From: a virus
DNA length: 64,000 nt
Virus record (IMG/VR): IMGVR_UViG_3300045741_000623
Location: 1-64,000 of that record
Reading direction: 5' to 3' (one strand)
Positions 1 to 64,000 of the stretch are shown here, in pieces. Positions within the stretch are counted from its first letter, which is position 1, and the number at the start of each line of letters is the position of its first letter. The position numbers and the translations under genes are program-made. Under the pieces are notes generated by a model. The model was not told the origin of the DNA. It did no database searches and was given only the letters and a program-made list of their open reading frames with translations.

Positions 1-53
1 TTAAAAAAAAACGCCCCTTCAATCCGTCCGAGATAAAATCAAAGAAGCACGTC

Positions 54-335
54 TTGCAAGTGTTCCAATACGACCGTCGCCCGCCAAAACCGGCCAAGGA
101 CGAAAGTGTTGCGGTCGCTAAATCAATTTCCGGCGAGGCTGCTGGTGTTGGTCTCGTTGGTACTCGCGGGACAGGCGCAGACGCCGGGACGCTTGCGCCT
201 GTTCCCGCACCCCAGCCGGAACCGACCAGCGAGTTTGTTCCAGCGACCGCCAAGAAATCGTTCAAGATGCCCGTGCTGAAGAAAACTGAATCGCGGTCGC
301 TTTCCGGTGGAACGCCAATCACCGACGAGGAATAA
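54..335 (+). CDS. hypothetical protein (start uncertain)
   Basis: TTG-initiated 93-aa ORF. The same frame has no stop back to nt 3, so the gene could begin upstream of the window. Its TAA overlaps the next ATG by 1 nt (TAATG). Pro/Ala/Gly-rich, no motif recognised. Confidence 0.35.
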   Translation: MQVFQYDRRPPKPAKDESVAVAKSISGEAAGVGLVGTRGTGADAGTLAPVPAPQPEPTSEFVPATAKKSFKMPVLKKTESRSLSGGTPITDEE

Positions 336-2377
336 TGGTTACCTTTCTCCAGTTGAAGAATCTGATTCGGTTGCGCGTTTTTCCTGCGGGCGAAGCGCGC
401 AACCTCAGAATCGCGCATGACAAGTCCATCGTTGACGCCTTGATCGACTTGCAACGGTGGGTTCAATGTCTTCAGAACAAGAATTATTTTCTCGCGCCCC
501 ACTGCGCCACCTTCTTCAACTGCGGACTGACTTCGTTCGATTTTCCGCGCGGCATAATCAAGAAACTGTCCGTGGTGTCGAATGTCAAATCCGGCAGCAC
601 AGCAAGCGGCTCAAGCGGGAATGGCTCTTCCAACGGAGGTTCGACCGTTTCACCCGGAACCGTGGTTGCCACCGTCAATGACTCCATCGCAATCTTTGCC
701 GCGCCGAAATCGCTTCAGACGTTGTATGCGGTCGTATCGGACCAAACATTCGAGGTCGCCGTGACGATGGCCGGTCAGAACTGCGGTGGACCAGCTAAAT
801 CACAAAATGTTCGGACTACGATCGACTACACCGACGTCAATGGCGACGCCAAAACAATTCAGGTTGGTCAAGAGTGTCACCTGAACGAATGCAATGTTCA
901 GGGAATTGCGACTATTGCCGTAAAAGGCGGGACAACGATCCATTACACGCTCACACCGACGAACGTCCCGTTTACTGATGGCGGTGTCAATGTTGGGATC
1001 ACAGTCACGGCAGCCAGCAGTAACTCCGCTGTATCAAGCTCAGGCAGCACGACCAGCGCAACCAGCACAACGGCGGCGACCCAGGGCGGCGAATGGTGCG
1101 ACGAGATCGTTTACGATCAAGTCGAACCGTGCGACATTCAGGGGTACCTCTCCGAAAGCCGACGTTGCGGATTCTGCTACGACATCTCGGCGTTCTTCGC
1201 CATACCAAGCGCGTTGTGCGGGAACAAGACGACCATCCCGACACCGACCGACGTAGGTTTGGATCCCAAGCTTCCACCATTGCCGTTGGGTTATCATTAC
1301 CCCCAGGAATCAACCGATTCGAAATATGGTCGCGCCAAAGCAGGCGTGTGGGCGATCGAAGGCGGACGCGTTTACGTGGCTCCGTGGATTCAATCAACGG
1401 AGACTGTCGTGGCGAAATGGCAGGGCATCAAACGCGACTGGCAGGACACCGACGTTGTTGACGATGATCCGGGTTTATTCCGCGCGATCGAAGCCTACTT
1501 GCGCTGGGAACACGCTCGGGATTGGGATTCGGACCTGAACAAGACTCAAATCTACGAGATCGAATATCGCAAGGCGCTGGCGGACTTGATTTACGATTGC
1601 GCGGAGGAAAATCGCGTGCGCAGTTGCGAGCCAAGTTTGGCGCGAGCCACCGCGCCAGCCGATGCCGACCGATTTACGCCAGATGAACCGCAGACCCCGC
1701 CCGTGATCCCGCCTGTGATAATCCCAACCGAATTCTGGAACGACATCGACGCCGTTGCCACGATTACTTGTGCGAGTTTGCAGGAAGCAAGCGCGCCCGA
1801 GCCAACCGGTGCTGGAGTCACGGTAACGGTCAAGGCGCATACCGTGCATTCAACTTCGGTCGAAGCGGCAAATCTGCTGGCCCAGCAGACTGCCGACGCT
1901 CTAGCCCAGGCCCAGATCGCCGGGAAATGCACATTCTATAATCGAGCGGTAACGCGAACTGCCCATTGCCCAAACAACGATGGACCAGATGTGGATGCGA
2001 CCGTGCTTGAAGGTTTGCATTCCTCGACGGATTCTCAAGCGTTGGCCGACAGCATTGCCGCAGCGCAAGCGCAATTGGACGCGAACGCCCTCCTGCAATG
2101 CGGCGGGGTTGACGCGCACCTCTATTGGAACGCCTATTATGACAACTCAGCGGTTATCCAGTGTACGAGTGGCCACGTTGCTTGTCAGTACGTCCTCACG
2201 TTCTTCATGCCGGCGCACAAGATTTCATCGACAATTCCAGGCGATGCGGATGCCCAGTGCCGGGCCCGAGTTGATCTCAAAGTCCAGCAGGCAAAAGCCA
2301 AAGGTTGCACAAATCCAACTTGGTGCGGGAAAATCTTGCCGAACATCGAAGTGACGCCCATTGGCAACATAAAATGA
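335..2377 (+). CDS. virion-associated structural protein candidate with Ser/Thr-rich linkers and C-terminal Cys-bounded repeat modules
   Basis: 680-aa ORF. Two Ser/Thr/Gly-rich tracts (SGSTASGSSGNGSSNGGSTVS at ~nt 581-665; AASSNSAVSSSGSTTSATSTTAAT at ~nt 1000-1075) flank a beta-rich insert. The C-terminal third (~nt 1730-2377) holds three Cys-bounded modules with an S-x-x-(E/Q)-A...A...A signature. No enzyme motifs. Translationally coupled to the adhesin-like gene downstream. Confidence 0.5.
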   Translation: MVTFLQLKNLIRLRVFPAGEARNLRIAHDKSIVDALIDLQRWVQCLQNKNYFLAPHCATFFNCGLTSFDFPRGIIKKLSVVSNVKSGSTASGSSGNGSSNGGSTVSPGTVVATVNDSIAIFAAPKSLQTLYAVVSDQTFEVAVTMAGQNCGGPAKSQNVRTTIDYTDVNGDAKTIQVGQECHLNECNVQGIATIAVKGGTTIHYTLTPTNVPFTDGGVNVGITVTAASSNSAVSSSGSTTSATSTTAATQGGEWCDEIVYDQVEPCDIQGYLSESRRCGFCYDISAFFAIPSALCGNKTTIPTPTDVGLDPKLPPLPLGYHYPQESTDSKYGRAKAGVWAIEGGRVYVAPWIQSTETVVAKWQGIKRDWQDTDVVDDDPGLFRAIEAYLRWEHARDWDSDLNKTQIYEIEYRKALADLIYDCAEENRVRSCEPSLARATAPADADRFTPDEPQTPPVIPPVIIPTEFWNDIDAVATITCASLQEASAPEPTGAGVTVTVKAHTVHSTSVEAANLLAQQTADALAQAQIAGKCTFYNRAVTRTAHCPNNDGPDVDATVLEGLHSSTDSQALADSIAAAQAQLDANALLQCGGVDAHLYWNAYYDNSAVIQCTSGHVACQYVLTFFMPAHKISSTIPGDADAQCRARVDLKVQQAKAKGCTNPTWCGKILPNIEVTPIGNIK

Positions 2378-4866
2378 CATTGAACCTTGGCGAATTGAAA
2401 ATTGCTCAGTGCGTGAACGTGCCTCCCGGCCCGGATGCCCGTTGCGATGATCCCGCTTTTTCATTGGCGAATCCGGACCTCTGCCCGCAAGAACAACGGT
2501 TCATTATCAAACCTGGCATCGCAATCGTATGTTCACTCGGCAGCGTTGCTTTCTCGGCGTTCATTGTGGAAAACGGAGTTGAACGGGACGTGACAACCGA
2601 CACCGCCTTTTCCACTTCGGACCCGTCAATCCTTGTCATCACCGCAAACACCGGATTGGCAACCGGCATGACCCCCGGGGAAGCGGTTGTCACGGCCAAG
2701 TATCAGGATGTAACTGCGCAATCACCGGTCACAGTTCTTGCCGGCTCGAAATGTTGCGACGATGAAACAGTCGCGATCATGGTCATGGTCGATCAAACCC
2801 ATTCCATGAGTCAGACTTTCCCTGATTATTCCACCAAACTTGGCTACGCGAAGACGGCGGCAATTGCTCTGATTGACAGTGTGAACGAGCAGAAAGACAA
2901 GGTGGGTCTGATGCGGTTCACCAAGGACGCCCAGGTAGTGCTCTCCGTGCCCACGGCGGACAAAGGCACGGTCGCCGCGTTGGTGCCCGGGATCGCGCAA
3001 ACCCAAGTCAAAACCGAATTCTACGAGGCGCTTGCGACGGGAATTGCCACCCTTGACCTGACGGATGCTGATCGAAAAGTTCTCGTTCTATTTACCGACG
3101 GCGAGGATATGGCCGCAAGTTACACCACGAAAAATCCTCTCCAATTGGCCAGCGATTTCAAAGCCGCCGGTGGCATCGTGTTTTGTGTCGGCGCCCGGGC
3201 CCATGGTTCGGGATACAACTTTTTGTCGGCGCTCGCAACGGGCGGATTTTTCATCAATGCCCACAAGGATACGGCGGCGCAAACGTTGGGGTACATGATC
3301 GGTTTGAAGGGTTACATCTGCGGCGGCAATTGCGTGGAAGTTGGGGACGTGAACGATTATCGCGGTAACCTGTGCCACAAGAGCCTGAACTATTGGGACA
3401 TTCTCGATCCGCAAAACAAGTTCGGACTGCCCAACAATCCTGGGGCGGGTTTCATCGCCGCCGAGATTTATCCCACCATTGCGGACATTCAGCGTGGATC
3501 ACTCTACGTCACTGAAGGGCTCAAGCCGGGCGTCGATCTTATCGGAAATGGATTCTTCGATTACCTTCCATTGAACGGGTTGTATGTCGATTTACTTTCT
3601 GAATGTCAGGACGGCACGACGCCGCAGCCGATGCTGATGACGAAGGACGCGTTTCAACTCACCCAAGGGACTTGGTATAAGGTCCGGATCAAGGTCGCCG
3701 GCCCGCAGATCATTGCTGATGATGGCAATTATGTGGCGCCAAGTGTTGTCGTCGGGTTGGTCTCGTGCGACTCAGGCGATTACGTGCTGTTGGAGTCGGT
3801 GAAGATTCAGGATTACAAACAGGATTTCACCAACTACACATTCACGTTTCAAGCGCCCGCGACCGAGTTGGTCAAGCTGACCGTTCATCAAGATGCGATT
3901 TGGGTCGGTTCGGAAACGTCGGACAACCAGTTGCACGGAATTTTGCTGAAGGAAGTTGAACTCCGGGAGGTGACCGGCGTTCCCCTTTTCTTCGACAATT
4001 TCAACACGGAGAACCCGACTTACGTCGGCCCCAAGTGCGGTCAAGGAACTGTCTGGACCGTCATCGGGCAATACGATTCTGAAGGGCAAACCTTCTTGGA
4101 CTACGGCTACATGGCTGGCTACGACTGTTACGGCGATGGGTGTCTCGACACGCCGCCGATTGCGCAGTCGCAGGACCCGAAGCCGCTTCCTAACCTCGAA
4201 GCCGGCACTGGTGGAGGCATTTTCTACTCAACGCAAACCGCGTGCGCACCCGCTTGTCCGAAGGATCATGTCAACATTGGCCAGCCGCTCAGTTTTACGA
4301 CTCCAGCCGGAGGCGAAGTGTACGAAACCCGAATTCGCCTCAGCGCGGCTGCCGCTATCAAATTCTGGAAGGTGAAATTCAAGCGTGACTGGTCCGAGGC
4401 TCTTGAATCCAATCCGGTTCCATTGACACTTCAGGGGTCGAATAACGGAACAGTCTGGACTGAGATTGATACGCAACCGCAGGTTACCGGTGGAATTGCC
4501 GAGCTTGAATTGTTTTACGTGCTGGCAGCCGAGACTACCCCGTACACGTATTATCAAGCCAACCTTGGGCCGGGAACTCCGAGTGGAACGGCAAAGGTTT
4601 TAGGGTTGGAAGTTTACGCCGCGCCGCCAGACCCGGTTTGCAAGACTGCCACGGCGGTTGGCGCCACGCCGTCGCAGGCGATTTCCAATGCGCTGCAAGC
4701 TGCGATCAACGCCTCCGTCGCGCAGCAACATTGCCTTCGAGTTTACACCGCCACCGAGGTTTACCAAGCGGACGACGGGACAACGCAATCCGCCGTCGGC
4801 TCCAGCCTCAACAGCGAAGCCGAAGCCCAGGCTATCGCCGCCGCGAAAGCCGCCACCGCCGCTTGA
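2374..4866 (+). CDS. adhesin / tail-fibre-like protein with Big_2-like Ig, von Willebrand factor A and discoidin-like regions
   Basis: The ORF track starts at 2305, but the in-frame ATG at 2374 forms an ATGA overlap with the upstream stop. Big_2-like segment: VTTDTAFSTSDPSILVITANTGLATGMTPGEAVVTAKY. vWA-like region with a MIDAS-type DxTxS: VMVDQTHSMS ... VGLMRFTKDAQVV ... LVLFTDGEDMA. C-terminal galactose-binding/discoidin-like stretch: FWKVKFKRDW...LTLQGSNNGTVWTEID. Confidence 0.6.
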   Translation: MTLNLGELKIAQCVNVPPGPDARCDDPAFSLANPDLCPQEQRFIIKPGIAIVCSLGSVAFSAFIVENGVERDVTTDTAFSTSDPSILVITANTGLATGMTPGEAVVTAKYQDVTAQSPVTVLAGSKCCDDETVAIMVMVDQTHSMSQTFPDYSTKLGYAKTAAIALIDSVNEQKDKVGLMRFTKDAQVVLSVPTADKGTVAALVPGIAQTQVKTEFYEALATGIATLDLTDADRKVLVLFTDGEDMAASYTTKNPLQLASDFKAAGGIVFCVGARAHGSGYNFLSALATGGFFINAHKDTAAQTLGYMIGLKGYICGGNCVEVGDVNDYRGNLCHKSLNYWDILDPQNKFGLPNNPGAGFIAAEIYPTIADIQRGSLYVTEGLKPGVDLIGNGFFDYLPLNGLYVDLLSECQDGTTPQPMLMTKDAFQLTQGTWYKVRIKVAGPQIIADDGNYVAPSVVVGLVSCDSGDYVLLESVKIQDYKQDFTNYTFTFQAPATELVKLTVHQDAIWVGSETSDNQLHGILLKEVELREVTGVPLFFDNFNTENPTYVGPKCGQGTVWTVIGQYDSEGQTFLDYGYMAGYDCYGDGCLDTPPIAQSQDPKPLPNLEAGTGGGIFYSTQTACAPACPKDHVNIGQPLSFTTPAGGEVYETRIRLSAAAAIKFWKVKFKRDWSEALESNPVPLTLQGSNNGTVWTEIDTQPQVTGGIAELELFYVLAAETTPYTYYQANLGPGTPSGTAKVLGLEVYAAPPDPVCKTATAVGATPSQAISNALQAAINASVAQQHCLRVYTATEVYQADDGTTQSAVGSSLNSEAEAQAIAAAKAATAA

Positions 4867-4895
4867 TGCGGCTGCCATTTTTGGCAACTGCGTTG

Positions 4896-4924
4896 TTGAC
4901 AGCACTTGGGCCGGATTGTATTTT
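4896..4924 (+). promoter_or_regulatory. sigma70-like promoter candidate (TTGACA-N17-TATTTT)
   Basis: TTGACA at 4896-4901, an exact 17-nt spacer, then TATTTT at 4919-4924. It ends only 6 nt before the ATG at 4931, which implies a leaderless or near-leaderless transcript. The host promoter consensus is unknown. Confidence 0.3.
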
Positions 4925-4930
4925 TGTGAC

Positions 4931-5173
4931 ATGAAAGTTCAATCGCTGCCGCCAGAGGTGCCGCCGGAGAATGTGCCAGTGTTGCTTGATCCCTGCCCGT
5001 TTTGCGGAAAAGCGCCGAGGCTCTTGACGAGGCGGCGAAATGTTTTCGCGCTACTGGCTGGCTTCCCAGCCACAATCTACAAGGTCCATTGCGACCATTG
5101 CGAAGCAAGGTGTCCTGGCCCGTGGCGAACGTCGAAGGCGTTTGAAATCTCAACTTGGAATCATCGCGCATGA
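4931..5173 (+). CDS. Lar-family restriction alleviation protein-like zinc-ribbon protein
   Basis: 80 aa. CPFCG ... HCDHC zinc ribbon and a C-terminal ISTWNHRA. This CPFCG / V-x-C-x-x-C / WN-x-R-A pattern is what I associate with Lar-family proteins. The upstream part of the 4658 ORF is Pro/Arg-rich out-of-frame junk. ATGA overlap with the next gene. Confidence 0.55.
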   Translation: MKVQSLPPEVPPENVPVLLDPCPFCGKAPRLLTRRRNVFALLAGFPATIYKVHCDHCEARCPGPWRTSKAFEISTWNHRA

Positions 5174-7476
5174 CGATTACCTGCATGACCCTGACTTACG
5201 GCAGGGTTGAACGTCTGAACGAATGTCTCGAATCCTTTTTGCGGCAGGATTACGCCGACAAACGAATGGTGATTTTGAACACTTGCCCCCAGCAAGTTTT
5301 GCTTGGCCAATTTCCAAACGTGGAAATTTACAATCTGGCGGAACGCCCGCCCAATTTGGGTGCTGCCCGCAACTTGGCGGTTGACCGTTGCCCCGAAGGT
5401 TTGATTTGCACACTGGATGACGACGATCTTGCCTTGCCACATTACCTGAGCGTTTACGCGCGCGAACTGGTCGACCACCCAAAAGCTGAATGGGTATGGA
5501 TCGACAAGATGTTTTACGCCGAGAAGTGGCAAATCAAAAAATTGTCTGCTGGCGCGATGAACACGTTTGCGTTTACCAAGGAAGCATGGAGAAAAATCGG
5601 CGGCTACAATCCGCTCAATGTCGGTGAAGATCGAGATTTCGTTGGGCGAATGTGCGCCGCCAGTCCGGGGCGATACGTGAAAATTCTCCCCGAAGATGCG
5701 GGCTATATTTACTGTTGGGCGAACAACGTCTATCACGTCTCCGGACTTGGTGATCAAGGCGAAAAAAGTGCGTGGGAACGCGCCCGTAGGGATTTGCAGC
5801 AGCGTTTCCAGCGGCGGCAAGAGCTCGTGGGTCGGATTGAGTTGAATCCGGGCTGGAGACAGGACTATGCGAAGCAAGCAGCATCATTCGTCGCGCGCAC
5901 GCGGCCACCTAGCACGCCGGAAACAAAACCAGTCGCCGGCAATAAGCTCTGCATCGTCTTACTCGGAAGATACGGCGACATCATCAACATCCTGCCGGTC
6001 GCAAAGTTGATCTCTGAACGTCACGGGAAACCTTATTTCATCGTGAGTCGGCAGTTCGCCGATGTCCTCGACGGAGTCAGCTACGTTAATCCTGTCCCGG
6101 TGGACCTGAATTTCGACGCCATCAACGACGCCATCGACTTTGCCCATCGGAATTATGACATCGTTCTCAACGCGCAGATTTACGGCAAGAATTTCAAAAG
6201 CGAACGATCGACACCCGCCTTCAACGTGGAAAGTTGGAGACAGATCGGATTTGGAAGCCGGTTCTCGGATTTTACATTGTCCCCAGTATTTGACCGACGT
6301 GACCGAGACCAGGAGCAATCCATTTGCTCGAAGCTCGGCGACAAACCGTTGCTGTTGTTCAAGCTGACTGGCGGCATTTCATCGCCGTTCAAGCACGCGC
6401 AGCGGATGATCCAGCAACTCACCGCAAGATTCTCCGGGAGATTTTCACTTGTCGATCTTAGCCGGCTTCGTTGTGACCGGATTTATCATTTGCTCGGCGT
6501 AATGGACAAGGCAGCCGCCCTGCTCACCATTGATACGTCCATTTTACATCTTGCCACCGGCTCGACTGTGCCGGTTGTGGTTCTCACCAACTCCGCACCC
6601 TGGCTTGCGTCGCTCCCGAGATTTTTTTGCGCGAAATTCTCCTACACTGAGGCGGAGAAAAATCCTGAATCGGTTCTTGAAGCCCTGGAGGGCGCAATCC
6701 AAACCGGGCCGCGCCCATTGCTTTTCACCGTGTCATTGCTACCACCGAAGAGGAATTTGTTTCACGCGGTAGAACGCCATTTCACGCTGAACGACAAACG
6801 CAGGCAGACCGCCACTGTATCATGGGAACAACTCTACACCCAAGGCGTTTTTCCATGCCATTATTTCAAATACGCTCGCACGGCGAAGGCAATTTGCGAT
6901 CCTCGCGAGCTACCCTATCTGAAGGACGTTTTGAAGAACGCAATGAATCAAGCGAGCGACGCCGACATTATTATGTTTACGAACGACGACAACGTTCTCC
7001 ATCCGAATTTGCCGGGTTATCTGCGCTATCACGTTTCGGTTCATGGCCCTTGTTCCGCTCGGAGACGGGAACTGCGCGAGCCGATTCCGGACCTTTCGCA
7101 ACCTCCATCTGTGCTTGCAACGAAGGGTGTTGACCACGCTGGGCGCGATCTTTTCGCTTTCACGAAGCAGTGGTTGGTTGAAAAGTGGGACGAAATTCCG
7201 GACTTCATTCTTGGGGCATCGGATTGGGATTGGTGCATTGCCGCCATGATCCGGGTGCATCACGGCATCACGACGACGCGCAAGAACATCGAGCAAGCGA
7301 TTTTGCCGGCGGAAATACCCGATGGCTACGTGCTTCATCAATTCCACCCTCCGAGATGGATGGCCCCACACAACAATTTAGTCGCTGCCAGCCAAAGACA
7401 TAATCGGCGACTATTTAGCGAATGGGCGGCGGTAAACCTTCCGACGCTCGCCTTTGACAAGGACAACAGAATATGA
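5170..7476 (+). CDS. three-domain glycosyltransferase (GT2-like + GT9 heptosyltransferase-like + GT-A-like)
   Basis: In-frame ATG at 5170 gives an ATGA overlap. N-terminal GT-A/GT2-like region: MTLTYGRVERLNECLESFLRQDY ... CTLDDDD. Central GT9-like region: KLCIVLLGRYGDIINILPVAKLI ... LLTIDTSILHLATGSTVPVVVL. C-terminal GT-A-like region with DxD: DADIIMFTNDDNVLHP. Confidence 0.6.
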   Translation: MTITCMTLTYGRVERLNECLESFLRQDYADKRMVILNTCPQQVLLGQFPNVEIYNLAERPPNLGAARNLAVDRCPEGLICTLDDDDLALPHYLSVYARELVDHPKAEWVWIDKMFYAEKWQIKKLSAGAMNTFAFTKEAWRKIGGYNPLNVGEDRDFVGRMCAASPGRYVKILPEDAGYIYCWANNVYHVSGLGDQGEKSAWERARRDLQQRFQRRQELVGRIELNPGWRQDYAKQAASFVARTRPPSTPETKPVAGNKLCIVLLGRYGDIINILPVAKLISERHGKPYFIVSRQFADVLDGVSYVNPVPVDLNFDAINDAIDFAHRNYDIVLNAQIYGKNFKSERSTPAFNVESWRQIGFGSRFSDFTLSPVFDRRDRDQEQSICSKLGDKPLLLFKLTGGISSPFKHAQRMIQQLTARFSGRFSLVDLSRLRCDRIYHLLGVMDKAAALLTIDTSILHLATGSTVPVVVLTNSAPWLASLPRFFCAKFSYTEAEKNPESVLEALEGAIQTGPRPLLFTVSLLPPKRNLFHAVERHFTLNDKRRQTATVSWEQLYTQGVFPCHYFKYARTAKAICDPRELPYLKDVLKNAMNQASDADIIMFTNDDNVLHPNLPGYLRYHVSVHGPCSARRRELREPIPDLSQPPSVLATKGVDHAGRDLFAFTKQWLVEKWDEIPDFILGASDWDWCIAAMIRVHHGITTTRKNIEQAILPAEIPDGYVLHQFHPPRWMAPHNNLVAASQRHNRRLFSEWAAVNLPTLAFDKDNRI

Positions 7477-8036
7477 ACAGCAAGCTTATCGACGAAGTTA
7501 CAAACTTGGCCGGCTTTCTCCGGGCGACGACGATCCGCGCCGCCGCCACGTTCATCCTCGAAAACAACCTGCGAAACATTGTCGAGACGGGCTGCTATCG
7601 GGGCAACCCGGCAGACGGTAATTCAACGCTGATCTTCGCTATGCTCGTGAAGGAACTCAGTGGACAATTTAACAGTTACGATGTTTGCCCCAGTAATTGT
7701 GATAAGGCGATGGAGATGCTAAGCGCCAATGATCTCCCCGGATTTGTCACGCTACGTGACTCCGTGTTGGCTCTTGGCGAGCTAAACTCTGCCAGAGTTG
7801 ATTTCGTGTACCTCGATTCTTACGATCACGACCCGGGCAATCCGGGTCCTTGCCAACGGCACGAACTGGCTGAGATTGGAGCGGTTTATCACGCGCTGCG
7901 GACTCCGTGCGGCATATTACTTGACGACTGTATCCCTGAAACGGGCGGGAAAACCTTGTTGGGCGCGAAGTTTTTGGAAGATCGCGGTTGGAAACTGATC
8001 GCGCAGGGTTATCAACTTTTGTACGTGAGAACGTGA
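7473..8036 (+). CDS. class I SAM-dependent methyltransferase-like protein
   Basis: 187 aa. Motif I-like IVETGCYRGNPADGNSTLIFA and an acidic strand VDFVYLDSYDHD, typical of small O-methyltransferase-type Rossmann folds. ATGA overlap with the upstream gene. Confidence 0.55.
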   Translation: MNSKLIDEVTNLAGFLRATTIRAAATFILENNLRNIVETGCYRGNPADGNSTLIFAMLVKELSGQFNSYDVCPSNCDKAMEMLSANDLPGFVTLRDSVLALGELNSARVDFVYLDSYDHDPGNPGPCQRHELAEIGAVYHALRTPCGILLDDCIPETGGKTLLGAKFLEDRGWKLIAQGYQLLYVRT

Positions 8037-8046
8037 GGAAGAAACC

Positions 8047-8817
8047 ATGCTAAACGTTTTCACGATCGTACTGGATGGAATGCCCTTCATTGGTTCGCAT
8101 TTGCCGATCCTAAACACGCTCAAGATTGACTGGCGCTGGGTGATTGCCGAAGGCGCAGCGATGAACGTCAGGGACACGGGTTGGTGTCGGGAACAGACAC
8201 CAAGGTTAAGCACCGACGGCACGACAAGCTTTCTGAAGGGAATCCGGAGTCATCCCAGGATAACGGTCCTGCAAGCGAACCGTTGGGACGGCAAGGTGGA
8301 AATGGTCAACGCATGCCTTGCCGCGTTTAATAAGCCCGGTGTCCTGCTGCAAATGGATTCAGACGAAATGTGGACGGCGGAACAACTCGTTGGCTTGATG
8401 GATTTCTTCCATGCCTACGAAGTCAAAAGCGCACGGTTTCTCTGCCGTTACTTTGTTGGGCCGAATCTGATTATCACGAGTCGAAACACGTATGGCAATC
8501 GTCCGGGTGAATGGCATCGCGCGTGGCGATTTGAGCCGGGAATGGAATTCATATCGCATGAACCACCGCGATTGAACGCTGTCACCGAACCATGCGCAAC
8601 CCGGGAGCAAACGGAAGAATGCGGTTTGGTCTTCGAGCATTACGCCTACGTTTTGCAAAAGCAGGTGGCATACAAGGAAGATTACTACGGCTACCACAAC
8701 GCCGTTCAACACTGGTTGGAATTGCAAGCGGATGGATACTTTCCGGGTTTCAAAGCGAAGCTTGCGGATTACCTTCCCTGGGTAAAAGACGATGCCATTG
8801 TTGAATCCCTGCATTGA
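8047..8817 (+). CDS. GT-A fold glycosyltransferase-like protein
   Basis: 256 aa. N-terminal LNVFTIVLDGMPFI strand and a DxD-like LQMDSDEMW. It sits inside a glycosyltransferase block. The assignment is weak. Confidence 0.4.
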   Translation: MLNVFTIVLDGMPFIGSHLPILNTLKIDWRWVIAEGAAMNVRDTGWCREQTPRLSTDGTTSFLKGIRSHPRITVLQANRWDGKVEMVNACLAAFNKPGVLLQMDSDEMWTAEQLVGLMDFFHAYEVKSARFLCRYFVGPNLIITSRNTYGNRPGEWHRAWRFEPGMEFISHEPPRLNAVTEPCATREQTEECGLVFEHYAYVLQKQVAYKEDYYGYHNAVQHWLELQADGYFPGFKAKLADYLPWVKDDAIVESLH

Positions 8818-8818
8818 A

Positions 8819-9064
8819 ATGGACAGCACAATTATCCCCGAGTCCGATCGGAAGCTTGTCGCTCACGCGGTAGAACGGTTGCTGGAACATTTCGACAGCG
8901 TCCGGATATTTGTAACCCGGCACGATGGCGACAAGGACACAACCGTTGGTTATAGTCGCGGTGGCGGGAATTTTTACGCTCAGCGCGGACAAATAACCGA
9001 ATGGACCAATCAGCAACAACAAATTGAGTCCTCTCCGCAAGTAGACGAGAACGAAGACGAATGA
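8819..9064 (+). CDS. hypothetical protein
   Basis: 81 aa from the ATG at 8819, 1 nt after the upstream TGA. The ORF-track start at 8792 would overlap 26 nt. ATGA overlap with the downstream gene. No motif recognised. Confidence 0.45.
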   Translation: MDSTIIPESDRKLVAHAVERLLEHFDSVRIFVTRHDGDKDTTVGYSRGGGNFYAQRGQITEWTNQQQQIESSPQVDENEDE

Positions 9065-9999
9065 GCGCGCCAACACTTTCGGTAATTATTGCCACGCACA
9101 ACGATCACGTTGAATTGGCCAACACCGTTGCGAGTATTCGCGCCACTTCGGACGCCGACCGCGTTGAAGTTGTCGTGGTGGACGATTCTTCGTCTATTCC
9201 AGTGGCGCCAATTGAACGAGCCAAGCTTCGCCGGAACAGTCGAAGAATCGGTTGCGGCCCTTCACGATTCGTGGGGGCCACGATGGCAGATGGCGAGTAT
9301 TTCCTGATCTGCGACAGTCACATGCGTTTTGGTGATAACTGGTACCAGAATGCCATGCCATTGTTGCAACCGAAAACCCTGCATTGCGGAACGTGCGTTG
9401 CCTTGGGCAAAGAAATGAATCCGAACGTCGGCTCGCCGTATCACGGCGCAACTTGGAATTTTTGCGGGCCATTTCGAAGCGGAAAGTTGAAGGACGATCC
9501 GCGTTACAACCAAGTGTTTGAATGCGTTTGGGGCGAAAAACCGACAACTGACGAGTCTCCAATCCCTGCCGTCATGGGCGCGTCTTACTTCATCCATCGT
9601 GAATGGTTCTTCGAATTAGACCCGTTGCGGCACTTGAGAATGTGGGGCGGGGATGAACAGGAATTGTCACTCAAAGCCTGGCTGGCCGGCGGAGAAATAC
9701 GGCTGCTGAATACAGTTCGCATTGGCCATCTCTTTCGGGAAGGGAAAGTGTCCTCCAGTTACGTGATGCCATGGCACGTTCTCTACAACAAACTCTTTAT
9801 TGCGCACACCTGTTTACCGCCAGAATTGGCGATGCGGATTCATGCCAAGTTTCAGCGCGAACTGCAATTTAGCATGGCTTTATCAGCGATTCGCAACGAT
9901 TGGCATTTGTTGGAGACGGCGCGGAGTTACAACCTGAAGATTTTCGAGCAGTCTTTTGAGTGGTATTTAGAGGCGTTCGGATTAACTTTCCCGAGGTAG
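9061..9999 (+). CDS. polypeptide N-acetylgalactosaminyltransferase-like (GT27/GT2-type) glycosyltransferase
   Basis: 312 aa. GT-A N-terminus LSVIIATHNDHVELANTVASIRAT...VEVVVVDDSS. DxH metal motif in YFLICDSHMRF. MWGGDEQELSLKAWLAGGEIRLLNTVRIGHLFR aligns by eye with the Gal/GalNAc-T motif WGGEN-E-S-R-W-CGG......GH-FR of ppGalNAc-transferases. Confidence 0.7.
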   Translation: MSAPTLSVIIATHNDHVELANTVASIRATSDADRVEVVVVDDSSSIPVAPIERAKLRRNSRRIGCGPSRFVGATMADGEYFLICDSHMRFGDNWYQNAMPLLQPKTLHCGTCVALGKEMNPNVGSPYHGATWNFCGPFRSGKLKDDPRYNQVFECVWGEKPTTDESPIPAVMGASYFIHREWFFELDPLRHLRMWGGDEQELSLKAWLAGGEIRLLNTVRIGHLFREGKVSSSYVMPWHVLYNKLFIAHTCLPPELAMRIHAKFQRELQFSMALSAIRNDWHLLETARSYNLKIFEQSFEWYLEAFGLTFPR

Positions 10000-10009
10000 A
10001 AAAACGGCT

Positions 10010-11809
10010 ATGGCAAAGACATGGAAGCCAATCGCAATCTCGCCACTGACCGGGATGCTCGACACCCGTTCGAGACCAGCGGACCTTGCCCCGGGCTCAT
10101 TTCGCTACAAGCTCAACGCCGCAATCAATCGGAGCGGTTCGCTTTGCGTCCGAGGTGGGCACGCAGCGTTAAATTTCGGGTTGCGATCGGACTCCCCGCT
10201 GGCGATTCCCAATTGGGACTTTCATCGGAGGGACGTGCCGGTGCGGAACCCCATTACGTTCATTTTCGAAAGCACGTCACCGGCTGGCGCGCGCACCTTA
10301 TTCGTTGGGTCCGACTCTGAACTCTCGCGGCTGAATAACGATACTTCCGAATGGACGCAATTGTCGCCCGGCGGCACCGGGAAACGCTGGCACGCCGCCG
10401 CTTCCGGTGAGTACATCATTTTCACGAATGCCGGGGCGAACGGTGTTCAAAGCGGGGTCCTGTGTCATAAGTTGGGCCAGAACGGATTTAACTCGCCTCA
10501 CGCGATCATCCCGCGTTCCGCCGGCAACTACATCATGGTTGCCAAAGTTGCCATCGAATTCGCCGGGGTAGTGTTGTTGATGAACCTTACGGAAGGACCA
10601 GATAAGGATCATCTGCAAACAGTTTCGTCGAGGATCGCTTGGAGTGATTACAACGTTCCGTATGATTTTGAGAACGGAAAGGCGTCCTCCGTTGCGGGTT
10701 TCCAAGATTTGGATTATGGCGATGACATTCTTGCGGCTGCTGAAATGATGGGGTCCGTTTACATCTTCACCACGCGCTCAATCTGGCGCATGGTGACGAA
10801 CATTACCCAGGACACGATCTTCGCGTTTCAGAAAATTTATTCCGAGCCCAAGAATCAGAGTCGTTGTTTGGCTTACCCGAACACGTTGGTTACGACCGGT
10901 CGCGAATTGTTTTGGATGGGCCGGGACACCATTTGGACCTTTAATCCTTACATCTTGGGCCCGGAATCTCCGGAATGGCTTCTGAAATCGTCCGGCGCAT
11001 TATTCAGCGAGAGCAACGCTGATCGAATGGACAAACGTTGCTGTGACGCGATTTGCGGCGCCTTTCATCCGGTAGCCAATGAAGTGTGGTTTTCCTACCC
11101 TCAAGACCAGGGCAGGGACGTGTCAACCTGCATCAACAATCGTTGTCTGGTGCTCAACACCGAATTCAAAACTGCCGATTACGTGGACACCGGTTACAGC
11201 GCATTCGGAAATTTTCGGCGCACGGCGACCTCAAGCGAACAGTGCAATGCGGATCAAGTATTCATTGGAGGTTCAGCTTCAGATTATTGCCTCAAATCCA
11301 TTGGTGACGTTTTCTACCGGGAAACCGTGAACCTGACTGCCGGCAACGCATCGGCTGACATTCCAGACCTTTTGTACGCAACCAGCAAATCGGGATATTT
11401 CTTTCGGGTCATGGGCGAAATCCCACTTGGGTTGCCATTCGACACGAAGCAGGTTCGGGAGTTGCGCTTGGACGCTACCATAGCGCCAAACACTCTCATC
11501 GAAAACAATCTACTCACCCTTCGTATTGGCAACAGCGTGACGCCTGAAGACCCAGTCGCCAACAATGGCCGGTGCGGCGTTCAATGGCGGCAACAGGAAG
11601 ACCTGCCGTTGATCTGTTCGAATGATGTCACGCTTGAGACCATGGCGAAACTGGGGGAGAACCCGAGCGATCCTTTGGCTTGGACACTTTTCGAATACGG
11701 ACTACACCTTTACTTCGACGTCCGTCTCACTGGCCCAAACGGAATCGCCGCGCCGACGGATCACGACGTCGCTTTTAGCGCTTTCCGATTCGATTCGTTG
11801 CTCGTTTGA
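10010..11809 (+). CDS. hypothetical protein (possibly virion-associated, beta-rich)
   Basis: 599-aa ORF, last gene of the + strand block. Beta-strand-rich sequence with repeated aromatic-turn segments (SVYIFTTRSIWRM, EVWFSYPQD). No enzymatic motif. Function not assignable by eye. Confidence 0.4.
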   Translation: MAKTWKPIAISPLTGMLDTRSRPADLAPGSFRYKLNAAINRSGSLCVRGGHAALNFGLRSDSPLAIPNWDFHRRDVPVRNPITFIFESTSPAGARTLFVGSDSELSRLNNDTSEWTQLSPGGTGKRWHAAASGEYIIFTNAGANGVQSGVLCHKLGQNGFNSPHAIIPRSAGNYIMVAKVAIEFAGVVLLMNLTEGPDKDHLQTVSSRIAWSDYNVPYDFENGKASSVAGFQDLDYGDDILAAAEMMGSVYIFTTRSIWRMVTNITQDTIFAFQKIYSEPKNQSRCLAYPNTLVTTGRELFWMGRDTIWTFNPYILGPESPEWLLKSSGALFSESNADRMDKRCCDAICGAFHPVANEVWFSYPQDQGRDVSTCINNRCLVLNTEFKTADYVDTGYSAFGNFRRTATSSEQCNADQVFIGGSASDYCLKSIGDVFYRETVNLTAGNASADIPDLLYATSKSGYFFRVMGEIPLGLPFDTKQVRELRLDATIAPNTLIENNLLTLRIGNSVTPEDPVANNGRCGVQWRQQEDLPLICSNDVTLETMAKLGENPSDPLAWTLFEYGLHLYFDVRLTGPNGIAAPTDHDVAFSAFRFDSLLV

Positions 11810-12156
11810 CCGCCCAGTTCTTTCAGATTCGCGGCGCTAAGTTCCTGAAGAATTGATTCCTGGGGTTTACGGAGGTACGGAAATTTGAAGTTATGCCGGC
11901 GCAACCAGCGCCAGTGATTGCGCATTCGCCAAGGATTTACCTGAGTCCCGTAAAGGAAGGCGACGATCACGTCCAGTTTGACGCCATTCCAACTTCGTTT
12001 GCGCGCCGTCCGCAGATAGGTGCGTTCAGATAGCCGTGACCGCGCAACAATGACGGCGAGCGGGGTGCGGCGGCTTCGAGTCCTCGCAAGAGCGTGAGCC
12101 AGAAACGGCGGACACTTCGTCAGTTCATCCAGGGGGGTTTTCTTTGGGTACGCCAT
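11761..12156 (-). CDS. hypothetical basic protein (possible DNA-binding)
   Basis: The ORF track gives 11761..12213. I prefer the ATG at 12156 (MAYPKKTPLDEL...). Very Arg/Lys-rich. Its 3' end overlaps the convergent 10010-11809 gene by ~49 nt, which lowers confidence. Confidence 0.35.
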   Translation of the reverse strand: MAYPKKTPLDELTKCPPFLAHALARTRSRRTPLAVIVARSRLSERTYLRTARKRSWNGVKLDVIVAFLYGTQVNPWRMRNHWRWLRRHNFKFPYLRKPQESILQELSAANLKELGGQTSNESNRKALKATS

Positions 12157-12550
12157 TCGTTTTTGCCTTTTTCTGGTCGAATTTTTCCCGAATTTTTTTG
12201 AATGCCGGTTCACTCATCGGCACGATTTTACCCGCTAACCCTTGTTGCTTGAGAAAGTCCGACATGATGAAGGCATATTCCTCGCTGACGATGCAAGCGG
12301 TATAGCCGGCAGCCAACATCTGCTTGCAAGCGGAGCAAATGGATTTCGTGAGGATCGCATTGGGGTCAACCGTCGCGTTATCGAAAGTTTTTCCGCAGAC
12401 CGCGCAGAATTGCCGGGGACCAAACATCAAACCCGCTTTGCGATTGCGCCGCGTGGTTTGTTCGATGCGCCGCACCTCGCGGCGCATCATGCCGAATGCC
12501 CGGCGCAGGTTGTCCGGATTCGGCCCGTTGTTGTTTGGATTCTCGCTCAA
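12125..12550 (-). CDS. hypothetical zinc-ribbon protein
   Basis: 141 aa. CAVCG ... CSAC four-Cys pattern. 4-nt overlap with the upstream gene on the minus strand. Confidence 0.5.
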   Translation of the reverse strand: MSENPNNNGPNPDNLRRAFGMMRREVRRIEQTTRRNRKAGLMFGPRQFCAVCGKTFDNATVDPNAILTKSICSACKQMLAAGYTACIVSEEYAFIMSDFLKQQGLAGKIVPMSEPAFKKIREKFDQKKAKTNGVPKENPPG

Positions 12551-12861
12551 TTGGCGTGCTTGCCTTCCACACCACGTTTCACGCGATCCGCAGTGCGCTT
12601 TTCAAGCCACATCAGCGCACTCTCAATGTGCGTTAGCGCGATGTCGTTTTCGCGGCACGGAAACTTCCCTTGGAGATAGTGCAGCCGATGAATTAACACC
12701 TTCAAGACTTCCTCATTCGTCGTCCCGTCTTGAACCGTCTTGAGTTCGGATTTTCCTTTTGCCACCGGTGTTTTCTTGATGAAGCGCAGTGGTTGTCTGA
12801 AGTGATCTTTCCCCTCGCAGTTGTCGAGTTCGTAATGATGGCCGACATCGTGTATCAACAT
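12547..12861 (-). CDS. Acb2/Tad1-hairpin-like small phage protein (candidate cyclic-nucleotide sponge)
   Basis: 104 aa. The C-terminal TVQDGTTNEEVLKVLIHRLHYLQGKFPCRENDIALTHIESALMWLEKRTADRVKRGVEGKH matches, from memory, the widespread phage module NG..nE.lL.i..dRL..fQ.G.f.CrEN..A.t.lE.Al.WL..Rt..R..RGVEG. I believe this module is now named the Acb2/Tad1 hairpin domain. Confidence 0.4.
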   Translation of the reverse strand: MLIHDVGHHYELDNCEGKDHFRQPLRFIKKTPVAKGKSELKTVQDGTTNEEVLKVLIHRLHYLQGKFPCRENDIALTHIESALMWLEKRTADRVKRGVEGKHAN

Positions 12862-12891
12862 GACAACAAAGTGCCATTTTTGGCAGCGCAG

Positions 12892-15800
12892 TCAAGCAAG
12901 ACTCAACCGCAGACGCCGCCTTGCTGGACGCCGAATGCCGCGCACCAACCGGGGACCGACTCGCAGCCGGCCAATTTTCGTGCTTCCACGTAAGCTGAGA
13001 CGTCGTCCGCCCCGGAGACCAAGACGACCGCGCACGAGCCCGGGCCGACGCGCGGCGCGAATGCTTCCACCAATGCCGCCGCGTGGCATTCTGATACCGG
13101 CGCCGCCACCTGAAACGAGCCCACCCGCGCCCGCCAAGCCGCGTTCCGAAGCGAGTCCACCTGTCGCAGCCAAACCGCCACTGGCCGCAAGACCGCCACC
13201 TGTGTCGTTGCCCAGGTTCAAACCGCCGCCGGCTACTTTGGCCGGTTTCGTGGGTTCAAGCCCGATTGCCTGCGCCGCAAGCTTGTCCGCGCTGTTTGTC
13301 AGCTTGGAAACCAGTTTCCGGGCGTCTTGCGGGGTATCACTGGCGATCGTGTCGATGTCGTCCAAAACGGATTTCTTGAGCAATGCCCCGCTCTTGAGGG
13401 TGAACTGGGCAAATTGGTCATCGGTCAATGTCCCGTATTTTTCTTCAAGTGTGGCCCGGCGCAACACCGGCGGGGCGGCAGATTGCGCAAGAAGCGTCTG
13501 ATACAACTTTCGGTTCTCGGAATTGTCGGCAACCTGAAACGCGATCGGCACGCCCGTGTCCGCAATCTTTCCGTACCAAGTTTGATTGCCGAGTTTATCT
13601 CCAAACCGGTTCACAGCCGGACGTTGCATGAACGCCAACACCGGGAAACTCGCCAGCATCGCCGCTTGCATGCTGGAGGTGTCCACTTTGCCCATGGTAA
13701 TGTCCCGCATGCTACGTTGAAGACCGAGAAACGGCATGGTGGCGGAAGCAGTCACGCCGGCTATCCTTTGAGCAAGGGCCGTTTCCGAGCCGCCTTGGCT
13801 TCCGAACGCTTGACCCCAACTTGTCAAATTCTGAATCAACCCACGCTGGCCCATCAAGTTGATGTAGTTGCCCAAGCCGTAAGCCGATGTTTTCTCCCAC
13901 GTCTCCGTAAATGGATTTCCGGTGGATTCCTTTTCTTTCTTGCGCCAATTGTAATCGTCGCGAGCGGAGAGAATCCAAAACAGATGCGACATCGGTTCAC
14001 CCAACCTTGTCAACGGTACCGTGATCGCTTTGCCGTTGTGAAACATGACGAGCGAATTCGGGCGGAAACCCTGTTTCAACCAAGCATCCTGCAAATTGCG
14101 GTTGGACGGACCCATGCCCGTCACGAAAACGTTGTTCTTGCGGTCGGTGTCATTACTATTGGCGCTCTGCCCCCATAGCGCGAATCCAGTCGCAGTTAAC
14201 ACCGCTTGAACCGCCGTAGCTGCAAGCGCCTGTTTAAGCCGATATTTCTCCTGATACTCGTTGGCCAAAGATTGCTTGAACCAACGGGTTTCGCCGTGTC
14301 TCTTCTGGTATTCATGGATGCCCAGTCGGAGCAATCCATACGGACTGTTCCACGCGTAGAATCTTGCCGTGCGCAGCGGGATCGCCAGATAACCCATGAC
14401 CGCAACTGCGAGCATACGATCCTGTGAAGTGCCACGCCGCATTAGCGACGAGATGCGTAGAACGGTGTGGATAAATGCGTGCGACATTAACCCACCTTCC
14501 TCCGCTTCGAGAACACCCGGCGCCAGCCGTCCCACGCCGGCATACGCATCGTATTCAGCGGCTTTGCGCGCTTCCCGGGCGGCATCAGTTCCTTCCCGCC
14601 CCTTGACACCCCTTTCTTGGATCGCCTGTTTTATTTCCGATTGCAAAAGATCGACCAACAACGCGTCAGCATGAACCATCGCCCGGGTGCTGGAGTAACC
14701 ACGCCTCAGACCGTCCAAGTAAGCGGTTTCCTTGAGACGATGCGAAGCTTCAACCAGATTGCCGACATCGCCCGTGGTTAGACCAGCGGCGCGCATGGCT
14801 TCCCCGCCGTACATGACGAGTTGCGCTTCTCGAATTGACACCGCGCTTGCTTGGTCGAATGCGTTGAGCATCCGCATGAAGAACTGTTGCGAACCGTACA
14901 ACACTTTGATTACTCCCTTCGCGCGCCGCGCGGGCTCGCCACTGTTCAAATCGGTGCGTCCAGACTCGTACATGCGGCGCAACTCATTGCTGGCTGGCTC
15001 GAATTCGTTGTTGATGAACGTGTAAGCATCCGTCGTCACGGAATACTTAAACTCGTGCATGAAACTTTTGAACGCCGTCACCACTGGACGCCATGTTTCA
15101 TAGATTCGATGTGGAGCGGCAACGGTCATCAACGCGCGGTCCAGCGCCATCCACAGGGCTGGGCCCAAATAATTGATCGTGAAGGTGCGAATCCCCGTCA
15201 GGTTCGTTGCGATGAAATTCGAAGCGATGGAGTGAACCAGCGAAGGAGGCAAGCGCATGTGGAGGTAAATTCCCATCATGCGCTCGGTAATTTCTTTCCG
15301 CTCGATCAAGGTCAATTCGCCTTTCTGGTCCGACAATTCCATGTCCCACTCGGCAAGTTTCTTCCATTCCTCGGACGTCGGCAGCCGCCAGCCGGCTTTG
15401 CGTGCATAAGCCTCCGTCCAGGGTTTGTTCGGATCAGTCAATCCAACCCGGAACGCTTTGATGAATTCGTCCACGGATTCGGCGCCTGAAATTCTGGAGG
15501 TCAATCGCTTGGCCAACTCATCGGCTGCTTTATTCAGCGCGGTATTGAAACCTTCCTCGAAAAGTTGAACGGCTTCGGCAACGCGTTCGCGCCCAACGCC
15601 GTTGCTCAGAAACCATCGGGTTGCGACGTCATCGCGCCACGCTTTGGTTTGTTGCAGCAGAAACGGTGCGGCGATGATTTCGTCCATCAATTCGGCAATT
15701 CGTCCCGACTTTGCGGCGCGTTCCATGACGCGCACATTCGCGCTGGCGAACTGAGCCGAACGATCGTTGCCGACCGCTTGAGCTAATTCCTGGCGCACGA

Positions 15801-18800
15801 CCGGGTCCTTGACGCCAGCCGCTTCGAGCTTTGCCATGAGTTCCTGAAGGAACGGGTCCGGCACGAAAGGTTGACCTGCCGAAACATCCGTTATTGGGCC
15901 AATCCGCTTCGACGCTTCCAACGCGCCGTATTTTTCAATGTCTTGCTGGCTAGGTTTGATCTTCAGCGCTTCCCGAATGATTTCGCGCACCTGATTGATG
16001 ACGTCAGGCTTGACCCATTCCGCGCCGCGTTTCAACTCCAGTTGATTCAAAATGGCTTTCGCCGTTGTCTCTGCCAGACCCGCATTGCGTTTGGCTTCCT
16101 GCTCCCATAGCCGTCGGCGCCGATTCGAGTCCAGCATTTGCTTGCGGCGTTCAACTTGAAACGCCATTTCATCAGCCGTTTTCTTGGAGACACCCGCACG
16201 CAACATTTCGGCGGTCATATCTTCAAGGGAAACTTCGCCTTTCAGATATTTCTTGATGGCATCTTGCGCGAGACTCTTTCGATCCGGTTGCAGGAATTCA
16301 ACCGCATCTTGCGCCCAGCGCGAAAGCATGCCTTGAACTTTCGTATCTTCCCAGGTCGCTTCTTTGAGCCGCGCACGTTGCGCCTGTGTCCATTCGCGTT
16401 CGAGACGCACACTCCAGATGTTGTAGGCAAGCTCATCCATCTGCGCTTGCACCTTGGCTTCGTCGATCTCGATCTTTGGAATCTCCCTTGTCGGCTTGAA
16501 ATCCTCGCCGCCGGCAATTGCACCCGCCTCGTTCGCTTCCCGAATCTTGATGTTCTTACGCTCGATCTCGGCATTCGCCCGCTTGACGTAATCCTGGGCT
16601 GCCGCGAATAAATCGTCGGAAAGCTTGCGCTGGAATGCTTCGGGTCCGCCCGGAATATCCGCAATCGTCTTGCCACTAAGGGACTTTCGGAGTGCTTCCT
16701 GAACGATCTCTTTCATCCGATTGGTCACTCCGCTATCGACCCATTCGGTTGCCCGTTTTTGGTAGTTGTCCAAGAGTTGCTCGGCGTACTTTAATTCATC
16801 CGCCATCGCCAGCTTGGTAAGCCGTTCCGAAATGATTTGGGGAATGTCAGATGCCTTGACCTTTGGGTCGCCGAGTTCTTCTCGGATCACGCGGACAATC
16901 TCGCCCAATCGTTGGTCCCCAAACAGTTTGGTTTCCTTGAGGTCTTCAATGCCCTTGAAGATTTGCCGGGCGTTGTACCAAAGTGGACTTTCAGCCCCGG
17001 GACGACGTCCGCGCAGAATTGAACCCGCGACGGACCCGGACACCGCACCGAATCGGCTCGCAATGTCGGCATCGCGTTCGACCATAAACCGGAGCAAGAC
17101 TTGGTCGCCCGTGTCGCGCACCATGCGCACGGCGTAATCCCACGCATCGGACAGCATGATCGAGCCTGCCATTCTTTCGAGTGAAACCCCTTCGAGCCGC
17201 GCCAGTTCCGCTTGTGCTTGGGCTGGATCAACAAGCCGCGCCAGCAACGTTGCGACTCGCGCCGTGGTTTCGGGCGTCACGGGTCCGGTGAAATTCCATT
17301 CTGGTACCGCCCTTAACCTTCCCTGAATCTCGTCGATCTTTTCACGCGGATACTCAGGACCAATGGGCTCGCCGTAAACCTGCCGCCAACTGCGCTCCGT
17401 GTCGGCCCAGGCGAGCTCGGAATGATAGTCTGGCTGCAATGGACCGTACTCGTACCGGCCCCGGATCATATCCTGCCAGATTTCCTCGTCACGCGTGGTC
17501 AACTTGAACGCGCGGCGGATCATGTGGTAGAAGTCGCGTAGGATGTCCTTGAACCGTTCGAGCATTGTACGATCGGCTGGCCGCAAAAACTCTTTCACGG
17601 CGCGTTCGTTCATCATGTGCGCCCAGAACTCGTCACCGTTGATGAGGGGGTAAAGATCACGCAAAACGCGTTCGTTGTCGGAAGTCAGATGACTCACGAA
17701 TTCATGGCTTTCCATCGGCCCTTCCTTGAGCAAGCGGAGCAAGTTAATGCGCTGGTCCGCTTCCGCCGCCATGATCCGCGAGCCGTTGGCGTCAGCCCGG
17801 TTGCGGTCCTGATAAGCCTCGGCAAGTTTCAAGATGACTTCTTCGCGACGCCGGTCAATCGCCCATTGGCGATCTTCGTTGGTCATGTAGTTGAAGATAT
17901 GGTGGAGGATTTCTTCGGCTGTCACCTTTCCTTCCGCCGCCGTGTGCAGCCGCATCAAGCTTTTCCACCCTTCATCAAACGTCATCTCGCCCAAGCCCGT
18001 CCGATGCTGGAACGGGCCAGAATCAGCCATTTTTATCCAGTTGGTAAGCGCCAGCCTGAAGCCGGGAAGCGTGTCCCAAGACTTGGAAGTGACAAGGTGC
18101 CGCAAGATTGCCCGGGTTTCCTCGTTCATCATCACGTTGCCGCGATCCAGCAGCGCGAGAATGTCCGCCTTGGAATCGGCAGTAACAGTCTTCCAACGTT
18201 CGCCAAGCGGGGTTTGTTCGCCGTTCGTGGTAACGAGAGCCAGACTTGACGGTCGTCCACCGGCGCGCGTGCGCAACAGGGCGATAACCTCTTTCAATCG
18301 CTGGCGCTGTTCCTTGGTGAAAGCTTTCCGGGTTGTGGCGTCCTGATCGTTGACGGCAAGCTGACGTTCAAGAATGTCGGCAGCTTTAGCGGGATCACCG
18401 TACAACCGTTCAGCCGCATTTGCCGATTTGATTGGGTCAACTTCCTTTGCGACATCCTGAATACTGAACAGGTCATTCTGCTCAAGTTTCTGGTCGCCAA
18501 ACAACGTTTGATCCTTGGCCGGCGGAACTACCTTCGAAATCTCAACGGGTGATTCTTCTTTTTTTTTAGGCTCCGGCGCTGGGGGCGCAAATTGATCGGC
18601 AAGTTCCGGATTTTTGCGCAACTGCTCGATCTTGGATTCGAGTTCCGCAATCCGCTTGATGATGCCTTCCGGGTCTTTTACGTCAACACCGTGCTTGGCA
18701 GCCAGTTCCGGATTCTCTGCTGCGCCTTGAACTGCGTCGATTTCAGCGCTGAAACTCGCAATGAGTTTCTTGGCTTTTTGCCAATTGACTTCCCACTCCT

Positions 18801-21800
18801 TTACCAGCGAGTCGTCAGACGACCAGAATTGCCCTTGCTCACCCCTTTCGACCATCTGGATTGCCCGGTTTTTCTGCTGTTGCAGAAGTCCAGCAATGTC
18901 CTCGGCAGAGCGTCCTGCTTTGGCAAGTCTCCGACCTAAGTTCTGGGCAGCAGGGTTATTCGGCGACGTGCGCGCGATGGCGACGGCTTGCGCTTCCTTG
19001 ACGAGTCCGTTGACGTAGTCTGTCCAGAGATCATCCGTGCTGTTTTTGCCCAAGTCCCAGCCGGCACGGCCCTTAGATCGCGAAAGTAAGCCAGCCTCTC
19101 CGGCTTCTCGTTCTCCGAGATTTGTGCTTTGTTTGAAGAAATCTGCATAATCTCTGACGCTACCCTTTTCATCGCGGATATTTGAGATGGCGTCAAATAC
19201 TTTCGCTTGGGCAATCGTAAAATCCGGGCCCTCATTGACGATTTGCGCCGGAATAGTTTTCTCCCCGGTGCGTTCGGCAAGATCAAGCCGGTGGCGTCCG
19301 GTGACAATCTCAAGGTCGCCATTCAATCGCCGGATAAGCACGATCGGGGCATTGCCCAAACGTTCATATTTTCCGCCAAGCTCTTCCCCCCGGACAACCC
19401 CACGAGCATTGGCGTTTCGTTTGAACTGCCGAATGTCTTTGCTGAACTTGATTTGAGCCAGTGGAATTTCCTGGGTGGGATACTTTCCAGCATCGAGCGT
19501 GGTTACGACAGGTTGCGGTTCTGCTGGCGCAATTCGTTTGGGCGACTTGGGCTGAAGACCGGGCGTGGGCGGCGCAATGGGCTGCGGTACGGGTTGACCG
19601 CCCGCTTTAATGATGTTGAGGCGGTTACGGCGTTTCGCGGCTGCATCGGTTTTCTCGTAGTAATCGTTCCAAGTCTTGACGTCATGCCCGAGATAGGGCG
19701 TAAAATCGGCAGGAGAAAGCCCCTGCTCCAGCCACCGGTCGCCGCGAAACGATCGCATATCGTTCGCCGACATCGTATATCCTTCTGGCATCCCGAGACT
19801 GCGCCACAACGAATTGATATACGGATTGAGAGAGTGCGTGTCCTTCCATGTTGGCAACAGAACCTTATTGGTCGGCACACTCGGGTCCCAAGCTTTGTTG
19901 TAACCTCGTTCGCCAGCTTGCACGCGAGCCAATCGGTCCTGGTACAACCGCTTCAGGAAATCGGCGAGACCCGGGCTCAAACTTGGATCAAGCGGAAAGT
20001 CTCGAAAATGGCCTTTGCCCGACTTTTGCATGCCGCGATTGACGCCCGGAATGTGGATCACGCCATTCGCCCAATCAATGTCTCCCCATTGCAATGCGTG
20101 AGCTTCACCGGGGCGCGCACCAAGGAATGCCAAGAGTTCAATTGCATCGGCAATCGTCCGATAGTTTGAGTCGCGACCTTCAATCGAAGCTGCTTTTCCA
20201 GTTCGCCGCCATTCTTCCAGGCGCGCAAGCAGTGCCGGCGGAATTTCCCCCGGTTTAGCCTGTTCTCCACCAAAATCCCACCACGCGGGTTTGACGTTCG
20301 TTTGCTGATAATGACGCGGATTGGTGTCCCATTTCCGGACTGGATCATCCTCGGCAAGCCGAATCGGATTCTGTTGGATAAGACCAGATTTTCTGGCGGT
20401 TTCTAAAGCGGACCAAAGACGTGCCTTGGCTTTTTTCCACATCTCGTAAGACTGCGTTTTCTTCGCTTCCTCCTGCATCGCAAACAAAGCATCGACCGTA
20501 ACGTCTTGCGGTTTCGCTGTTCGCAAGTCGCCAAGGCCAGCACGCTCCCAAACGCGCAAGGCGGTTCGCACGTTATCGCGATAGTTAGTCGCCAAGTTCT
20601 CAACAACTTTTGGTTGATTCGCGCGCGTGACGTTTTGGCGGACATCGTCCCCAAGCGTCTTGCCGAACAATTCGCCCATAGACCCGGATTCGTGTGCGTC
20701 TGAGGCTTCCCAAGGAATGACCGCTTTTGAGGTGACGAGATTTTCCAACCGCGACCGCTTGGGTTCTTCTGGTGCTGATTCGCCGGTAAGCTCGTAAAGC
20801 GCTTTTCTCGCCGATCGCTCGTCCCATGTCTGTTTGAAATTGTCTCGAATATGCTGCAATGCAGCAGCCACGGCATCCGCTACCTTGCCACCGCCCTCAA
20901 TTACTCTCGCCAACACTTCAAGTGCCCCGTTCCAGACCGAAGGTGGAACGATGGTCATGTAAGTTTGACCGCGTTCATTGGTTAATTTCGCGGCTCGAAT
21001 CTTTGCTGCGAGTGAGTTAGCAGCGCTTTCGAAGGTAGCAGGTTGAGCAGGCGCAACGGGTGCCGGCGCCGCAGGTGGCACCGGCGGTCCCGCTGGTTCC
21101 GGAATTACTTCCGGCCCTTGCCTTTGCACTTCTTTGCCACTTGGGATCACCCCCTTTCCTAAATCTGGTGCTACCGGAGCGACAGGCGGCGCTGGCGGCG
21201 GGGTTTCCGCAACGGGCGCGACTGGCGGTGGTACTTCGGGAGGCGTCCCGGGTTGTCGAAGTGGTGTTTCCGGGCCCAAGCCTCCCCCTTCTGGCTGAAC
21301 GCCCACTTCCGCTGCTGCTGGCTGACGGCTGGCATTTTGTGCTCCTTCCTCTGTTGTCACGACTCCGTGTTTGCGTAATTCCTGTCGCAAAAGTGATCTG
21401 ACATTGCGCCATTTTATCTCGCGACCATGCTGTCTCTGAACCTCGTCAATGAACGTGTCAATCTCTGGAATTGGTCTTCCTTGGCGACCAACCAAATCGA
21501 CTTTTCGACCGAACAGAATTCCCTGTGCCGCCCGCTTAAGACCATCCTCAGTCAACGGTTCACTTCGATTTGAGTAGAACACCGGCTCTTCCGGCTTCGG
21601 CAGAATTGCCTTTTCAGGCGGCGTTGCGACCTCGTAAACGTCCTTATTTTTGTCGTAGCGATAGTCCCAAGTGCCCATCTCATTCCCAAGCCCTGCCAAC
21701 CTGACAATCGTACCGTCAATCGGAGCGCGTTCTTCCGGTTTCTCCTTGCTCGTCTGCGTTCGAATTGCCTCGTTCGCTTGATCGAACATGTCTCGACCGG

Positions 21801-22812
21801 CTTGAATGACGTCTTCGTCACTCGCTTTCTGCGCCGCCTCAATGAACTGGTTGTAAAGATCGGTTCGTTTCTTCTCAATCCGACTCGCCCGCGCGGCACC
21901 AGCTTTGTGCAACAAGCCACTGGCAAGATTGAGCATGACGAACCCGGGGATGCTACTGCCCGTCTCTTCAAACATCCGCTGGGGGTCAATCGGCTGGCCA
22001 TGAATCAAAGCATCGTACAACGTGCTCGCCGTTGTAAGCACGGCGGCATCTGCCGGCGCTTTGCCGAGGGTCATGCCAAGCAAAGTCTTCGCAGCAGGAA
22101 CGAAACTGAGCGCCCCACCTTCGGCGGCCCCTTTTATTCCGGCGTCAACGATGTCCGCCAGATTCTTTCCTTGGCCCGCCGCTTCGCCAGCGCTCATACG
22201 GGCGAACCCAGTCATTGCCGGGAGAACCCCAGCTTGCCAACGTTCCGCGTAAGTTGGCAGTCGTCCGGCTTTTGTTGCAGTTTCAAGGATGCGATTGCCG
22301 AGTTTGGCCACGGCAGGCCCGCCGCCGCCCAGGGACGAAATCAACATCGGAATCATCGCGCCCATCTGGGTTGCGATCGGATGCACCTTTAAGTCGGCGT
22401 CAAGTTGCGCTTGGTTTTCCTCATACCACTTCTGGCCCATCACCGATTTCTGAAGATTCGTAGTGAGTTTGTTCCCAATGGTACCAGCGAGAATATCGCC
22501 GCCGATAGCGCCAGCAACCATGCCGACCGGCCCTGTCTCCGAAAGTAAACCCGCACCGATTCTTGAGCCTAACGCGCCGGCAGCGAGAGTGCCGACCGCC
22601 GGAGCGGCGCCAGTGGCAAAGGCGCGACCAGCGCTTGCGAGTGCCCCTTCGGGTTGAACCGTCGAGACGGTGACATCGGAATTATTCAGGACGGGATAAT
22701 TCGACGGACTTGCGAAGTTGTAGGGAGACGGTTCCGGAACGTCCGCAACGAAATCTACTTGATCCGCTGCTGTTGATTCGACATCCGGAACAAAATCAAT
22801 GGTTGCGCCCAT
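12892..22812 (-). CDS. giant (3,306 aa) multi-domain virion/ejection 'polyvalent' protein candidate
   Basis: Uninterrupted 9,921-nt ORF. N-terminal Gly/Ala hydrophobic zipper-like stretch. Pro-rich linkers. Internal tyrosine-recombinase-like and ParB-like domains. Long helical/charged region. Hydrophobic segments at ~nt 14170-14420. Gly-rich then Arg-rich C-terminal tail. Co-oriented with three low-complexity proteins. Confidence 0.75.
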   Translation of the reverse strand: MGATIDFVPDVESTAADQVDFVADVPEPSPYNFASPSNYPVLNNSDVTVSTVQPEGALASAGRAFATGAAPAVGTLAAGALGSRIGAGLLSETGPVGMVAGAIGGDILAGTIGNKLTTNLQKSVMGQKWYEENQAQLDADLKVHPIATQMGAMIPMLISSLGGGGPAVAKLGNRILETATKAGRLPTYAERWQAGVLPAMTGFARMSAGEAAGQGKNLADIVDAGIKGAAEGGALSFVPAAKTLLGMTLGKAPADAAVLTTASTLYDALIHGQPIDPQRMFEETGSSIPGFVMLNLASGLLHKAGAARASRIEKKRTDLYNQFIEAAQKASDEDVIQAGRDMFDQANEAIRTQTSKEKPEERAPIDGTIVRLAGLGNEMGTWDYRYDKNKDVYEVATPPEKAILPKPEEPVFYSNRSEPLTEDGLKRAAQGILFGRKVDLVGRQGRPIPEIDTFIDEVQRQHGREIKWRNVRSLLRQELRKHGVVTTEEGAQNASRQPAAAEVGVQPEGGGLGPETPLRQPGTPPEVPPPVAPVAETPPPAPPVAPVAPDLGKGVIPSGKEVQRQGPEVIPEPAGPPVPPAAPAPVAPAQPATFESAANSLAAKIRAAKLTNERGQTYMTIVPPSVWNGALEVLARVIEGGGKVADAVAAALQHIRDNFKQTWDERSARKALYELTGESAPEEPKRSRLENLVTSKAVIPWEASDAHESGSMGELFGKTLGDDVRQNVTRANQPKVVENLATNYRDNVRTALRVWERAGLGDLRTAKPQDVTVDALFAMQEEAKKTQSYEMWKKAKARLWSALETARKSGLIQQNPIRLAEDDPVRKWDTNPRHYQQTNVKPAWWDFGGEQAKPGEIPPALLARLEEWRRTGKAASIEGRDSNYRTIADAIELLAFLGARPGEAHALQWGDIDWANGVIHIPGVNRGMQKSGKGHFRDFPLDPSLSPGLADFLKRLYQDRLARVQAGERGYNKAWDPSVPTNKVLLPTWKDTHSLNPYINSLWRSLGMPEGYTMSANDMRSFRGDRWLEQGLSPADFTPYLGHDVKTWNDYYEKTDAAAKRRNRLNIIKAGGQPVPQPIAPPTPGLQPKSPKRIAPAEPQPVVTTLDAGKYPTQEIPLAQIKFSKDIRQFKRNANARGVVRGEELGGKYERLGNAPIVLIRRLNGDLEIVTGRHRLDLAERTGEKTIPAQIVNEGPDFTIAQAKVFDAISNIRDEKGSVRDYADFFKQSTNLGEREAGEAGLLSRSKGRAGWDLGKNSTDDLWTDYVNGLVKEAQAVAIARTSPNNPAAQNLGRRLAKAGRSAEDIAGLLQQQKNRAIQMVERGEQGQFWSSDDSLVKEWEVNWQKAKKLIASFSAEIDAVQGAAENPELAAKHGVDVKDPEGIIKRIAELESKIEQLRKNPELADQFAPPAPEPKKKEESPVEISKVVPPAKDQTLFGDQKLEQNDLFSIQDVAKEVDPIKSANAAERLYGDPAKAADILERQLAVNDQDATTRKAFTKEQRQRLKEVIALLRTRAGGRPSSLALVTTNGEQTPLGERWKTVTADSKADILALLDRGNVMMNEETRAILRHLVTSKSWDTLPGFRLALTNWIKMADSGPFQHRTGLGEMTFDEGWKSLMRLHTAAEGKVTAEEILHHIFNYMTNEDRQWAIDRRREEVILKLAEAYQDRNRADANGSRIMAAEADQRINLLRLLKEGPMESHEFVSHLTSDNERVLRDLYPLINGDEFWAHMMNERAVKEFLRPADRTMLERFKDILRDFYHMIRRAFKLTTRDEEIWQDMIRGRYEYGPLQPDYHSELAWADTERSWRQVYGEPIGPEYPREKIDEIQGRLRAVPEWNFTGPVTPETTARVATLLARLVDPAQAQAELARLEGVSLERMAGSIMLSDAWDYAVRMVRDTGDQVLLRFMVERDADIASRFGAVSGSVAGSILRGRRPGAESPLWYNARQIFKGIEDLKETKLFGDQRLGEIVRVIREELGDPKVKASDIPQIISERLTKLAMADELKYAEQLLDNYQKRATEWVDSGVTNRMKEIVQEALRKSLSGKTIADIPGGPEAFQRKLSDDLFAAAQDYVKRANAEIERKNIKIREANEAGAIAGGEDFKPTREIPKIEIDEAKVQAQMDELAYNIWSVRLEREWTQAQRARLKEATWEDTKVQGMLSRWAQDAVEFLQPDRKSLAQDAIKKYLKGEVSLEDMTAEMLRAGVSKKTADEMAFQVERRKQMLDSNRRRRLWEQEAKRNAGLAETTAKAILNQLELKRGAEWVKPDVINQVREIIREALKIKPSQQDIEKYGALEASKRIGPITDVSAGQPFVPDPFLQELMAKLEAAGVKDPVVRQELAQAVGNDRSAQFASANVRVMERAAKSGRIAELMDEIIAAPFLLQQTKAWRDDVATRWFLSNGVGRERVAEAVQLFEEGFNTALNKAADELAKRLTSRISGAESVDEFIKAFRVGLTDPNKPWTEAYARKAGWRLPTSEEWKKLAEWDMELSDQKGELTLIERKEITERMMGIYLHMRLPPSLVHSIASNFIATNLTGIRTFTINYLGPALWMALDRALMTVAAPHRIYETWRPVVTAFKSFMHEFKYSVTTDAYTFINNEFEPASNELRRMYESGRTDLNSGEPARRAKGVIKVLYGSQQFFMRMLNAFDQASAVSIREAQLVMYGGEAMRAAGLTTGDVGNLVEASHRLKETAYLDGLRRGYSSTRAMVHADALLVDLLQSEIKQAIQERGVKGREGTDAAREARKAAEYDAYAGVGRLAPGVLEAEEGGLMSHAFIHTVLRISSLMRRGTSQDRMLAVAVMGYLAIPLRTARFYAWNSPYGLLRLGIHEYQKRHGETRWFKQSLANEYQEKYRLKQALAATAVQAVLTATGFALWGQSANSNDTDRKNNVFVTGMGPSNRNLQDAWLKQGFRPNSLVMFHNGKAITVPLTRLGEPMSHLFWILSARDDYNWRKKEKESTGNPFTETWEKTSAYGLGNYINLMGQRGLIQNLTSWGQAFGSQGGSETALAQRIAGVTASATMPFLGLQRSMRDITMGKVDTSSMQAAMLASFPVLAFMQRPAVNRFGDKLGNQTWYGKIADTGVPIAFQVADNSENRKLYQTLLAQSAAPPVLRRATLEEKYGTLTDDQFAQFTLKSGALLKKSVLDDIDTIASDTPQDARKLVSKLTNSADKLAAQAIGLEPTKPAKVAGGGLNLGNDTGGGLAASGGLAATGGLASERGLAGAGGLVSGGGAGIRMPRGGIGGSIRAARRPGLVRGRLGLRGGRRLSLRGSTKIGRLRVGPRLVRGIRRPARRRLRLSLA
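19230..19480 (-). other. ParB/Srx N-terminal-like domain inside the giant ORF
   Basis: IPLAQIKFSKDIRQFKRNANARGVVRGEELGGKYERLGNAPIVLIRRLNGDLEIVTGRHRLDLAERTGEKTIPAQIV. The V-x-G-R-H-R segment is equivalent to the ParB DGxHR box. Confidence 0.65.
19640..20590 (-). other. tyrosine recombinase (phage integrase family)-like domain inside the giant ORF
   Basis: Box I: AIELLAFLGARPGEAHALQWGDIDWANGVIHIP (Arg I). Lys-containing hairpin: MQKSGKGHFRDFPL. Box II: SANDMRSFRGDRWLEQGLSPADFTPYLGHDVKTWNDYY (Arg II, LGH His, terminal Tyr). The His of the canonical HxxR is Asn here. Confidence 0.65.
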
Positions 22813-22813
22813 T

Positions 22814-24124
22814 TTACGGCGGAAGTTTATAGCCCTTGGCTAAAGCTGATTTGAGTTGGTTTGCTGGGATTTTTCCGCGAACTCCGAGCGGACTGATTAC
22901 TGCGACCTGATTGCTTGTCTCGTAGTTCTTGAGAGTCTGTTGATATTTCTCAATTGCGCGTGCTTGGCGAAAGGCGCGAATGGGAGCGGCGCCAAAATAA
23001 TCCGCAACCCGAGCTTCCTTTGTTTGTTCGTCGATGTTGGGCAAGGCAGTTTCTTCCGTCACCCGGTCCAACTCTTTCTTGGCTGCCTTCACGTCTTCGA
23101 GCGTGGTGACTTTACGCTGCGAAGATGGCGCAGGTTGCGTCGCGATACTTACCGGAGGCGGAGCAGCGGTGACAGATGGCGGCGCGGCGGGTTGCGGTGT
23201 TGAGGTTGTGGTACCACCAAAATACGGTGACGGTTCGATTCCCTGGGCTGCGGCTGCCGGCGACGCAAATGAGGTGCCGGTCAATGTGGCCGTCGCGAAC
23301 GGATTTTCTGGCGGCGCTGGCGGATTTTCACCCCAATGTTGCAACATTGCTTCCGTGTCCACTGTCTGCGGCGGGTTCATGTTCAAGTTGGCGTTCCACT
23401 CGAATTGACCAGTCCCGCGATTAAACGCGACCTTGGATCGAAACTGCTCCGGAATACGCGCTTTGATTTCGCGTTCGATGTTTGTCAGAAAATAATCCGC
23501 GTTCTGCTTGAGTTTCGAAGGATCAATTTTAGCCATCGCGCGCGCAGTCGCGGCATTTGCTCCCGACAACATTCGATCGGGATATTGGCTGTGCAATTCT
23601 TCCGTCAACGATTGAACGCGATCGGGCTTGAGCGCGAACATAGTTCCGAGTGACTGCGGCGACATCTCGAAAGCTGCATCCGGATTTTTCGTGACGAATT
23701 CCATCAACTTCGATTCACCCGCAATTTGGGTTTGCTTCGCCTTTTCGGCATCGGCGATTTCACCTTGTTTCGTCGCGACATCGAAGTATCGCTGGTGGTA
23801 TGATTTTTCCTCTGCCAACCGGTCTGCGGCAAGTTTCGCCGCCGTCATCGCTTCCCAATTGCGCCGCTGTTTTTCTTCGGCGTCTCCTTGCTCTTTCAGA
23901 GCGAGTTGTTGAGCCGCCTGTTGCCGGGCGTAATCCTGGGTTTCATTGGAGCGTGCGAGTTGATAATAATTCTGCGCGTTCTGAATCAGTTGTTGGTCGT
24001 ATGCCGTTTGCCGGCCAATGTTCGCTTCCTGACCCGCGCGGTTCGCCTGTTCCCACTGATAAATCTGCGGGATCATCGTATCCGTCGCGCCACTCGACCA
24101 GATTGGAAAGGATGGGTTAGGCAT
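22814..24124 (-). CDS. hypothetical protein (internal virion/ejection block candidate)
   Basis: 436 aa. The N-terminal two-thirds are Gln/Ala/Glu-rich and coiled-coil-like. Pro/Ala/Thr-rich central linker. 1-nt spacer to the giant ORF downstream. Confidence 0.55.
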   Translation of the reverse strand: MPNPSFPIWSSGATDTMIPQIYQWEQANRAGQEANIGRQTAYDQQLIQNAQNYYQLARSNETQDYARQQAAQQLALKEQGDAEEKQRRNWEAMTAAKLAADRLAEEKSYHQRYFDVATKQGEIADAEKAKQTQIAGESKLMEFVTKNPDAAFEMSPQSLGTMFALKPDRVQSLTEELHSQYPDRMLSGANAATARAMAKIDPSKLKQNADYFLTNIEREIKARIPEQFRSKVAFNRGTGQFEWNANLNMNPPQTVDTEAMLQHWGENPPAPPENPFATATLTGTSFASPAAAAQGIEPSPYFGGTTTSTPQPAAPPSVTAAPPPVSIATQPAPSSQRKVTTLEDVKAAKKELDRVTEETALPNIDEQTKEARVADYFGAAPIRAFRQARAIEKYQQTLKNYETSNQVAVISPLGVRGKIPANQLKSALAKGYKLPP

Positions 24125-24127
24125 AAA

Positions 24128-25684
24128 TTACCAAGAGTAAGCTGGGTCGTAACTGTTGGGATTGTATGGCTCCGGCTGAATGGGCTGAGGGTTTTGTGGC
24201 CAAGTCGCGCTCAAAGCTCCACCGGGATATTGTCCGCCATAAGGATTCGCCGGGGGATGCGCCCGTGAGTACGCCATCACCTGTTCGATTCGCGATGGAG
24301 GCGGAGGATTGTTGCCCGTCCCGCCGACAGGGGGATAACCCGTGAAAGTATTTCCGGGCTGGGTCGGCGGCGGCAACGAATAACGGCTCGGGAAATTCGT
24401 CGGGAAATTCGGCTGCGGCAACCCGTAGTACTGCGGCTGCGTGATCGGCCCAGAGCCGGGAATGTAAACGTTCCCACGTTCGCCGCCGTACTGCTGCTCC
24501 AATCCGGCAGCTTGTCCAACCAGACCAAGTGAGCGCGACTTTTGCGCCTGCCACTCTGATACGAGCGAATTGATGATGCTCTCCGACAAGCCTTGATTGC
24601 GGAGATTTTGGACGGCGGCATTGTAACCGCGTTCCTTGACCATGAGATCGAGGTTTTGCAACTGTTGCTCGGTTGCCTTTCGCTGCAAAACGTTGCCCTG
24701 TTGCAAGCCGTAGATGTTCGATTCCGTCGGCATGTTGAGGTTTGCGATCCGCCCATACTGGCGCGCGGCGAGGTCGGAATAGAACGGTTGGTACCGGCCC
24801 AGTGCCTCGCCCATGTATTGACGACCTTGAATTTGGAACGGCAACGCAGCCTGAACCGCGCTGCGCCCGGCAATTTGGCCAATGGCAGAACTCGCGCCGC
24901 CGCCGGCACCAATGCCGTAGCGACTCACATACCCGGTCGCGCGCGCTTGGGCGTCCGCGACCGAAGCCGGGATGTCCTTATTGTAGAAGTCCTGTGCATT
25001 TTGCAGGTACTTGTCCAACGCCCCTTGACCCTGCACGCCATATCTGTTCAACACGTCTTCAGCTTGCCCGAGTTGTCCGCGCGCGGTGGTGGCATACTGG
25101 TTAGTCAACGATTGGGATTGAGCATCCAAAGCCCGTTGATTGGCTGCGTAATCGCCGATGTTGTTCGAAGCCTGAAACTGGTTGTAGCGGTTGGCCATTT
25201 CGGCATTGGCACCGCCAAACTGCGCTTTGAGCGCGTTGAAATCCAGCGAGCCGATGCCTTTGTCAGTGCCGGCGATGTCGCCGAACGCCTTGCTGGTTGC
25301 GCCAGAGACCTCGGGATATTTGGAGGGCATCTGATAATGCTCAAACAATTTTTCAAACGGAATTTCGCCGCGATCATAGGCGGCTTTCAAAGCCGTCAAT
25401 CGGTTAAGCGGCTGGCCGTTGGCATCGACGCCGTAAGCGCTGTTATCTCCGGGATTATTCCCGCGTGGCCCAACGATCCCGCTTGGAAGTCGAAAGGTGG
25501 TGTCAACTGTCGGTATTCCCATGCTGGCCCGGTACCGGTCGCCCGGCTGGCCATAGCCGGGGATGCTCGGCGCGATCCCCCAATTTGGTGATGGAGTCGT
25601 GAGCCATGAACCAGAGCTTCCGGGATAAGCCTTCCCTTGTATTGGATCAAGGTACCCTGATTTCGAGTATAGAGCGCTTGGCAT
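24128..25684 (-). CDS. hypothetical Gln/Asn/Gly/Tyr/Pro-rich protein (internal virion/ejection block candidate)
   Basis: 518 aa. Strongly biased composition. The C-terminal ~110 aa (PQYYGLPQPNFPTNFPSRYSLPPPTQPGNTF ... NPQPIQPEPYNPNSYDPAYSW) has almost no charged residues. 3-nt spacer to the next gene. Confidence 0.55.
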   Translation of the reverse strand: MPSALYSKSGYLDPIQGKAYPGSSGSWLTTPSPNWGIAPSIPGYGQPGDRYRASMGIPTVDTTFRLPSGIVGPRGNNPGDNSAYGVDANGQPLNRLTALKAAYDRGEIPFEKLFEHYQMPSKYPEVSGATSKAFGDIAGTDKGIGSLDFNALKAQFGGANAEMANRYNQFQASNNIGDYAANQRALDAQSQSLTNQYATTARGQLGQAEDVLNRYGVQGQGALDKYLQNAQDFYNKDIPASVADAQARATGYVSRYGIGAGGGASSAIGQIAGRSAVQAALPFQIQGRQYMGEALGRYQPFYSDLAARQYGRIANLNMPTESNIYGLQQGNVLQRKATEQQLQNLDLMVKERGYNAAVQNLRNQGLSESIINSLVSEWQAQKSRSLGLVGQAAGLEQQYGGERGNVYIPGSGPITQPQYYGLPQPNFPTNFPSRYSLPPPTQPGNTFTGYPPVGGTGNNPPPPSRIEQVMAYSRAHPPANPYGGQYPGGALSATWPQNPQPIQPEPYNPNSYDPAYSW

Positions 25685-25689
25685 AAATT

Positions 25690-26004
25690 TTAGGGTGATA
25701 ATTCGTCAATCTGCGTCTGGAGTTCGGCGATCTTTTCTTGCAAATCGTTTATCATGCTCTCCAGGGAAGCCTTGGTCTGAGTGTTGACGCGGTTAATTGC
25801 GATGTTGGTCTGTTCACGCCATGTCTCGAAAGACGCGGTGTTATTCCGATGCCAGTTGGTAAGCTCAGGCAGAACTTTGTTCACCTTGGGCGGAATTTCG
25901 ACGTGCGCCAATCGTGGGATAACCAAATTGGTTGCCGAGTCCGAAGCCAGCTTGGCGCCGATTTGGTTTTTCGACGCCTGTTTGATTTCAATGTCCGTTG
26001 GCAT
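25690..26004 (-). CDS. hypothetical protein
   Basis: 104 aa with a C-terminal coiled-coil-like MINDLQEKIAELQTQIDEL. Part of the tightly packed minus-strand block. Confidence 0.5.
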   Translation of the reverse strand: MPTDIEIKQASKNQIGAKLASDSATNLVIPRLAHVEIPPKVNKVLPELTNWHRNNTASFETWREQTNIAINRVNTQTKASLESMINDLQEKIAELQTQIDELSP

Positions 26005-26005
26005 C

Positions 26006-26218
26006 TTAATGATGAAAACTTGCGAGCGTCATGGCTAGCCGAGCCCGCCGCGCGAGCAAGGTGTTTTTCGATTTCGCGGCGAGTTGCAACCGGCGCTTGG
26101 GTATCTTTCGACCTTGCGGAATTCCCAATGACCGATGCAAACCGCCGACATGTTTTATCGCTCCTGCAATCCAATGATTAGGCATAGTTTTTCCAGCACC
26201 CCGGGAAGGCTGCTCCAA
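26006..26218 (-). CDS. hypothetical small basic protein
   Basis: 70 aa, first gene of the minus-strand block. IKHVGGLHRSLGIPQGRKIPKRRLQLAAKS...LARRARLA resembles a small conserved family whose name I cannot recall. Confidence 0.45.
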   Translation of the reverse strand: MEQPSRGAGKTMPNHWIAGAIKHVGGLHRSLGIPQGRKIPKRRLQLAAKSKNTLLARRARLAMTLASFHH

Positions 26219-26483
26219 TTAACTCCCAAACTCACAAATCCGCAAGGGGTTTCCATCCCAAGCGATCTGTGAGTAACTTGTGAATAACTCTGTCGGTAAG
26301 TTTTTTTGGATTTTTATTGCGTGATGAATCGGCATTTGAGAAAGGTTGCGCATGACTCTTTGGACGGGTTGTAAAATGTGGTTTTCGAGCCTTAAAATCG
26401 CCAGCTTGTGAAAGTCTTGGGTTCCGCCCTTGCGCTCGCATGGGACATCCCTGACCCGTCCACACAGGCTGGCGTTTTTAGAG

Positions 26484-26503
26484 TTCGAAAACGATTTTTC
26501 GAA
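26484..26503. promoter_or_regulatory. perfect 8-bp inverted repeat (TTCGAAAA-cgat-TTTTCGAA), operator or hairpin candidate
   Basis: Arms at 26484-26491 and 26496-26503 with a 4-nt spacer. It lies 17 nt upstream of the ATG of the first + strand gene (26521), in the ~300-nt divergent intergenic region 26219-26520. Confidence 0.35.
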
Positions 26504-26520
26504 TTTCTCAACTGACAAAT

Positions 26521-27459
26521 ATGGCAACAAAGAACGACGGTCTTGATCCTCATCCCATCTCGGAATTATTTCCGCCAATGTCTGACAGCGAGCTCGATGA
26601 ACTCCGGGAAGACATCAAAAATAATGGTCTCATCCATCCCATAGTTACGTTTGAGGACAAGATTCTGGACGGTCGCCACCGATATAAATGTTGCCAAGCA
26701 CTCGGGCTGGAACCACGCCTAGAATTGTATCGCGGCAAGGACCCGATTTCTTACGTTATCTCGGTAAATCTGAAACGCCGACATCTGGACACGTCACAAC
26801 GCTCAATGGTTGCGGCTAAACTTGTTACAACGAATTGGGGAGGGGACAGAAAGGCGTCGAAACAGGATCAAGGCGCAAAAATGCGCCTTGATATTTCGGT
26901 CGAAAAAGCGGCTGAAACCATGAACGTTTCCGAGCGTTCAGTTGATAAGGCAACCGCCGTTTTGAAGTCTTCCAAGAAGCTTGCGAACGAGGTTGCGGTT
27001 GGCAGCAAAAGTCTTAACGCGGCGTTGGAAGAGGCACGGGCAAAAAACAAGGCGAAGGAGCAACAGAACGAGCCGATGTACGACAAGGACGGATGGGAAA
27101 TTCCGTTTAAGATACAGGAGACTTGGTTGCGTGCGGCGGACAAGGCGAAGACGGCGATGACGGCGATTTCGAAGATGCGTAGTCTGTTGAGGGATGACGG
27201 CGAACAGAAAGACCCAGTCTATCGCGAGTTCAGATTTCAGGAGAATATCCTTCGATTGGATGCGATTTATGACGCGTACAAACTCAATGTGTTGCCGAAC
27301 ATCGTTTGCACCAGTTGCCAGGGGAAAGTGCCCGACTCCTGCACGTTCTGTAAGGGGCGCGGTTTCATCAGCGATCAACAGGCTTTTTTCGTGCCGGCTG
27401 AAGTGAAGGAACTTCGTAAAAAGGCGTTGGCCCTCAAAAAGTCGCAAGGTAAAAAATGA
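26521..27459 (+). CDS. ParB N-terminal domain (ParB/Srx-like nuclease) protein with C-terminal zinc motif
   Basis: 312 aa. HPISELFPPMSDSELDELREDIKNNGLIHPIVTFEDKILDGRHRYKCCQALGL (DGRHR box). KRRHLDTSQRSMVAAKL HTH-like region. C-terminal CTSCQGKVPDSCTFCKGRGFI. Confidence 0.75.
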   Translation: MATKNDGLDPHPISELFPPMSDSELDELREDIKNNGLIHPIVTFEDKILDGRHRYKCCQALGLEPRLELYRGKDPISYVISVNLKRRHLDTSQRSMVAAKLVTTNWGGDRKASKQDQGAKMRLDISVEKAAETMNVSERSVDKATAVLKSSKKLANEVAVGSKSLNAALEEARAKNKAKEQQNEPMYDKDGWEIPFKIQETWLRAADKAKTAMTAISKMRSLLRDDGEQKDPVYREFRFQENILRLDAIYDAYKLNVLPNIVCTSCQGKVPDSCTFCKGRGFISDQQAFFVPAEVKELRKKALALKKSQGKK

Positions 27460-29177
27460 TCGAAACGGCGGATCATCTCAGACCGTATCAGGTGAACGGG
27501 GTGGATGCGGTCTTCGAGCAGTGGGACAAGGGCATTCAAGCCACGCTCATCGACCAAGCGACGGGCACGGGAAAGACGGTTGAGATAGCGGAAGTCGTGC
27601 GGCGTGCTCAACCCAAACGCGCACTGATTCTGGCGCACCGGAGAGAATTGGTTTGGCAGGGTCACGAGAAGATCGAGAAATTCACCGGGCTCAACGTTGA
27701 AGTCGAAATGGCCGGCGAACGCGCCTCGGTCAATCTCTTCAGCAAATGTCATGCGGTTGTTTCCTCGGTTCAATCTCAAACCCCGGGCCGGCGGAGCGAT
27801 CCCAACTCATTTGATCTGCTGATTATCGACGAAGCGCATCACGTCAAGCCGGGTAACAAGAGTTATCTGGACGTCATCAATCACTACAAGCAGAACCCGA
27901 ACCTGAAAATTTTGGGCGTGACGGCGACGGTGGAACCGGCGTGTCTGAAGGTCTTCGAAAGCATCGCATATTCGTATCCACTGCTGACGGCGATAAGCGA
28001 AGGTTACCTCGTCAATGTCGAGCAGCAGATGGTAGAAGTCTTCGGCTTGGATTATTCGCACGTCCGAACCACGGCGGGGGATTTGAACGGGGCCGACTTG
28101 GCGGCGGTTGTGGAAAATGAACGCATCTGCCAGGGCATGATTACCGCCACGCTGGAGACGATGTTTGGCGTTCCGAATGGTGCGCTCAACGATTTGCCGA
28201 TTGAAAAATGGTCGGAGTATTTATTCGCGGACGGCAAACCGAAGCGCAACCTGATTTTCACCGTCTCAGTGGCTCAGGCGAAAATGATGTCCGACATTTT
28301 GAATCGCGTGCATCCCGGCATCTCCGCTTGGGTTTGTGGCGATTCGAATCTGGTTTCCGAAGAGCGCCGCGCTGAAATCGGTGAAGACTTCAACAACGGC
28401 AAGCTGCTGATCGTGTGCAATTGCGGCGTCTATTCCGAAGGATACGACAATCCCGGAATTGAAATGGTGACGATGGCGCGTCCGACGAAGAGCAAAACCT
28501 TGTTCACCCAACAAATCGGGCGCGGCACCCGGACGTTGGAAGGAACGATCGACGGATTAAACACAGCGGAGGAACGGTTGGCGGCGATTTCGGCGAGCAC
28601 AAAAAAATCTCTGCTGGTGCTAGATTTCGTTGGTAACTGCGGCAAACACAAGCTGATTAGCGCCGTTGATCTCCTGGGCGACAAGTTCAGCGAAGAAGTT
28701 CGCGAGCGTGCGCGGAAGAAAGTCACCAAAGCGGCGAAGCCCCAAAACATGGCCGAGTTGCTCAAGCTTTCCGAAGAGGAATTGGCAGCGGAAAAGCTGG
28801 AACGCGACCGGCAGGAAGCCGCGCGCAAGGCCAGACTGGTTGCCAAAGCTTCCTACCTCTTGACCTCGCTGGATCCGTTTGAGCGATTGAAGGTGAAACG
28901 GCAGCCGCCGTCGGCGTGGGAAAAGCGGAACGGCTTTGTCTTGAGCGAGAAACAGCGGGCAGTCATTCGCAACCTTGGGGTGTCGCCCGATGAAATTTCC
29001 GTCTCATGCGCTCGCAAACTCATCGGGGCGCATTTCAATGGACCATGCTCGGAAGCACAGGCAAAAGTTTTGAAAAAATTCGGTTACGAAACCAACTGCT
29101 CAAAAAAGGAAGCGAGCGCCATCATTGAGGCGCTGGCAAAAAACAACTGGCAACGACCAGTCGAACAACCCGCATGA
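27456..29177 (+). CDS. SF2 DEAD/DEAH-box helicase (type III restriction res-subunit-like)
   Basis: 573 aa. Motif I DQATGTGKT, motif II LLIIDEAHHV, motif III GVTATV, motif VI QQIGRGTR. ATGA overlap with the ParB-like gene. Confidence 0.85.
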   Translation: MIETADHLRPYQVNGVDAVFEQWDKGIQATLIDQATGTGKTVEIAEVVRRAQPKRALILAHRRELVWQGHEKIEKFTGLNVEVEMAGERASVNLFSKCHAVVSSVQSQTPGRRSDPNSFDLLIIDEAHHVKPGNKSYLDVINHYKQNPNLKILGVTATVEPACLKVFESIAYSYPLLTAISEGYLVNVEQQMVEVFGLDYSHVRTTAGDLNGADLAAVVENERICQGMITATLETMFGVPNGALNDLPIEKWSEYLFADGKPKRNLIFTVSVAQAKMMSDILNRVHPGISAWVCGDSNLVSEERRAEIGEDFNNGKLLIVCNCGVYSEGYDNPGIEMVTMARPTKSKTLFTQQIGRGTRTLEGTIDGLNTAEERLAAISASTKKSLLVLDFVGNCGKHKLISAVDLLGDKFSEEVRERARKKVTKAAKPQNMAELLKLSEEELAAEKLERDRQEAARKARLVAKASYLLTSLDPFERLKVKRQPPSAWEKRNGFVLSEKQRAVIRNLGVSPDEISVSCARKLIGAHFNGPCSEAQAKVLKKFGYETNCSKKEASAIIEALAKNNWQRPVEQPA

Positions 29178-29356
29178 TTACCCCGAATGTTGAACAACTG
29201 GAGGCGCACTGGCGCGATTTCCAGACCCTCTGGAACAACGTGTATCTTCCCGCCTTGCGGGAGAGTGTGCCGAGCCTCACGGAAAACGACGTGCTCAGCT
29301 ACAAAATGACCGCTTGGCGCTCGCATTTGATCGCAGAGCTTTCCGCGAATTGTTGA
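29174..29356 (+). CDS. hypothetical protein
   Basis: 60-aa ORF with an ATGA overlap with the helicase stop. No motif recognised. Confidence 0.45.
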   Translation: MITPNVEQLEAHWRDFQTLWNNVYLPALRESVPSLTENDVLSYKMTAWRSHLIAELSANC

Positions 29357-29363
29357 TCCGACC

Positions 29364-30245
29364 ATGAAATGGTTTCGCGTCAGCAAGAAGCAACCGTGCC
29401 CGATCTGTAACCACGGAGATTGGTGCGGTTTTTCGCCGGAATCCAACTTGATTATCTGCATGCGCGTGGCGAGCGATCGACGGAGCACCAACGGCGGTTA
29501 TCTTCATCGCTTGGATGGCGCGAAGCAACTCCGCTGCGAACCGAAACCGGAGCCAGTTGTCAGCATCGACGCCGAACGATTGGCGGTGACGTGGTACAGT
29601 TCAACTCGCCCCTCTGAATTCAAGCAACTTGGCGATAGCCTGGGTGTCGGCGAGAGTGCCTTGCAAATGCTTCGCTGCGGATGGGCGGCTGAACATCAGG
29701 CTTGGGCGTTTCCGATGCGCAACGGCGCGGGCGCGATCGTCGGGATCCGGCTGCGGGCTGGCAACGGGAAAAAATGGAGTGTTCGAGGTGGTCACGAAGG
29801 AGTTTTCCAGCCGTACTGCAATCCGCAAAAAACCGTTTACTGCCCGGAAGGACCGACTGACACCGCCGCGCTGTTGTCCATCGGCAAGTACGCGATTGGC
29901 CGGCCCTCCTGCATGAGCGGAATCAGCCAACTTTCCGCCGCCATCGCCCGGATGTCGATCCAACGCGCGGTCATCGTCGCCGACAACGACGAAGACAAAT
30001 TCCTTCCAGACGGAAAGCGCTGGAATCCCGGATGCGACGGCGCGCAACGACTCGCCAATGACATCGGGGTACCATGCTGCGTCCTTGTTCTGCCGGCCAA
30101 AGATTGTCGCGAAGCACTTCAACTCGGAATGACCGGACCCGTACTAGACTCACTCACCAACGCCCTAGTCTGGAAGCAACCAAAGACCAACGAAGCAACA
30201 AGTCACTCAGCCAAGATGACTTACTCTCACCACGCAACAACGTGA
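29364..30245 (+). CDS. Toprim-domain primase-like protein with N-terminal zinc motif
   Basis: 293 aa. N-terminal KKQPCPICNHGDWCGF...ICMR Cys/His cluster. Toprim Glu in VYCPEGPTDTAALL and DxD in AVIVADNDEDK. Confidence 0.6.
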   Translation: MKWFRVSKKQPCPICNHGDWCGFSPESNLIICMRVASDRRSTNGGYLHRLDGAKQLRCEPKPEPVVSIDAERLAVTWYSSTRPSEFKQLGDSLGVGESALQMLRCGWAAEHQAWAFPMRNGAGAIVGIRLRAGNGKKWSVRGGHEGVFQPYCNPQKTVYCPEGPTDTAALLSIGKYAIGRPSCMSGISQLSAAIARMSIQRAVIVADNDEDKFLPDGKRWNPGCDGAQRLANDIGVPCCVLVLPAKDCREALQLGMTGPVLDSLTNALVWKQPKTNEATSHSAKMTYSHHATT

Positions 30246-30254
30246 CAGTACTTT

Positions 30255-30605
30255 ATGAACGCGGAAAAAGTTTGTCAAGCAAATTCGGTCAGAGACGCAA
30301 AATTTTATTTGCAACGCGGCTACCGTTGGATGGACGAAGATGAAGTGGAAGCGGCGTGTCAACTGGTTCGGATGACTTGGGCGGAAGGAACGATTGAATT
30401 ACGGTTTATCAAGCGGATCAAACGGCTTTTGGACCTTGAGCCGCCAGTGATTACCGACCGATTGGCGGGCGGGATATGGCTTTTGCAATATCGGAACCGA
30501 CCGGTAATTGCGAGTCGTTGGAAGCAGCCGAAGAAATGGTGGCCAATGGTCCAGTTACGAATGAATCCGAATTGGCGTAAAAGCTCTACAAGAAGAAAAC
30601 AATGA
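30255..30605 (+). CDS. hypothetical protein
   Basis: 116-aa ORF with an ATGA overlap with the downstream Pol X gene. No motif recognised. Confidence 0.5.
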   Translation: MNAEKVCQANSVRDAKFYLQRGYRWMDEDEVEAACQLVRMTWAEGTIELRFIKRIKRLLDLEPPVITDRLAGGIWLLQYRNRPVIASRWKQPKKWWPMVQLRMNPNWRKSSTRRKQ

Positions 30606-31168
30606 GTGGCAAAACCAAGTTCCCATGGTCAGCCGCGAAAACCGTTGCTGAAGAACTGTGGTCCGAGTTGAAACACGTCTCCGAACCGAATCGTTGCCTC
30701 GTTGTCGGCTCTTTGCGCCGGCTGAAGCCGGAAGTCGGCGACATCGAAATCCTTTATGTGCCGATTTTCAAGCTGGGCACCGACGACCTTTTTACGCCCA
30801 GCATTCATAACATGGCGAATGCGCTGTTGGACAAATGGTTGGACTCGGGGCGACTCGTCAAACGTCCGAATGCAAGTGGCCACACGGCTTGGGGCGAACA
30901 CAACAAGTACGCCGTCCACGTCGCGAGCGGCATTCCGGTCGATTTCTTTGCAACGACCATTCCGAAGTGGTTTGTAAGTCTGGTGATTCGGACGGGTCCG
31001 AAGGAGTTGAACATCAGACTGTGCGAAGGCGCGCAAAAGCTCGGGGCGACTCTGAACCCTTACGGCGAAGGAATTGTGACGCATGCTGGCGGAGTTATTC
31101 GGGCCACGTCGGAGGAACATCTTTTCCAACTGTGCGGCGTGTCGTATGCGCAGCCAAGCAAGCGATGA
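30602..31168 (+). CDS. minimal family X DNA polymerase / nucleotidyltransferase (palm + thumb only)
   Basis: 188 aa. VVGSLRRLKPEVGDIEILYVP matches the Pol X GS-x-RRGK...GD-x-D-hh motif, but as D-x-E. Third carboxylate candidate in GIPVDFFATT. Thumb-like TGPKELNIRLCEGAQKLGATLNPYG. Pol X-type C-terminus EEHLFQLCGVSYAQPSKR. Confidence 0.75.
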   Translation: MSGKTKFPWSAAKTVAEELWSELKHVSEPNRCLVVGSLRRLKPEVGDIEILYVPIFKLGTDDLFTPSIHNMANALLDKWLDSGRLVKRPNASGHTAWGEHNKYAVHVASGIPVDFFATTIPKWFVSLVIRTGPKELNIRLCEGAQKLGATLNPYGEGIVTHAGGVIRATSEEHLFQLCGVSYAQPSKR

Positions 31169-31671
31169 TCGACACCACGTTTCAGCGTGTTCAATTGACG
31201 CCGGCTGAGGTTGCGTTTGCCCTGGCCATAGCGACGCAACGGGATGCGTGCAAAAAACCTGAACTGCGCGATTTTCGCCGGTCCAAAACGCATACTGGTT
31301 TCGGCGTGAATTTTGCCGGGTTGATTGGTGAAATGTGCGTGCGCCGAATCTATGGCGGCAAGATTGACCAGACGATCCGGCCCGCCGGGGACAATCACGC
31401 CGCCGACTTGCGCATGGCGGATGGGAAAAGGGTTGAGGTTAAAACCACTCTTTTTTCCGGCGACGCGGCTGACCTGAAATTTGAGCCGGGCGAAGTTGAC
31501 CGATTCGATTATTGTTGTTTCGTGAAAGTCGTTCTACCCGATCTCGGCTACGTTTACCCGATCTGGTCGAGTGAAGAACTGAAACCACTGTTCGAAATGA
31601 AAAATTACGGCAACGGTGAAATGTATATTTTCAATCCTTTTCGATACGCGATGGAGTTCGCCAAGGCATGA
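31165..31671 (+). CDS. hypothetical protein, PD-(D/E)xK nuclease-like
   Basis: The ORF track starts at 30835, inside the Pol X gene in another frame. The ATG at 31165 gives an ATGA overlap. AADLRMADGKRVEVKTT has a D...E-x-K arrangement typical of restriction-endonuclease-fold proteins. Weak assignment. Confidence 0.4.
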   Translation: MIDTTFQRVQLTPAEVAFALAIATQRDACKKPELRDFRRSKTHTGFGVNFAGLIGEMCVRRIYGGKIDQTIRPAGDNHAADLRMADGKRVEVKTTLFSGDAADLKFEPGEVDRFDYCCFVKVVLPDLGYVYPIWSSEELKPLFEMKNYGNGEMYIFNPFRYAMEFAKA

Positions 31672-32075
31672 AGGGGTTCGACATAACTTGGCTGATGAGT
31701 CATTACGCGAAGGAGAAAGCGAAACGACCTGCGCCTAATCCGCAATTTATCGAGGCGAAAAAGGAGACTGGCCATGAAGGTTTGCAACAACAAATCAAGG
31801 ACTGGTGCGACGCCCAGTGGCCGCATTGGGTTTACGATTTTCCGAGAACCGACCTAAAATCCACGCTGCCCGAGGGACGGCACGACGCGACTGTCTGGGG
31901 GCCGTATCCGCTCGTCTTTTGCATTGAAACCAAGGCGAAAGGGAAGAAACAGCGCCCCGAACAACTGATATGGCAAACCCGGATGCGGGCGCTGGGTTGG
32001 ACGGTTTTTGTGATATATTCACTTGACGAGTTTTTGAGTTTAGTGCAAGCTGGAACGCGAAAGTTAACCGAATGA
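31668..32075 (+). CDS. VRR-NUC domain nuclease
   Basis: 135 aa. GRHDATVWGPYPLVFCIETKAKGKKQRPEQLIWQTRMRALGWTVFVIYSLDEF fits the VRR-NUC D...E-x-K...Q..W...G pattern. Confidence 0.7.
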   Translation: MKGFDITWLMSHYAKEKAKRPAPNPQFIEAKKETGHEGLQQQIKDWCDAQWPHWVYDFPRTDLKSTLPEGRHDATVWGPYPLVFCIETKAKGKKQRPEQLIWQTRMRALGWTVFVIYSLDEFLSLVQAGTRKLTE

Positions 32076-32257
32076 GCATGATCGAACCCATGATCCGAAA
32101 AAGAGCCTTGGAATTGTTCAAAGTTCACCAAACGATCCAGCTTCAGACGATCGAGGAAATAATGATTGAGGGGGCTAAGATCGCGGTCGAGAGAACCACC
32201 GCGAGGTTATGCCAAGAACGGGAAAGCCTGGTTGAACAGCATCAGCTTTCGAGATGA
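32072..32257 (+). CDS. hypothetical protein
   Basis: 61-aa ORF with an ATGA overlap with the upstream stop. Confidence 0.45.
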   Translation: MSMIEPMIRKRALELFKVHQTIQLQTIEEIMIEGAKIAVERTTARLCQERESLVEQHQLSR

Positions 32258-32264
32258 AAACCCC

Positions 32265-32552
32265 ATGACGCGCCAGCGTGCCTATCAACTCCGACGAATC
32301 AAGCAAGGGCTTTGCTCGGTTTGCGGTCGCGCGCCATTATTCAGCAGTGTGCTCTGTCTTCGGTGCCTGAAGAAAAACCGCGCGCGCAGTTTGATTTGGA
32401 TGCGGAAGAATGTGTACGGAATTCCTGTCAAGAGCCCTCCGCGCCGGACGGGACGATTGACCACGGAACGCAAGTTAGCCTTGCGAAGAGCGCTTGTGAA
32501 AAGGTTGGCAAAGCGTAAGTTCGGAGCAAGTAAAGTGCGCCGGCATGATTGA
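32265..32552 (+). CDS. hypothetical zinc-ribbon protein
   Basis: The in-frame ATG at 32265 follows the upstream stop. The 32166 start would overlap 92 nt. GLCSVCGRAPLFSSVLCLRCLKKNR four-Cys pattern. Very basic. Confidence 0.5.
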   Translation: MTRQRAYQLRRIKQGLCSVCGRAPLFSSVLCLRCLKKNRARSLIWMRKNVYGIPVKSPPRRTGRLTTERKLALRRALVKRLAKRKFGASKVRRHD

Positions 32553-32847
32553 GTACACAACCCAAGTTGCGAAGTCGCTCGCCGAATCAAGAGCTTTGAG
32601 TTCGAGCTTGGCGCATCCACCCCTGGCAACCGCCAGCGAATCGGCGCTAAATTCGGTCGCGACATCGGCAGCTTACGCCGCATCGGTTGCGGACAGTAAA
32701 GCGACGGCGGGGGTTGGCGGCGGCGCGTTATCGTCGCTTTCGGACGTTCAAATAGTGGGCGTGACAGACGGTGAGCTTCTGGCTTACGACGCTGGCATCG
32801 GCAAATGGGTAAACGGGGCCGTTATTGCGTTAGACGGACCATTCTGA
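32545..32847 (+). CDS. tail-fibre-associated protein candidate
   Basis: 100 aa. Ala/Ser-rich N-terminus, then LSSLSDVQIVGVTDGELLAYDAGIGKWVNG, a motif type common at tail-fibre N-termini. Immediately upstream of the fibre gene. Confidence 0.45.
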   Translation: MIEYTTQVAKSLAESRALSSSLAHPPLATASESALNSVATSAAYAASVADSKATAGVGGGALSSLSDVQIVGVTDGELLAYDAGIGKWVNGAVIALDGPF

Positions 32848-32851
32848 GGTT

Positions 32852-34564
32852 ATGGGACTGCGCTTTCAATTTTTCAACCGGACAGACGCGGAATGGCAGG
32901 CGGCAAATCCGACCCTGCTGCTCGGCGAGCTTGGCATTGAGTCTAACACGAGCCTTTTCAAGATCGGCGATGGATCGACCCCGTGGAATTCGCTGGCATA
33001 CGGCGGATTTCAAGGCGCACAAGGCAGCCAACTACAGGGACCGCAGGGCGTGCAGGGCGAACCTTCCACCGTTCAAGGGCCGCAAGGACCACAGGGCAGT
33101 CAACTTCAAGGTGCGCAAGGCGTTCAGGGCCCGCAAGGAAGTCAGTTGCAAGGTTCGCAGGGTGTTCAGGGACAACCGAGCACCGTTCAAGGACCACAGG
33201 GCCCGCAGGGCAGCCAATTGCAAGGCGCTCAGGGTGTGCAGGGGCCGCAAGGTTCTCAATTACAGGGCGCTCAAGGGGTTCAGGGCCCGCAAGGATCGCA
33301 ATTGCAAGGCGCCCAGGGTGTACAAGGTCAACCGAGCAATGTTCAAGGTCCACAAGGACCACAGGGCAGCCAATTGCAGGGGTCGCAAGGTGTTCAAGGA
33401 TCCCAAGGGAGTCAACTTCAGGGCGCTCAAGGCGTACAGGGTCAACCTTCGAACGTGCAGGGACCGCAGGGAGCGCAAGGAAGCCAATTGCAGGGAGCGC
33501 AAGGCGCTCAAGGGTCGCAGCTTCAAGGTGCGCAAGGTGTCCAAGGTCCCCAATCTGGACTTCAAGGAGTTCAAGGCGATCAGGGCAGCCAATTGCAAGG
33601 TGCGCAGGGCGTCCAAGGTCCGCAGGGCTCGCAGCTTCAGGGCGCACAGGGTGTTCAAGGTCAACCGAGTAATGTCGTAGGACCGCAAGGTCCGCAAGGC
33701 AGCCAACTTCAAGGTGCTCAGGGTGTTCAAGGGCCACAGGGGTCTCAACTTCAAGGTGCGCAAGGCGTCCAAGGTCCCCAATCTGGACTTCAAGGAGTTC
33801 AAGGCGCTCAGGGCAGCCAATTGCAAGGTGCGCAAGGGGTGCAGGGATCGCAGGGCTCGCAGCTTCAGGGCGCACAGGGTGTTCAGGGTGCGCAAGGAAG
33901 CCAACTGCAAGGTTCTCAAGGTGTACAAGGCGTGCCCGGAACGTTGCAAGGTCCGCAAGGTGTTCAAGGCGCTCAAGGTTCTCAACTCCAAGGGGCACAA
34001 GGGGTGCAAGGCACGCCGGGCACCGTTCAAGGTCCACAAGGAGCTCAAGGGTCTCAACTTCAGGGCGCGCAAGGCGTACAAGGATCCCAAGGATCGCAAG
34101 GGGCTCAAGGTGCGCAAGGCACGGTGACGCGAATGGGTTATCAGACTGGCGGAGCACAAAACTACGCTGGCGCTCAAGGCATGCAACAGATTGGCGGGCT
34201 AAAGCTGACTTCCACTGGTGCAGGGACGTTTTACTACGAAGCCATGCTGTCGTTTACTGTGGGCGCGGTAGCTACCGGATGCCAATTCGGAGTACAGCAT
34301 ACAGGATCGGGTGTATCAATGGACGGCCAGATCGCGGGTGGCGCCTCGCGCACGGTATGGGTTAACGGTCGCCAAACCACTTTGCTTTCCGGCGCGGGCT
34401 GTCAGGCTTTGGGAGCGTCATCTGGTGTTACCTGCACCGCTATCCTGGGCGGACAAGTCATTGCTGGTGGTGATGGTGACTTCTGCATTGTCGCGACCAA
34501 GATTACCGATTCAACCTTAGCCGTGAACCCCGGTAGTTGGGTGCGACTCCAAAAGGTAGCATGA
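32852..34564 (+). CDS. tail fibre with Mtd-N-like N-terminus, ~370-aa interrupted collagen-like (G-x-Q) region and globular C-terminal domain
   Basis: 570 aa. The N-terminus FFNRTDAEWQAANPTLLLGELGIESNTSLFKIGDGSTPWNSLAY matches the tail-fibre/major-tropism-determinant N-terminal motif (W...NP.L..GE.g.E.dt...KiGDG.t.Wn.L.Y). A long QG-x-QG-x tract follows. The last ~145 aa are Gly/Thr/Val-rich and beta-type. Confidence 0.8.
   Translation: MGLRFQFFNRTDAEWQAANPTLLLGELGIESNTSLFKIGDGSTPWNSLAYGGFQGAQGSQLQGPQGVQGEPSTVQGPQGPQGSQLQGAQGVQGPQGSQLQGSQGVQGQPSTVQGPQGPQGSQLQGAQGVQGPQGSQLQGAQGVQGPQGSQLQGAQGVQGQPSNVQGPQGPQGSQLQGSQGVQGSQGSQLQGAQGVQGQPSNVQGPQGAQGSQLQGAQGAQGSQLQGAQGVQGPQSGLQGVQGDQGSQLQGAQGVQGPQGSQLQGAQGVQGQPSNVVGPQGPQGSQLQGAQGVQGPQGSQLQGAQGVQGPQSGLQGVQGAQGSQLQGAQGVQGSQGSQLQGAQGVQGAQGSQLQGSQGVQGVPGTLQGPQGVQGAQGSQLQGAQGVQGTPGTVQGPQGAQGSQLQGAQGVQGSQGSQGAQGAQGTVTRMGYQTGGAQNYAGAQGMQQIGGLKLTSTGAGTFYYEAMLSFTVGAVATGCQFGVQHTGSGVSMDGQIAGGASRTVWVNGRQTTLLSGAGCQALGASSGVTCTAILGGQVIAGGDGDFCIVATKITDSTLAVNPGSWVRLQKVA
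33011..34120 (+). repeat. tandem, degenerate ~42-nt (14-codon) coding repeats of the collagen-like tract
   Basis: Basic unit QGAQGVQGPQGSQL. About 19 GSQLQG punctuations, and longer variants carrying QPS(T/N)V or PQSGL / PGT(L/V). The lack of stops in this array creates long shadow ORFs in other frames on both strands. Confidence 0.85.
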
Positions 34565-35109
34565 TCCCGAGACTTCATCTTTTGATGCCGTGCGCATATC
34601 CCGACCGGCTGAATGCAATCCTGCCGAGCTACACAACGGCGATGGAAAAGCACGGGTGGGAATTGCGGGTTCATCTGCTCATCCAAGGCCCGGACCCGGA
34701 CCCGAAAGGCATCCTGAAGGTGAACGAGGCGCTGGACGAAATTCGCGGCTATGGCGGTTGGTTTATGACGCCATCCGACGACACGATTCAGCATCCCGCT
34801 TTGTTCCGCCGGCTCTTCGAGGAACTGGAAAAGAATCCTGATGCGGTGGCTATGGTCGTTGGGCAGGAACGCCGCGACGGGCTTGGCAATCTTTGGGCTT
34901 CACCGGACCAAGTTCGTATCGGGCGAATTGACGGCTGCCAAGTGTGCTGGAATCGCGATTGGATCAGGAGCGAGCGGTATGAGTGGGAAAAGTTTGGCTG
35001 TTACTGCGATGGCGAATTTGCGGTGCGAATGTTCGCGCGTGCGCCGCAACGATTCGTTTTCATCAACGAGATGTTGACGCGACACAACAGTTTGCAATGG
35101 CAAATTTGA
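34561..35109 (+). CDS. hypothetical protein, small GT-A-like glycosyltransferase candidate
   Basis: The ATG at 34561 gives an ATGA overlap with the fibre stop; the 34537 start is rejected. MIPRLHLLMPCAYPDRLNAILPS... and FMTPSDDTIQHP (DxD-like). Weak assignment. Confidence 0.35.
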   Translation: MIPRLHLLMPCAYPDRLNAILPSYTTAMEKHGWELRVHLLIQGPDPDPKGILKVNEALDEIRGYGGWFMTPSDDTIQHPALFRRLFEELEKNPDAVAMVVGQERRDGLGNLWASPDQVRIGRIDGCQVCWNRDWIRSERYEWEKFGCYCDGEFAVRMFARAPQRFVFINEMLTRHNSLQWQI

Positions 35110-35112
35110 ATT

Positions 35113-35361
35113 ATGAAATACCGAAAGAAACCCGTGGTAATCGAAGCCGAACAATGGAAAGGCGACAACCTCAACGATGACAACTCACTGTTCCAATCGC
35201 CGGAAGTCCTCATCGCATCGGACGGCTCAGAGTTCATGGTGAGCACGCTCGAAGGCACAATGACCGGCCAGAAAGGTGACTGGCTGATTCGAGGCGTGAA
35301 GGGTGAACTGTATCCATGCAAACCGGACATCTTCGCCGCGACCTACGAAGCTGTTGAATGA
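35113..35361 (+). CDS. PGDYG-like small phage protein
   Basis: 82 aa. YRKKPVVIEAEQW ... TLEGTMTGQKGDWLIRGVKGELYPCKPDIFAATYE matches the common phage module KKPV.veA.q....T.eG.....GDy.i.G..GE.YpcK.diF..tYe. Confidence 0.5.
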   Translation: MKYRKKPVVIEAEQWKGDNLNDDNSLFQSPEVLIASDGSEFMVSTLEGTMTGQKGDWLIRGVKGELYPCKPDIFAATYEAVE

Positions 35362-36569
35362 TCTCGGTCTTCACGCCAACGCACAATCTGTGCTGGTTGC
35401 ACGAAGCCTACGCCAGCCTGTGCTCGCAAACCCGTGGCGATTGGGAATGGATCATCATTCCGAACGGCGCGGCGCGCGGTTACTTGCGCGGGTTCAACGA
35501 TACCCGGGTGCGCGTCATCAATTGTCCGCCGGAGATTGACGGCAAGATTGGGCCGCTGAAAAAGTTCGCATGCGCCCAGGCGCGCGGCGTGGCGGTGTTG
35601 GAACTGGATCACGATGACATCCTGTTGCCGGAAGCCATTGCCGAGGCGGAGATTGCCTTCGCGGACGAAACCGTTGACTTCGCCTACTCGAATGCGGTGA
35701 ATCACGATTTCCGGGTTGATTACCCGATGACATGGAACGGGACGTATGGTTGGACGCATCGCCCGTTTTCGTGGCAGGGCCGTTGGATGTTGGAGTCGGT
35801 GAACGGCGCTCCGAATCCGGCCAATTTTTCCCGCATCTGGTATGCGCCGAATCATTTTCGCGCGTGGCGCAAGACGTTTTACGACCGAATCGGCGGGCAC
35901 AACGCGGCAATGACTGCCGGCGACGATCACGAATTGGTCTGCCGTAGCTACATCGAGGGTGGCTGCCGGCACATCGACAAGCCGCTCTACATCTACCGGG
36001 TCAACGGAGAAAATTCATGGCTGAAGCATCAAGAGGAAATCCAAAAGGTGCAGTGGCAGAATCACGATACTTACATCGAAGCGATGGTGGCGAAGTGGTG
36101 TCGCGAGAACGGCGGCTTGAAACGCATCGCCATTGGAGAACCGAATCCGACGGATGGCTATGAATTTGAATCGTGGCGACTGCCTTTGCATAAGTCTTGG
36201 CATTTTTCGAATTCAACTCTTGGCGCGATCCGCGCGACCAACGTATTTCAATTCATCGACGATCCAGTCCACGTAATGAACGAAGCTTACCGAGCGTTGG
36301 CGCACGGCGGCTGGATGTTCATCACCGTGCCGTCATCGACTGGACTCGGAGCGCATGACCATCCGCTCAACCGAAGTTTCTGGAACAGCCGATCCTTCCG
36401 TTATTACACGGAGAAGGACATGCAGAAGCTTGTTCCCGGATTGAAATGCCGCTTCCAGAAAGTGAAATGCGACACGGTGCGAACCGCTGAGGGAGTGGAC
36501 TACGTCGTTGCGCATCTGGTGGCGGTCAAGGAAGAGTCCCCGAGGTTTTACGGTGAACTTTTGATCTAA
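35358..36569 (+). CDS. bifunctional-looking GT2 glycosyltransferase with C-terminal methyltransferase-fold-like region
   Basis: 403 aa. N-terminus ISVFTPTHNLCWLHEAYASLCSQTRGDWEWIIIPNG and LELDHDDIL (GT-A DxD). C-terminus LGAIRATNVFQFIDDPVHVMNEAYRALAHGGWMFITVPS resembles the distal half of class I methyltransferases. No clear GxGxG seen. Confidence 0.55.
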   Translation: MISVFTPTHNLCWLHEAYASLCSQTRGDWEWIIIPNGAARGYLRGFNDTRVRVINCPPEIDGKIGPLKKFACAQARGVAVLELDHDDILLPEAIAEAEIAFADETVDFAYSNAVNHDFRVDYPMTWNGTYGWTHRPFSWQGRWMLESVNGAPNPANFSRIWYAPNHFRAWRKTFYDRIGGHNAAMTAGDDHELVCRSYIEGGCRHIDKPLYIYRVNGENSWLKHQEEIQKVQWQNHDTYIEAMVAKWCRENGGLKRIAIGEPNPTDGYEFESWRLPLHKSWHFSNSTLGAIRATNVFQFIDDPVHVMNEAYRALAHGGWMFITVPSSTGLGAHDHPLNRSFWNSRSFRYYTEKDMQKLVPGLKCRFQKVKCDTVRTAEGVDYVVAHLVAVKEESPRFYGELLI

Positions 36570-36589
36570 CAACCAAACCCCATTCGATT

Positions 36590-37567
36590 ATGAAAATCAG
36601 CCATTGGACGGTGGCGAACAATTCGGGCATGAGCAATTTCGCGCGCTCATTAGCTTTGGCGGAAGTCGGTCTCGGACTCGATCCCACGATTCACAACCCA
36701 CAAGACCCGGCTACCTGGGTGTCAGCCGAGGCAAGCGACATTCATGTTGTTCACACGCATTTCCCGGATGCGATGCGCAAACGGGTAAAGCAACCGCTCA
36801 AGCTGGTGTGGGTGGCGCACGGCACGCCGGAGCATGTGTTTCAGACGTCAGTCGAGACGGGTTTACACAGTGGTTACGGAGCTTCGGACAGTTGGATGCT
36901 CCTGCAATACTGGCTGCAACACGCCGATGCGGTCGTCACCTTCTGGCCGCGTCACAAAGAAATCTATCAATCACTCTGCGACAAGGGACGGGAAATAACC
37001 CTCATCCCGCTTGGGGTGGACAAGACAGTCTGGAAACCGGTTGCGTCCCGGGGAAAATTCGCCGGCAATCCATCGGTGTTCACGGCGGAGAACCCGCACT
37101 ACATCAAATGGCCATTGGACCTGCTGATTGCGTGGCCCTGGGTGTGCAGGGAAGTGCCGGAAGCCAAGTTGCATCTGGCGTACATGGTGCGCGATCAGCT
37201 TCGGTGGTTTTCCCCGCTGGCGAACCGGAATGGCGCGGGATTTTCCTCTTACATTTCCGAGATTCGATTAGAGCCGGAAGATTTGCGCAACGCGTTCTGT
37301 TCCGTGGACTACTTCATCGGGCTCGTGCGCTACGGCGATTTCAACCAACTCTCGTTGCAGGCGGCGGCGTGCGGGGCGAAGACAATTTCGTACCGGGGCA
37401 ATCCGTATGCGGATTACTGGGTCAGCGAGGGCGACCAGCGAACGATTGCCCAGGAATTGCAAAGCATTTTCACCCTGAAAAACACGTTTCGAGACGCGCT
37501 GCCAGTGCCCAGCATCCGCGAAACCGCCATTGCGTTCGGCGATCTTTACGAAAAAATTGTTGCATGA
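36590..37567 (+). CDS. GT-B fold (GT4/GT1-like) glycosyltransferase candidate
   Basis: 325 aa. N-terminus MKISHWTVANNSGMSNFARSLALAEVGLG. C-terminal FIGLVRYGDFNQLSLQAAACGAKTISY resembles the E-x-fG-l..lEAmAcG motif region of GT-B enzymes. Confidence 0.5.
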   Translation: MKISHWTVANNSGMSNFARSLALAEVGLGLDPTIHNPQDPATWVSAEASDIHVVHTHFPDAMRKRVKQPLKLVWVAHGTPEHVFQTSVETGLHSGYGASDSWMLLQYWLQHADAVVTFWPRHKEIYQSLCDKGREITLIPLGVDKTVWKPVASRGKFAGNPSVFTAENPHYIKWPLDLLIAWPWVCREVPEAKLHLAYMVRDQLRWFSPLANRNGAGFSSYISEIRLEPEDLRNAFCSVDYFIGLVRYGDFNQLSLQAAACGAKTISYRGNPYADYWVSEGDQRTIAQELQSIFTLKNTFRDALPVPSIRETAIAFGDLYEKIVA

Positions 37568-38010
37568 AAATCATCAATTATGTTGACAGCACGGCGAGGA
37601 TCGGCAAGGGTAGCGTTGTGTGGCACTTTGCCGTCATTTTGAGGAACGTTTTTATTGGCGAGAATTGTTCGATCGGATCGGGGGCGGAGATCGGGGAGCG
37701 GTCTCATATTGGCCAAGGCACCCGGGTTAGCGCGCGCGTGTTTATGCCGCCGCGAAGCATTATTGGCGATCAAGTCTTCATCGGGCCGGGAACAGTTTTC
37801 ACGGATGATTTCAAACCGAAAGCCGGCCATAAATACAAAGGGCATCCGCCGATTGTATGCGATCGCGCGAGCATTGGGGCGGGCTGCGTGATCCTGCCCG
37901 GTGTCGTAATTGGTGTCGGAGCGATGATCGGAGCGGGCAGTGTAGTCACGAAGAACGTGCCGCCACGCGCGTTGATCTACGGAGAACCTGCAACGATAAG
38001 GAATATATGA
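37564..38010 (+). CDS. hexapeptide-repeat (left-handed beta-helix) acyl/acetyltransferase
   Basis: Only the last 148 codons of the 36604-38010 ORF are used, from the ATG at 37564 (ATGA overlap). Imperfect hexapeptide repeats: IGKGSVVWHFAVI, IGENCSIGSGAEIGERSHIGQGTRV, IGAGCVILPGVVIGVGAMIGAGSVV. Confidence 0.75.
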   Translation: MKIINYVDSTARIGKGSVVWHFAVILRNVFIGENCSIGSGAEIGERSHIGQGTRVSARVFMPPRSIIGDQVFIGPGTVFTDDFKPKAGHKYKGHPPIVCDRASIGAGCVILPGVVIGVGAMIGAGSVVTKNVPPRALIYGEPATIRNI

Positions 38011-38972
38011 AAGCAACAGTCATCTACCACAGTGCCGACTTCGACGGCATCTTCTGCCGCGAAATCGCGCGCAAGTTTCTGCCGCCAGACACCATCTTCA
38101 TTGGTTGGAACTTCGGCGATGAACCCCTCCCCATCCCGGACGGCCCAATCTACGTGCTGGACCTGCCGGTGGATCGGGTGTTTAACCGGGTATTCAACAA
38201 CATGGCAGCGAACAATGTCGTTCTTCCGCAATTCACGCGCGAAGAGAATCAGAGATTGATCTGGATCGACCATCACAAATCCTCGATCGAAACGCATCCC
38301 GAATCCATTCCCGGCTACCGCATCGACGGAGTCGCCGCCTGTAGGCTGGCATGGCAGTGGTTCGCATGCGAAGGGCGATTCGACATGGACGCCCCCGCCC
38401 TTGAGCACTACGTTGACCGCAGAGTTTCTGAACCCTGGGCCGTGCGGCTGGCCGGCGAATACGACATCTGGGACAAGCGGGATCCGGATGCCGAACTCTT
38501 CCAACACGGGCTGCGTTCCCGACAACTTGGTCCGGATACTTGGGACATTCTATTATCGGGTCCAACCGAGCAGGTGGGTGACCGGAAAGGGCTGGCGGAA
38601 CTCTACGTAGCAACCCTGCTGGATGCTGGCCAAGCGCTGCAATACGCCCGCACCCAGGAAAACGCCTCCATCATCAAGGAACTTGGCTTCACGTTTCAAT
38701 GGGAAGGGTTGACGTGGCTAGCGTGTAATCACGTCCGCTACAACTCACTGCTCTTCACCGCCGGGATCAAGCCGGAACACGACGCCTGTTTCGGGTTCAA
38801 GTTCACTGGAAACGCCGAGCCTGGGCGACCGAGCAAAGACTGGTCAATCAGCCTTTACCACGCGCCGGGCAAGGAGCATCACGATCTCTCCAACATTGCC
38901 AAGAAATACGGCGGGGGCGGTCACAAAGGCGCGTGCGGTTTTCAAACCGACAAACTACCTTTTTTGTTATGA
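38007..38972 (+). CDS. DHH/DHHA1 family phosphoesterase (NrnA-like size)
   Basis: The ATG at 38007 gives an ATGA overlap; the 37857 start is rejected. Motifs VIYHSADFDGIFC (DxD), YVLDLP, LIWIDHHKSS (DHH), GEYDIWD, and the DHHA1 motif GGGGHKGACGF. Confidence 0.7.
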   Translation: MKATVIYHSADFDGIFCREIARKFLPPDTIFIGWNFGDEPLPIPDGPIYVLDLPVDRVFNRVFNNMAANNVVLPQFTREENQRLIWIDHHKSSIETHPESIPGYRIDGVAACRLAWQWFACEGRFDMDAPALEHYVDRRVSEPWAVRLAGEYDIWDKRDPDAELFQHGLRSRQLGPDTWDILLSGPTEQVGDRKGLAELYVATLLDAGQALQYARTQENASIIKELGFTFQWEGLTWLACNHVRYNSLLFTAGIKPEHDACFGFKFTGNAEPGRPSKDWSISLYHAPGKEHHDLSNIAKKYGGGGHKGACGFQTDKLPFLL

Positions 38973-39202
38973 GCCAATCGACGCCGGTTTGTTCGCTGTT
39001 CTGCTCTAAGTGCAAACGCGAGTCTGCAAAGTCTTTCCGGCATTACGATCGCGGTCATGTGAGAGACTATCTTGATATAGAGGTAGTCGGCGTGACGGCT
39101 GCTGGTGCGGCGAAGTGCCGTTGCCGGAAATGCGGCTACGAATACAAGTCAACCTCTGCGGCGGCAAGACGTGAAGCTCGCCATTTTCTGAAAACCGAAT
39201 GA
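38969..39202 (+). CDS. hypothetical zinc-ribbon protein
   Basis: 77 aa from the ATG at 38969 (ATGA overlap). CSKCK ... CRKCG four-Cys pattern. Confidence 0.5.
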   Translation: MSQSTPVCSLFCSKCKRESAKSFRHYDRGHVRDYLDIEVVGVTAAGAAKCRCRKCGYEYKSTSAAARREARHFLKTE

Positions 39203-39206
39203 TTTT

Positions 39207-39452
39207 ATGAACCCTTTGCCACCTACCAAACCAGTGCCGGAGTTGCAGCAAATTCTTCTGGCAAGCGTCACAACGATAATCCTGATTGGGTTTACGATCT
39301 TTTTTGTGGTTGTTATCAATCGGGCTTGGGACAACGAGCAACTGAACACTGCCGAGATCGTTCGGCTGCGGCAGGAGAATCTGGCGAACGAGCATCTGAT
39401 TAAGAAACTGCTTGCGGAACGAAACGTGACGAATGTCTGGTTGAAGCCATGA
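39207..39452 (+). CDS. small membrane protein (N-terminal TM + coiled-coil-like tail)
   Basis: 81 aa. Hydrophobic ILLASVTTIILIGFTIFFVVVI followed by charged heptad-like EIVRLRQENLANEHLIKKLLAE. The topology resembles i-spanin/holin-antiholin types, but no endolysin is adjacent. Confidence 0.45.
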   Translation: MNPLPPTKPVPELQQILLASVTTIILIGFTIFFVVVINRAWDNEQLNTAEIVRLRQENLANEHLIKKLLAERNVTNVWLKP

Positions 39453-40030
39453 AAACACTGAAGACCATTGCGACGGCTCTGATGATTTTGTTGGTGCCGC
39501 AAAAGCCGTCCCCGGCGGTGAGCCTCCCGTTGGCGGGGTTTTGTTTTGCGGCGGCGGCGGGGGCGACGGTGGGGATCATCTACATCTATTCGCGGTGCGG
39601 GCCCAAGTCGTATTGTGTGCGCACGCTGAACGATCTCGGGCAACCGGAGGGATCGTATTACTGCCTGAGTTTGGGGACGCGGGCGGATGCGGCCAAGCTG
39701 GGGGTTCAGATTGAATCGGGACCGTATAAGAGCCAGCGCATTTGTTTTCCATCGTGCGACACGAATAATTTCCCGGTATTCAACCTGCGCGTGCCGTGGG
39801 AGTCGCCGTCGCCATCGGATTTCATTCCTTCGTTCAACACTGTGCAAGGGACGATGCACGTTCTGCGGTGTCTGGATTTAGGGCGCGGCGAGTGGGAAGA
39901 GGTTGACAGTTTCGAGACGGAGATGCAGGTCAACGACGATGGTTCGCCGGAGTTTTGTTTTGAGCGGATGCTAATCAAACAGCCCCGGATCCAGGCGTTT
40001 TACTGGTTGTTCTTTACGCCGGAATTATGA
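39449..40030 (+). CDS. hypothetical secreted/membrane protein
   Basis: 193 aa. N-terminal hydrophobic MKTLKTIATALMILLV and a second hydrophobic LAGFCFAAAAGATVGIIYIY. ATGA overlap with the upstream gene. Confidence 0.5.
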   Translation: MKTLKTIATALMILLVPQKPSPAVSLPLAGFCFAAAAGATVGIIYIYSRCGPKSYCVRTLNDLGQPEGSYYCLSLGTRADAAKLGVQIESGPYKSQRICFPSCDTNNFPVFNLRVPWESPSPSDFIPSFNTVQGTMHVLRCLDLGRGEWEEVDSFETEMQVNDDGSPEFCFERMLIKQPRIQAFYWLFFTPEL

Positions 40031-40221
40031 CTCCCATTGACTGCAATCGGTGCGGCAAGGCGAAGATGCTCCTGACCGACTCGCCGCGAGATGCCGAGCA
40101 AGTAGCAGACATTCTCCGTTGCCGCGCGAGAGGATGCCGCGAGCATTGGCCTAACAGTAAGGTAAGCTACCACGCCGACAACGCGGGTGGAGCGCACGGA
40201 AAGGATTCAAATGACAAGTGA
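40027..40221 (+). CDS. hypothetical zinc-ribbon protein
   Basis: 64 aa. CNRCG ... CRARGC. ATGA overlap. Confidence 0.45.
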   Translation: MTPIDCNRCGKAKMLLTDSPRDAEQVADILRCRARGCREHWPNSKVSYHADNAGGAHGKDSNDK

Positions 40222-40486
40222 CTCTCAATCGGAAAGCGGGGGCGTGGTTAGCTCGACCGCTTTGTTAGACTGCGAATGGAAAATCGAGCACAGGAACGAC
40301 GGAATCTCCTTCATGGCATTCCCATATAAGGTCCGTGGAAAGACCGAATACGGATGGACGATTGGGCCGATGGATAGACATGTGGCCGAGTGGCTGTTTG
40401 ATGCCGTGAAGCGCAAGCAGTCTAACGGTCAAGCTCACCCACCGCCGGGACAACGCGGGTTGAGCGCAAAGGAGACTCACGAATGA
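40211..40486 (+). CDS. hypothetical protein
   Basis: 91 aa from the ATG at 40211; the alternative ATG is at 40187. ATGA overlap with the downstream gene. No motif recognised. Confidence 0.45.
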   Translation: MTSDSQSESGGVVSSTALLDCEWKIEHRNDGISFMAFPYKVRGKTEYGWTIGPMDRHVAEWLFDAVKRKQSNGQAHPPPGQRGLSAKETHE

Positions 40487-40716
40487 AAACGAAAGCTCGA
40501 ACGGAAAACGCACACGGCGGTTGCGGTGCAGCGCGATTGTTAGCCTGCTCGTCGTGTGGGGAGATGCCGACTATGACGCACTCAATCTACGGGCCGGAGA
40601 AATACGCGGTGTGGTGTGACAGATGCAAAACGGCTGGCCCGCTGAGAGTGTATCGGATGCGGGCTGCGCGTGACTGGAACAAGAGCCAGCAGGCTAACGA
40701 AAAAGCTCAGCCATGA
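40483..40716 (+). CDS. second Lar-family restriction alleviation-like zinc-ribbon protein
   Basis: 77 aa. LACSSCGEMPT...YAVWCDRCKTAGPL...AARDWNKSQ follows the same C-x-x-CG / V-x-C-x-x-C / A...WN layout as the 4931-5173 protein. ATGA-coupled to the Dam-like gene. Confidence 0.5.
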   Translation: MKTKARTENAHGGCGAARLLACSSCGEMPTMTHSIYGPEKYAVWCDRCKTAGPLRVYRMRAARDWNKSQQANEKAQP

Positions 40717-41480
40717 CGCCTCAAGAGACATCCGATTTCACGCTGGACGCGATGGCGTCATTGGCTGCAGTGCCTGGTTCGGCGCACGGTGTGATGGGGA
40801 AAGGCCAAGGACACCCGACGCTGACAAGCAAGAGCGTGGTGTATGGAACGCCGCTGAAATTGTTCCGTGAACTCGACGCTGAATTTCACTTCACGACCGA
40901 CGTGTGCTCAATCCCTGAACTCGCGCTGTGCGAGCACTACTACACCCCCGAAGTGGACGGACTGGCGCAAGAATGGAAAGGCATCTGCTGGATGAATCCG
41001 CCATACGGCAAAGAAATCCGGCGGTGGGTGCAAAAGGCATACGAGGAAAGCCAGCGCGGGGCAACGGTGGTCGGACTCTTGCCTGCCCGAATGGATGCCT
41101 TCTGGTTTCACGATTGGATATACCGAAAGGCTGAACTCCGCTTCCCGAAAGGCAGGTTACACTTTCGCGGTGTCGTGAGCCGAGGCCCGTGGAAGCCTCA
41201 TTCCGCTCCGTTCGCTTGCATGATAGCGGTGTGGACACCACCGAGCGCGAGTGCGCCGAACGTCCCGGATCAGCGACCGGGCGAATCACCCAAGAGGTTG
41301 GTTCGGCGCGTGGACCGCTCGCCCATGAATCCACAGCGCTTTTGCTGCGAACTGGAATGCGGACACGAACAATGGGTCACGTCCAAACGTAAGCCAAAAT
41401 TCACTTTTATGAAGTGCTCAACGTGTCCAGCGCCGCCTAACGTCCCGGATGAGCGACCGCCCGGAAAACCGACAACGTAA
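40713..41480 (+). CDS. phage-type DNA N6-adenine methyltransferase (Dam family) with C-terminal zinc-ribbon extension
   Basis: 255 aa. YGTPLKLFRELDAEFHFTTDVCS...HYYTPEVDGLAQEWKGICWMNPPYGKEIRRWVQKAYEE...VVGLLPARMDAFWFHDWI...LRFPKGRLHF, including the NPPY catalytic motif. The last ~75 aa carry CCELECGH...MKCSTC flanked by repeated PNVPD(Q/E)RP. Confidence 0.8.
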   Translation: MTPQETSDFTLDAMASLAAVPGSAHGVMGKGQGHPTLTSKSVVYGTPLKLFRELDAEFHFTTDVCSIPELALCEHYYTPEVDGLAQEWKGICWMNPPYGKEIRRWVQKAYEESQRGATVVGLLPARMDAFWFHDWIYRKAELRFPKGRLHFRGVVSRGPWKPHSAPFACMIAVWTPPSASAPNVPDQRPGESPKRLVRRVDRSPMNPQRFCCELECGHEQWVTSKRKPKFTFMKCSTCPAPPNVPDERPPGKPTT

Positions 41481-41484
41481 CTCT

Positions 41485-41619
41485 ATGTCAGAAGCAAAAC
41501 TGAAACGCGGGTCGGCGGTTCGCTCCAACCGGATTGTTCTACGGCGACTGATGACGAAAATGCCGGTGTCATTAACCACTGATGCAAAGCCAGTTGAGTC
41601 TGCTCCGAAAAATACTTGA
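41485..41619 (+). CDS. hypothetical micro-protein (44 aa)
   Basis: ATG 5 nt after the Dam stop. Basic sequence MSEAKLKRGSAVRSNRIVLRRLMTK.... Below the ORF-track size cut-off; found by reading the sequence. Confidence 0.3.
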   Translation: MSEAKLKRGSAVRSNRIVLRRLMTKMPVSLTTDAKPVESAPKNT

Positions 41620-41800
41620 AAAAAATACTTGCGCGACTTCCGGTGTCGTGGGATTTGTTTGCGCAGTTAAAAAAAGGTTCAGGGCCGTAGCTGGTCACCA
41701 GACATGAAAACGAACAAAACAAATTTAGATTCCCGGTCTTCCTACTCGACGAAAGTCGGGTACAGCATGTCTGTGCTGTCAGCTACAGGATTGGGCATCG

Positions 41801-41838
41801 TCCCCGTCCCACTTAACCGTGGTGACGGGGGTTCTTTT
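41801..41838 (+). terminator. intrinsic (Rho-independent) terminator candidate
   Basis: GC-rich stem CCCCGTC(41802-41808)/GACGGGG(41824-41830), extended inward by CCAC/GTGG with a 1-nt bulge and a 6-nt loop, followed by GTTCTTTT (41831-41838). It lies at the end of the 26.5-41.6 kb + strand gene chain. Confidence 0.6.
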
Positions 41839-41841
41839 GAA

Positions 41842-41925
41842 GCCGGCTTTGGTGTAACGCTTGCGCACCGCATTCCGGTCGCTCCGGGTGCGGAGGATGA
41901 GGTTCAATTCCTCGGGCTGGCTCCA
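41842..41925 (+). ncRNA. tRNA-like element (acceptor stem, T-arm, CCA end; non-canonical middle), possible tRNA remnant / attP core
   Basis: T-arm TGAGG-TTCAATT-CCTCG (41898-41914) has a canonical GGTTCAATTCC box. The 3' acceptor strand GGCTGGC + T + CCA ends at 41925. The 5' strand GCCGGCT (41842-41848) pairs 7/7 with two G-U pairs. T at position 8. GGTG/CACC gives a D-like stem. No 5-bp/7-nt anticodon arm can be drawn, and the D-loop lacks GG. Confidence 0.35.
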
Positions 41926-43693
41926 TTTTCAAAAACTCTGCGGCAGGGCTCTCAGGGAGGATTACTTCAACGCGCGTCGGTTCTCCAATCTGTGCAGCCT
42001 TGCGCGGTTTCACTACGAGCCTTGCCGCTTCAACAACGTTCACTAAGGCGATACACTGCCAATAGTTCATGTCCCAGGTTGACCGGTGACCAACACCCGT
42101 TGCAACCTGGGACACCGGTTTCCAGTTCTCAGAAATTCATCACCATGCCCCAATGCAGTAAGGGTCAGGTTCGTTCAACCCGCCAGAGTCGGCCATCTCC
42201 GACGCGGCCCCTGAAGATGATGGTAAGTGCGGGGCAATTAAAGCAACCGCCCGGCGCGCCTGCCGCCGTCATGGGTCGTCGCTCAATAACCAAAACCATA
42301 AGGTGCCAGTCCGTCGCACCAGCAGGCTCTCCTTTCTCCAAGTTTTGTTCCCCTGCAACCTGGCGATCTGGCGCGTCTCAAGAGCAAATGTGCGTGACGT
42401 CGTGGGAACAACGGTTGCTGAATTACCGACTGAATACGACTAATTCGCTCAACGCCAGAACTTTACAGAAGGAGGCATCCTTGTGATCCGGCGCTTTCGA
42501 TCGTCATATCGAAAAGACATTTACGCCATCTGGCGTTACGAGCACGCCGATCGAACTGTTCATATCCCGACTCCTGGCCGTTCCTGCAACAAAAAAGACC
42601 TCCAAACCAAATTCCTCCACGTAACCACTCAATTCTGGTCTGCTTCTGCAATGTGGAGAAAGATTTATGGCGTATGGTGTTGCGCCAAAGCCGATCCTCG
42701 CTTGTCTTGGATGACCGGTAAATCCCCTGCCCAAGTCCATCTGGAATTACTCCGGCTCGACGCGGACTATTCGTGGGGAACAACGCCTTTCGATCATTCG
42801 CTTAACCGCACGTCTGACAATGCCTGTTCCGCTGATTCTAACCTTGGTGTCTCTGGAAAAACTCTCCCCCTAAAGCAGCAAGCTTCCCAGCCTAACCCGG
42901 TGGTCGCTTGTTGTGGGGTGGCTAATCATGCCGCCCCCAAGACGGGCCGGTTGAATACCATCACACCAAATTGTCAGCAAACGCCATCAGTTCAAACGTC
43001 GGTTCGGTAACCTGATCTTAAATCCGAGATAGTGTCAGGCGGTAGAATATACGGCGCATGTGCCCCGCCCCTGCTCCCTTGCAGGAAAATTTGACTCTCG
43101 CTAATCAACTCAAAGAAGTTCGCCCGGGCTTTCATTCGCATGACCTTTACCCGGACTCCAACACGGAGTATCAGCTTCACCGCTGGAACATCCTCTCGAC
43201 AGCTATAGTCGCAAACCAACCCCGTCATGTCGGCCAACCGTTCAAGATTTCCGGACGCCGATCACCAGTGTTTTCCAGGTGACCAAGATCAATCTATTAC
43301 CTTGGGGGGGGATCACCATCGCAATCACACCCAGCCAAATCCTACTCTCTTTACCCAGTCACTCAAAAGCAACTCCCGTAACCCACATCCCTTTCCATCC
43401 CAATACCTTCCTTCTTCACCCTCAAAAACCCCAGCCAAAACCAGACACGGATCGAGAAAGGGGGCTAACACGTTGTAGCACAAGCGCGTGCCACCCCCAA
43501 AAACCCGCCCCCGGGGTCGCGCACCTCCCCATCGGATTTAACACCACGCGCGCCGCGTCATGCACGCTTTCGCGTCCACCGTTTTGTAATAACCTCCGTT
43601 TGTCGCATCGCCGAGCAGAACCAAAAGCCGACCGAAAAGATGTCAGCACACCCAAGGGACGACCAAAGAGCGCTTGCGTTGATGACTTTGCCT

Positions 43694-44131
43694 TCAGTCC
43701 TCGGGCTCAGGGTCAACTCCGGCGTTGCATGGGTCAGTCAACTCGCGACTCCGACCGTGGCAGCTAAGTTGCCAGACAGTTATCGGGAACGACCCGGGCC
43801 GACAGAGCATCAGCCAAAGAAGCCAGATCAGCCGGCGCGACGTTGCATCCGGATTGCCATCCTTTCGCAACCAGCGTCTAACCGTTGGTTGGTTACACCC
43901 GAACAGGACCGCAACATCATCCCAAGAACCGCGAACGTGCCGGCGAATATCAAGGAGCATGGCGCAACACTCCGATTCTGTTGGCTGACAAAGCCGTTTG
44001 AATTCGTCCAGATCGCGAACGATTGAGCTTGGAGGATCAGGGTCGCAATCTCGACGATCCAGCGGAAAACTCCGCGACATGACCCGCTTTCGGTAACCCA
44101 TGAAACGTAGGTACCCCGTCGGGAATCGCAA
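43694..44131 (-). CDS. HTH transcriptional regulator (Xre/Cro-CI-like), start uncertain
   Basis: SWDDVAVLFGCNQPTVRRWLRKDGNPDATSRRLIWLLWLM is a typical HTH followed by a P....rli.ll tail. It is the only minus-strand gene between two long + strand blocks and is divergent from the early genes. Internal ATGs at 44080 and 43960 are alternative starts. Confidence 0.55.
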   Translation of the reverse strand: MRFPTGYLRFMGYRKRVMSRSFPLDRRDCDPDPPSSIVRDLDEFKRLCQPTESECCAMLLDIRRHVRGSWDDVAVLFGCNQPTVRRWLRKDGNPDATSRRLIWLLWLMLCRPGSFPITVWQLSCHGRSRELTDPCNAGVDPEPED

Positions 44132-44180
44132 CGCAAGCCGGGACGCGAGAGAGGGAGAAACGAGCGCCAGCGCAGCCCCA

Positions 44181-44200
44181 GGAACAGTGCGCCCTGTTCC
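44181..44200. promoter_or_regulatory. perfect 7-bp inverted repeat GGAACAG-N6-CTGTTCC, operator candidate
   Basis: Located in the 211-nt divergent spacer between the HTH gene (start at or before 44131) and the first early + gene (44343). A second hairpin CCCCGC-N9-GCGGGG lies at 44220-44240. Confidence 0.35.
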
Positions 44201-44342
44201 CTAACGACCCGACCAACGACCCCGCCGCTTTCGAGCGGGGCAATCGGGCATACAAACAAGCGCTCGGGCGATTGCCCGGGCGCGGCATTGAAACCGCAGG
44301 CTTCACCTTTGACGGCGAAGTCTCTTACGAGGATGAAAGACC

Positions 44343-44597
44343 ATGAACGAACCAGAAACAACCACACCCGGACCATGGCACGTCGAAAAGGCGTGCGGGC
44401 GCTACGAAGTCTGGCCACAGGACCACGGGCAGGCTCACACGTCAGTTGCCACCGTGCCAAGGAAGATTGACGCCGCCCTGATTGCCGCCACGCCGGAATT
44501 GTTCGCTTTGGTCCGTGCTTGGTTGCTTACCGACCCGCACGGCACCCATAGCGATGCTTGTCGCTCCGCCATCGCGAAAGCGAAAGGAACACCATGA
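44343..44597 (+). CDS. hypothetical early protein
   Basis: 84 aa. TPGPWHVE...IDAALIAATPELFALVRAWL resembles a common phage small-protein motif (GPW ... dA.LIAAAPeL). Confidence 0.5.
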   Translation: MNEPETTTPGPWHVEKACGRYEVWPQDHGQAHTSVATVPRKIDAALIAATPELFALVRAWLLTDPHGTHSDACRSAIAKAKGTP

Positions 44598-44875
44598 ACA
44601 CCGAAAACATTTATCCCATGTCACCCGCCCCCGTGCGTCGCATTGTCCCGGGCGAGCAAGTCATAAAAACCAAGTGCCTAAAATGCGGCAACGAAATTAA
44701 GATCGCCGTTGAAGGACTCACCCGGGCGCAAGTCGAAGCGGCAATTGAACAGTTCGACCATAACACGGGCGAATGTCCCGGAGGTTATCACATTGAACTC
44801 TCGGGCTGGCGCCGCATGTGGGACTTAGACCGGGCAGTCGCGGAGTATTACGACGGCAAGGAGACGCAACCATGA
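44594..44875 (+). CDS. hypothetical zinc-binding protein
   Basis: 93 aa from the ATG at 44594 (ATGA overlap). CLKCG ... ECPGGYH. Confidence 0.5.
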   Translation: MNTENIYPMSPAPVRRIVPGEQVIKTKCLKCGNEIKIAVEGLTRAQVEAAIEQFDHNTGECPGGYHIELSGWRRMWDLDRAVAEYYDGKETQP

Positions 44876-45036
44876 ACCTGAAACTCTGGACCGTAAAACT
44901 CTATCGTCACGGACGACCGTACCGCGCAGCCATTGTGAGGACGTGTTATGCCACCAGTGCAAAGAGCGCCAAAGCAATAACATTCCCATTCTTCGACCGT
45001 AGGGCACGAAGCATCGGGTATTTAACCACAAAATAA
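44872..45036 (+). CDS. hypothetical micro-protein
   Basis: 54 aa from the ATG at 44872 (ATGA overlap). Confidence 0.4.
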   Translation: MNLKLWTVKLYRHGRPYRAAIVRTCYATSAKSAKAITFPFFDRRARSIGYLTTK

Positions 45037-45041
45037 CAGCC

Positions 45042-45296
45042 ATGAACGCGCAAAGCACAATCCCGACGGAAAGCTTGTCCGGGTGCATCATCCGCCAGCT
45101 TTACCACGGCACGCCATATTTCGTATTCGTCCAACACGCCAGGGGCAATCAGCCCCGGGCCGTGGCCCGCGTGGCCCGCAATGGCTCAGGCTGGAAAGTC
45201 AAAGGACCAAGGATTCAATTCCAGAGCAACGAGACTGAAGACGCAATGGTACTGTGCGCCGAATATCTTCAGGAAACACGAGGGAGGTTCGCATGA
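45042..45296 (+). CDS. hypothetical protein
   Basis: 84-aa ORF in the + chain. Confidence 0.45.
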   Translation: MNAQSTIPTESLSGCIIRQLYHGTPYFVFVQHARGNQPRAVARVARNGSGWKVKGPRIQFQSNETEDAMVLCAEYLQETRGRFA

Positions 45297-45481
45297 ACCC
45301 GAGACTTGAAACGCCCACCAATTACGCGCGACCGACCGAGCGAGGCATTGCAATCCGCCTGCTGCGCTGGCCAATGTGGGAGCGCGTCCCGCTTTGGGAC
45401 GTGCGCGTCAGCCTCTCCAAAGGCTGGGTCATGTTCGGCCCCTACGAACTTAGGCTTGAGGTTTACAAGGACACACCGTGA
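45293..45481 (+). CDS. hypothetical protein
   Basis: 62 aa from the ATG at 45293 (ATGA overlap). Confidence 0.4.
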   Translation: MNPRLETPTNYARPTERGIAIRLLRWPMWERVPLWDVRVSLSKGWVMFGPYELRLEVYKDTP

Positions 45482-45843
45482 AACCCTTCAACCATACCCG
45501 CCCGCGTCGCAATGGCGCGGGCGACGTCATCGGCGAGAACCCCGCCCCAGTCTCGCGCGTGACGGTCGCCGCCCTGGGTGGACAGTTTGGCCCGGACAAA
45601 CGCCGGCGACTTGTCGTGACCCTCAAAGCGGGCGACATCATCGAATTTAGACCCGAACGCACCCGGCAGATTGTAACCATGGCTGCCGTGGACTTGTATC
45701 GCATCGCACTGCAACGCCGCGCCGCGTGCGTCGCACTGGAAAAGGCACGCCAGACCAAGCAACGCAAAGCCGATGCCCGCGCCGCGCGGCGCATTGCCTA
45801 CACCGATCGCAAATTGACCAACCAAGCAAAAAAAGACTGTTGA
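45478..45843 (+). CDS. hypothetical basic protein
   Basis: 121 aa. GTG start forms a GTGA overlap with the upstream stop. Arg/Lys-rich. Confidence 0.45.
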   Translation: MKPFNHTRPRRNGAGDVIGENPAPVSRVTVAALGGQFGPDKRRRLVVTLKAGDIIEFRPERTRQIVTMAAVDLYRIALQRRAACVALEKARQTKQRKADARAARRIAYTDRKLTNQAKKDC

Positions 45844-45868
45844 CACCAAACGAGACCCTCGTTATCGT
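45840..45868 (+). promoter_or_regulatory. sigma70-like promoter candidate (TTGACA-N17-TATCGT)
   Basis: TTGACA at 45840-45845 overlaps the upstream stop. 17-nt spacer, then TATCGT at 45863-45868. It sits in the 71-nt gap before the AAA+ gene. A purine-rich AAAGGAAAAAG precedes the ATG at 45915. Confidence 0.3.
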
Positions 45869-45914
45869 GAGGGTGAAGTAAGAGACCAACCGAACAAAGA
45901 AAAGGAAAAAGACC

Positions 45915-47384
45915 ATGACTCAAGTTCATCCATTCCGGCAGGCACGCAGAGCCGCTTGCCCCATCATCGGTATCAACACCGCAGACCCCACCGCAACGAT
46001 CGCCGCTTGCGCCGCCACGCGTAACGGCAAAGCCGACGCGTTCCTCAGTTGGGACAGTGTCGCCGGGTTGCAAGGTCTGGACAAAGACGGCATTGCGATT
46101 GCCGCCACAATTGGCGAGCCGGCAGACACACAGAACCTTGTTCAATGTCTCGCTCTGATTGCCGACAAGAAACCCGCACGCTGTTCAGTGTTCATTCATA
46201 ACGCGCACAATGCCTTCGCCGATTCATCCGCCAAGCAAGCGATTTGGAACTTGCGCGACACCCTGCCCGCCGTGGGCTCTTGTCTCGTTCTACTCGGGCC
46301 CGCACTGACTTTGCCGCCGGAACTCGCCAACGACATGCAAGTTTTAGACGAGCCGACGCCCGCAACCGAGGACATTCAAGCTTGCATTGATGATGCCATA
46401 AATGACATTAAGAAGTCAGTGCCAGAGTTGCCCGAAATTGTTGCGGAGGAAAAGTCTCGCATCGTGGATTGCTTGACTGGTTATCTCTCGGTGTTCGCCA
46501 TCAAGCAAAGCCTGGCGCTGGCCAGCACCAAGACCGGCATTGATCCGCGCCGCTTGTGGGAGTTGAAAGTTGCCAGCTTGCGCGGGACCGCCGGGCTCGA
46601 CATCTCGCAACCCACCGTTGGATTTCAAGACCTCGCCGGCACGTTCGGCGCGAAGGATTTCTTCGGCAAGCTCATCAATGGACGTCAGCGGGTGCGTGGC
46701 GTGTTCTTCCTCGACGAAATTGAAAAGATGCTCGCCGGGCGCACCGGGCTCGACGGCACCACTCAAGCCATGATTGAGCAATTCCTTTACTGGACCGAAG
46801 CGAAGAAAGTTCTCGCCGTGCTGCTCCTGGGCGTGCCGGGCTCGGGCAAGTCTTGGACGGCTCAATGTGTGGCCGGAGAAGCCAAGGTACCACTGCTGCG
46901 CGGCAGCATGAGCACCGTGAAGGGCAGTCTTGTCGGTGAATCGGAGCAGAACATGAAGAAGCTCTTGCGCACCGTGGACAGTGTCACGCAGGAAAGCACG
47001 TTGATGATTGCAACGTGCAACTCGATCGAAGATTTGACCCCGGAAATTCTCGCCCGTTTCAAGCTGGGCATTTTCTTCTACGATTACCCAACCCAGACAG
47101 AACAAGCCGCATTGTGGGACCTTTACCGGGCCAAGTACAAAATCACTGGCGAATGTCCGGAAGTGGAAAACTGGGTTGGTCGCGAAGTAGAGTCCTGCTG
47201 TCACCGCGCATGGCTCTTCAACGTGCCGCTTGCTGAAGCCGCCGCAACCGTTGTGCCTATCTGTCAAGCGAACGCCGCGAAGATGCAGGCACTTCGCAAG
47301 TCGGCATCGGGCCGGTTTTTGTCCGCCGCGAGCCCGGGCGTGTTCAAGATCACCGAAACCACCGGAAGGAGTTTGAGCCTATGA
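45915..47384 (+). CDS. Ycf46-like AAA+ ATPase (unusual Walker motif order)
   Basis: 489 aa. The N-terminal half is like the Ycf46 N-domain (CPIIGINT...AFLSWDSVAGL...SVFIHNAHNAF...NLRDTL...LVLLGPALTLPPEL). P-loop GVPGSGKS (nt 46830-46853). LVGESEQNMKKLL. Sensor-1-like LMIATCN. A Walker-B-like VFFLDEIEK lies upstream of the P-loop (nt 46701-46727). Confidence 0.7.
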   Translation: MTQVHPFRQARRAACPIIGINTADPTATIAACAATRNGKADAFLSWDSVAGLQGLDKDGIAIAATIGEPADTQNLVQCLALIADKKPARCSVFIHNAHNAFADSSAKQAIWNLRDTLPAVGSCLVLLGPALTLPPELANDMQVLDEPTPATEDIQACIDDAINDIKKSVPELPEIVAEEKSRIVDCLTGYLSVFAIKQSLALASTKTGIDPRRLWELKVASLRGTAGLDISQPTVGFQDLAGTFGAKDFFGKLINGRQRVRGVFFLDEIEKMLAGRTGLDGTTQAMIEQFLYWTEAKKVLAVLLLGVPGSGKSWTAQCVAGEAKVPLLRGSMSTVKGSLVGESEQNMKKLLRTVDSVTQESTLMIATCNSIEDLTPEILARFKLGIFFYDYPTQTEQAALWDLYRAKYKITGECPEVENWVGREVESCCHRAWLFNVPLAEAAATVVPICQANAAKMQALRKSASGRFLSAASPGVFKITETTGRSLSL

Positions 47385-47809
47385 AGCAAACCGCAAAGAA
47401 AAATTCTCAGAGCGCGAAGCGTGAAGATAGAATCCGATCACTCGAAAAGGCTAACGCCAGCTTGATACTCACTCATCAAGCTTGGCGCGAATCATATTCG
47501 GATGTGCATCAGAAAAACGAGACGCTAAAAAAGCAACTGGAAAGCGCGACTGAAAAACTGAGCGCACTTGAGTTACGAAACGCAGTTCTCAGTCAACGAG
47601 TTTCAAATTTGATCGAAGATGTTAACCAAGTCGTAATCAAGCGCGACCAGTTCAAAAAAGAGGCTGAGGAAATGCGCGCCAAGTATTGCCACAGCCAAGT
47701 ACTCGCGGGAACGTGGCAGCAAGAAATCGAAAAGGTGCGGGGGGAATTGAACGAATTGAAAACGACGCTCGCAGTCTTTTTGCGCTTGAATCAATGGCAT
47801 CATTTATGA
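47381..47809 (+). CDS. hypothetical coiled-coil protein
   Basis: 142 aa, heptad-rich (LKKQLESATEKLSALELRNAVLSQRVSNLIEDV). ATGA overlap. Confidence 0.5.
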   Translation: MKQTAKKNSQSAKREDRIRSLEKANASLILTHQAWRESYSDVHQKNETLKKQLESATEKLSALELRNAVLSQRVSNLIEDVNQVVIKRDQFKKEAEEMRAKYCHSQVLAGTWQQEIEKVRGELNELKTTLAVFLRLNQWHHL

Positions 47810-48198
47810 GCGAAAACCACCAACACGCCCGAATTGAAACTTGGATCACGCCCGCCTACTCCGAGCGGTTGACCGCGAAGATGATTCACCTATTCCCGGG
47901 CGACACGATGCCCGAGCACACAACCGGGCCGGGGCGGGAAGAAGTCATTGTGTGCATTTACGGCGCGATTGTCGTCACGCTGGCCGACCGTAGCGTGGAG
48001 ATCACAAGCGGGGAGACCTACTTTATCCCCGAGAACACCAAACACGCCATAGCGCTTGCTGAGGGCCAGGACGGGGCACAATACGCTTACGTCGCGACAA
48101 AGCGCAGCGAGACGGGCGATTACTCGTTGCCGGCGAACATCGAAGACCTTGAGCGAAAACCATTCCCGCAAACCATGGGAGAACTTTATGCCTTGTGA
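47806..48198 (+). CDS. cupin domain protein
   Basis: 130 aa from the ATG at 47806 (ATGA overlap). MIHLFPGDTMPEHTTGPGREEVIVCIYGAIVVTLADRSVEITSGETYFIPENTKHAI fits the cupin G..p.H.H...E / G....P....H pattern. Confidence 0.6.
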   Translation: MSENHQHARIETWITPAYSERLTAKMIHLFPGDTMPEHTTGPGREEVIVCIYGAIVVTLADRSVEITSGETYFIPENTKHAIALAEGQDGAQYAYVATKRSETGDYSLPANIEDLERKPFPQTMGELYAL

Positions 48199-48493
48199 CA
48201 GCATCCGATTGACCAGCGTGAACCTCGAAAAGTGCAACGCTGCGCTTATGATGGCAGCGCTTGCCGAGCTTGGACTTGGCCCCGTGCTCCAAGCGGACGG
48301 ACACACGATCCGCTTCGATTCAAACCAGAGTATCGACTGCTCTACGGGACAAGCACAGTTGAGCCGTTACGCCAGCGTTGACCAATTGAAGCGGGCATAC
48401 TCCGCCGCCGTGGTCAAAGCGACCGCGAAGAAATTCGGCTGGACGCCAAACCAGACCAACACCAACCAGCAATTCGTTTTCAAACGCCGTTGA
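48188..48493 (+). CDS. DUF1257 (Ycf35)-like protein
   Basis: 101 aa from the ATG at 48188. LEKCNAALMMAALAELGLG ... LKRAYSAAVVKATAKKFGW...QQFVFKRR resembles Ycf35/DUF1257 N- and C-terminal signatures recalled from memory. Confidence 0.45.
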   Translation: MPCDSIRLTSVNLEKCNAALMMAALAELGLGPVLQADGHTIRFDSNQSIDCSTGQAQLSRYASVDQLKRAYSAAVVKATAKKFGWTPNQTNTNQQFVFKRR

Positions 48494-48496
48494 CCT

Positions 48497-48697
48497 ATGC
48501 CCGACACAATTCAAATCTCCATTCTCGAAGATGGCACCATCAAAGTTGAGACCGACAAAATCAGCGGGCCAAACCATCTCAACGCGACTCAATTTCTCGC
48601 CGAAATGTCACGCTTGGCGGGAGGCAAAACCGAAGTGAAACAAAAGACCGCAAAGGCTGTTGTGACGCAGCCGGCGCAAGTGAGACTCAACCAATGA
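48497..48697 (+). CDS. DUF2997-like protein
   Basis: 66 aa. IQISILEDGTIKVETDKISGPNHLNATQFLAEMSRLAGG resembles the DUF2997 pattern I.i.I..DG.v.ve..g..G..C...t..le..lG. Confidence 0.45.
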   Translation: MPDTIQISILEDGTIKVETDKISGPNHLNATQFLAEMSRLAGGKTEVKQKTAKAVVTQPAQVRLNQ

Positions 48698-48927
48698 TGT
48701 CGCCCGAAACAGTCAAACGGAATTCAATTTGTCCGTGCGGTTTCCCGGTGCTGCAAGAGCCGCGCGGCATCGGAACCGTTTACGAAATTGATCGGGAAAA
48801 AACTACGGTTGTTGACTGGTATTGCGGCGGGTGCAGACAGGTTTCAAAGCATCGCGCAGTCTGGGCGTTAGGTAGCGACGGCAACCCAGGTTATTTGCCG
48901 TTGGGCATTTTCGAGCCGAATAACTAA
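48694..48927 (+). CDS. hypothetical zinc-ribbon protein
   Basis: 77 aa. CPCG ... CGGC. ATGA overlap. Confidence 0.45.
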   Translation: MMSPETVKRNSICPCGFPVLQEPRGIGTVYEIDREKTTVVDWYCGGCRQVSKHRAVWALGSDGNPGYLPLGIFEPNN

Positions 48928-48957
48928 AAACCAAAAACACCGAAAGGAACACAGACC

Positions 48958-49962
48958 ATGAATGAGAACCAAGGAAACTTGACCACGATCGACATTGCCA
49001 AGTTTAAGGACACCGTCCTTTTTTCGATCACCATCCGACGCTTTGGCAATTCCAAAGGCGTCAAGGATATGGCCGCACTGGCGGAATACATGAAACTTTG
49101 CAAGCAGACCACGAACGGCGACGCGGAAGGCGGCGAGCCCGTTGTTTTCGTTGCCAGCGACCGCACCAAGACCACGAAGAAATTGCTTAGCTCGAAGCGG
49201 CTGGACCGGCTGAACAAAGCGATGACCGCCCTAAAGGGCCGCGTGGAAAGTGTCAGCATCCCCAGCATGTTCCGACCGGGATTGTTTGTCTCCAAGCAAT
49301 CCAACGTCCTTCAGGTCGAAAAAATGTTGAAGGAAGGCTGGCAGAAGATCGCCGATAACGAGTTGAAAGATTTCATCACCAACTATCCCGACGACAAAGA
49401 AGCCGCCAAGTCCGCCCCCGTGAAGAAAGGCGGGTTGGGCCCGCTCTACGTGGAGACCGATTATCCCACGCCCGAGGAACTGGAAAAGCTGTTCGGGATT
49501 GAATGGTACTGGATGAAGTTGTCTGTTCCGGAGAACATCCCGGACGAACTCCGCGCCGAAGCAAACGAGAAATTCAAACGGCGCATGGAAGACGCCGCCG
49601 CGCAGATCGAAGAGGCGCTACGTAAAGAGTTGCTGGAACTCGTTGCCCACGCCGCCGAAGTCTTAGCGCCTGTTCCCGGGGAGAAGCCAAAGGTCATCCG
49701 GGACAGTTGCATCGGCAATCTGGTGCAGTTCATCGAAACGTTTGAGGCGCGCGACGTGTTCTCGGATGAAAAACTCAAACCGATCATGGAACAGGTGCGC
49801 GGAATTCTGCTCGACCAAAGCGGCAAGGTGAAAATCGCCCCGCAGAAGTTGCGCGAGTATGGGGACGTGCGCGCGCAAGCCGCCGCCGCCTTCACCGACA
49901 TCAAAGGCAAGCTCGACTCGTTGATTGTGAGTCAGGGCCGACAACTCGACCTCGAAGATTAA
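48958..49962 (+). CDS. hypothetical protein
   Basis: 334-aa ORF, largely helical and charged. No motif I can name with confidence. Confidence 0.55.
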   Translation: MNENQGNLTTIDIAKFKDTVLFSITIRRFGNSKGVKDMAALAEYMKLCKQTTNGDAEGGEPVVFVASDRTKTTKKLLSSKRLDRLNKAMTALKGRVESVSIPSMFRPGLFVSKQSNVLQVEKMLKEGWQKIADNELKDFITNYPDDKEAAKSAPVKKGGLGPLYVETDYPTPEELEKLFGIEWYWMKLSVPENIPDELRAEANEKFKRRMEDAAAQIEEALRKELLELVAHAAEVLAPVPGEKPKVIRDSCIGNLVQFIETFEARDVFSDEKLKPIMEQVRGILLDQSGKVKIAPQKLREYGDVRAQAAAAFTDIKGKLDSLIVSQGRQLDLED

Positions 49963-50001
49963 CGCAACCGCCCGGGGAGCAATCCCCGGGCAACTCAAAA
50001 T

Positions 50002-50514
50002 ATGAACTTCAAAAACCTTGCAAAAGAAAAGCAGCACGTTCTGAACGGTGCGCTCGAAACCGCTCGCCAATGCTTTGAACTTGATGGTTATTGCGCACCG
50101 GTCTTACTGATTGGTGATCCGAAGAAAGAAACCGTAATTCCGTTGTTAGCCCAAGGGGTGCCGAAAAGCACCATTGGCCATTACATCTCAGTCGCGAGTC
50201 AAAGAGGTTTTGCAATCTTCGTCGCTGAGGCGTGGCTTACCGAAGTAAGAAGAGACCAGAATTCACTGCTCGCCCGGGCCATCATGGATGATCCGGAAAA
50301 TGCAGTGATCCTGCCGCCCCACGACGATCCGAACCGCAAAGAAGGGGTCATGGTGCAGTACCACGAGGGCGACCGGCTAATAATGATTACCGCCATCATC
50401 ACGCGCGACGGAGCAAAGCCTAGTCTCGGGGAGTGGACATCCCTGGACAACATAGAGCCGGGGCAAAAAGTTTTGCCAATTCACTTCGGTCCGCCAGATG
50501 CACGATGCGCGTAA
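50002..50514 (+). CDS. hypothetical protein
   Basis: 170-aa ORF. No motif recognised. Confidence 0.55.
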   Translation: MNFKNLAKEKQHVLNGALETARQCFELDGYCAPVLLIGDPKKETVIPLLAQGVPKSTIGHYISVASQRGFAIFVAEAWLTEVRRDQNSLLARAIMDDPENAVILPPHDDPNRKEGVMVQYHEGDRLIMITAIITRDGAKPSLGEWTSLDNIEPGQKVLPIHFGPPDARCA

Positions 50515-50521
50515 AAATTGT

Positions 50522-50896
50522 ATGGGCCGCAAAGCATCAACCGGAAGCTGTTATCAAAGCGCCGCGAATCTTTTGTTTGAAGCGCGATTCACGGACATGC
50601 GCTTGGCGCACGGCACTTGCACCGGTCATCAGGAAATTGCCGGGGTTGCTTTTGGTCATGCCTGGGTGGAAACCGAAGACCTCGTTTTCGATCGGGACAA
50701 CGTGTTTCGCAAGGACCTGTATTATCGCGTCGGCGCGTGTCGCAGTGTTCATCTTTACACCATTGAGAAAGCAAGACGGATGCTGCTTCGACACCGTCAT
50801 TATGGACCGTGGCACGAGGACAACGAGCCGGTTGCTTTTGCGCCGGCTTCCAAAAAACGCATGTCATTTTCTAAGGGCAGGAGACAAACAGCATGA
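50522..50896 (+). CDS. hypothetical protein (possible Cys/His hydrolase-like)
   Basis: 124 aa from the non-overlapping ATG at 50522; the track start is 50498. GSCYQSAANLL ... GHAWVETEDLVFD gives a C...H...D order reminiscent of papain-like folds. Speculative. Confidence 0.45.
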   Translation: MGRKASTGSCYQSAANLLFEARFTDMRLAHGTCTGHQEIAGVAFGHAWVETEDLVFDRDNVFRKDLYYRVGACRSVHLYTIEKARRMLLRHRHYGPWHEDNEPVAFAPASKKRMSFSKGRRQTA

Positions 50897-51069
50897 CACA
50901 CCGCTTAATTATTGAATCCATCGGCGACTATCCGACCGCCAAATGCGCCTGCGGCAAGTGGGCTTACGTCACCAGCGCTAAACCCCAGGACACGCCCGAA
51001 AGTAAAATGGCACTTCTACGCGAGATGCACGAGAAACACCAAACCGACGAAAAAAGCACCAAGCCATGA
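50893..51069 (+). CDS. hypothetical micro-protein (58 aa)
   Basis: Not in the ORF track (below the cut-off). ATG at 50893 forms ATGA with the upstream stop, and its own stop forms ATGA with the next ATG at 51066. Confidence 0.4.
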   Translation: MTHRLIIESIGDYPTAKCACGKWAYVTSAKPQDTPESKMALLREMHEKHQTDEKSTKP

Positions 51070-51245
51070 CCAGTAAACGAGAAAAAAACTGCTACCTCCG
51101 ATTGCTGAAAGAATTCGCGCAATTGGCAGTCGAAAATAAAAAGCTCAAGCACCGCGCCATTGAGGACCAGGGCACCCTGAAAATGCTCGAACAGGAAATG
51201 TCTCGCCTACACCACGAGATTAATCTGCTGAGGAATTCACCATGA
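51066..51245 (+). CDS. hypothetical micro-protein (59 aa, coiled-coil-like)
   Basis: Not in the ORF track. ATGA overlaps at both ends. NKKLKHRAIEDQGTLKMLEQEMSRLHHEINLL. Confidence 0.4.
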   Translation: MTSKREKNCYLRLLKEFAQLAVENKKLKHRAIEDQGTLKMLEQEMSRLHHEINLLRNSP

Positions 51246-51823
51246 ACCCAGTCCAAAGATACACGTTCGAGATTTCAGAACGTTACCGCGAAGTGCACTT
51301 CAAGGACCATCGAGCGACGATCATCGCACCTTTGGAAGACTCGCCGGTCGCTGTCATCAATTGGCAGAAGCCCGGAACGTGGAATTACGGTTGCCGCTTC
51401 ATAATTCATCGCCGCTGGTTGGTCGTTGTCGGCGATATTGGCGAAGCCGTATTTGAATGGGGCCAGGACATCACGCCCGAATTCCTTCTGAAGATCAACT
51501 TAGATTATTTCCTAGGCAAATGTCAGGCGTCTCATAACGGAAGAAAATTTGAGGGCTGGAATAATCAGGTTGCGTTGGAAAACTCCGTAAGGTTTTTCAG
51601 CGATGGCATGGAATCGCTGAGGAATGAACTTTGCGCTGAGTTCACGCTGGGCACGAGCAAGGACGAATATGAAGCAGTCGCCCGGGTGTATTACGATAGC
51701 ACTGGCAATGCCGAGTGTGCTTCGGCAATCAGTTCATTCGGCATTGTTCCAGACAGTTGCGCAATTGGGATGTTTGTAGGATTGCAGATGGCACTGGCGC
51801 TATTGAAGGGGGAAAAGCCATGA
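51242..51823 (+). CDS. hypothetical protein
   Basis: 193-aa ORF in the coupled chain. Confidence 0.55.
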   Translation: MNPVQRYTFEISERYREVHFKDHRATIIAPLEDSPVAVINWQKPGTWNYGCRFIIHRRWLVVVGDIGEAVFEWGQDITPEFLLKINLDYFLGKCQASHNGRKFEGWNNQVALENSVRFFSDGMESLRNELCAEFTLGTSKDEYEAVARVYYDSTGNAECASAISSFGIVPDSCAIGMFVGLQMALALLKGEKP

Positions 51824-52023
51824 AATTGACTAGCGACATTTACAAGGTAAAGGAAGTGCAGCAAGCCTGCGAACGCGCTGAACGCAGAGCGGATGAAAGG
51901 GGGGAAGATTGGGCGGTTTATGTGGATCCTCTTTGTCATACGCGCACATTTACTACCCCAAGCAGTGATCCATGCCCCGGGATATGCGTGTTCGACACCG
52001 CAGACGGAGGCAAGCTGCTGTGA
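51820..52023 (+). CDS. hypothetical protein
   Basis: 67 aa from the ATG at 51820 (ATGA overlap). Confidence 0.45.
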   Translation: MKLTSDIYKVKEVQQACERAERRADERGEDWAVYVDPLCHTRTFTTPSSDPCPGICVFDTADGGKLL

Positions 52024-52607
52024 ACCCCATTGAACAACTCCGCGACGACTTCGACAAGTTGCTCGCACGCGGACGAGCCGCCAAGGAAAACAAGTTCCAG
52101 CCCGCTTGCGACCAATGCCAATTGGACGCGTGCTGTTACGAGCCGGTCTTTGCCGATAAACAGGAAGTCGCAGACATCCTTTCGCGATTGTCACCCGAAC
52201 GGATCGTAATGCTCAAGCTGGACGTAACGAAATGGCTGTTACGCGCCAAGCCGCTCCTGCAACGCGCCAAGGAGGGTTTGGCATTCGACTATCGCGACGC
52301 GGCGATACGCTGCCCGTTCCTATTTTGGGGGCGGTGCAGTATTTACGCGTTCCGCCCGTTCAGTTGCCGCAGCCACTTCGCCTTGAGCAATCCGGAGAAC
52401 TGCAAAATGCCGGCACGCAAAGAGCAGAAGTACGCGATGTGGAAATTCGACAGGTCGTATCGGGAGATCATCATAAAATACATGGCTGCAATTGGCGGCA
52501 TTGAGATCGACCACCTTGGCTTGCTCATTTACAACGAGCTATTCGGGTTCAACGAGGAATCCGCCGCAGCCGAAAAATATCAAATTGAAAAGGAGGAAAG
52601 CAAATGA
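52020..52607 (+). CDS. YkgJ-family (CxxCxxCC) cysteine-cluster protein
   Basis: GTG at 52020 forms a GTGA overlap; the track start is 51972. ACDQCQLDACCYEPV and IRCPFLFWGRCSIYAFRPFSCRSHF fit the YkgJ/UPF0153 zinc/iron-chelating pattern. Confidence 0.55.
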   Translation: MNPIEQLRDDFDKLLARGRAAKENKFQPACDQCQLDACCYEPVFADKQEVADILSRLSPERIVMLKLDVTKWLLRAKPLLQRAKEGLAFDYRDAAIRCPFLFWGRCSIYAFRPFSCRSHFALSNPENCKMPARKEQKYAMWKFDRSYREIIIKYMAAIGGIEIDHLGLLIYNELFGFNEESAAAEKYQIEKEESK

Positions 52608-52939
52608 ACCCAAAAACTGAAAGAGCACTTAGAAAAGCCTGTGCCCACTGGAAACGGTTGGCAACAGGTAAGCAAAAGCGCAGGGAGTCTATCTTCGCAA
52701 AAGATTGCGCCTTGTGTAAGTTGTTCGTCATTCCATATAAAAAGCGGACGAAGGATTGCGCTGGTTGTCCGGTGCGCAAGCGCACTGGTTGGCCGCTCTG
52801 TAAGGGTAGTCCGTGGAGCAGAGTCTATAACATTTTTAATTACGCCAATACGCACGGCGCAGAGTTCCGAGAAGCGGCCCGGGCTCAACTTGAGTTTTTG
52901 CAATCCCTGCTGCCGAAGAAACGGAGGAAAACAAAATGA
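52604..52939 (+). CDS. hypothetical Cys-rich protein
   Basis: 111 aa. CALCK ... CAGCP ... LCKG. ATGA overlap. Confidence 0.5.
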   Translation: MNPKTERALRKACAHWKRLATGKQKRRESIFAKDCALCKLFVIPYKKRTKDCAGCPVRKRTGWPLCKGSPWSRVYNIFNYANTHGAEFREAARAQLEFLQSLLPKKRRKTK

Positions 52940-53142
52940 ACTTAACTCCGGAAAACCGCGCTACGATTGATACCAAAACCATCATCGAATTGCTGGACAG
53001 AATCAGATTTGCCCCAGCCGGCGATCCGTGGTTTCAAGGCGAGACCGGTGATTATTGGCTTAAACGGTACAGCGCTTTGAAAAACGCAGACCCTGGTGCC
53101 GCCGTCGCAGCATCGAAAACGCTCGGATGGGAGAAACGATGA
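52936..53142 (+). CDS. hypothetical protein
   Basis: 68 aa. ATGA overlap. Confidence 0.45.
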   Translation: MNLTPENRATIDTKTIIELLDRIRFAPAGDPWFQGETGDYWLKRYSALKNADPGAAVAASKTLGWEKR

Positions 53143-53420
53143 ACACGCAGCCCAAAATGATCTTCTGGCATTACGACCAGTTTCCGTATTGCTTATCAGG
53201 ATTAGGGGAGATTTTACCAAGCGGATTGGCTTACGTGCCCTCGTACCGCAGTTCCTTCAAACCGTTCCTCGTGCTCGACATCGACGAAGGTAAAAAGATG
53301 AAAGCAAAACGCGACGCCCTCCAAGCCGAGTATGATGAAGCGCGGAAAACGCTCCGGGCAGGATTCAACGCGCGTCTTCGCGACATCTGTCCCGAGACGC
53401 TAGAAAAAAAGGAAACTTAA
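53139..53420 (+). CDS. hypothetical protein
   Basis: 93 aa from the ATG at 53139 (ATGA overlap). Confidence 0.45.
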   Translation: MNTQPKMIFWHYDQFPYCLSGLGEILPSGLAYVPSYRSSFKPFLVLDIDEGKKMKAKRDALQAEYDEARKTLRAGFNARLRDICPETLEKKET

Positions 53421-53422
53421 AT

Positions 53423-53656
53423 ATGATGACTTGGTATTTCAAAGCCTGGGGCAAGCATACGCATGTGCGAGTATTTATGAACGGCGCCAAGTGCGGCACT
53501 CTGACTTTTCGCAATGAGGAATTCAAGCTGTTGCAACACGAGGAAGCGCACCGCAGCACGCCGCTCGGAAAACAGTTCGCTCCGTTTATTAAGTTCGTTG
53601 AAGAAGCGGAAGTGAGCATCCGACGAAACTGGACGAGGAATGAGGAATTGAAATGA
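53423..53656 (+). CDS. hypothetical protein
   Basis: 77-aa ORF. Confidence 0.45.
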   Translation: MMTWYFKAWGKHTHVRVFMNGAKCGTLTFRNEEFKLLQHEEAHRSTPLGKQFAPFIKFVEEAEVSIRRNWTRNEELK

Positions 53657-53739
53657 TCGACATCATTGTAATCGCAGCGTGCCTCGCGCTCACCGCGTTT
53701 GTTGTTCGCAGTGCATACGAGGTATGGAAACATCTATAA
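53653..53739 (+). CDS. hydrophobic micro-peptide (28 aa)
   Basis: MIDIIVIAACLALTAFVVRSAYEVWKHL is a single TM-length hydrophobic stretch. ATGA overlap upstream and TAATG overlap downstream. Confidence 0.3.
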   Translation: MIDIIVIAACLALTAFVVRSAYEVWKHL

Positions 53740-53831
53740 TGCAAAACCTTGCCCCATCCCGTTGCGCGAGTGCATCCGCGCAGGCGATTGGTCTTCGCCT
53801 CCTTGCGGGGTGGGGCATCCCTTACTTTTAG
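53739..53831 (+). CDS. micro-ORF (30 aa)
   Basis: MQNLAPSRCASASAQAIGLRLLAGWGIPYF. It fills the gap exactly between the previous micro-peptide and the ATG at 53837. Coding status uncertain. Confidence 0.2.
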   Translation: MQNLAPSRCASASAQAIGLRLLAGWGIPYF

Positions 53832-53836
53832 AAATT

Positions 53837-54046
53837 ATGACAAGCAACTACACGATCATTTATGAGGAATTCCGCTGCTACCAGTGCGGCACATTTTGGG
53901 CGATAGAAGTTACCCGAAAACCAGGGACTTGTGTTTGCCCGCGTTGCGCAGCAAAGTCGATTGAAGCCGCCAACATGGCGGCTGATAAATCCGAACGTTC
54001 CGCCAGAAGTTTGCGTGGAGCACTGAAAAGGAGCAAAAAGCAATGA
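53837..54046 (+). CDS. hypothetical zinc-ribbon protein
   Basis: 69 aa from the ATG at 53837. CYQCG ... CPRC. Confidence 0.45.
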   Translation: MTSNYTIIYEEFRCYQCGTFWAIEVTRKPGTCVCPRCAAKSIEAANMAADKSERSARSLRGALKRSKKQ

Positions 54047-54570
54047 ACTACGAAGGCATGTTGGACCCGGAAACTGTTGCTGAAGCCCGCAAAGTCTCAC
54101 GCCGGCTGAGACCGTCAAGATTCTGGCGACCGATGAAAAAAACCGATCGCCGAACAGCCGACGGCGCCGAGATGTGGCAGAATTATTTGTACATCGTGAC
54201 CGCACGGAACATCGTCGGGAATCCATTCGTAAAATCGTTTGGTACCGTTAACGGAGTCGTCCTCGGAATCCATTGTCCGGACGGCGAACCCCGGCACGAC
54301 TGGCGCGAGTTCCAGCGCATCAAGAACGACATCGTTGGCCCGGAATGGGAAGCCGTAGAGCTTTATCCCGCCGAATCGAGGCTCCTTGATCCCTCGAATT
54401 ACTATATGCTCTGGTGCTGGCAACGCATCCCCATCGGCAAAGACACTGGACGCGTCATCGCCGGTCCCGTGGACTGCATCGCACCGCAACGCGGATGGAC
54501 AGAGGACGACGAACCACCGGAGCTCGCTGGCTGGACTAAAATTCCAGCAGAACCGAAAGGAGCAAAATAA
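54043..54570 (+). CDS. hypothetical protein
   Basis: 175-aa ORF. ATGA overlap. Confidence 0.55.
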   Translation: MNYEGMLDPETVAEARKVSRRLRPSRFWRPMKKTDRRTADGAEMWQNYLYIVTARNIVGNPFVKSFGTVNGVVLGIHCPDGEPRHDWREFQRIKNDIVGPEWEAVELYPAESRLLDPSNYYMLWCWQRIPIGKDTGRVIAGPVDCIAPQRGWTEDDEPPELAGWTKIPAEPKGAK

Positions 54571-54839
54571 TGGAAAATTATCTGCGTGCCCGTCGGGCCA
54601 TACTCGAAGAATTGAAACGCCGGTTCAAAGCCGGAGACAAAGGCGTCCTGCCGAGTCGGCACAAGTTTCAAACTGAATACGACGATGAGCCGCCGAAATC
54701 TGAGAACTATTATTCCGGTGGCGGCGAAATGCCTTGCCCGATCTGTTCGACTGGAACCCTCAGATACAGCCGCAGCAGTTACAACGGGCATGTTCACGCA
54801 AGCTGCACGACCCCGAGTTGCGTCCGATGGATGGAATGA
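54570..54839 (+). CDS. hypothetical zinc-binding protein
   Basis: 89 aa. CPICSTG ... HASCTTPSC. TAATG 1-nt overlap. Confidence 0.5.
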   Translation: MENYLRARRAILEELKRRFKAGDKGVLPSRHKFQTEYDDEPPKSENYYSGGGEMPCPICSTGTLRYSRSSYNGHVHASCTTPSCVRWME

Positions 54840-54882
54840 AATTCTCGTTGCAAACCAGCAAGCCCCTTGTTAAAGTGTGAGC

Positions 54883-55176
54883 ATGAAGAACGCCTTGGAA
54901 CTTTGTGAACCTTGCCTTACGAAGTTGCGTGCCGCCGCCGCGCGCGGGGGGCGGTCTGGCAGCCGGGAGTCGAAGGTGAAAGCCGCCATCGCCAGCGTCG
55001 CAGAGCGCCGTAAAACCGCCGCCCGATTGACGTTCAACGGCAAAACCCTCTCGATCATCGACTGGGCAAAACGCATCGGCGTGGCCAAGAAGACGATTTA
55101 CCGCCGGCTCAAACGAAACATGCCGATTGAAAAAGTCTTGTCAAAACACGGCGCCGAACATTTGCCGCTTTTATGA
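54883..55176 (+). CDS. HTH DNA-binding protein candidate
   Basis: ATG at 54883; the track uses GTG at 54877. LTFNGKTLSIIDWAKRIGVAKKTIYRRLKRNMPIEKVL is a typical phage HTH segment. Confidence 0.45.
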   Translation: MKNALELCEPCLTKLRAAAARGGRSGSRESKVKAAIASVAERRKTAARLTFNGKTLSIIDWAKRIGVAKKTIYRRLKRNMPIEKVLSKHGAEHLPLL

Positions 55177-55460
55177 ATAACTGCTCGCAATGCACTGCCG
55201 AATACGGATCACGTTGGAACTTTATCAAGGGTGGCTTGTGTAAGAAATGCTTTATGAGAACGGCAGTTCCAGTCGCAATTTACACGCACGACAGCGTTGG
55301 CGATGACGATGTCTATTACCATCATTTCAAATTCGAAACTCCGGCAAGGTGCCCCGGCTGTGGACACGTAGCAACAACATCTAGGAAAGCTTGCCGTGAG
55401 TTGAACGGAGAAACCGCGCATTTAACCGAAACAAAAACCAACACCAGCAAAACACCATGA
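55173..55460 (+). CDS. hypothetical zinc-ribbon protein
   Basis: 95 aa. CSQC ... CKKC ... CPGCGH. ATGA overlap. Confidence 0.5.
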   Translation: MNNCSQCTAEYGSRWNFIKGGLCKKCFMRTAVPVAIYTHDSVGDDDVYYHHFKFETPARCPGCGHVATTSRKACRELNGETAHLTETKTNTSKTP

Positions 55461-56611
55461 ACCTAGAAGTCACCAGTCCCGAAGTCGTCCAGCCGAGTGC
55501 GCTGGAAGCCATCAGCAACGCTGAAATCAATCAGTCAATCGCCACCGCGCGACGTTTCCCGCGCAACCTGCCTGCCGTCAAGCTGGCCATGATGTCCTTC
55601 GCGACTCTTGACCAAGAGACTGCGGAAAGTTGCTTTTACACGTTGCCCCGTGGCGGCAAAAACATCCAAGGGCCCAGCGTGCGCCTCGCCGAGATTGCGA
55701 TTTCCTGTTACGGCAATCTGCGCGTCGCAAGCCGCATCATCGACACTGTTGCTACCGGCGACAATCCGCACGTCACAATTCAGGCGGTCGCGATGGACCT
55801 CGAAAGAAACGTCTCAATCAGCATCGAGAAACGGCGGCGCATCGTCGGCAAAAAGAAAGCCGGCGGCGCGATCGACGAAGACGACATTAACCTTGCCAGC
55901 AATGCCGGCTCAGCCATTGCCCTACGGGATGCCGTTTTCAAAGTGGTGCCACTGGCGCTTATCAAGCCCGTGTTTGACGCCGCGCGCAAGGTAGCCATCG
56001 GCGACGAGCGCACGTTGAAAGATCGGCGCTCGAAAGCATTGGCGACGTTCGCCAAGATGGGCGTGCCCAAAGAGCGGGTTCTTCACAAGATGGAAAAAAC
56101 ATCCGTCGAAGACATCGGTTTGGCAGAACTGGAAACGCTGATCGGCTTGTTTAACGCGATCAAGGAAGGGGAAGTAACCATTGACGACGCGTTTCCCGGG
56201 ATCAAGGAAGCGGATACATCGGACCTGGGCAAGAAAGTGCCAACGGCTGCGCCCACGGCTGCGCCCACGCCGCCGGCTGAAGCTGTCGCCGCGCCATCGA
56301 CCACGCCGCCGCCAACCACGCCGGCACCCGAACCCGCCACGCCGGCACCCGCCGCCGAGCCAGTTCCCGCGCCGTCTCCCGAACCCGAACCGCTGACCGG
56401 CTCTGAAGCGCTTGAACAACTGGCAGTGCTTGCGGACGAAGGCGGTATCTCCGAAGCATCGCTTCTCACGTTTTGCGTGCGGAAGAAATTGGCGAAACCC
56501 GAGCAAAAGCTGGTCGCGGATTTGAGCACGAAGAAACTCAATGATCTGCTGCGGACATGGCCAACGATCCTGCCAGAGTTGAAGACAATCGAAGCTGAGA
56601 CGAAGAAATAA
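55457..56611 (+). CDS. single-strand annealing protein candidate (RecT/Red-beta-superfamily-like) with Pro/Ala linker and acidic tail
   Basis: 384 aa. Conserved-looking core CFYTLPRGGKNIQGPSVRLAEIAISCYGNLRV...VTIQAVAMDLERNVSISIEKRRRI, then a ~70-aa Pro/Ala/Thr linker and a helical C-terminal module. A Cas4-like exonuclease is encoded 2 kb downstream. The assignment is by context and weak motif memory. Confidence 0.35.
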   Translation: MNLEVTSPEVVQPSALEAISNAEINQSIATARRFPRNLPAVKLAMMSFATLDQETAESCFYTLPRGGKNIQGPSVRLAEIAISCYGNLRVASRIIDTVATGDNPHVTIQAVAMDLERNVSISIEKRRRIVGKKKAGGAIDEDDINLASNAGSAIALRDAVFKVVPLALIKPVFDAARKVAIGDERTLKDRRSKALATFAKMGVPKERVLHKMEKTSVEDIGLAELETLIGLFNAIKEGEVTIDDAFPGIKEADTSDLGKKVPTAAPTAAPTPPAEAVAAPSTTPPPTTPAPEPATPAPAAEPVPAPSPEPEPLTGSEALEQLAVLADEGGISEASLLTFCVRKKLAKPEQKLVADLSTKKLNDLLRTWPTILPELKTIEAETKK

Positions 56612-56725
56612 GAATCTCAGGAGCGTGCCGAGCCTGCCGGTGAGAGGCAAAACAGGCGCAAGTCAGTCGGGTCCTCGTCTGTCCGTGATTCTCCGGGGAC
56701 GAAAGGCCCGGCTGGCCCCCTCAAT

Positions 56726-56980
56726 ATGAAACTGGACACTTCAAAACATCCGCACCTTGGCAGGTTCGCGCTGCTCCCGCCGAAACCCGGGACTTGTCAG
56801 GAATGCGCGGTGGATCACGATCCGGCGAACGCGCACAATCAACAGTCGATGTATTGGCAGTATCATTTCTACGGAAAGCACGGGCGCTGGCCGACGTGGC
56901 ACGATGCGATGGCGCATTGCACGCCCGAGGTTAAAGACCAGTGGATCACGTTGCTCAAAGAAGCTGGAGTAAAATTATGA
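56726..56980 (+). CDS. hypothetical protein
   Basis: 84 aa. CQECAVDHDP...HNQQSMYWQYHFYGKHGRWPTW. Confidence 0.5.
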   Translation: MKLDTSKHPHLGRFALLPPKPGTCQECAVDHDPANAHNQQSMYWQYHFYGKHGRWPTWHDAMAHCTPEVKDQWITLLKEAGVKL

Positions 56981-57246
56981 GTGGCGACGCCCAAGAGACA
57001 ACCGTTGCTGAGGTGATGCGTCCATTTGAACAGCAAACCGCGTTGGAAAGGGAGCTCCGCGTGCATCTGTGGATTGCAAACGACACGTTGAGTCGCGGAG
57101 AACGAGCGCTTCCACGCTGCGTAAAAAGACAGGAATACGCGGAGGCTGGACAGTGGCAACGACGCATGCTCCAAGCGGAGTCTGACAAGGAAGATTTTAA
57201 ACACCTATTGGAGTTGTACGAACTGGAACGGAAGGAAAACAAATGA
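56977..57246 (+). CDS. hypothetical protein
   Basis: 89 aa from the ATG at 56977 (ATGA overlap). Confidence 0.45.
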   Translation: MSGDAQETTVAEVMRPFEQQTALERELRVHLWIANDTLSRGERALPRCVKRQEYAEAGQWQRRMLQAESDKEDFKHLLELYELERKENK

Positions 57247-57587
57247 GTACGACGAGACGTAAGGACGAACTCGAAGACGGAAGGATCGACCCCGACACAA
57301 AGCGCGGGGAACTGCTGGGATTTACAAAGAAAAAGTTTGACGGCTACTTGTGGAAAGTTGATAGCGCAATTTACATTTCCTACATCGCGTCCAAGCGGCG
57401 CGGCAACTTTCGAAAACTGGTGAGCCGGATTCATGCTCTCGGATTCACGGTGAAAGTTCCGACACCGCTTGGACGGATGCAGGACATTTTGCTCAGGAAC
57501 GGTTACATACATACAATCGAATTCCACGATTACAACCCCGAAGATCACGTTGAAGTTTGGGTGCTCGACCCGCCAAAAAAACCATGA
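57243..57587 (+). CDS. hypothetical protein
   Basis: 114 aa. ATGA overlap. Confidence 0.5.
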   Translation: MSTTRRKDELEDGRIDPDTKRGELLGFTKKKFDGYLWKVDSAIYISYIASKRRGNFRKLVSRIHALGFTVKVPTPLGRMQDILLRNGYIHTIEFHDYNPEDHVEVWVLDPPKKP

Positions 57588-58009
57588 ACTCAGATAATCC
57601 CGAAGACCAAATCCCGCTCCCATCCGAACCGGTGTTGAGCGAGGAAGAGACCGGCAAACAATTGCGCGAAGATTATTGCCGGCAATATCGCGAGCGCATC
57701 AAACAACTCGAAGGTGAGCTTGGCGCCTTCTGCGCAGTGTTGAATTGCACATACCTGCCGCCGGAATCTAACGTCGTTTCCGCAATGGTACGGCTCAGAG
57801 ACGTGTTGCAGAAAGACAGGCTCAAGACCGACGAAATCAACATTCTCGTGAAAAAGAATCGGAAGTTGCTTACAGCGCTTGCAGAATCCGTAAAGCTTCA
57901 AAGTCATTACGCCATGTTGCTCAACGCATACGACGGAGGACAACGCATCCGCTTCAATGACGCTGCCGCTTGGATTGCGCGACTCCGCGAAACTGGAACG
58001 ATCAAATGA
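57584..58009 (+). CDS. hypothetical protein
   Basis: 141 aa from the ATG at 57584 (ATGA overlap). Confidence 0.5.
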   Translation: MNSDNPEDQIPLPSEPVLSEEETGKQLREDYCRQYRERIKQLEGELGAFCAVLNCTYLPPESNVVSAMVRLRDVLQKDRLKTDEINILVKKNRKLLTALAESVKLQSHYAMLLNAYDGGQRIRFNDAAAWIARLRETGTIK

Positions 58010-58266
58010 AAACTGGACCGCTGCCAGTTTCCCCGTGTCCTACCTGCGGCTATGAAATGGACGCCGCCACCTGTCCGGAAGAGCCAGCAGCAAAACCCTC
58101 GGTGGATGATCTGTCCGTGTGTATCAAGTGCGGCGAACTTCTTGTGTTCCAAGATGATCTTACGCTGAGGCCCATGGAACTAAACGACATGCTCAGTCTC
58201 GACGAAGCAACTAAAAATGAACTTTTGAAAGTGCAATCCATTATTCGAAAATTAAGGATGGAATAA
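58006..58266 (+). CDS. hypothetical zinc-ribbon protein
   Basis: 86 aa from the ATG at 58006 (ATGA overlap). CPTCG ... CIKCG. Confidence 0.5.
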   Translation: MKTGPLPVSPCPTCGYEMDAATCPEEPAAKPSVDDLSVCIKCGELLVFQDDLTLRPMELNDMLSLDEATKNELLKVQSIIRKLRME

Positions 58267-58538
58267 TGAAACCAAAACACGTTTACGAATTCGGCGTCCG
58301 CTTTCCGCTCAGAAGTTTGATGAGCACCGTTAGCGACTTCGAAGATTCCATCAACCAGACCATGCAGGAATTCGGGTTCTCCGAGAAAATGCTCCTTACC
58401 TCAACCGTGCCGTTGGAGATGGCCGTTAACCGCGAACTCGCTGCGGCGGAACTGAATCAAATCAAAGCTTTAATCGAGCAACAATTCTGCGCCGAATTCG
58501 AAGGGGCCAAGATTGAGTACGTCAAGAAGCTTTCGTGA
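58266..58538 (+). CDS. hypothetical protein
   Basis: 90 aa. TAATG 1-nt overlap. Confidence 0.5.
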   Translation: MKPKHVYEFGVRFPLRSLMSTVSDFEDSINQTMQEFGFSEKMLLTSTVPLEMAVNRELAAAELNQIKALIEQQFCAEFEGAKIEYVKKLS

Positions 58539-58541
58539 CCT

Positions 58542-59702
58542 ATGGATGAACGTCTCGGACTTCCTTCCGCCTCCAGTTTCTATGCCGACGCACTTTGCCC
58601 GGGACGCCAGAATCTCATTGCCGCATTGCGGTTGGAACAACCGGAGGTTGACGAGTCCAGCGCGGATCCGATCGCCGCGCGCGGCACGAAGATTCACAAG
58701 GCATTCGAGACGGACATGGTCTTCGATCTCACCCCGGACGAACTGGTCGCCTACCAAAACGGGCTCAAGTTAAAGGAGCAGTTGCTTCGGGAATGGATTC
58801 AAGACTTCGGGATAACCACCTACGAAGAAGGACCTCGGGAAGCACGGTTCTGGTTGCATCATCCGGATAACTTGTCGCCGCTGCTTTCGGGACAGTTGGA
58901 CGTTCATTACCTGTCCCGTTTTAGTGGCCATATGTTAGTAATTGACTACAAGACATCTACGGGTCGCTCCGCCGCCCCAGCAAACCGGAACTGGCAGGGC
59001 CGGATTCAAGCGCTTCTCGGAGCCAAAGAATACGACGGCATCAAGCATGTCCGATTTGCGCTTATCAAGCCGGAAGCTTTCGGGCGGCAGATCGACACTG
59101 TGGATTTCACCGCGTTCACGTTGGACCAAATCGAGCGCTCGGTTTATCAGGTGCTTTGGAACTCGCAGCAGCCAGATGCGCCAACGATTGCCGGCGATCA
59201 TTGCCGCTATTGCCCGGCCAAGGCGCAATGCAAAGCGGCGTTGACCTGGGCGATGCAGCCGATTCCCTATCTCGAAGTCGTTCCGCAGAGTAACGGGTCG
59301 CTGACGAAGAAAGACGTCACGGAGATCGTCAACCGAGCGCCGGTGGAAGCTTTACGCGAAGTTTTCGCCAAGCGTTCGGTGCTGAAATACATCATGGACG
59401 CCGTTGCCGCACGGCTCGCAGCATTGCCCGAGGACGAACAGTATCGGCTGGAATTGAAACTCAATCTCGGGCGATCGGCGGATTACATTCGCGACACCAA
59501 AGCCGCTTACGACGCGCTTTTGGCGGCTGGGTTCTCCGAGTCGGACTTGTTCGAGTGCTTGAGTTTCCGGAAGGCGGATTTGGTGAGGCTCTACCAGCGC
59601 TGGCGGAACTGCCGCGACGCAGAAGCCGAAGCCTGGTACGAAAGCCAGATGGACGAATTCATCGAACGCGTTCGCGGGAATCCGGTACTGGCAGAAGCGT
59701 AA
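58542..59702 (+). CDS. PD-(D/E)xK Cas4/RecB-like exonuclease (DUF2800-like)
   Basis: 386 aa. N-terminal Cys (ADALCPGRQ). GQLDVHYLSRFSGHMLVIDYKTSTG has the D ... hhh-D-Y-K nuclease core. C-terminal GDHCRYCPAKAQCKAAL three-Cys cluster is typical of Cas4-type Fe-S nucleases. Confidence 0.7.
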   Translation: MDERLGLPSASSFYADALCPGRQNLIAALRLEQPEVDESSADPIAARGTKIHKAFETDMVFDLTPDELVAYQNGLKLKEQLLREWIQDFGITTYEEGPREARFWLHHPDNLSPLLSGQLDVHYLSRFSGHMLVIDYKTSTGRSAAPANRNWQGRIQALLGAKEYDGIKHVRFALIKPEAFGRQIDTVDFTAFTLDQIERSVYQVLWNSQQPDAPTIAGDHCRYCPAKAQCKAALTWAMQPIPYLEVVPQSNGSLTKKDVTEIVNRAPVEALREVFAKRSVLKYIMDAVAARLAALPEDEQYRLELKLNLGRSADYIRDTKAAYDALLAAGFSESDLFECLSFRKADLVRLYQRWRNCRDAEAEAWYESQMDEFIERVRGNPVLAEA

Positions 59703-59703
59703 G

Positions 59704-60585
59704 TTACGAAAGATCAGCAGTCGCCGTCACAGTTTCAATTTGTTCGATGGCCGGGCGCGCGGGTTCGGTTCGTTTGTGGCCGAGGCATCGAGCGCACATA
59801 TCAAGCTTCACTTTTCCGCTAATCGCCTCTTTCCGTATCCGAGCAAACTTCTCTGAACGCCAAATTTCCATGAGGCTAGCATTGTGAATATTCCCCATGA
59901 TGGGTTTGCCCAAGGTCGTCTGGCAGCAAAGCAGAACGTCGCCAGTAGCTCGGATGGTCAAGGAATTTGCCAACCAAATACATCGGCGATGACGTCGATG
60001 ACTTGGGACATTCACTCGACCGCTCCAGTTCGTAAGCCAGTTGGCACCGTCGATGACGCCGCGAAACGTAATCCAACGCCCAAAATCCGCGCGCAATTCC
60101 TGCAAGTTACGCATCCACGCCGCGCTGCTCGGTGGATGCTGCGTAACAGTGATGTTGTTCATTCCAGCCGCAATGAGTGATTTCATTCGCGTTGGCGTCA
60201 AGGCATCTGCGTTGCTGTAAACTCTGGGTAGTGAATGGGGCAAACGCTGCTTTGTTCTCGCGATGAAGTACTCAAGCCGCTCATCCAACAATGGCTCGTT
60301 AAGAAAATGATAGGTAACGACGCCGTTCCACCTAATTTCCTCCAGGCGATCCAAACAACGTTCAAAAACTCCGGCTGGCATCTTTGATTTTGGCTGGGGC
60401 GCAACTGAGTTCGCACAATAAACGCAGGAACGATTGCAATGGGAGTGCGTCTCAATGGCGATGCTACGAGGAAAGTGGCGTTCACCGTACTTCAACTGGT
60501 GCTTCACCTCAAACCAGTATCGAGTTAAGTGATCTGCCACCGGGACAGGCAATGCAAAATTTGCAAGGTGCGATAAGGACATCAT
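59704..60585 (-). CDS. radical SAM protein with SPASM-like C-terminal Cys cluster
   Basis: 293 aa. IAIETHSHCNRSCVYCANS (CxxxCxxC). C-terminal CIWL...GDVLLCCQT...GNIHNASLMEIW...LDMCARC. Its stop is 1 nt from the convergent + gene stop. Confidence 0.75.
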   Translation of the reverse strand: MMSLSHLANFALPVPVADHLTRYWFEVKHQLKYGERHFPRSIAIETHSHCNRSCVYCANSVAPQPKSKMPAGVFERCLDRLEEIRWNGVVTYHFLNEPLLDERLEYFIARTKQRLPHSLPRVYSNADALTPTRMKSLIAAGMNNITVTQHPPSSAAWMRNLQELRADFGRWITFRGVIDGANWLTNWSGRVNVPSHRRHRRCIWLANSLTIRATGDVLLCCQTTLGKPIMGNIHNASLMEIWRSEKFARIRKEAISGKVKLDMCARCLGHKRTEPARPAIEQIETVTATADLS

Positions 60586-60599
60586 AGGAATGGTGGGAG

Positions 60600-61022
60600 T
60601 TACGGCACCGCGCCGCCCGCCATCATCCCGTCCACGATCGCAATCGTCACCGGTTTAAGTTGTTCGGCACGGATAATATCCACGTTGGACCAACCCGCCG
60701 CCGCAACGGTAATGCGCGCGCCGCCGATGATGAGTTGCGCCTTTGAACTCTTGAGCTTCTTGACCGGGAGTTGATCCAAAATCGCAAACAAACGTTCCAC
60801 CGTAATGTCTGGTTGCGCGGCCAGCGTCAACAGTTCACTTTCCACCTTCAGGAAAGTTGTCTTGGATTCGGGCTTCTGAATCAGGGCGAGTTGAGTGCCA
60901 ACCGTTGCCGCTTCTTTGACGGTCGCGACGATCCTGGGCACGTCCGGTACGGTTTTGCCAGCTTGATTGGTGGTACACGCCGAAAAAGCGAGCGCGCAGA
61001 TAAGAATCAGTATTTGTTTCAT
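60600..61022 (-). CDS. lipoprotein
   Basis: 140 aa. Signal peptide MKQILILICALAFSAC with a lipobox-like FSAC followed by TTNQ. Confidence 0.6.
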   Translation of the reverse strand: MKQILILICALAFSACTTNQAGKTVPDVPRIVATVKEAATVGTQLALIQKPESKTTFLKVESELLTLAAQPDITVERLFAILDQLPVKKLKSSKAQLIIGGARITVAAAGWSNVDIIRAEQLKPVTIAIVDGMMAGGAVP

Positions 61023-61297
61023 GGTTCAGTTTTTGTTGGTGTGGTTTCGGTTTCAACTCCGGGCAAATGACCGGATGAAAGTTGAGCGATACTGCGGTCA
61101 AAGTAAGCAATCAATGTGGACCCGGTGACAGCGAGACAGCCGATGGCGGTTTGCAACCAATCCCCCCAACCAAGCTTGGAGATGTCGAGGTTCGCGGTTG
61201 CCGTGATCCAACAACCCCAGGCGGTGCTCAGGCAATACAATGACATCCTAATCACCACGAGCCGCTTTAGGAATTTGCCATTCATAGTTTTCGTCAC
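61019..61297 (-). CDS. small membrane protein (two hydrophobic segments, holin-like topology)
   Basis: 92 aa. LVVIRMSLYCLSTAWGCWITA and WLQTAIGCLAVTGSTLIAYF. 4-nt overlap with the lipoprotein gene downstream. Confidence 0.45.
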   Translation of the reverse strand: MTKTMNGKFLKRLVVIRMSLYCLSTAWGCWITATANLDISKLGWGDWLQTAIGCLAVTGSTLIAYFDRSIAQLSSGHLPGVETETTPTKTEP

Positions 61298-61325
61298 TCC
61301 TGCGTTGGTTCAAGTTTTTCCTTTT

Positions 61326-62117
61326 TTAGGACTTCATTCCAGTCAACTTCAATTTTACCGCATTCCAAAATGCCAAAGCCGGATTCAAGGTGTAATACGG
61401 TTTTCCTGTTTTCAGCACCCCATGAAATCCAAAGCTCTGACTCGGCTTCCAGAACGGATAATCTTCAATTGGATATTCCGTACACCATTTCATCGCTACG
61501 GCAACCGGAGCAAATCTGCAACCCAGCGCTTCAAGTTGTTTGTGATAGACTCGCGATGTGCAGATGTCCTCTTGCCAGTAATCGTCTGGTGAGTAATCTA
61601 TACTAGCTGTTGCTTCCAAAAACTTCTTACTCCGAAACGAAAATCCACCGCCGCCCACTCGACGAGCCATCGAACCTCGCATAAATAAAGTCGCCCACAA
61701 AGGCCACGGAGCACCAATGTAGTCCCACTGTAGAAACTCATTCGTCCAAGCTTTTTCACAGGTTGCATGGCCATCGGATTGAACGATGATTACGGCGTCG
61801 GTCGTGATGTAATTGACCAATCGTTTGACGGTCCACTCACCTAGTCGCGTAAATGCCTGCTTCCGTCCATCACCCCAATCATAGTCTTGGACCCACTCAA
61901 TGTCTGGATTCCTTGGGGGAGTCGGCGAGATCATCAGCATCTTGCACTTGAAGGGAATTCGCTCGCAGGTTTGCAGCATCGCCTGTTCGTGTCGGGGGAT
62001 ATTACGATTTGCCAATGCCACGACCGTTATCGTGCCGGCTGGTGACGAAGCATAGGCTTCCCACTTTCTTCGCATGGTGTCCACGTAGTCAATCGTTGGT
62101 TTCATTCTCCAGATCAA
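61326..62117 (-). CDS. DUF5672-like (GT-A-related) protein
   Basis: 263 aa. VIIVQSDGH ... LQWDYIGAPWPLW ... RRVGGGGFSFRSKKFLE matches the yDYIGAPW ... GNGGfSLRs signature I associate with DUF5672. The start could be one of the internal Met codons. Confidence 0.5.
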   Translation of the reverse strand: MIWRMKPTIDYVDTMRRKWEAYASSPAGTITVVALANRNIPRHEQAMLQTCERIPFKCKMLMISPTPPRNPDIEWVQDYDWGDGRKQAFTRLGEWTVKRLVNYITTDAVIIVQSDGHATCEKAWTNEFLQWDYIGAPWPLWATLFMRGSMARRVGGGGFSFRSKKFLEATASIDYSPDDYWQEDICTSRVYHKQLEALGCRFAPVAVAMKWCTEYPIEDYPFWKPSQSFGFHGVLKTGKPYYTLNPALAFWNAVKLKLTGMKS

Positions 62118-62607
62118 GCAAAGTTGCCATCATCAGCAGCGGAGACACGAAGAACGCCACAGGATAAATTAGCATCCACTTTGATTCATAGGGATCAACT
62201 CGCCCCAGCAGACACCCAATCAATAGACCAAAACAGGCAACCGTGAAAATGATGTTCAATGCAAGAATCCGAAACCGCATGGTCTTAAAAACCAACAGCA
62301 CGATCCCCACCACCGCTGCCAGTGCGAAAGCGATTTGAGGATGCCATAACAACACCCTCAAACCCGTTGACCACGGTGATGTCCTTGGTCCTTCCAAGCC
62401 AACATGATTCAAGTCTGACCATACGGCTATCGCACTCGTGTCGGGATTCATCGCTTGGGATACATTGACCCCAAGAGGACCGTCGTTGGAGAACACCACG
62501 AGGTTTTTTTTAAGCGGGAAGAGGGGGCCAAGCTGGTGCTTAAACTCGCACAAAAAGAGAGCCAGTCCCAGCCACCATGCAACAATAATAATGCGTGCGA
62601 TTAACAT
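62089..62607 (-). CDS. polytopic membrane protein
   Basis: I prefer the ATG at 62607 (MLIARIIIVAWWLGLALFL...) over the track start at 62691. At least five hydrophobic segments. Confidence 0.5.
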   Translation of the reverse strand: MLIARIIIVAWWLGLALFLCEFKHQLGPLFPLKKNLVVFSNDGPLGVNVSQAMNPDTSAIAVWSDLNHVGLEGPRTSPWSTGLRVLLWHPQIAFALAAVVGIVLLVFKTMRFRILALNIIFTVACFGLLIGCLLGRVDPYESKWMLIYPVAFFVSPLLMMATLLDLENETND

Positions 62608-62834
62608 TGTTGGCCCCTGGTTGTGAACATGCAATACAGATACACGGACACGACATACAGCGTCAGGCCCACGGCTACCGGCCCGGCCCAAATGTTGTCG
62701 GGGTCGTTTGCGGACATCGCCATGAACTGCACGGCGAGCGCCATCGCTGGAAATGCCAGCAGAACAACCGCAAGCGGGATCAGTTCACTTTTGGTCATAA
62801 TTAGTGCTCCAATGGCGAGCCTTCCGTTGGCCAA
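62601..62834 (-). CDS. small membrane protein
   Basis: 77 aa. Two to three hydrophobic segments (LIPLAVVLLAFPAMALAVQFMAM; GPVAVGLTLYVVSVYLYCMF). Confidence 0.45.
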   Translation of the reverse strand: MANGRLAIGALIMTKSELIPLAVVLLAFPAMALAVQFMAMSANDPDNIWAGPVAVGLTLYVVSVYLYCMFTTRGQQC

Positions 62835-63039
62835 TCGCAGTCCAATAATCGCACGGACAATCTTTTGAGGAAATCACACATCAAGTTCGGTGTCTTTTGT
62901 TTGTTCGCCTAAGACCCCTTTTGAGCGCGCGCATTTTGAGGTAGGAATCCGTTCCAACACAGACAATCTTCGACTTCAACAATTCCCGCGTCAACTGCCG
63001 AATTCGTTGTTGCAAGTAACGGTGCATAGAGAGACCAGA

Positions 63040-63315
63040 CTATGGTCGTCGCAGCATCAAAATTGCATCATGGTTTACCTGAAGCTCTTTTTTGATGAAG
63101 CTCAATTCGGATTTTATATCCGTTATGTCCTGCTGGTAATTATCCTTAAACCACCGGGGCGGATATTCTGATGGCATCCGGGCTTTTGTCTCCGCAAGGT
63201 CCGTTCGGAGACTTCCGATCGCGTTCAACGCCCAGGATGAAATGCCAAGTGAGATGCACACCAAAACGTTGCACGCGTACAACGCGGCATCCTTCCAAAA
63301 GGTTTTGTCGTTCAT
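63040..63315 (-). CDS. small membrane protein with coiled-coil-like tail
   Basis: 91 aa. Hydrophobic AALYACNVLVCISLGISSWAL, then DITDIKSELSFIKKELQVN. 4-nt overlap with the upstream gene. Confidence 0.45.
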   Translation of the reverse strand: MNDKTFWKDAALYACNVLVCISLGISSWALNAIGSLRTDLAETKARMPSEYPPRWFKDNYQQDITDIKSELSFIKKELQVNHDAILMLRRP

Positions 63316-64000
63316 CGTCCGATCCTCAAAGTTCGGTAGGTTTTAGTTGGGGTTACTTGTTTCACAAATTCTTGCATCGCCTCGCTCCAAACCGCCGCCG
63401 ATGCGTTAGAATTATAGTACGCCTGGTTGTAGCTCAAGCTGTTTGTCCTGCCGGCTGGCCCATTGGGCGAATTGAAAATAACCGGCAACTGCATGTCATA
63501 CACGATCCGTCCTGATTTCACCGCGTCAGTCGTGTTGGACACGTAGATCGCCCATTCAGTTAGCATAACCTTTGGCCATGTCGGATAATTGGTGCGCAGA
63601 TAATTTGTAAAGCTTCGCATCCACTGAATGCGAGCCGTAAAGTTTGTCCAGCCCGGAGGATTCTGGTCCGGGTGATAGTAGTCAGTTTCTTGCCATGGCG
63701 GGTAACTTACAACACCCTGACCGGGAACGTGCGAGTAATCGTGCATTATCAACCCATCGTAGTTCGTCAACGAAACCATCGTGTTCGTCATATACGAGAT
63801 ACTGTAATCGTTCAACCACGCTGGCCCCAGCAATGGTTTATTGGTGACGGCGGCGCGAAACAAAAGCGTCGTCGAATTTGCGATGGAATAATTCGTTTCT
63901 TCGTTAATCGGGATCACCGCCGCAATCAACGGATAGCGCGCGAGTATCTGAGGCACAAAACTCGCAATCGCATTCGTCGGCACGCCGTAGATTCCCCAAA
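63312..64000 (-). CDS. glycoside-hydrolase-like protein (partial; 5' end beyond window)
   Basis: The frame stays open to nt 64000 (...WGIYG-V-PTNAIASF), so the GTG at 63983 is probably not the true start. KVMLTEWAIY resembles a TIM-barrel GH nucleophile strand. Asn/Tyr/Trp-rich, as in carbohydrate-active proteins. Weak assignment. Confidence 0.3.
   Translation of the reverse strand, partial: WGIYGVPTNAIASFVPQILARYPLIAAVIPINEETNYSIANSTTLLFRAAVTNKPLLGPAWLNDYSISYMTNTMVSLTNYDGLIMHDYSHVPGQGVVSYPPWQETDYYHPDQNPPGWTNFTARIQWMRSFTNYLRTNYPTWPKVMLTEWAIYVSNTTDAVKSGRIVYDMQLPVIFNSPNGPAGRTNSLSYNQAYYNSNASAAVWSEAMQEFVKQVTPTKTYRTLRIGR

Follow-up and report, generated by a model that had tools for sequence, protein, structure and literature searches.

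Of all phage molecules, polyvalent proteins are presumed to act earliest inside an infected cell. Modification of proteins, of nucleotides or of DNA methylation is the known activity of their cargo. Enzymes packaged in virions include vaccinia topoisomerase IB, retroviral integrase, the T4 ADP-ribosyltransferase Alt and the N4 vRNAP. The shared concept is a pre-made enzyme that is delivered with the genome and acts before viral expression; for the present protein, such packaging is a prediction. The 3,306-aa protein described in this study resembles known polyvalent proteins (P1 DdrB/DarB, N4-like vRNAP-ART fusions and ParB-methylase giants; PMC5512222) in being giant and multidomain with modular cargo, in carrying a ParB-superfamily module with relatives in LPD3/LPD38 proteins, in having chassis homologues with ART-PolyVal, and in adjoining virion genes. 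It differs from them in carrying a tyrosine recombinase, which is absent from the 2017 catalogue, in having no LPD, MuF, MPTase or ART domain detectable by Pfam, and in its undescribed chassis.

The window analysed here is a 64,000-nucleotide stretch (positions 1 to 64,000) of the IMG/VR virus record IMGVR_UViG_3300045741_000623, and the genome reconstructed around it is circular, with 77,958 bp. It encodes TerL, a tail fibre and a virion structural protein, and the giant protein unites a tyrosine recombinase (YR), a ParB module and a chassis in one large phage polypeptide (Table 1). The initial annotation had read the first two of these modules in positions 19230-20590, corresponding to aa 741-1195 of the ORF, and every motif it quoted is found in the translation of the minus-strand frame.

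Table 1. Features of the giant gene and its operon, with positions in the window.
Feature	Window position	Amino acids	Strand	Basis or remark
Three co-oriented downstream genes: 104-aa Acb2/Tad1-like; small basic 141 aa and 131 aa	11761..12861		(-)	
Giant polyvalent-type ORF	12892..22812	3,306 aa	(-)	Single uninterrupted frame
Gly-rich, then Arg-rich acid-free C-terminal tail	12895..13107	last ~70 aa	(-)	22 R/K, 0 D/E
Conserved C-terminal chassis	13228..17382	1811-3195 (~1,400 aa)	(-)	Conserved in P0005, L004, L010, L011
Predicted ParB/Srx N-domain and helical DNA-binding-type domain	18808..19485	~1110-1335	(-)	AF2, Foldseek
ParB/Srx motif segment VTGRHRLDLAERTGEKTIPAQIV		1170-1192	(-)	
Pro-rich inter-domain linker	19510..19602	1071-1101	(-)	Read from sequence
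Predicted catalytic domain	19630..20175	~880-1061	(-)	Pfam PF00589 over aa 887-1054
YLGHDVKTWNDYY	19657-19695	1040-1052	(-)	
Y1052 codon	19657-19659		(-)	
H1043 codon	19684-19686		(-)	
R1020 codon	19753-19755		(-)	
N1017 codon	19762-19764		(-)	
NDMRSFRGD		1017-1025	(-)	
Lys hairpin		928-941	(-)	
K930 codon	20023-20025		(-)	
Box I LGARPGEAHALQWGDIDW	20071-20124	897-914	(-)	
R900 codon	20113-20115		(-)	
Predicted core-binding (SAM-like) domain	20233..20595	~740-860	(-)	PHROG_1 start aa 740; AF2 helices pLDDT ~90; Foldseek
Conserved helical region upstream of recombinase	20596..21030	595-739	(-)	48% identity to P0005
Three co-oriented upstream genes (104, 518, 436 aa), shared leftward operon	22814..26004		(-)	Homologues upstream of the P0005 gene, order kept

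Profile matches and the predicted fold together confirm the assignment of aa ~740-1061 as a complete, arm-less tyrosine recombinase with two domains, core-binding (CB) and catalytic (CAT); a catalytic domain of the phage integrase family had been proposed from the sequence. The segment matches the PHROG_1 integrase profile at an E value of 2.2e-15 over aa 740-1055, and an HMM built from 14 ordinary integrases alone matches the ORF at 3e-37, far more strongly than chance would allow. Against Pfam Phage_integrase (PF00589) the excised segment reaches 26.6 bits (E 5.8e-6), 0.5 bit short of the cut-off of 27.1 bits, and a 3,146-aa syntenic orthologue (P0005) reaches 39.2 bits. Single-domain sequence searches of the PDB were uninformative or marginal, with spurious best matches for the recombinase domain (Arf GTPase) and marginal ones for the ParB domain, and a comparison of folds was needed. 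When the AlphaFold model of the recombinase (pLDDT 80.8, pTM 0.74) is compared with the PDB in Foldseek, the best matches are without exception tyrosine recombinases, and they align over the core-binding as well as the catalytic domain. Tn1549 Int (E 2e-7, 348 columns) is accompanied by lambda Int, XerA/XerH, IntI and Cre, with alignments of 320-350 columns that span CB and CAT of Tn1549 Int, lambda Int and Cre, and the best structural matches in BFVD are phage integrases of 222-543 aa. Vaccinia topoisomerase IB belongs to the same catalytic superfamily and has phosphotyrosine chemistry in common with the recombinase described here. In contrast, the top 50 PDB matches of the model are all recombinases or integrases and include neither topoisomerase IB nor telomere resolvases (TelK, ResT), so that both of these identities were rejected.

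With Cre, XerC/D/H/A and the cores of Tn1549 Int and lambda Int, the predicted domain shares the CB and CAT fold, box I and box II, and the residues Arg-I, Glu, Lys, Arg-II, His-III and Tyr. Unlike these enzymes, which stand alone with 222-543 aa, it lies inside a protein of 3,306 aa, has an Asn at the His-II position and an insertion of ~50 aa between CB and CAT, and comes with no arm-binding domain, att/lox site or accessory factors that we could identify.

Behind the recombinase, a Pro-rich linker that is gapped and poorly conserved relative to the orthologue leads into the second module. Here the call of a ParB/Srx domain held up, weakly by sequence profile and clearly by predicted fold. 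Pfam ParB_N gives an E value of 0.12 (12.9 bits, cut-off 26.3), TIGR00180 gives 9e-4 (19.1 bits, cut-off 58.45) and phrog_3264 gives 5e-5, and no other ParB-type family in Pfam matches at E<=10. The top Foldseek matches of the AF2 model (pLDDT 75.7) are ParB, Noc, KorB and Spo0J (E 1.6e-6 to 1e-4 over ~205-230 columns), among them 7bnr (ParB, E 1.6e-6), 7nfu (Noc, TM 0.54) and 6t1f. The predicted structure identifies the module as ParB/Srx, and its low profile scores mark it as a divergent subfamily. It contains the motifs TGRHRLDLA and SNIRD, the former, a GxxR(xxA) arginine motif, being invariant in seven homologues. A homologue search with aa 740-1330 returned relatives of the ParB module only; it is 43-55% identical to modules within polyvalent proteins carrying LPD3 or LPD38. 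One such relative is a 2,715-aa protein of Vibrio phage 1.211.A, encoded in a structural operon between head-completion and tailspike genes.

The C-terminal chassis is 30-48% identical to that of the orthologue and of three further proteins, L004 (2,070 aa), L010 (2,991 aa) and L011 (3,592 aa). It has no Pfam or PHROG match and a PDB profile search gave no matches at E<=10, and an N4-type vRNAP was rejected on the same results. Immediately N-terminal to the chassis, L004, L010 and L011 encode a Pfam ART-PolyVal domain (E 7.5e-25, 4.5e-16 and 1.5e-6, respectively), in the place where the 3,306-aa protein holds its recombinase and ParB modules. Domain comparison thus places the protein in the polyvalent family, with a swapped cargo, and this result, together with the LPD3/LPD38 context of the ParB relatives, bears out the earlier assignment to that family. 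All five members of the chassis family end in a basic, acid-free tail, which is compatible with a position alongside packaged DNA. The C-terminal profile recovered a single fragment (P0024) in the homologue search, and scans of IMG/VR with the recombinase-domain pair and the first C-terminal pair gave no match, while a three-sequence chassis profile recovered L010 and L011. The initial annotation had also suggested that a recombinase module in a protein of this type was undescribed. In agreement with this, the survey that established the polyvalent class (Iyer, Burroughs, Anand, de Souza & Aravind 2017, PMC5512222) contains no mention of a recombinase or integrase, and our full-text literature searches found no precedent. 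The tyrosine recombinase is a new cargo for a polyvalent protein, and the chassis that carries it is not a described family.

The explanation that we consider best, and to which we give an even chance of being right, is a polyvalent protein that combines a conserved chassis with exchangeable, DNA-acting cargo and is delivered with the genome to act on phage DNA. Such a protein would consist of two parts, a C-terminal chassis of ~1,400 aa ending in the basic tail and an exchangeable N-terminal cargo. The cargo would here comprise a Cre/Xer-style recombinase with intact nucleophile and phosphate-binding residues, the Pro-rich linker, and an NTP-binding/DNA-binding module of the ParB fold. Chassis and tail would direct the protein into the capsid, and it would be ejected together with the genome, as is thought for other polyvalent proteins; both packaging and ejection are reasonable to infer from family membership, with the basic tail and the genomic context as further indirect evidence. 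The recombinase and ParB modules would then already be on the DNA as it enters, ahead of all phage gene expression. There, the recombinase would perform site-specific strand exchange on the phage's own genome, its presumed substrate, and the ParB module would bind or nick that same DNA.

As to the role of this reaction, we consider it more probable that the entering genome is circularised in the manner of Cre, or established, than that it is integrated for lysogeny. P1 offers the functional model, as a phage in which a simple tyrosine recombinase likewise accompanies a protein of the ParB fold and in which Cre-lox circularises terminally redundant incoming DNA and resolves dimers. However, Cre is made after infection and is no virion component, and P1 ParB works with ParA and parS, whereas here both modules lie in one giant polypeptide with no known ParA or site. 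Circularisation by site-specific recombination remains a conjecture, since the circle-closing assembly hides terminal repeats or permutation.

A stronger version, in which the capsid carries an active recombinase within the ejected giant protein and the first enzymatic event of infection is a recombinase reaction on the entering genome, is tentative and in our view somewhat doubtful. If true, this reaction could achieve circularisation or an integration without de novo expression; alternatively, one end of the genome could be tethered through a covalent 3'-phosphotyrosyl link to the ejected protein, which would act as a pilot. Among bacterial viruses, this would be the first parallel to the delivery of integrase by retroviruses or the packaging of topoisomerase by poxviruses. 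A recombinase delivered in this way would be a phage example of a pre-made recombinase arriving with the genome, and a recombinase cargo would add programmed DNA rearrangement to the entry-stage toolkit. The clean exchange of cargo on one chassis, ART versus recombinase and ParB, offers a tractable system for questions of packaging and ejection. In addition, a compact, arm-less and apparently self-sufficient recombinase fused to a delivery chassis may be of use for engineering the co-delivery of protein and DNA.

The same architecture could instead serve conflict, with the recombinase/ParB pair directed against foreign DNA, be it the host chromosome, a defence island or a mobile element (resident or competing), and nicking, trapping or rearranging it. 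The ART-PolyVal domains in the cargo slot of the three homologues offer a parallel, as the ART of these sister proteins targets host proteins. Furthermore, the operon shared with the giant gene includes an Acb2-like anti-defence gene, the 104-aa downstream gene, which matches Pfam Acb2_Tad1_hairpin (27.0 bits) and phrog_2428 (E 2e-24). ParB domains of polyvalent proteins have also been interpreted as NTP-regulated DNases of early conflict (Iyer et al., PMC5512222). However, tyrosine recombinases act with high site specificity, as a tetramer on a pair of sites, and are thereby poorly suited to serve as general toxins, and the retention of full CB and CAT domains and of the YR-specific Glu is expected for recombination rather than nicking. 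We regard a role as conflict effector as unlikely.

Genome context also allows for a large intracellular protein that is never packaged, with the recombinase resolving dimers or concatemers and the ParB module perhaps maintaining an episome, as do P1 Cre and ParB. Recombinase and ParB form a classic pair of plasmid maintenance, and the operon points away from the replication module, which comprises a ParB-like gene and a helicase (26521-29177), an arrangement that would suit early expression inside the cell equally well. On its other side, in favour of the delivery reading, the operon converges on a structural and glycosyltransferase block that includes a virion structural protein of 599 aa (phrog_3287). 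Still, the chassis is common to ART-PolyVal proteins, relatives of the ParB module are located in structural operons, Pfam family lists covering the whole genome contain no ParA-type ATPase, and there is no obvious rationale for fusing a housekeeping recombinase to a protein of 3,300 aa, all of which makes this alternative rather unlikely. The three upstream genes of the operon have no family matches, and further searches with the 518- and 436-aa proteins found nothing. Two of the downstream genes have homologues that follow the giant gene in related loci, the 141-aa gene in L001 and L010, and the 131-aa gene in L001, L004 and L011. Scans for promoters and terminators around the operon gave results not above shuffled expectation.

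The initial annotation had raised the hypothesis of a pre-made recombinase in a setting that suggested lysogeny. In this reading, the injected integrase would integrate the genome at a host attB in place of a conventionally expressed Int. Its observation that the window lacks a free-standing integrase extends to the complete 77,958-bp genome, where no second tyrosine recombinase was found, and the closest structural relatives of the domain are phage and ICE integrases. The side remarks of the initial annotation on a tRNA-like fragment and an HTH gene could not be reproduced. ARAGORN detected no tRNA or tRNA fragment, and Rfam had no hit at the gathering score or even at E<=1, leaving the proposed tRNA-like 3' fragment and possible attP without a counterpart. 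Similarly, the reported HTH repressor-like gene was not recovered, as the Pfam family lists covering the whole genome contain no repressor, excisionase (Xis) or HTH family. In 185,579 GTDB species genomes, pattern-limited scans recovered no relative of either the chassis or the recombinase domain. The lack of an attP/tRNA, a repressor and prophage copies speaks against lysogenic integration specifically. In addition, no arm-binding domain was identified, and a phage that integrates each time it infects, with no circuit to decide, would be out of the ordinary. Taken with these points, delivery of an integrase for lysogeny is decidedly unlikely.

Searches for repeats found no candidate recombination site, which counts against the favoured reading, as do the lack of a hallmark polyvalent domain in the giant protein, the chassis without matches and the Pfam score below the cut-off. 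The divergent intergenic region contains imperfect repeats only, and a genome-wide scan for lox-like sequences found a single perfect inverted repeat (11-7-11) in a terminator-like position after a 576-aa gene. The only long repeats in the genome are the collagen-like repeats of the tail fibre, and blastn comparisons with the orthologous contigs revealed conservation inside genes only.

The recombinase domain could also be a relic that has lost catalysis and is retained only to bind DNA at a specific sequence or to serve as an anchor, for instance of a genome end. The Asn in place of His-II, the score slightly below the Pfam threshold and the long, low-confidence insertion between CB and CAT (pLDDT 58-64) are in line with such a loss. 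However, the active-site set of R900, E903, K930, R1020, H1043 and Y1052 is present, and these six residues and N1017 are all identical (7/7) in the orthologue, at an identity of only ~37-43% across the recombinase (42.6% in the catalytic domain, compared with 48% in the ParB domain and 47.8% in the chassis). Thus, the residues essential in Cre (Arg-I, Lys, Arg-II and Tyr) as well as Glu and His-III are kept in both orthologues. The alignment with the 14 ordinary integrases shows little or no variation at Arg-II, Gly-His and Tyr, and several of these integrases also lack His-II. The exception noted in the HxxR motif by the initial annotation is thus a real substitution but not a disqualifying one: Asn at this position supports activity in Cre (H289N), and His-II is only ~87% conserved among tyrosine recombinases (PMC2943603). 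Judging from these residues, the recombinase is likely to be catalytically active, and a dead relic appears very unlikely.

An artefact, in which chimeric assembly, an overlooked stop or a frameshift joined an ordinary integrase gene to its neighbours, is almost certainly the wrong explanation. We found no points in its support, and it was rejected because a second, independent contig (Logan, 77,671 bp) encodes an identical protein, two separate datasets (SRR11673796 and JGI 3300037119) yielded the orthologue with its domains in matching order, the ORF is unbroken over 9.9 kb, and both flanks of the recombinase (aa 595-739 and 1110-1430) are co-conserved. The fusion of recombinase, ParB module and chassis is nevertheless extremely rare. 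An exhaustive search of 1.84 billion cluster representatives recovered P0005 as the one close relative, so that the fusion is represented by two lineages and is a curiosity rather than a widespread strategy. Near-identity DNA matches to the giant ORF were absent from GenBank phages, and tblastn searches of phages with the chassis and TerL gave no match, suggesting a phage without a characterised relative. The helical region preceding the recombinase matches no family, and its identity to the orthologue is the highest within the N-terminal half of the protein. In P0005, the domain layout and the active-site residues, including the Asn, are the same as in the 3,306-aa protein.

The tyrosine-recombinase-like segment that the initial annotation had placed, together with a ParB-like domain, at 19230–20590 (corresponding to aa 741–1195 of the 3,306-aa giant protein) is a bona fide tyrosine recombinase and is probably catalytically competent, as judged from profile matches, predicted fold, catalytic residues, and a tolerated change at the His-II position. 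All strings quoted in that annotation are present in the translation (see table). The Pfam profile Phage_integrase scored 21.8 bits with the whole protein as query and 26.6 bits (E 5.8e-6) with the excised segment, slightly below the 27.1-bit cut-off. Furthermore, aa 740–1055 match PHROG_1 (integrase, E 2.2e-15), and streptococcal satellite-phage integrases are ~29% identical to the segment (tblastn). A custom HMM built solely from 14 ordinary integrases (250–460 aa) matches the giant ORF with E 3e-37, a somewhat flattering value because these integrases were picked as weak matches of the query. The best PDB neighbours of the AlphaFold2 model of aa 740–1070 (pLDDT 80.8, pTM 0.74) are exclusively tyrosine recombinases, including Tn1549 Int (E 2e-7), lambda Int, XerA, XerH, IntI, and Cre, with 320–350 aligned columns covering both the core-binding and catalytic domains; its BFVD neighbours are phage integrases only (222–543 aa). 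When aligned with real integrases, Arg-II, the box II Gly-His, and Tyr show little or no variation, the beta-hairpin lysine aligns with the TKT/TKS lysine, and the sole catalytic departure is Asn1017 in place of His-II. Conservation of His-II is only ~87%; Cre recombines in vivo with any substitution of His289 other than D, E, K, R, or W, and its H289N variant is moderately active (Gibb et al., PMC2943603). Several ordinary integrases in our alignment have Gln or Lys at this position.

Among 1.84 billion cluster representatives searched exhaustively with phmmer, the recombinase segment has exactly one close relative, the 3,146-aa orthologue P0005 (E 1e-47, recombinase domain at aa 793–1120), the remaining matches being ordinary-sized integrases (E ≥ 2e-6). 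P0005 was found in two independent datasets with a syntenic operon, is orthologous across aa 595–1427 and 1810–3200, and exceeds the threshold of the Pfam integrase profile (39.2 bits). R900, E903, K930, N1017, R1020, H1043, and Y1052 are identical in both proteins, and conservation is comparable for the catalytic domain (42.6% identity), the ParB module (48%), and the C-terminal chassis (47.8%), a pattern that fits purifying selection on a presumably active enzyme.

The ParB call was likewise corroborated, mainly by structure. Sequence matches are weak (Pfam ParB_N E 0.12, phrog_3264 E 5e-5, TIGR00180 E 9e-4), and a seven-homologue profile still gave only marginal matches against the PDB. The AF2 model of aa 1095–1330 (pLDDT 75.7) matches Myxococcus and Caulobacter ParB, Noc, KorB, and Spo0J (E 1.6e-6 to 1e-4) over 205–230 columns comprising the ParB N-domain and the subsequent helical domain, and TGRHRLDLA (GxxRxxA) and N-I-R do not vary across homologues. 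Modules of other proteins share 43–55% identity, among them those of a 925-aa protein with LPD3 and of a 2,715-aa Vibrio phage 1.211.A protein, annotated as N6-adenine methylase, which has a methyltransferase domain besides LPD38 (E 5e-47). The latter is encoded in a P22-like structural operon between head-completion genes and tailspikes. A free-standing 312-aa ParB-like protein (phrog_21315 E 2e-24, several ParB-like PHROGs, Pfam ParB_N E 1e-3) is encoded first in the replication operon, adjoining a DEAD/ResIII helicase; the genome thus encodes two different ParB-fold proteins without a recognised ParA.

The chassis (aa 1811–3195, ~1,400 aa) is common to three further giant ORFs (L004, L010, and L011; 30–48% identity), which lack the recombinase and ParB domains and instead contain the polyvalent-protein ADP-ribosyltransferase domain (Pfam ART-PolyVal) directly N-terminal of the chassis (E 7.5e-25, 4.5e-16, and 1.5e-6, respectively). 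At the C-terminus of all five family members, P0005 included, a Gly-rich stretch gives way to an Arg/Lys-rich tail free of acidic residues (13–23 R/K and no D/E in the last 70 aa). This protamine-like tail may serve as a packaging signal or bind packaged DNA. Because of the LPD3/LPD38-containing ParB relatives, the ART-PolyVal-containing chassis homologues, and the common basic tail, the giant protein is a member of a polyvalent-protein family in which the chassis is conserved and the cargo exchangeable. No match to the chassis was found in Pfam, PHROGs, or PDB sequences, nor did it match N4 vRNAP. The cargo class of the giant protein is undescribed, as the initial annotation had supposed: the 2017 catalogue of polyvalent-protein domains has no occurrence of a recombinase or integrase (PMC5512222), and a full-text literature search found no precedent for tyrosine recombinases in polyvalent or ejected proteins. 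The recombinase–chassis fusion is very rare, being found in two lineages.

Joining the window to two flanking loci of a Logan contig yields a 77,958-bp circle. The independent Logan assembly stays linear, with 77,671 bp, because it breaks in the collagen-like repeats (~114-nt period) of the tail-fibre gene, lacking 33569–33855. A six-frame HMM scan of the whole circle found no second tyrosine recombinase (next best E 0.029), extending the earlier observation that a free-standing integrase is missing. The proposed lysogenic setting was not supported: precomputed Pfam lists of all called genes contain no resolvase, excisionase, or repressor-type HTH such as the one previously reported, ARAGORN and Rfam gave no match even at E ≤ 1 for the supposed tRNA-like fragment (a possible attP) or elsewhere in the genome, and no copy of the chassis or recombinase domain emerged when 185,579 species genomes were scanned by pattern. 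The genome shows no sign of lysogeny.

In a genome without another recombinase, the cargo position of this polyvalent protein thus holds a complete recombinase together with a ParB fold, both as conserved as the remainder of the protein. By analogy with other polyvalent or ejected proteins, such as T4 Alt-type ARTs, P1 DdrB, and N4 vRNAP, the giant protein would be packaged in the virion and ejected with the genome (PMC5512222), and the recombinase would act on DNA at entry. The possibility that a pre-made recombinase would be injected with the genome is what makes this protein interesting. Its favoured substrate would be the phage's own genome, in Cre-like circularisation or establishment. 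Alternatively, the recombinase and ParB module could be a DNA effector against the host or competitors, which we consider unlikely, and somewhat less likely still is an unpackaged, intracellular role. Lysogenic integration is more doubtful again, since no signs of lysogeny were found, and action on the phage's own genome is therefore preferred. A dead relic retaining only DNA binding, as the Asn1017 substitution might suggest, is the least probable of these given the conservation in P0005.

Features of the giant-protein locus and its surroundings (aa numbers refer to the giant protein)
Feature	Position	Strand	Remark
Giant ORF	12892..22812	-	3,306 aa
Box I	aa 897-914	-	read in translation
Lys hairpin	aa 928-941	-	read in translation
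NDMRSFRGD	aa 1017-1025	-	read in translation
YLGHDVKTWNDYY	aa 1040-1052	-	read in translation
Pro-rich linker	aa 1071-1101	-	read in translation
GRHR motif	aa 1170-1192	-	read in translation
Basic tail, last ~70 aa	12895-13107	-	
104-aa Acb2/Tad1-like gene	12547-12861	-	directly 3' of giant; Pfam Acb2_Tad1_hairpin 27.0 bits, exactly the cut-off; phrog_2428 E 2e-24
141-aa and 131-aa genes	11761-12550	-	3' of giant; small, basic
518-aa and 436-aa genes	22814-25684	-	upstream of giant; Gln/Asn/Gly/Pro-rich, coiled-coil character
Inverted repeat and TTTTCGA motif in divergent intergenic region	26374-26499		
312-aa ParB-like gene	26521-27459	+	
PolB-thumb match	30602-31168		weak
Tail-fibre gene	32852-34564	+	
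Presumed structural block	335-11809; L007 (flanking locus) 1-10000	+ (window)	
Lar-like restriction-alleviation, Dam methylase, radical SAM/SPASM	40483-41480; 59704-60585	+; -	Dam: phrog_111 E 3e-49
Lox-like inverted repeat	L007 9330-9358		immediately upstream of window position 1, after 576-aa gene
L004			chassis homologue, 2,070 aa, metagenome
L010			chassis homologue, 2,991 aa, IMG/VR
L011			chassis homologue, 3,592 aa, IMG/VR

The leftward operon (104-, 518-, and 436-aa genes, giant, 104-aa Acb2/Tad1-like, 141- and 131-aa genes) is divergent from the replication block, with its ParB-like and helicase genes, and converges on the structural and glycosyltransferase block. Judging from its sequence, the Acb2/Tad1-like product is likely a sponge for cyclic-nucleotide defence signals, co-operonic with the polyvalent protein. 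The 141-aa protein has paired CxxC motifs and the 131-aa protein is Arg/Trp-rich; both may be conserved partners of the giant protein, as homologues lie downstream of its gene in related loci (L001 and L010, and L001, L004, and L011, respectively). The 518- and 436-aa proteins had no match in Pfam, PHROGs, or PDB, and the former is 48% identical to the counterpart adjoining P0005. Between the giant-protein and replication operons, the intergenic region harbours a 37-nt imperfect inverted repeat (78% complementarity, with 52 nt separating the arms) together with several occurrences of TTTTCGA, and may be an operator or origin.

Elsewhere, the weak PolB-thumb match is the only trace of a DNA polymerase. 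Further counter-defence or modification genes are present (see table). Glycosyltransferase genes (768 and 312 aa, GT2; 256 aa, weak match) are interspersed in the presumed structural block, as is that of an 830-aa VWA-domain protein; most of the large proteins of this block (849, 465, 576, and 680 aa) have no PHROG match, and TerL can only just be identified (phrog_2 E 3e-17). No candidate recombination site was found in the genome. Its sole perfect lox-like inverted repeat, GGGCGGGAGAG-ATTATTC-CTCTCCCGCCC, is most simply explained as the hairpin of a strong terminator that follows a capsid-like gene with high expression.
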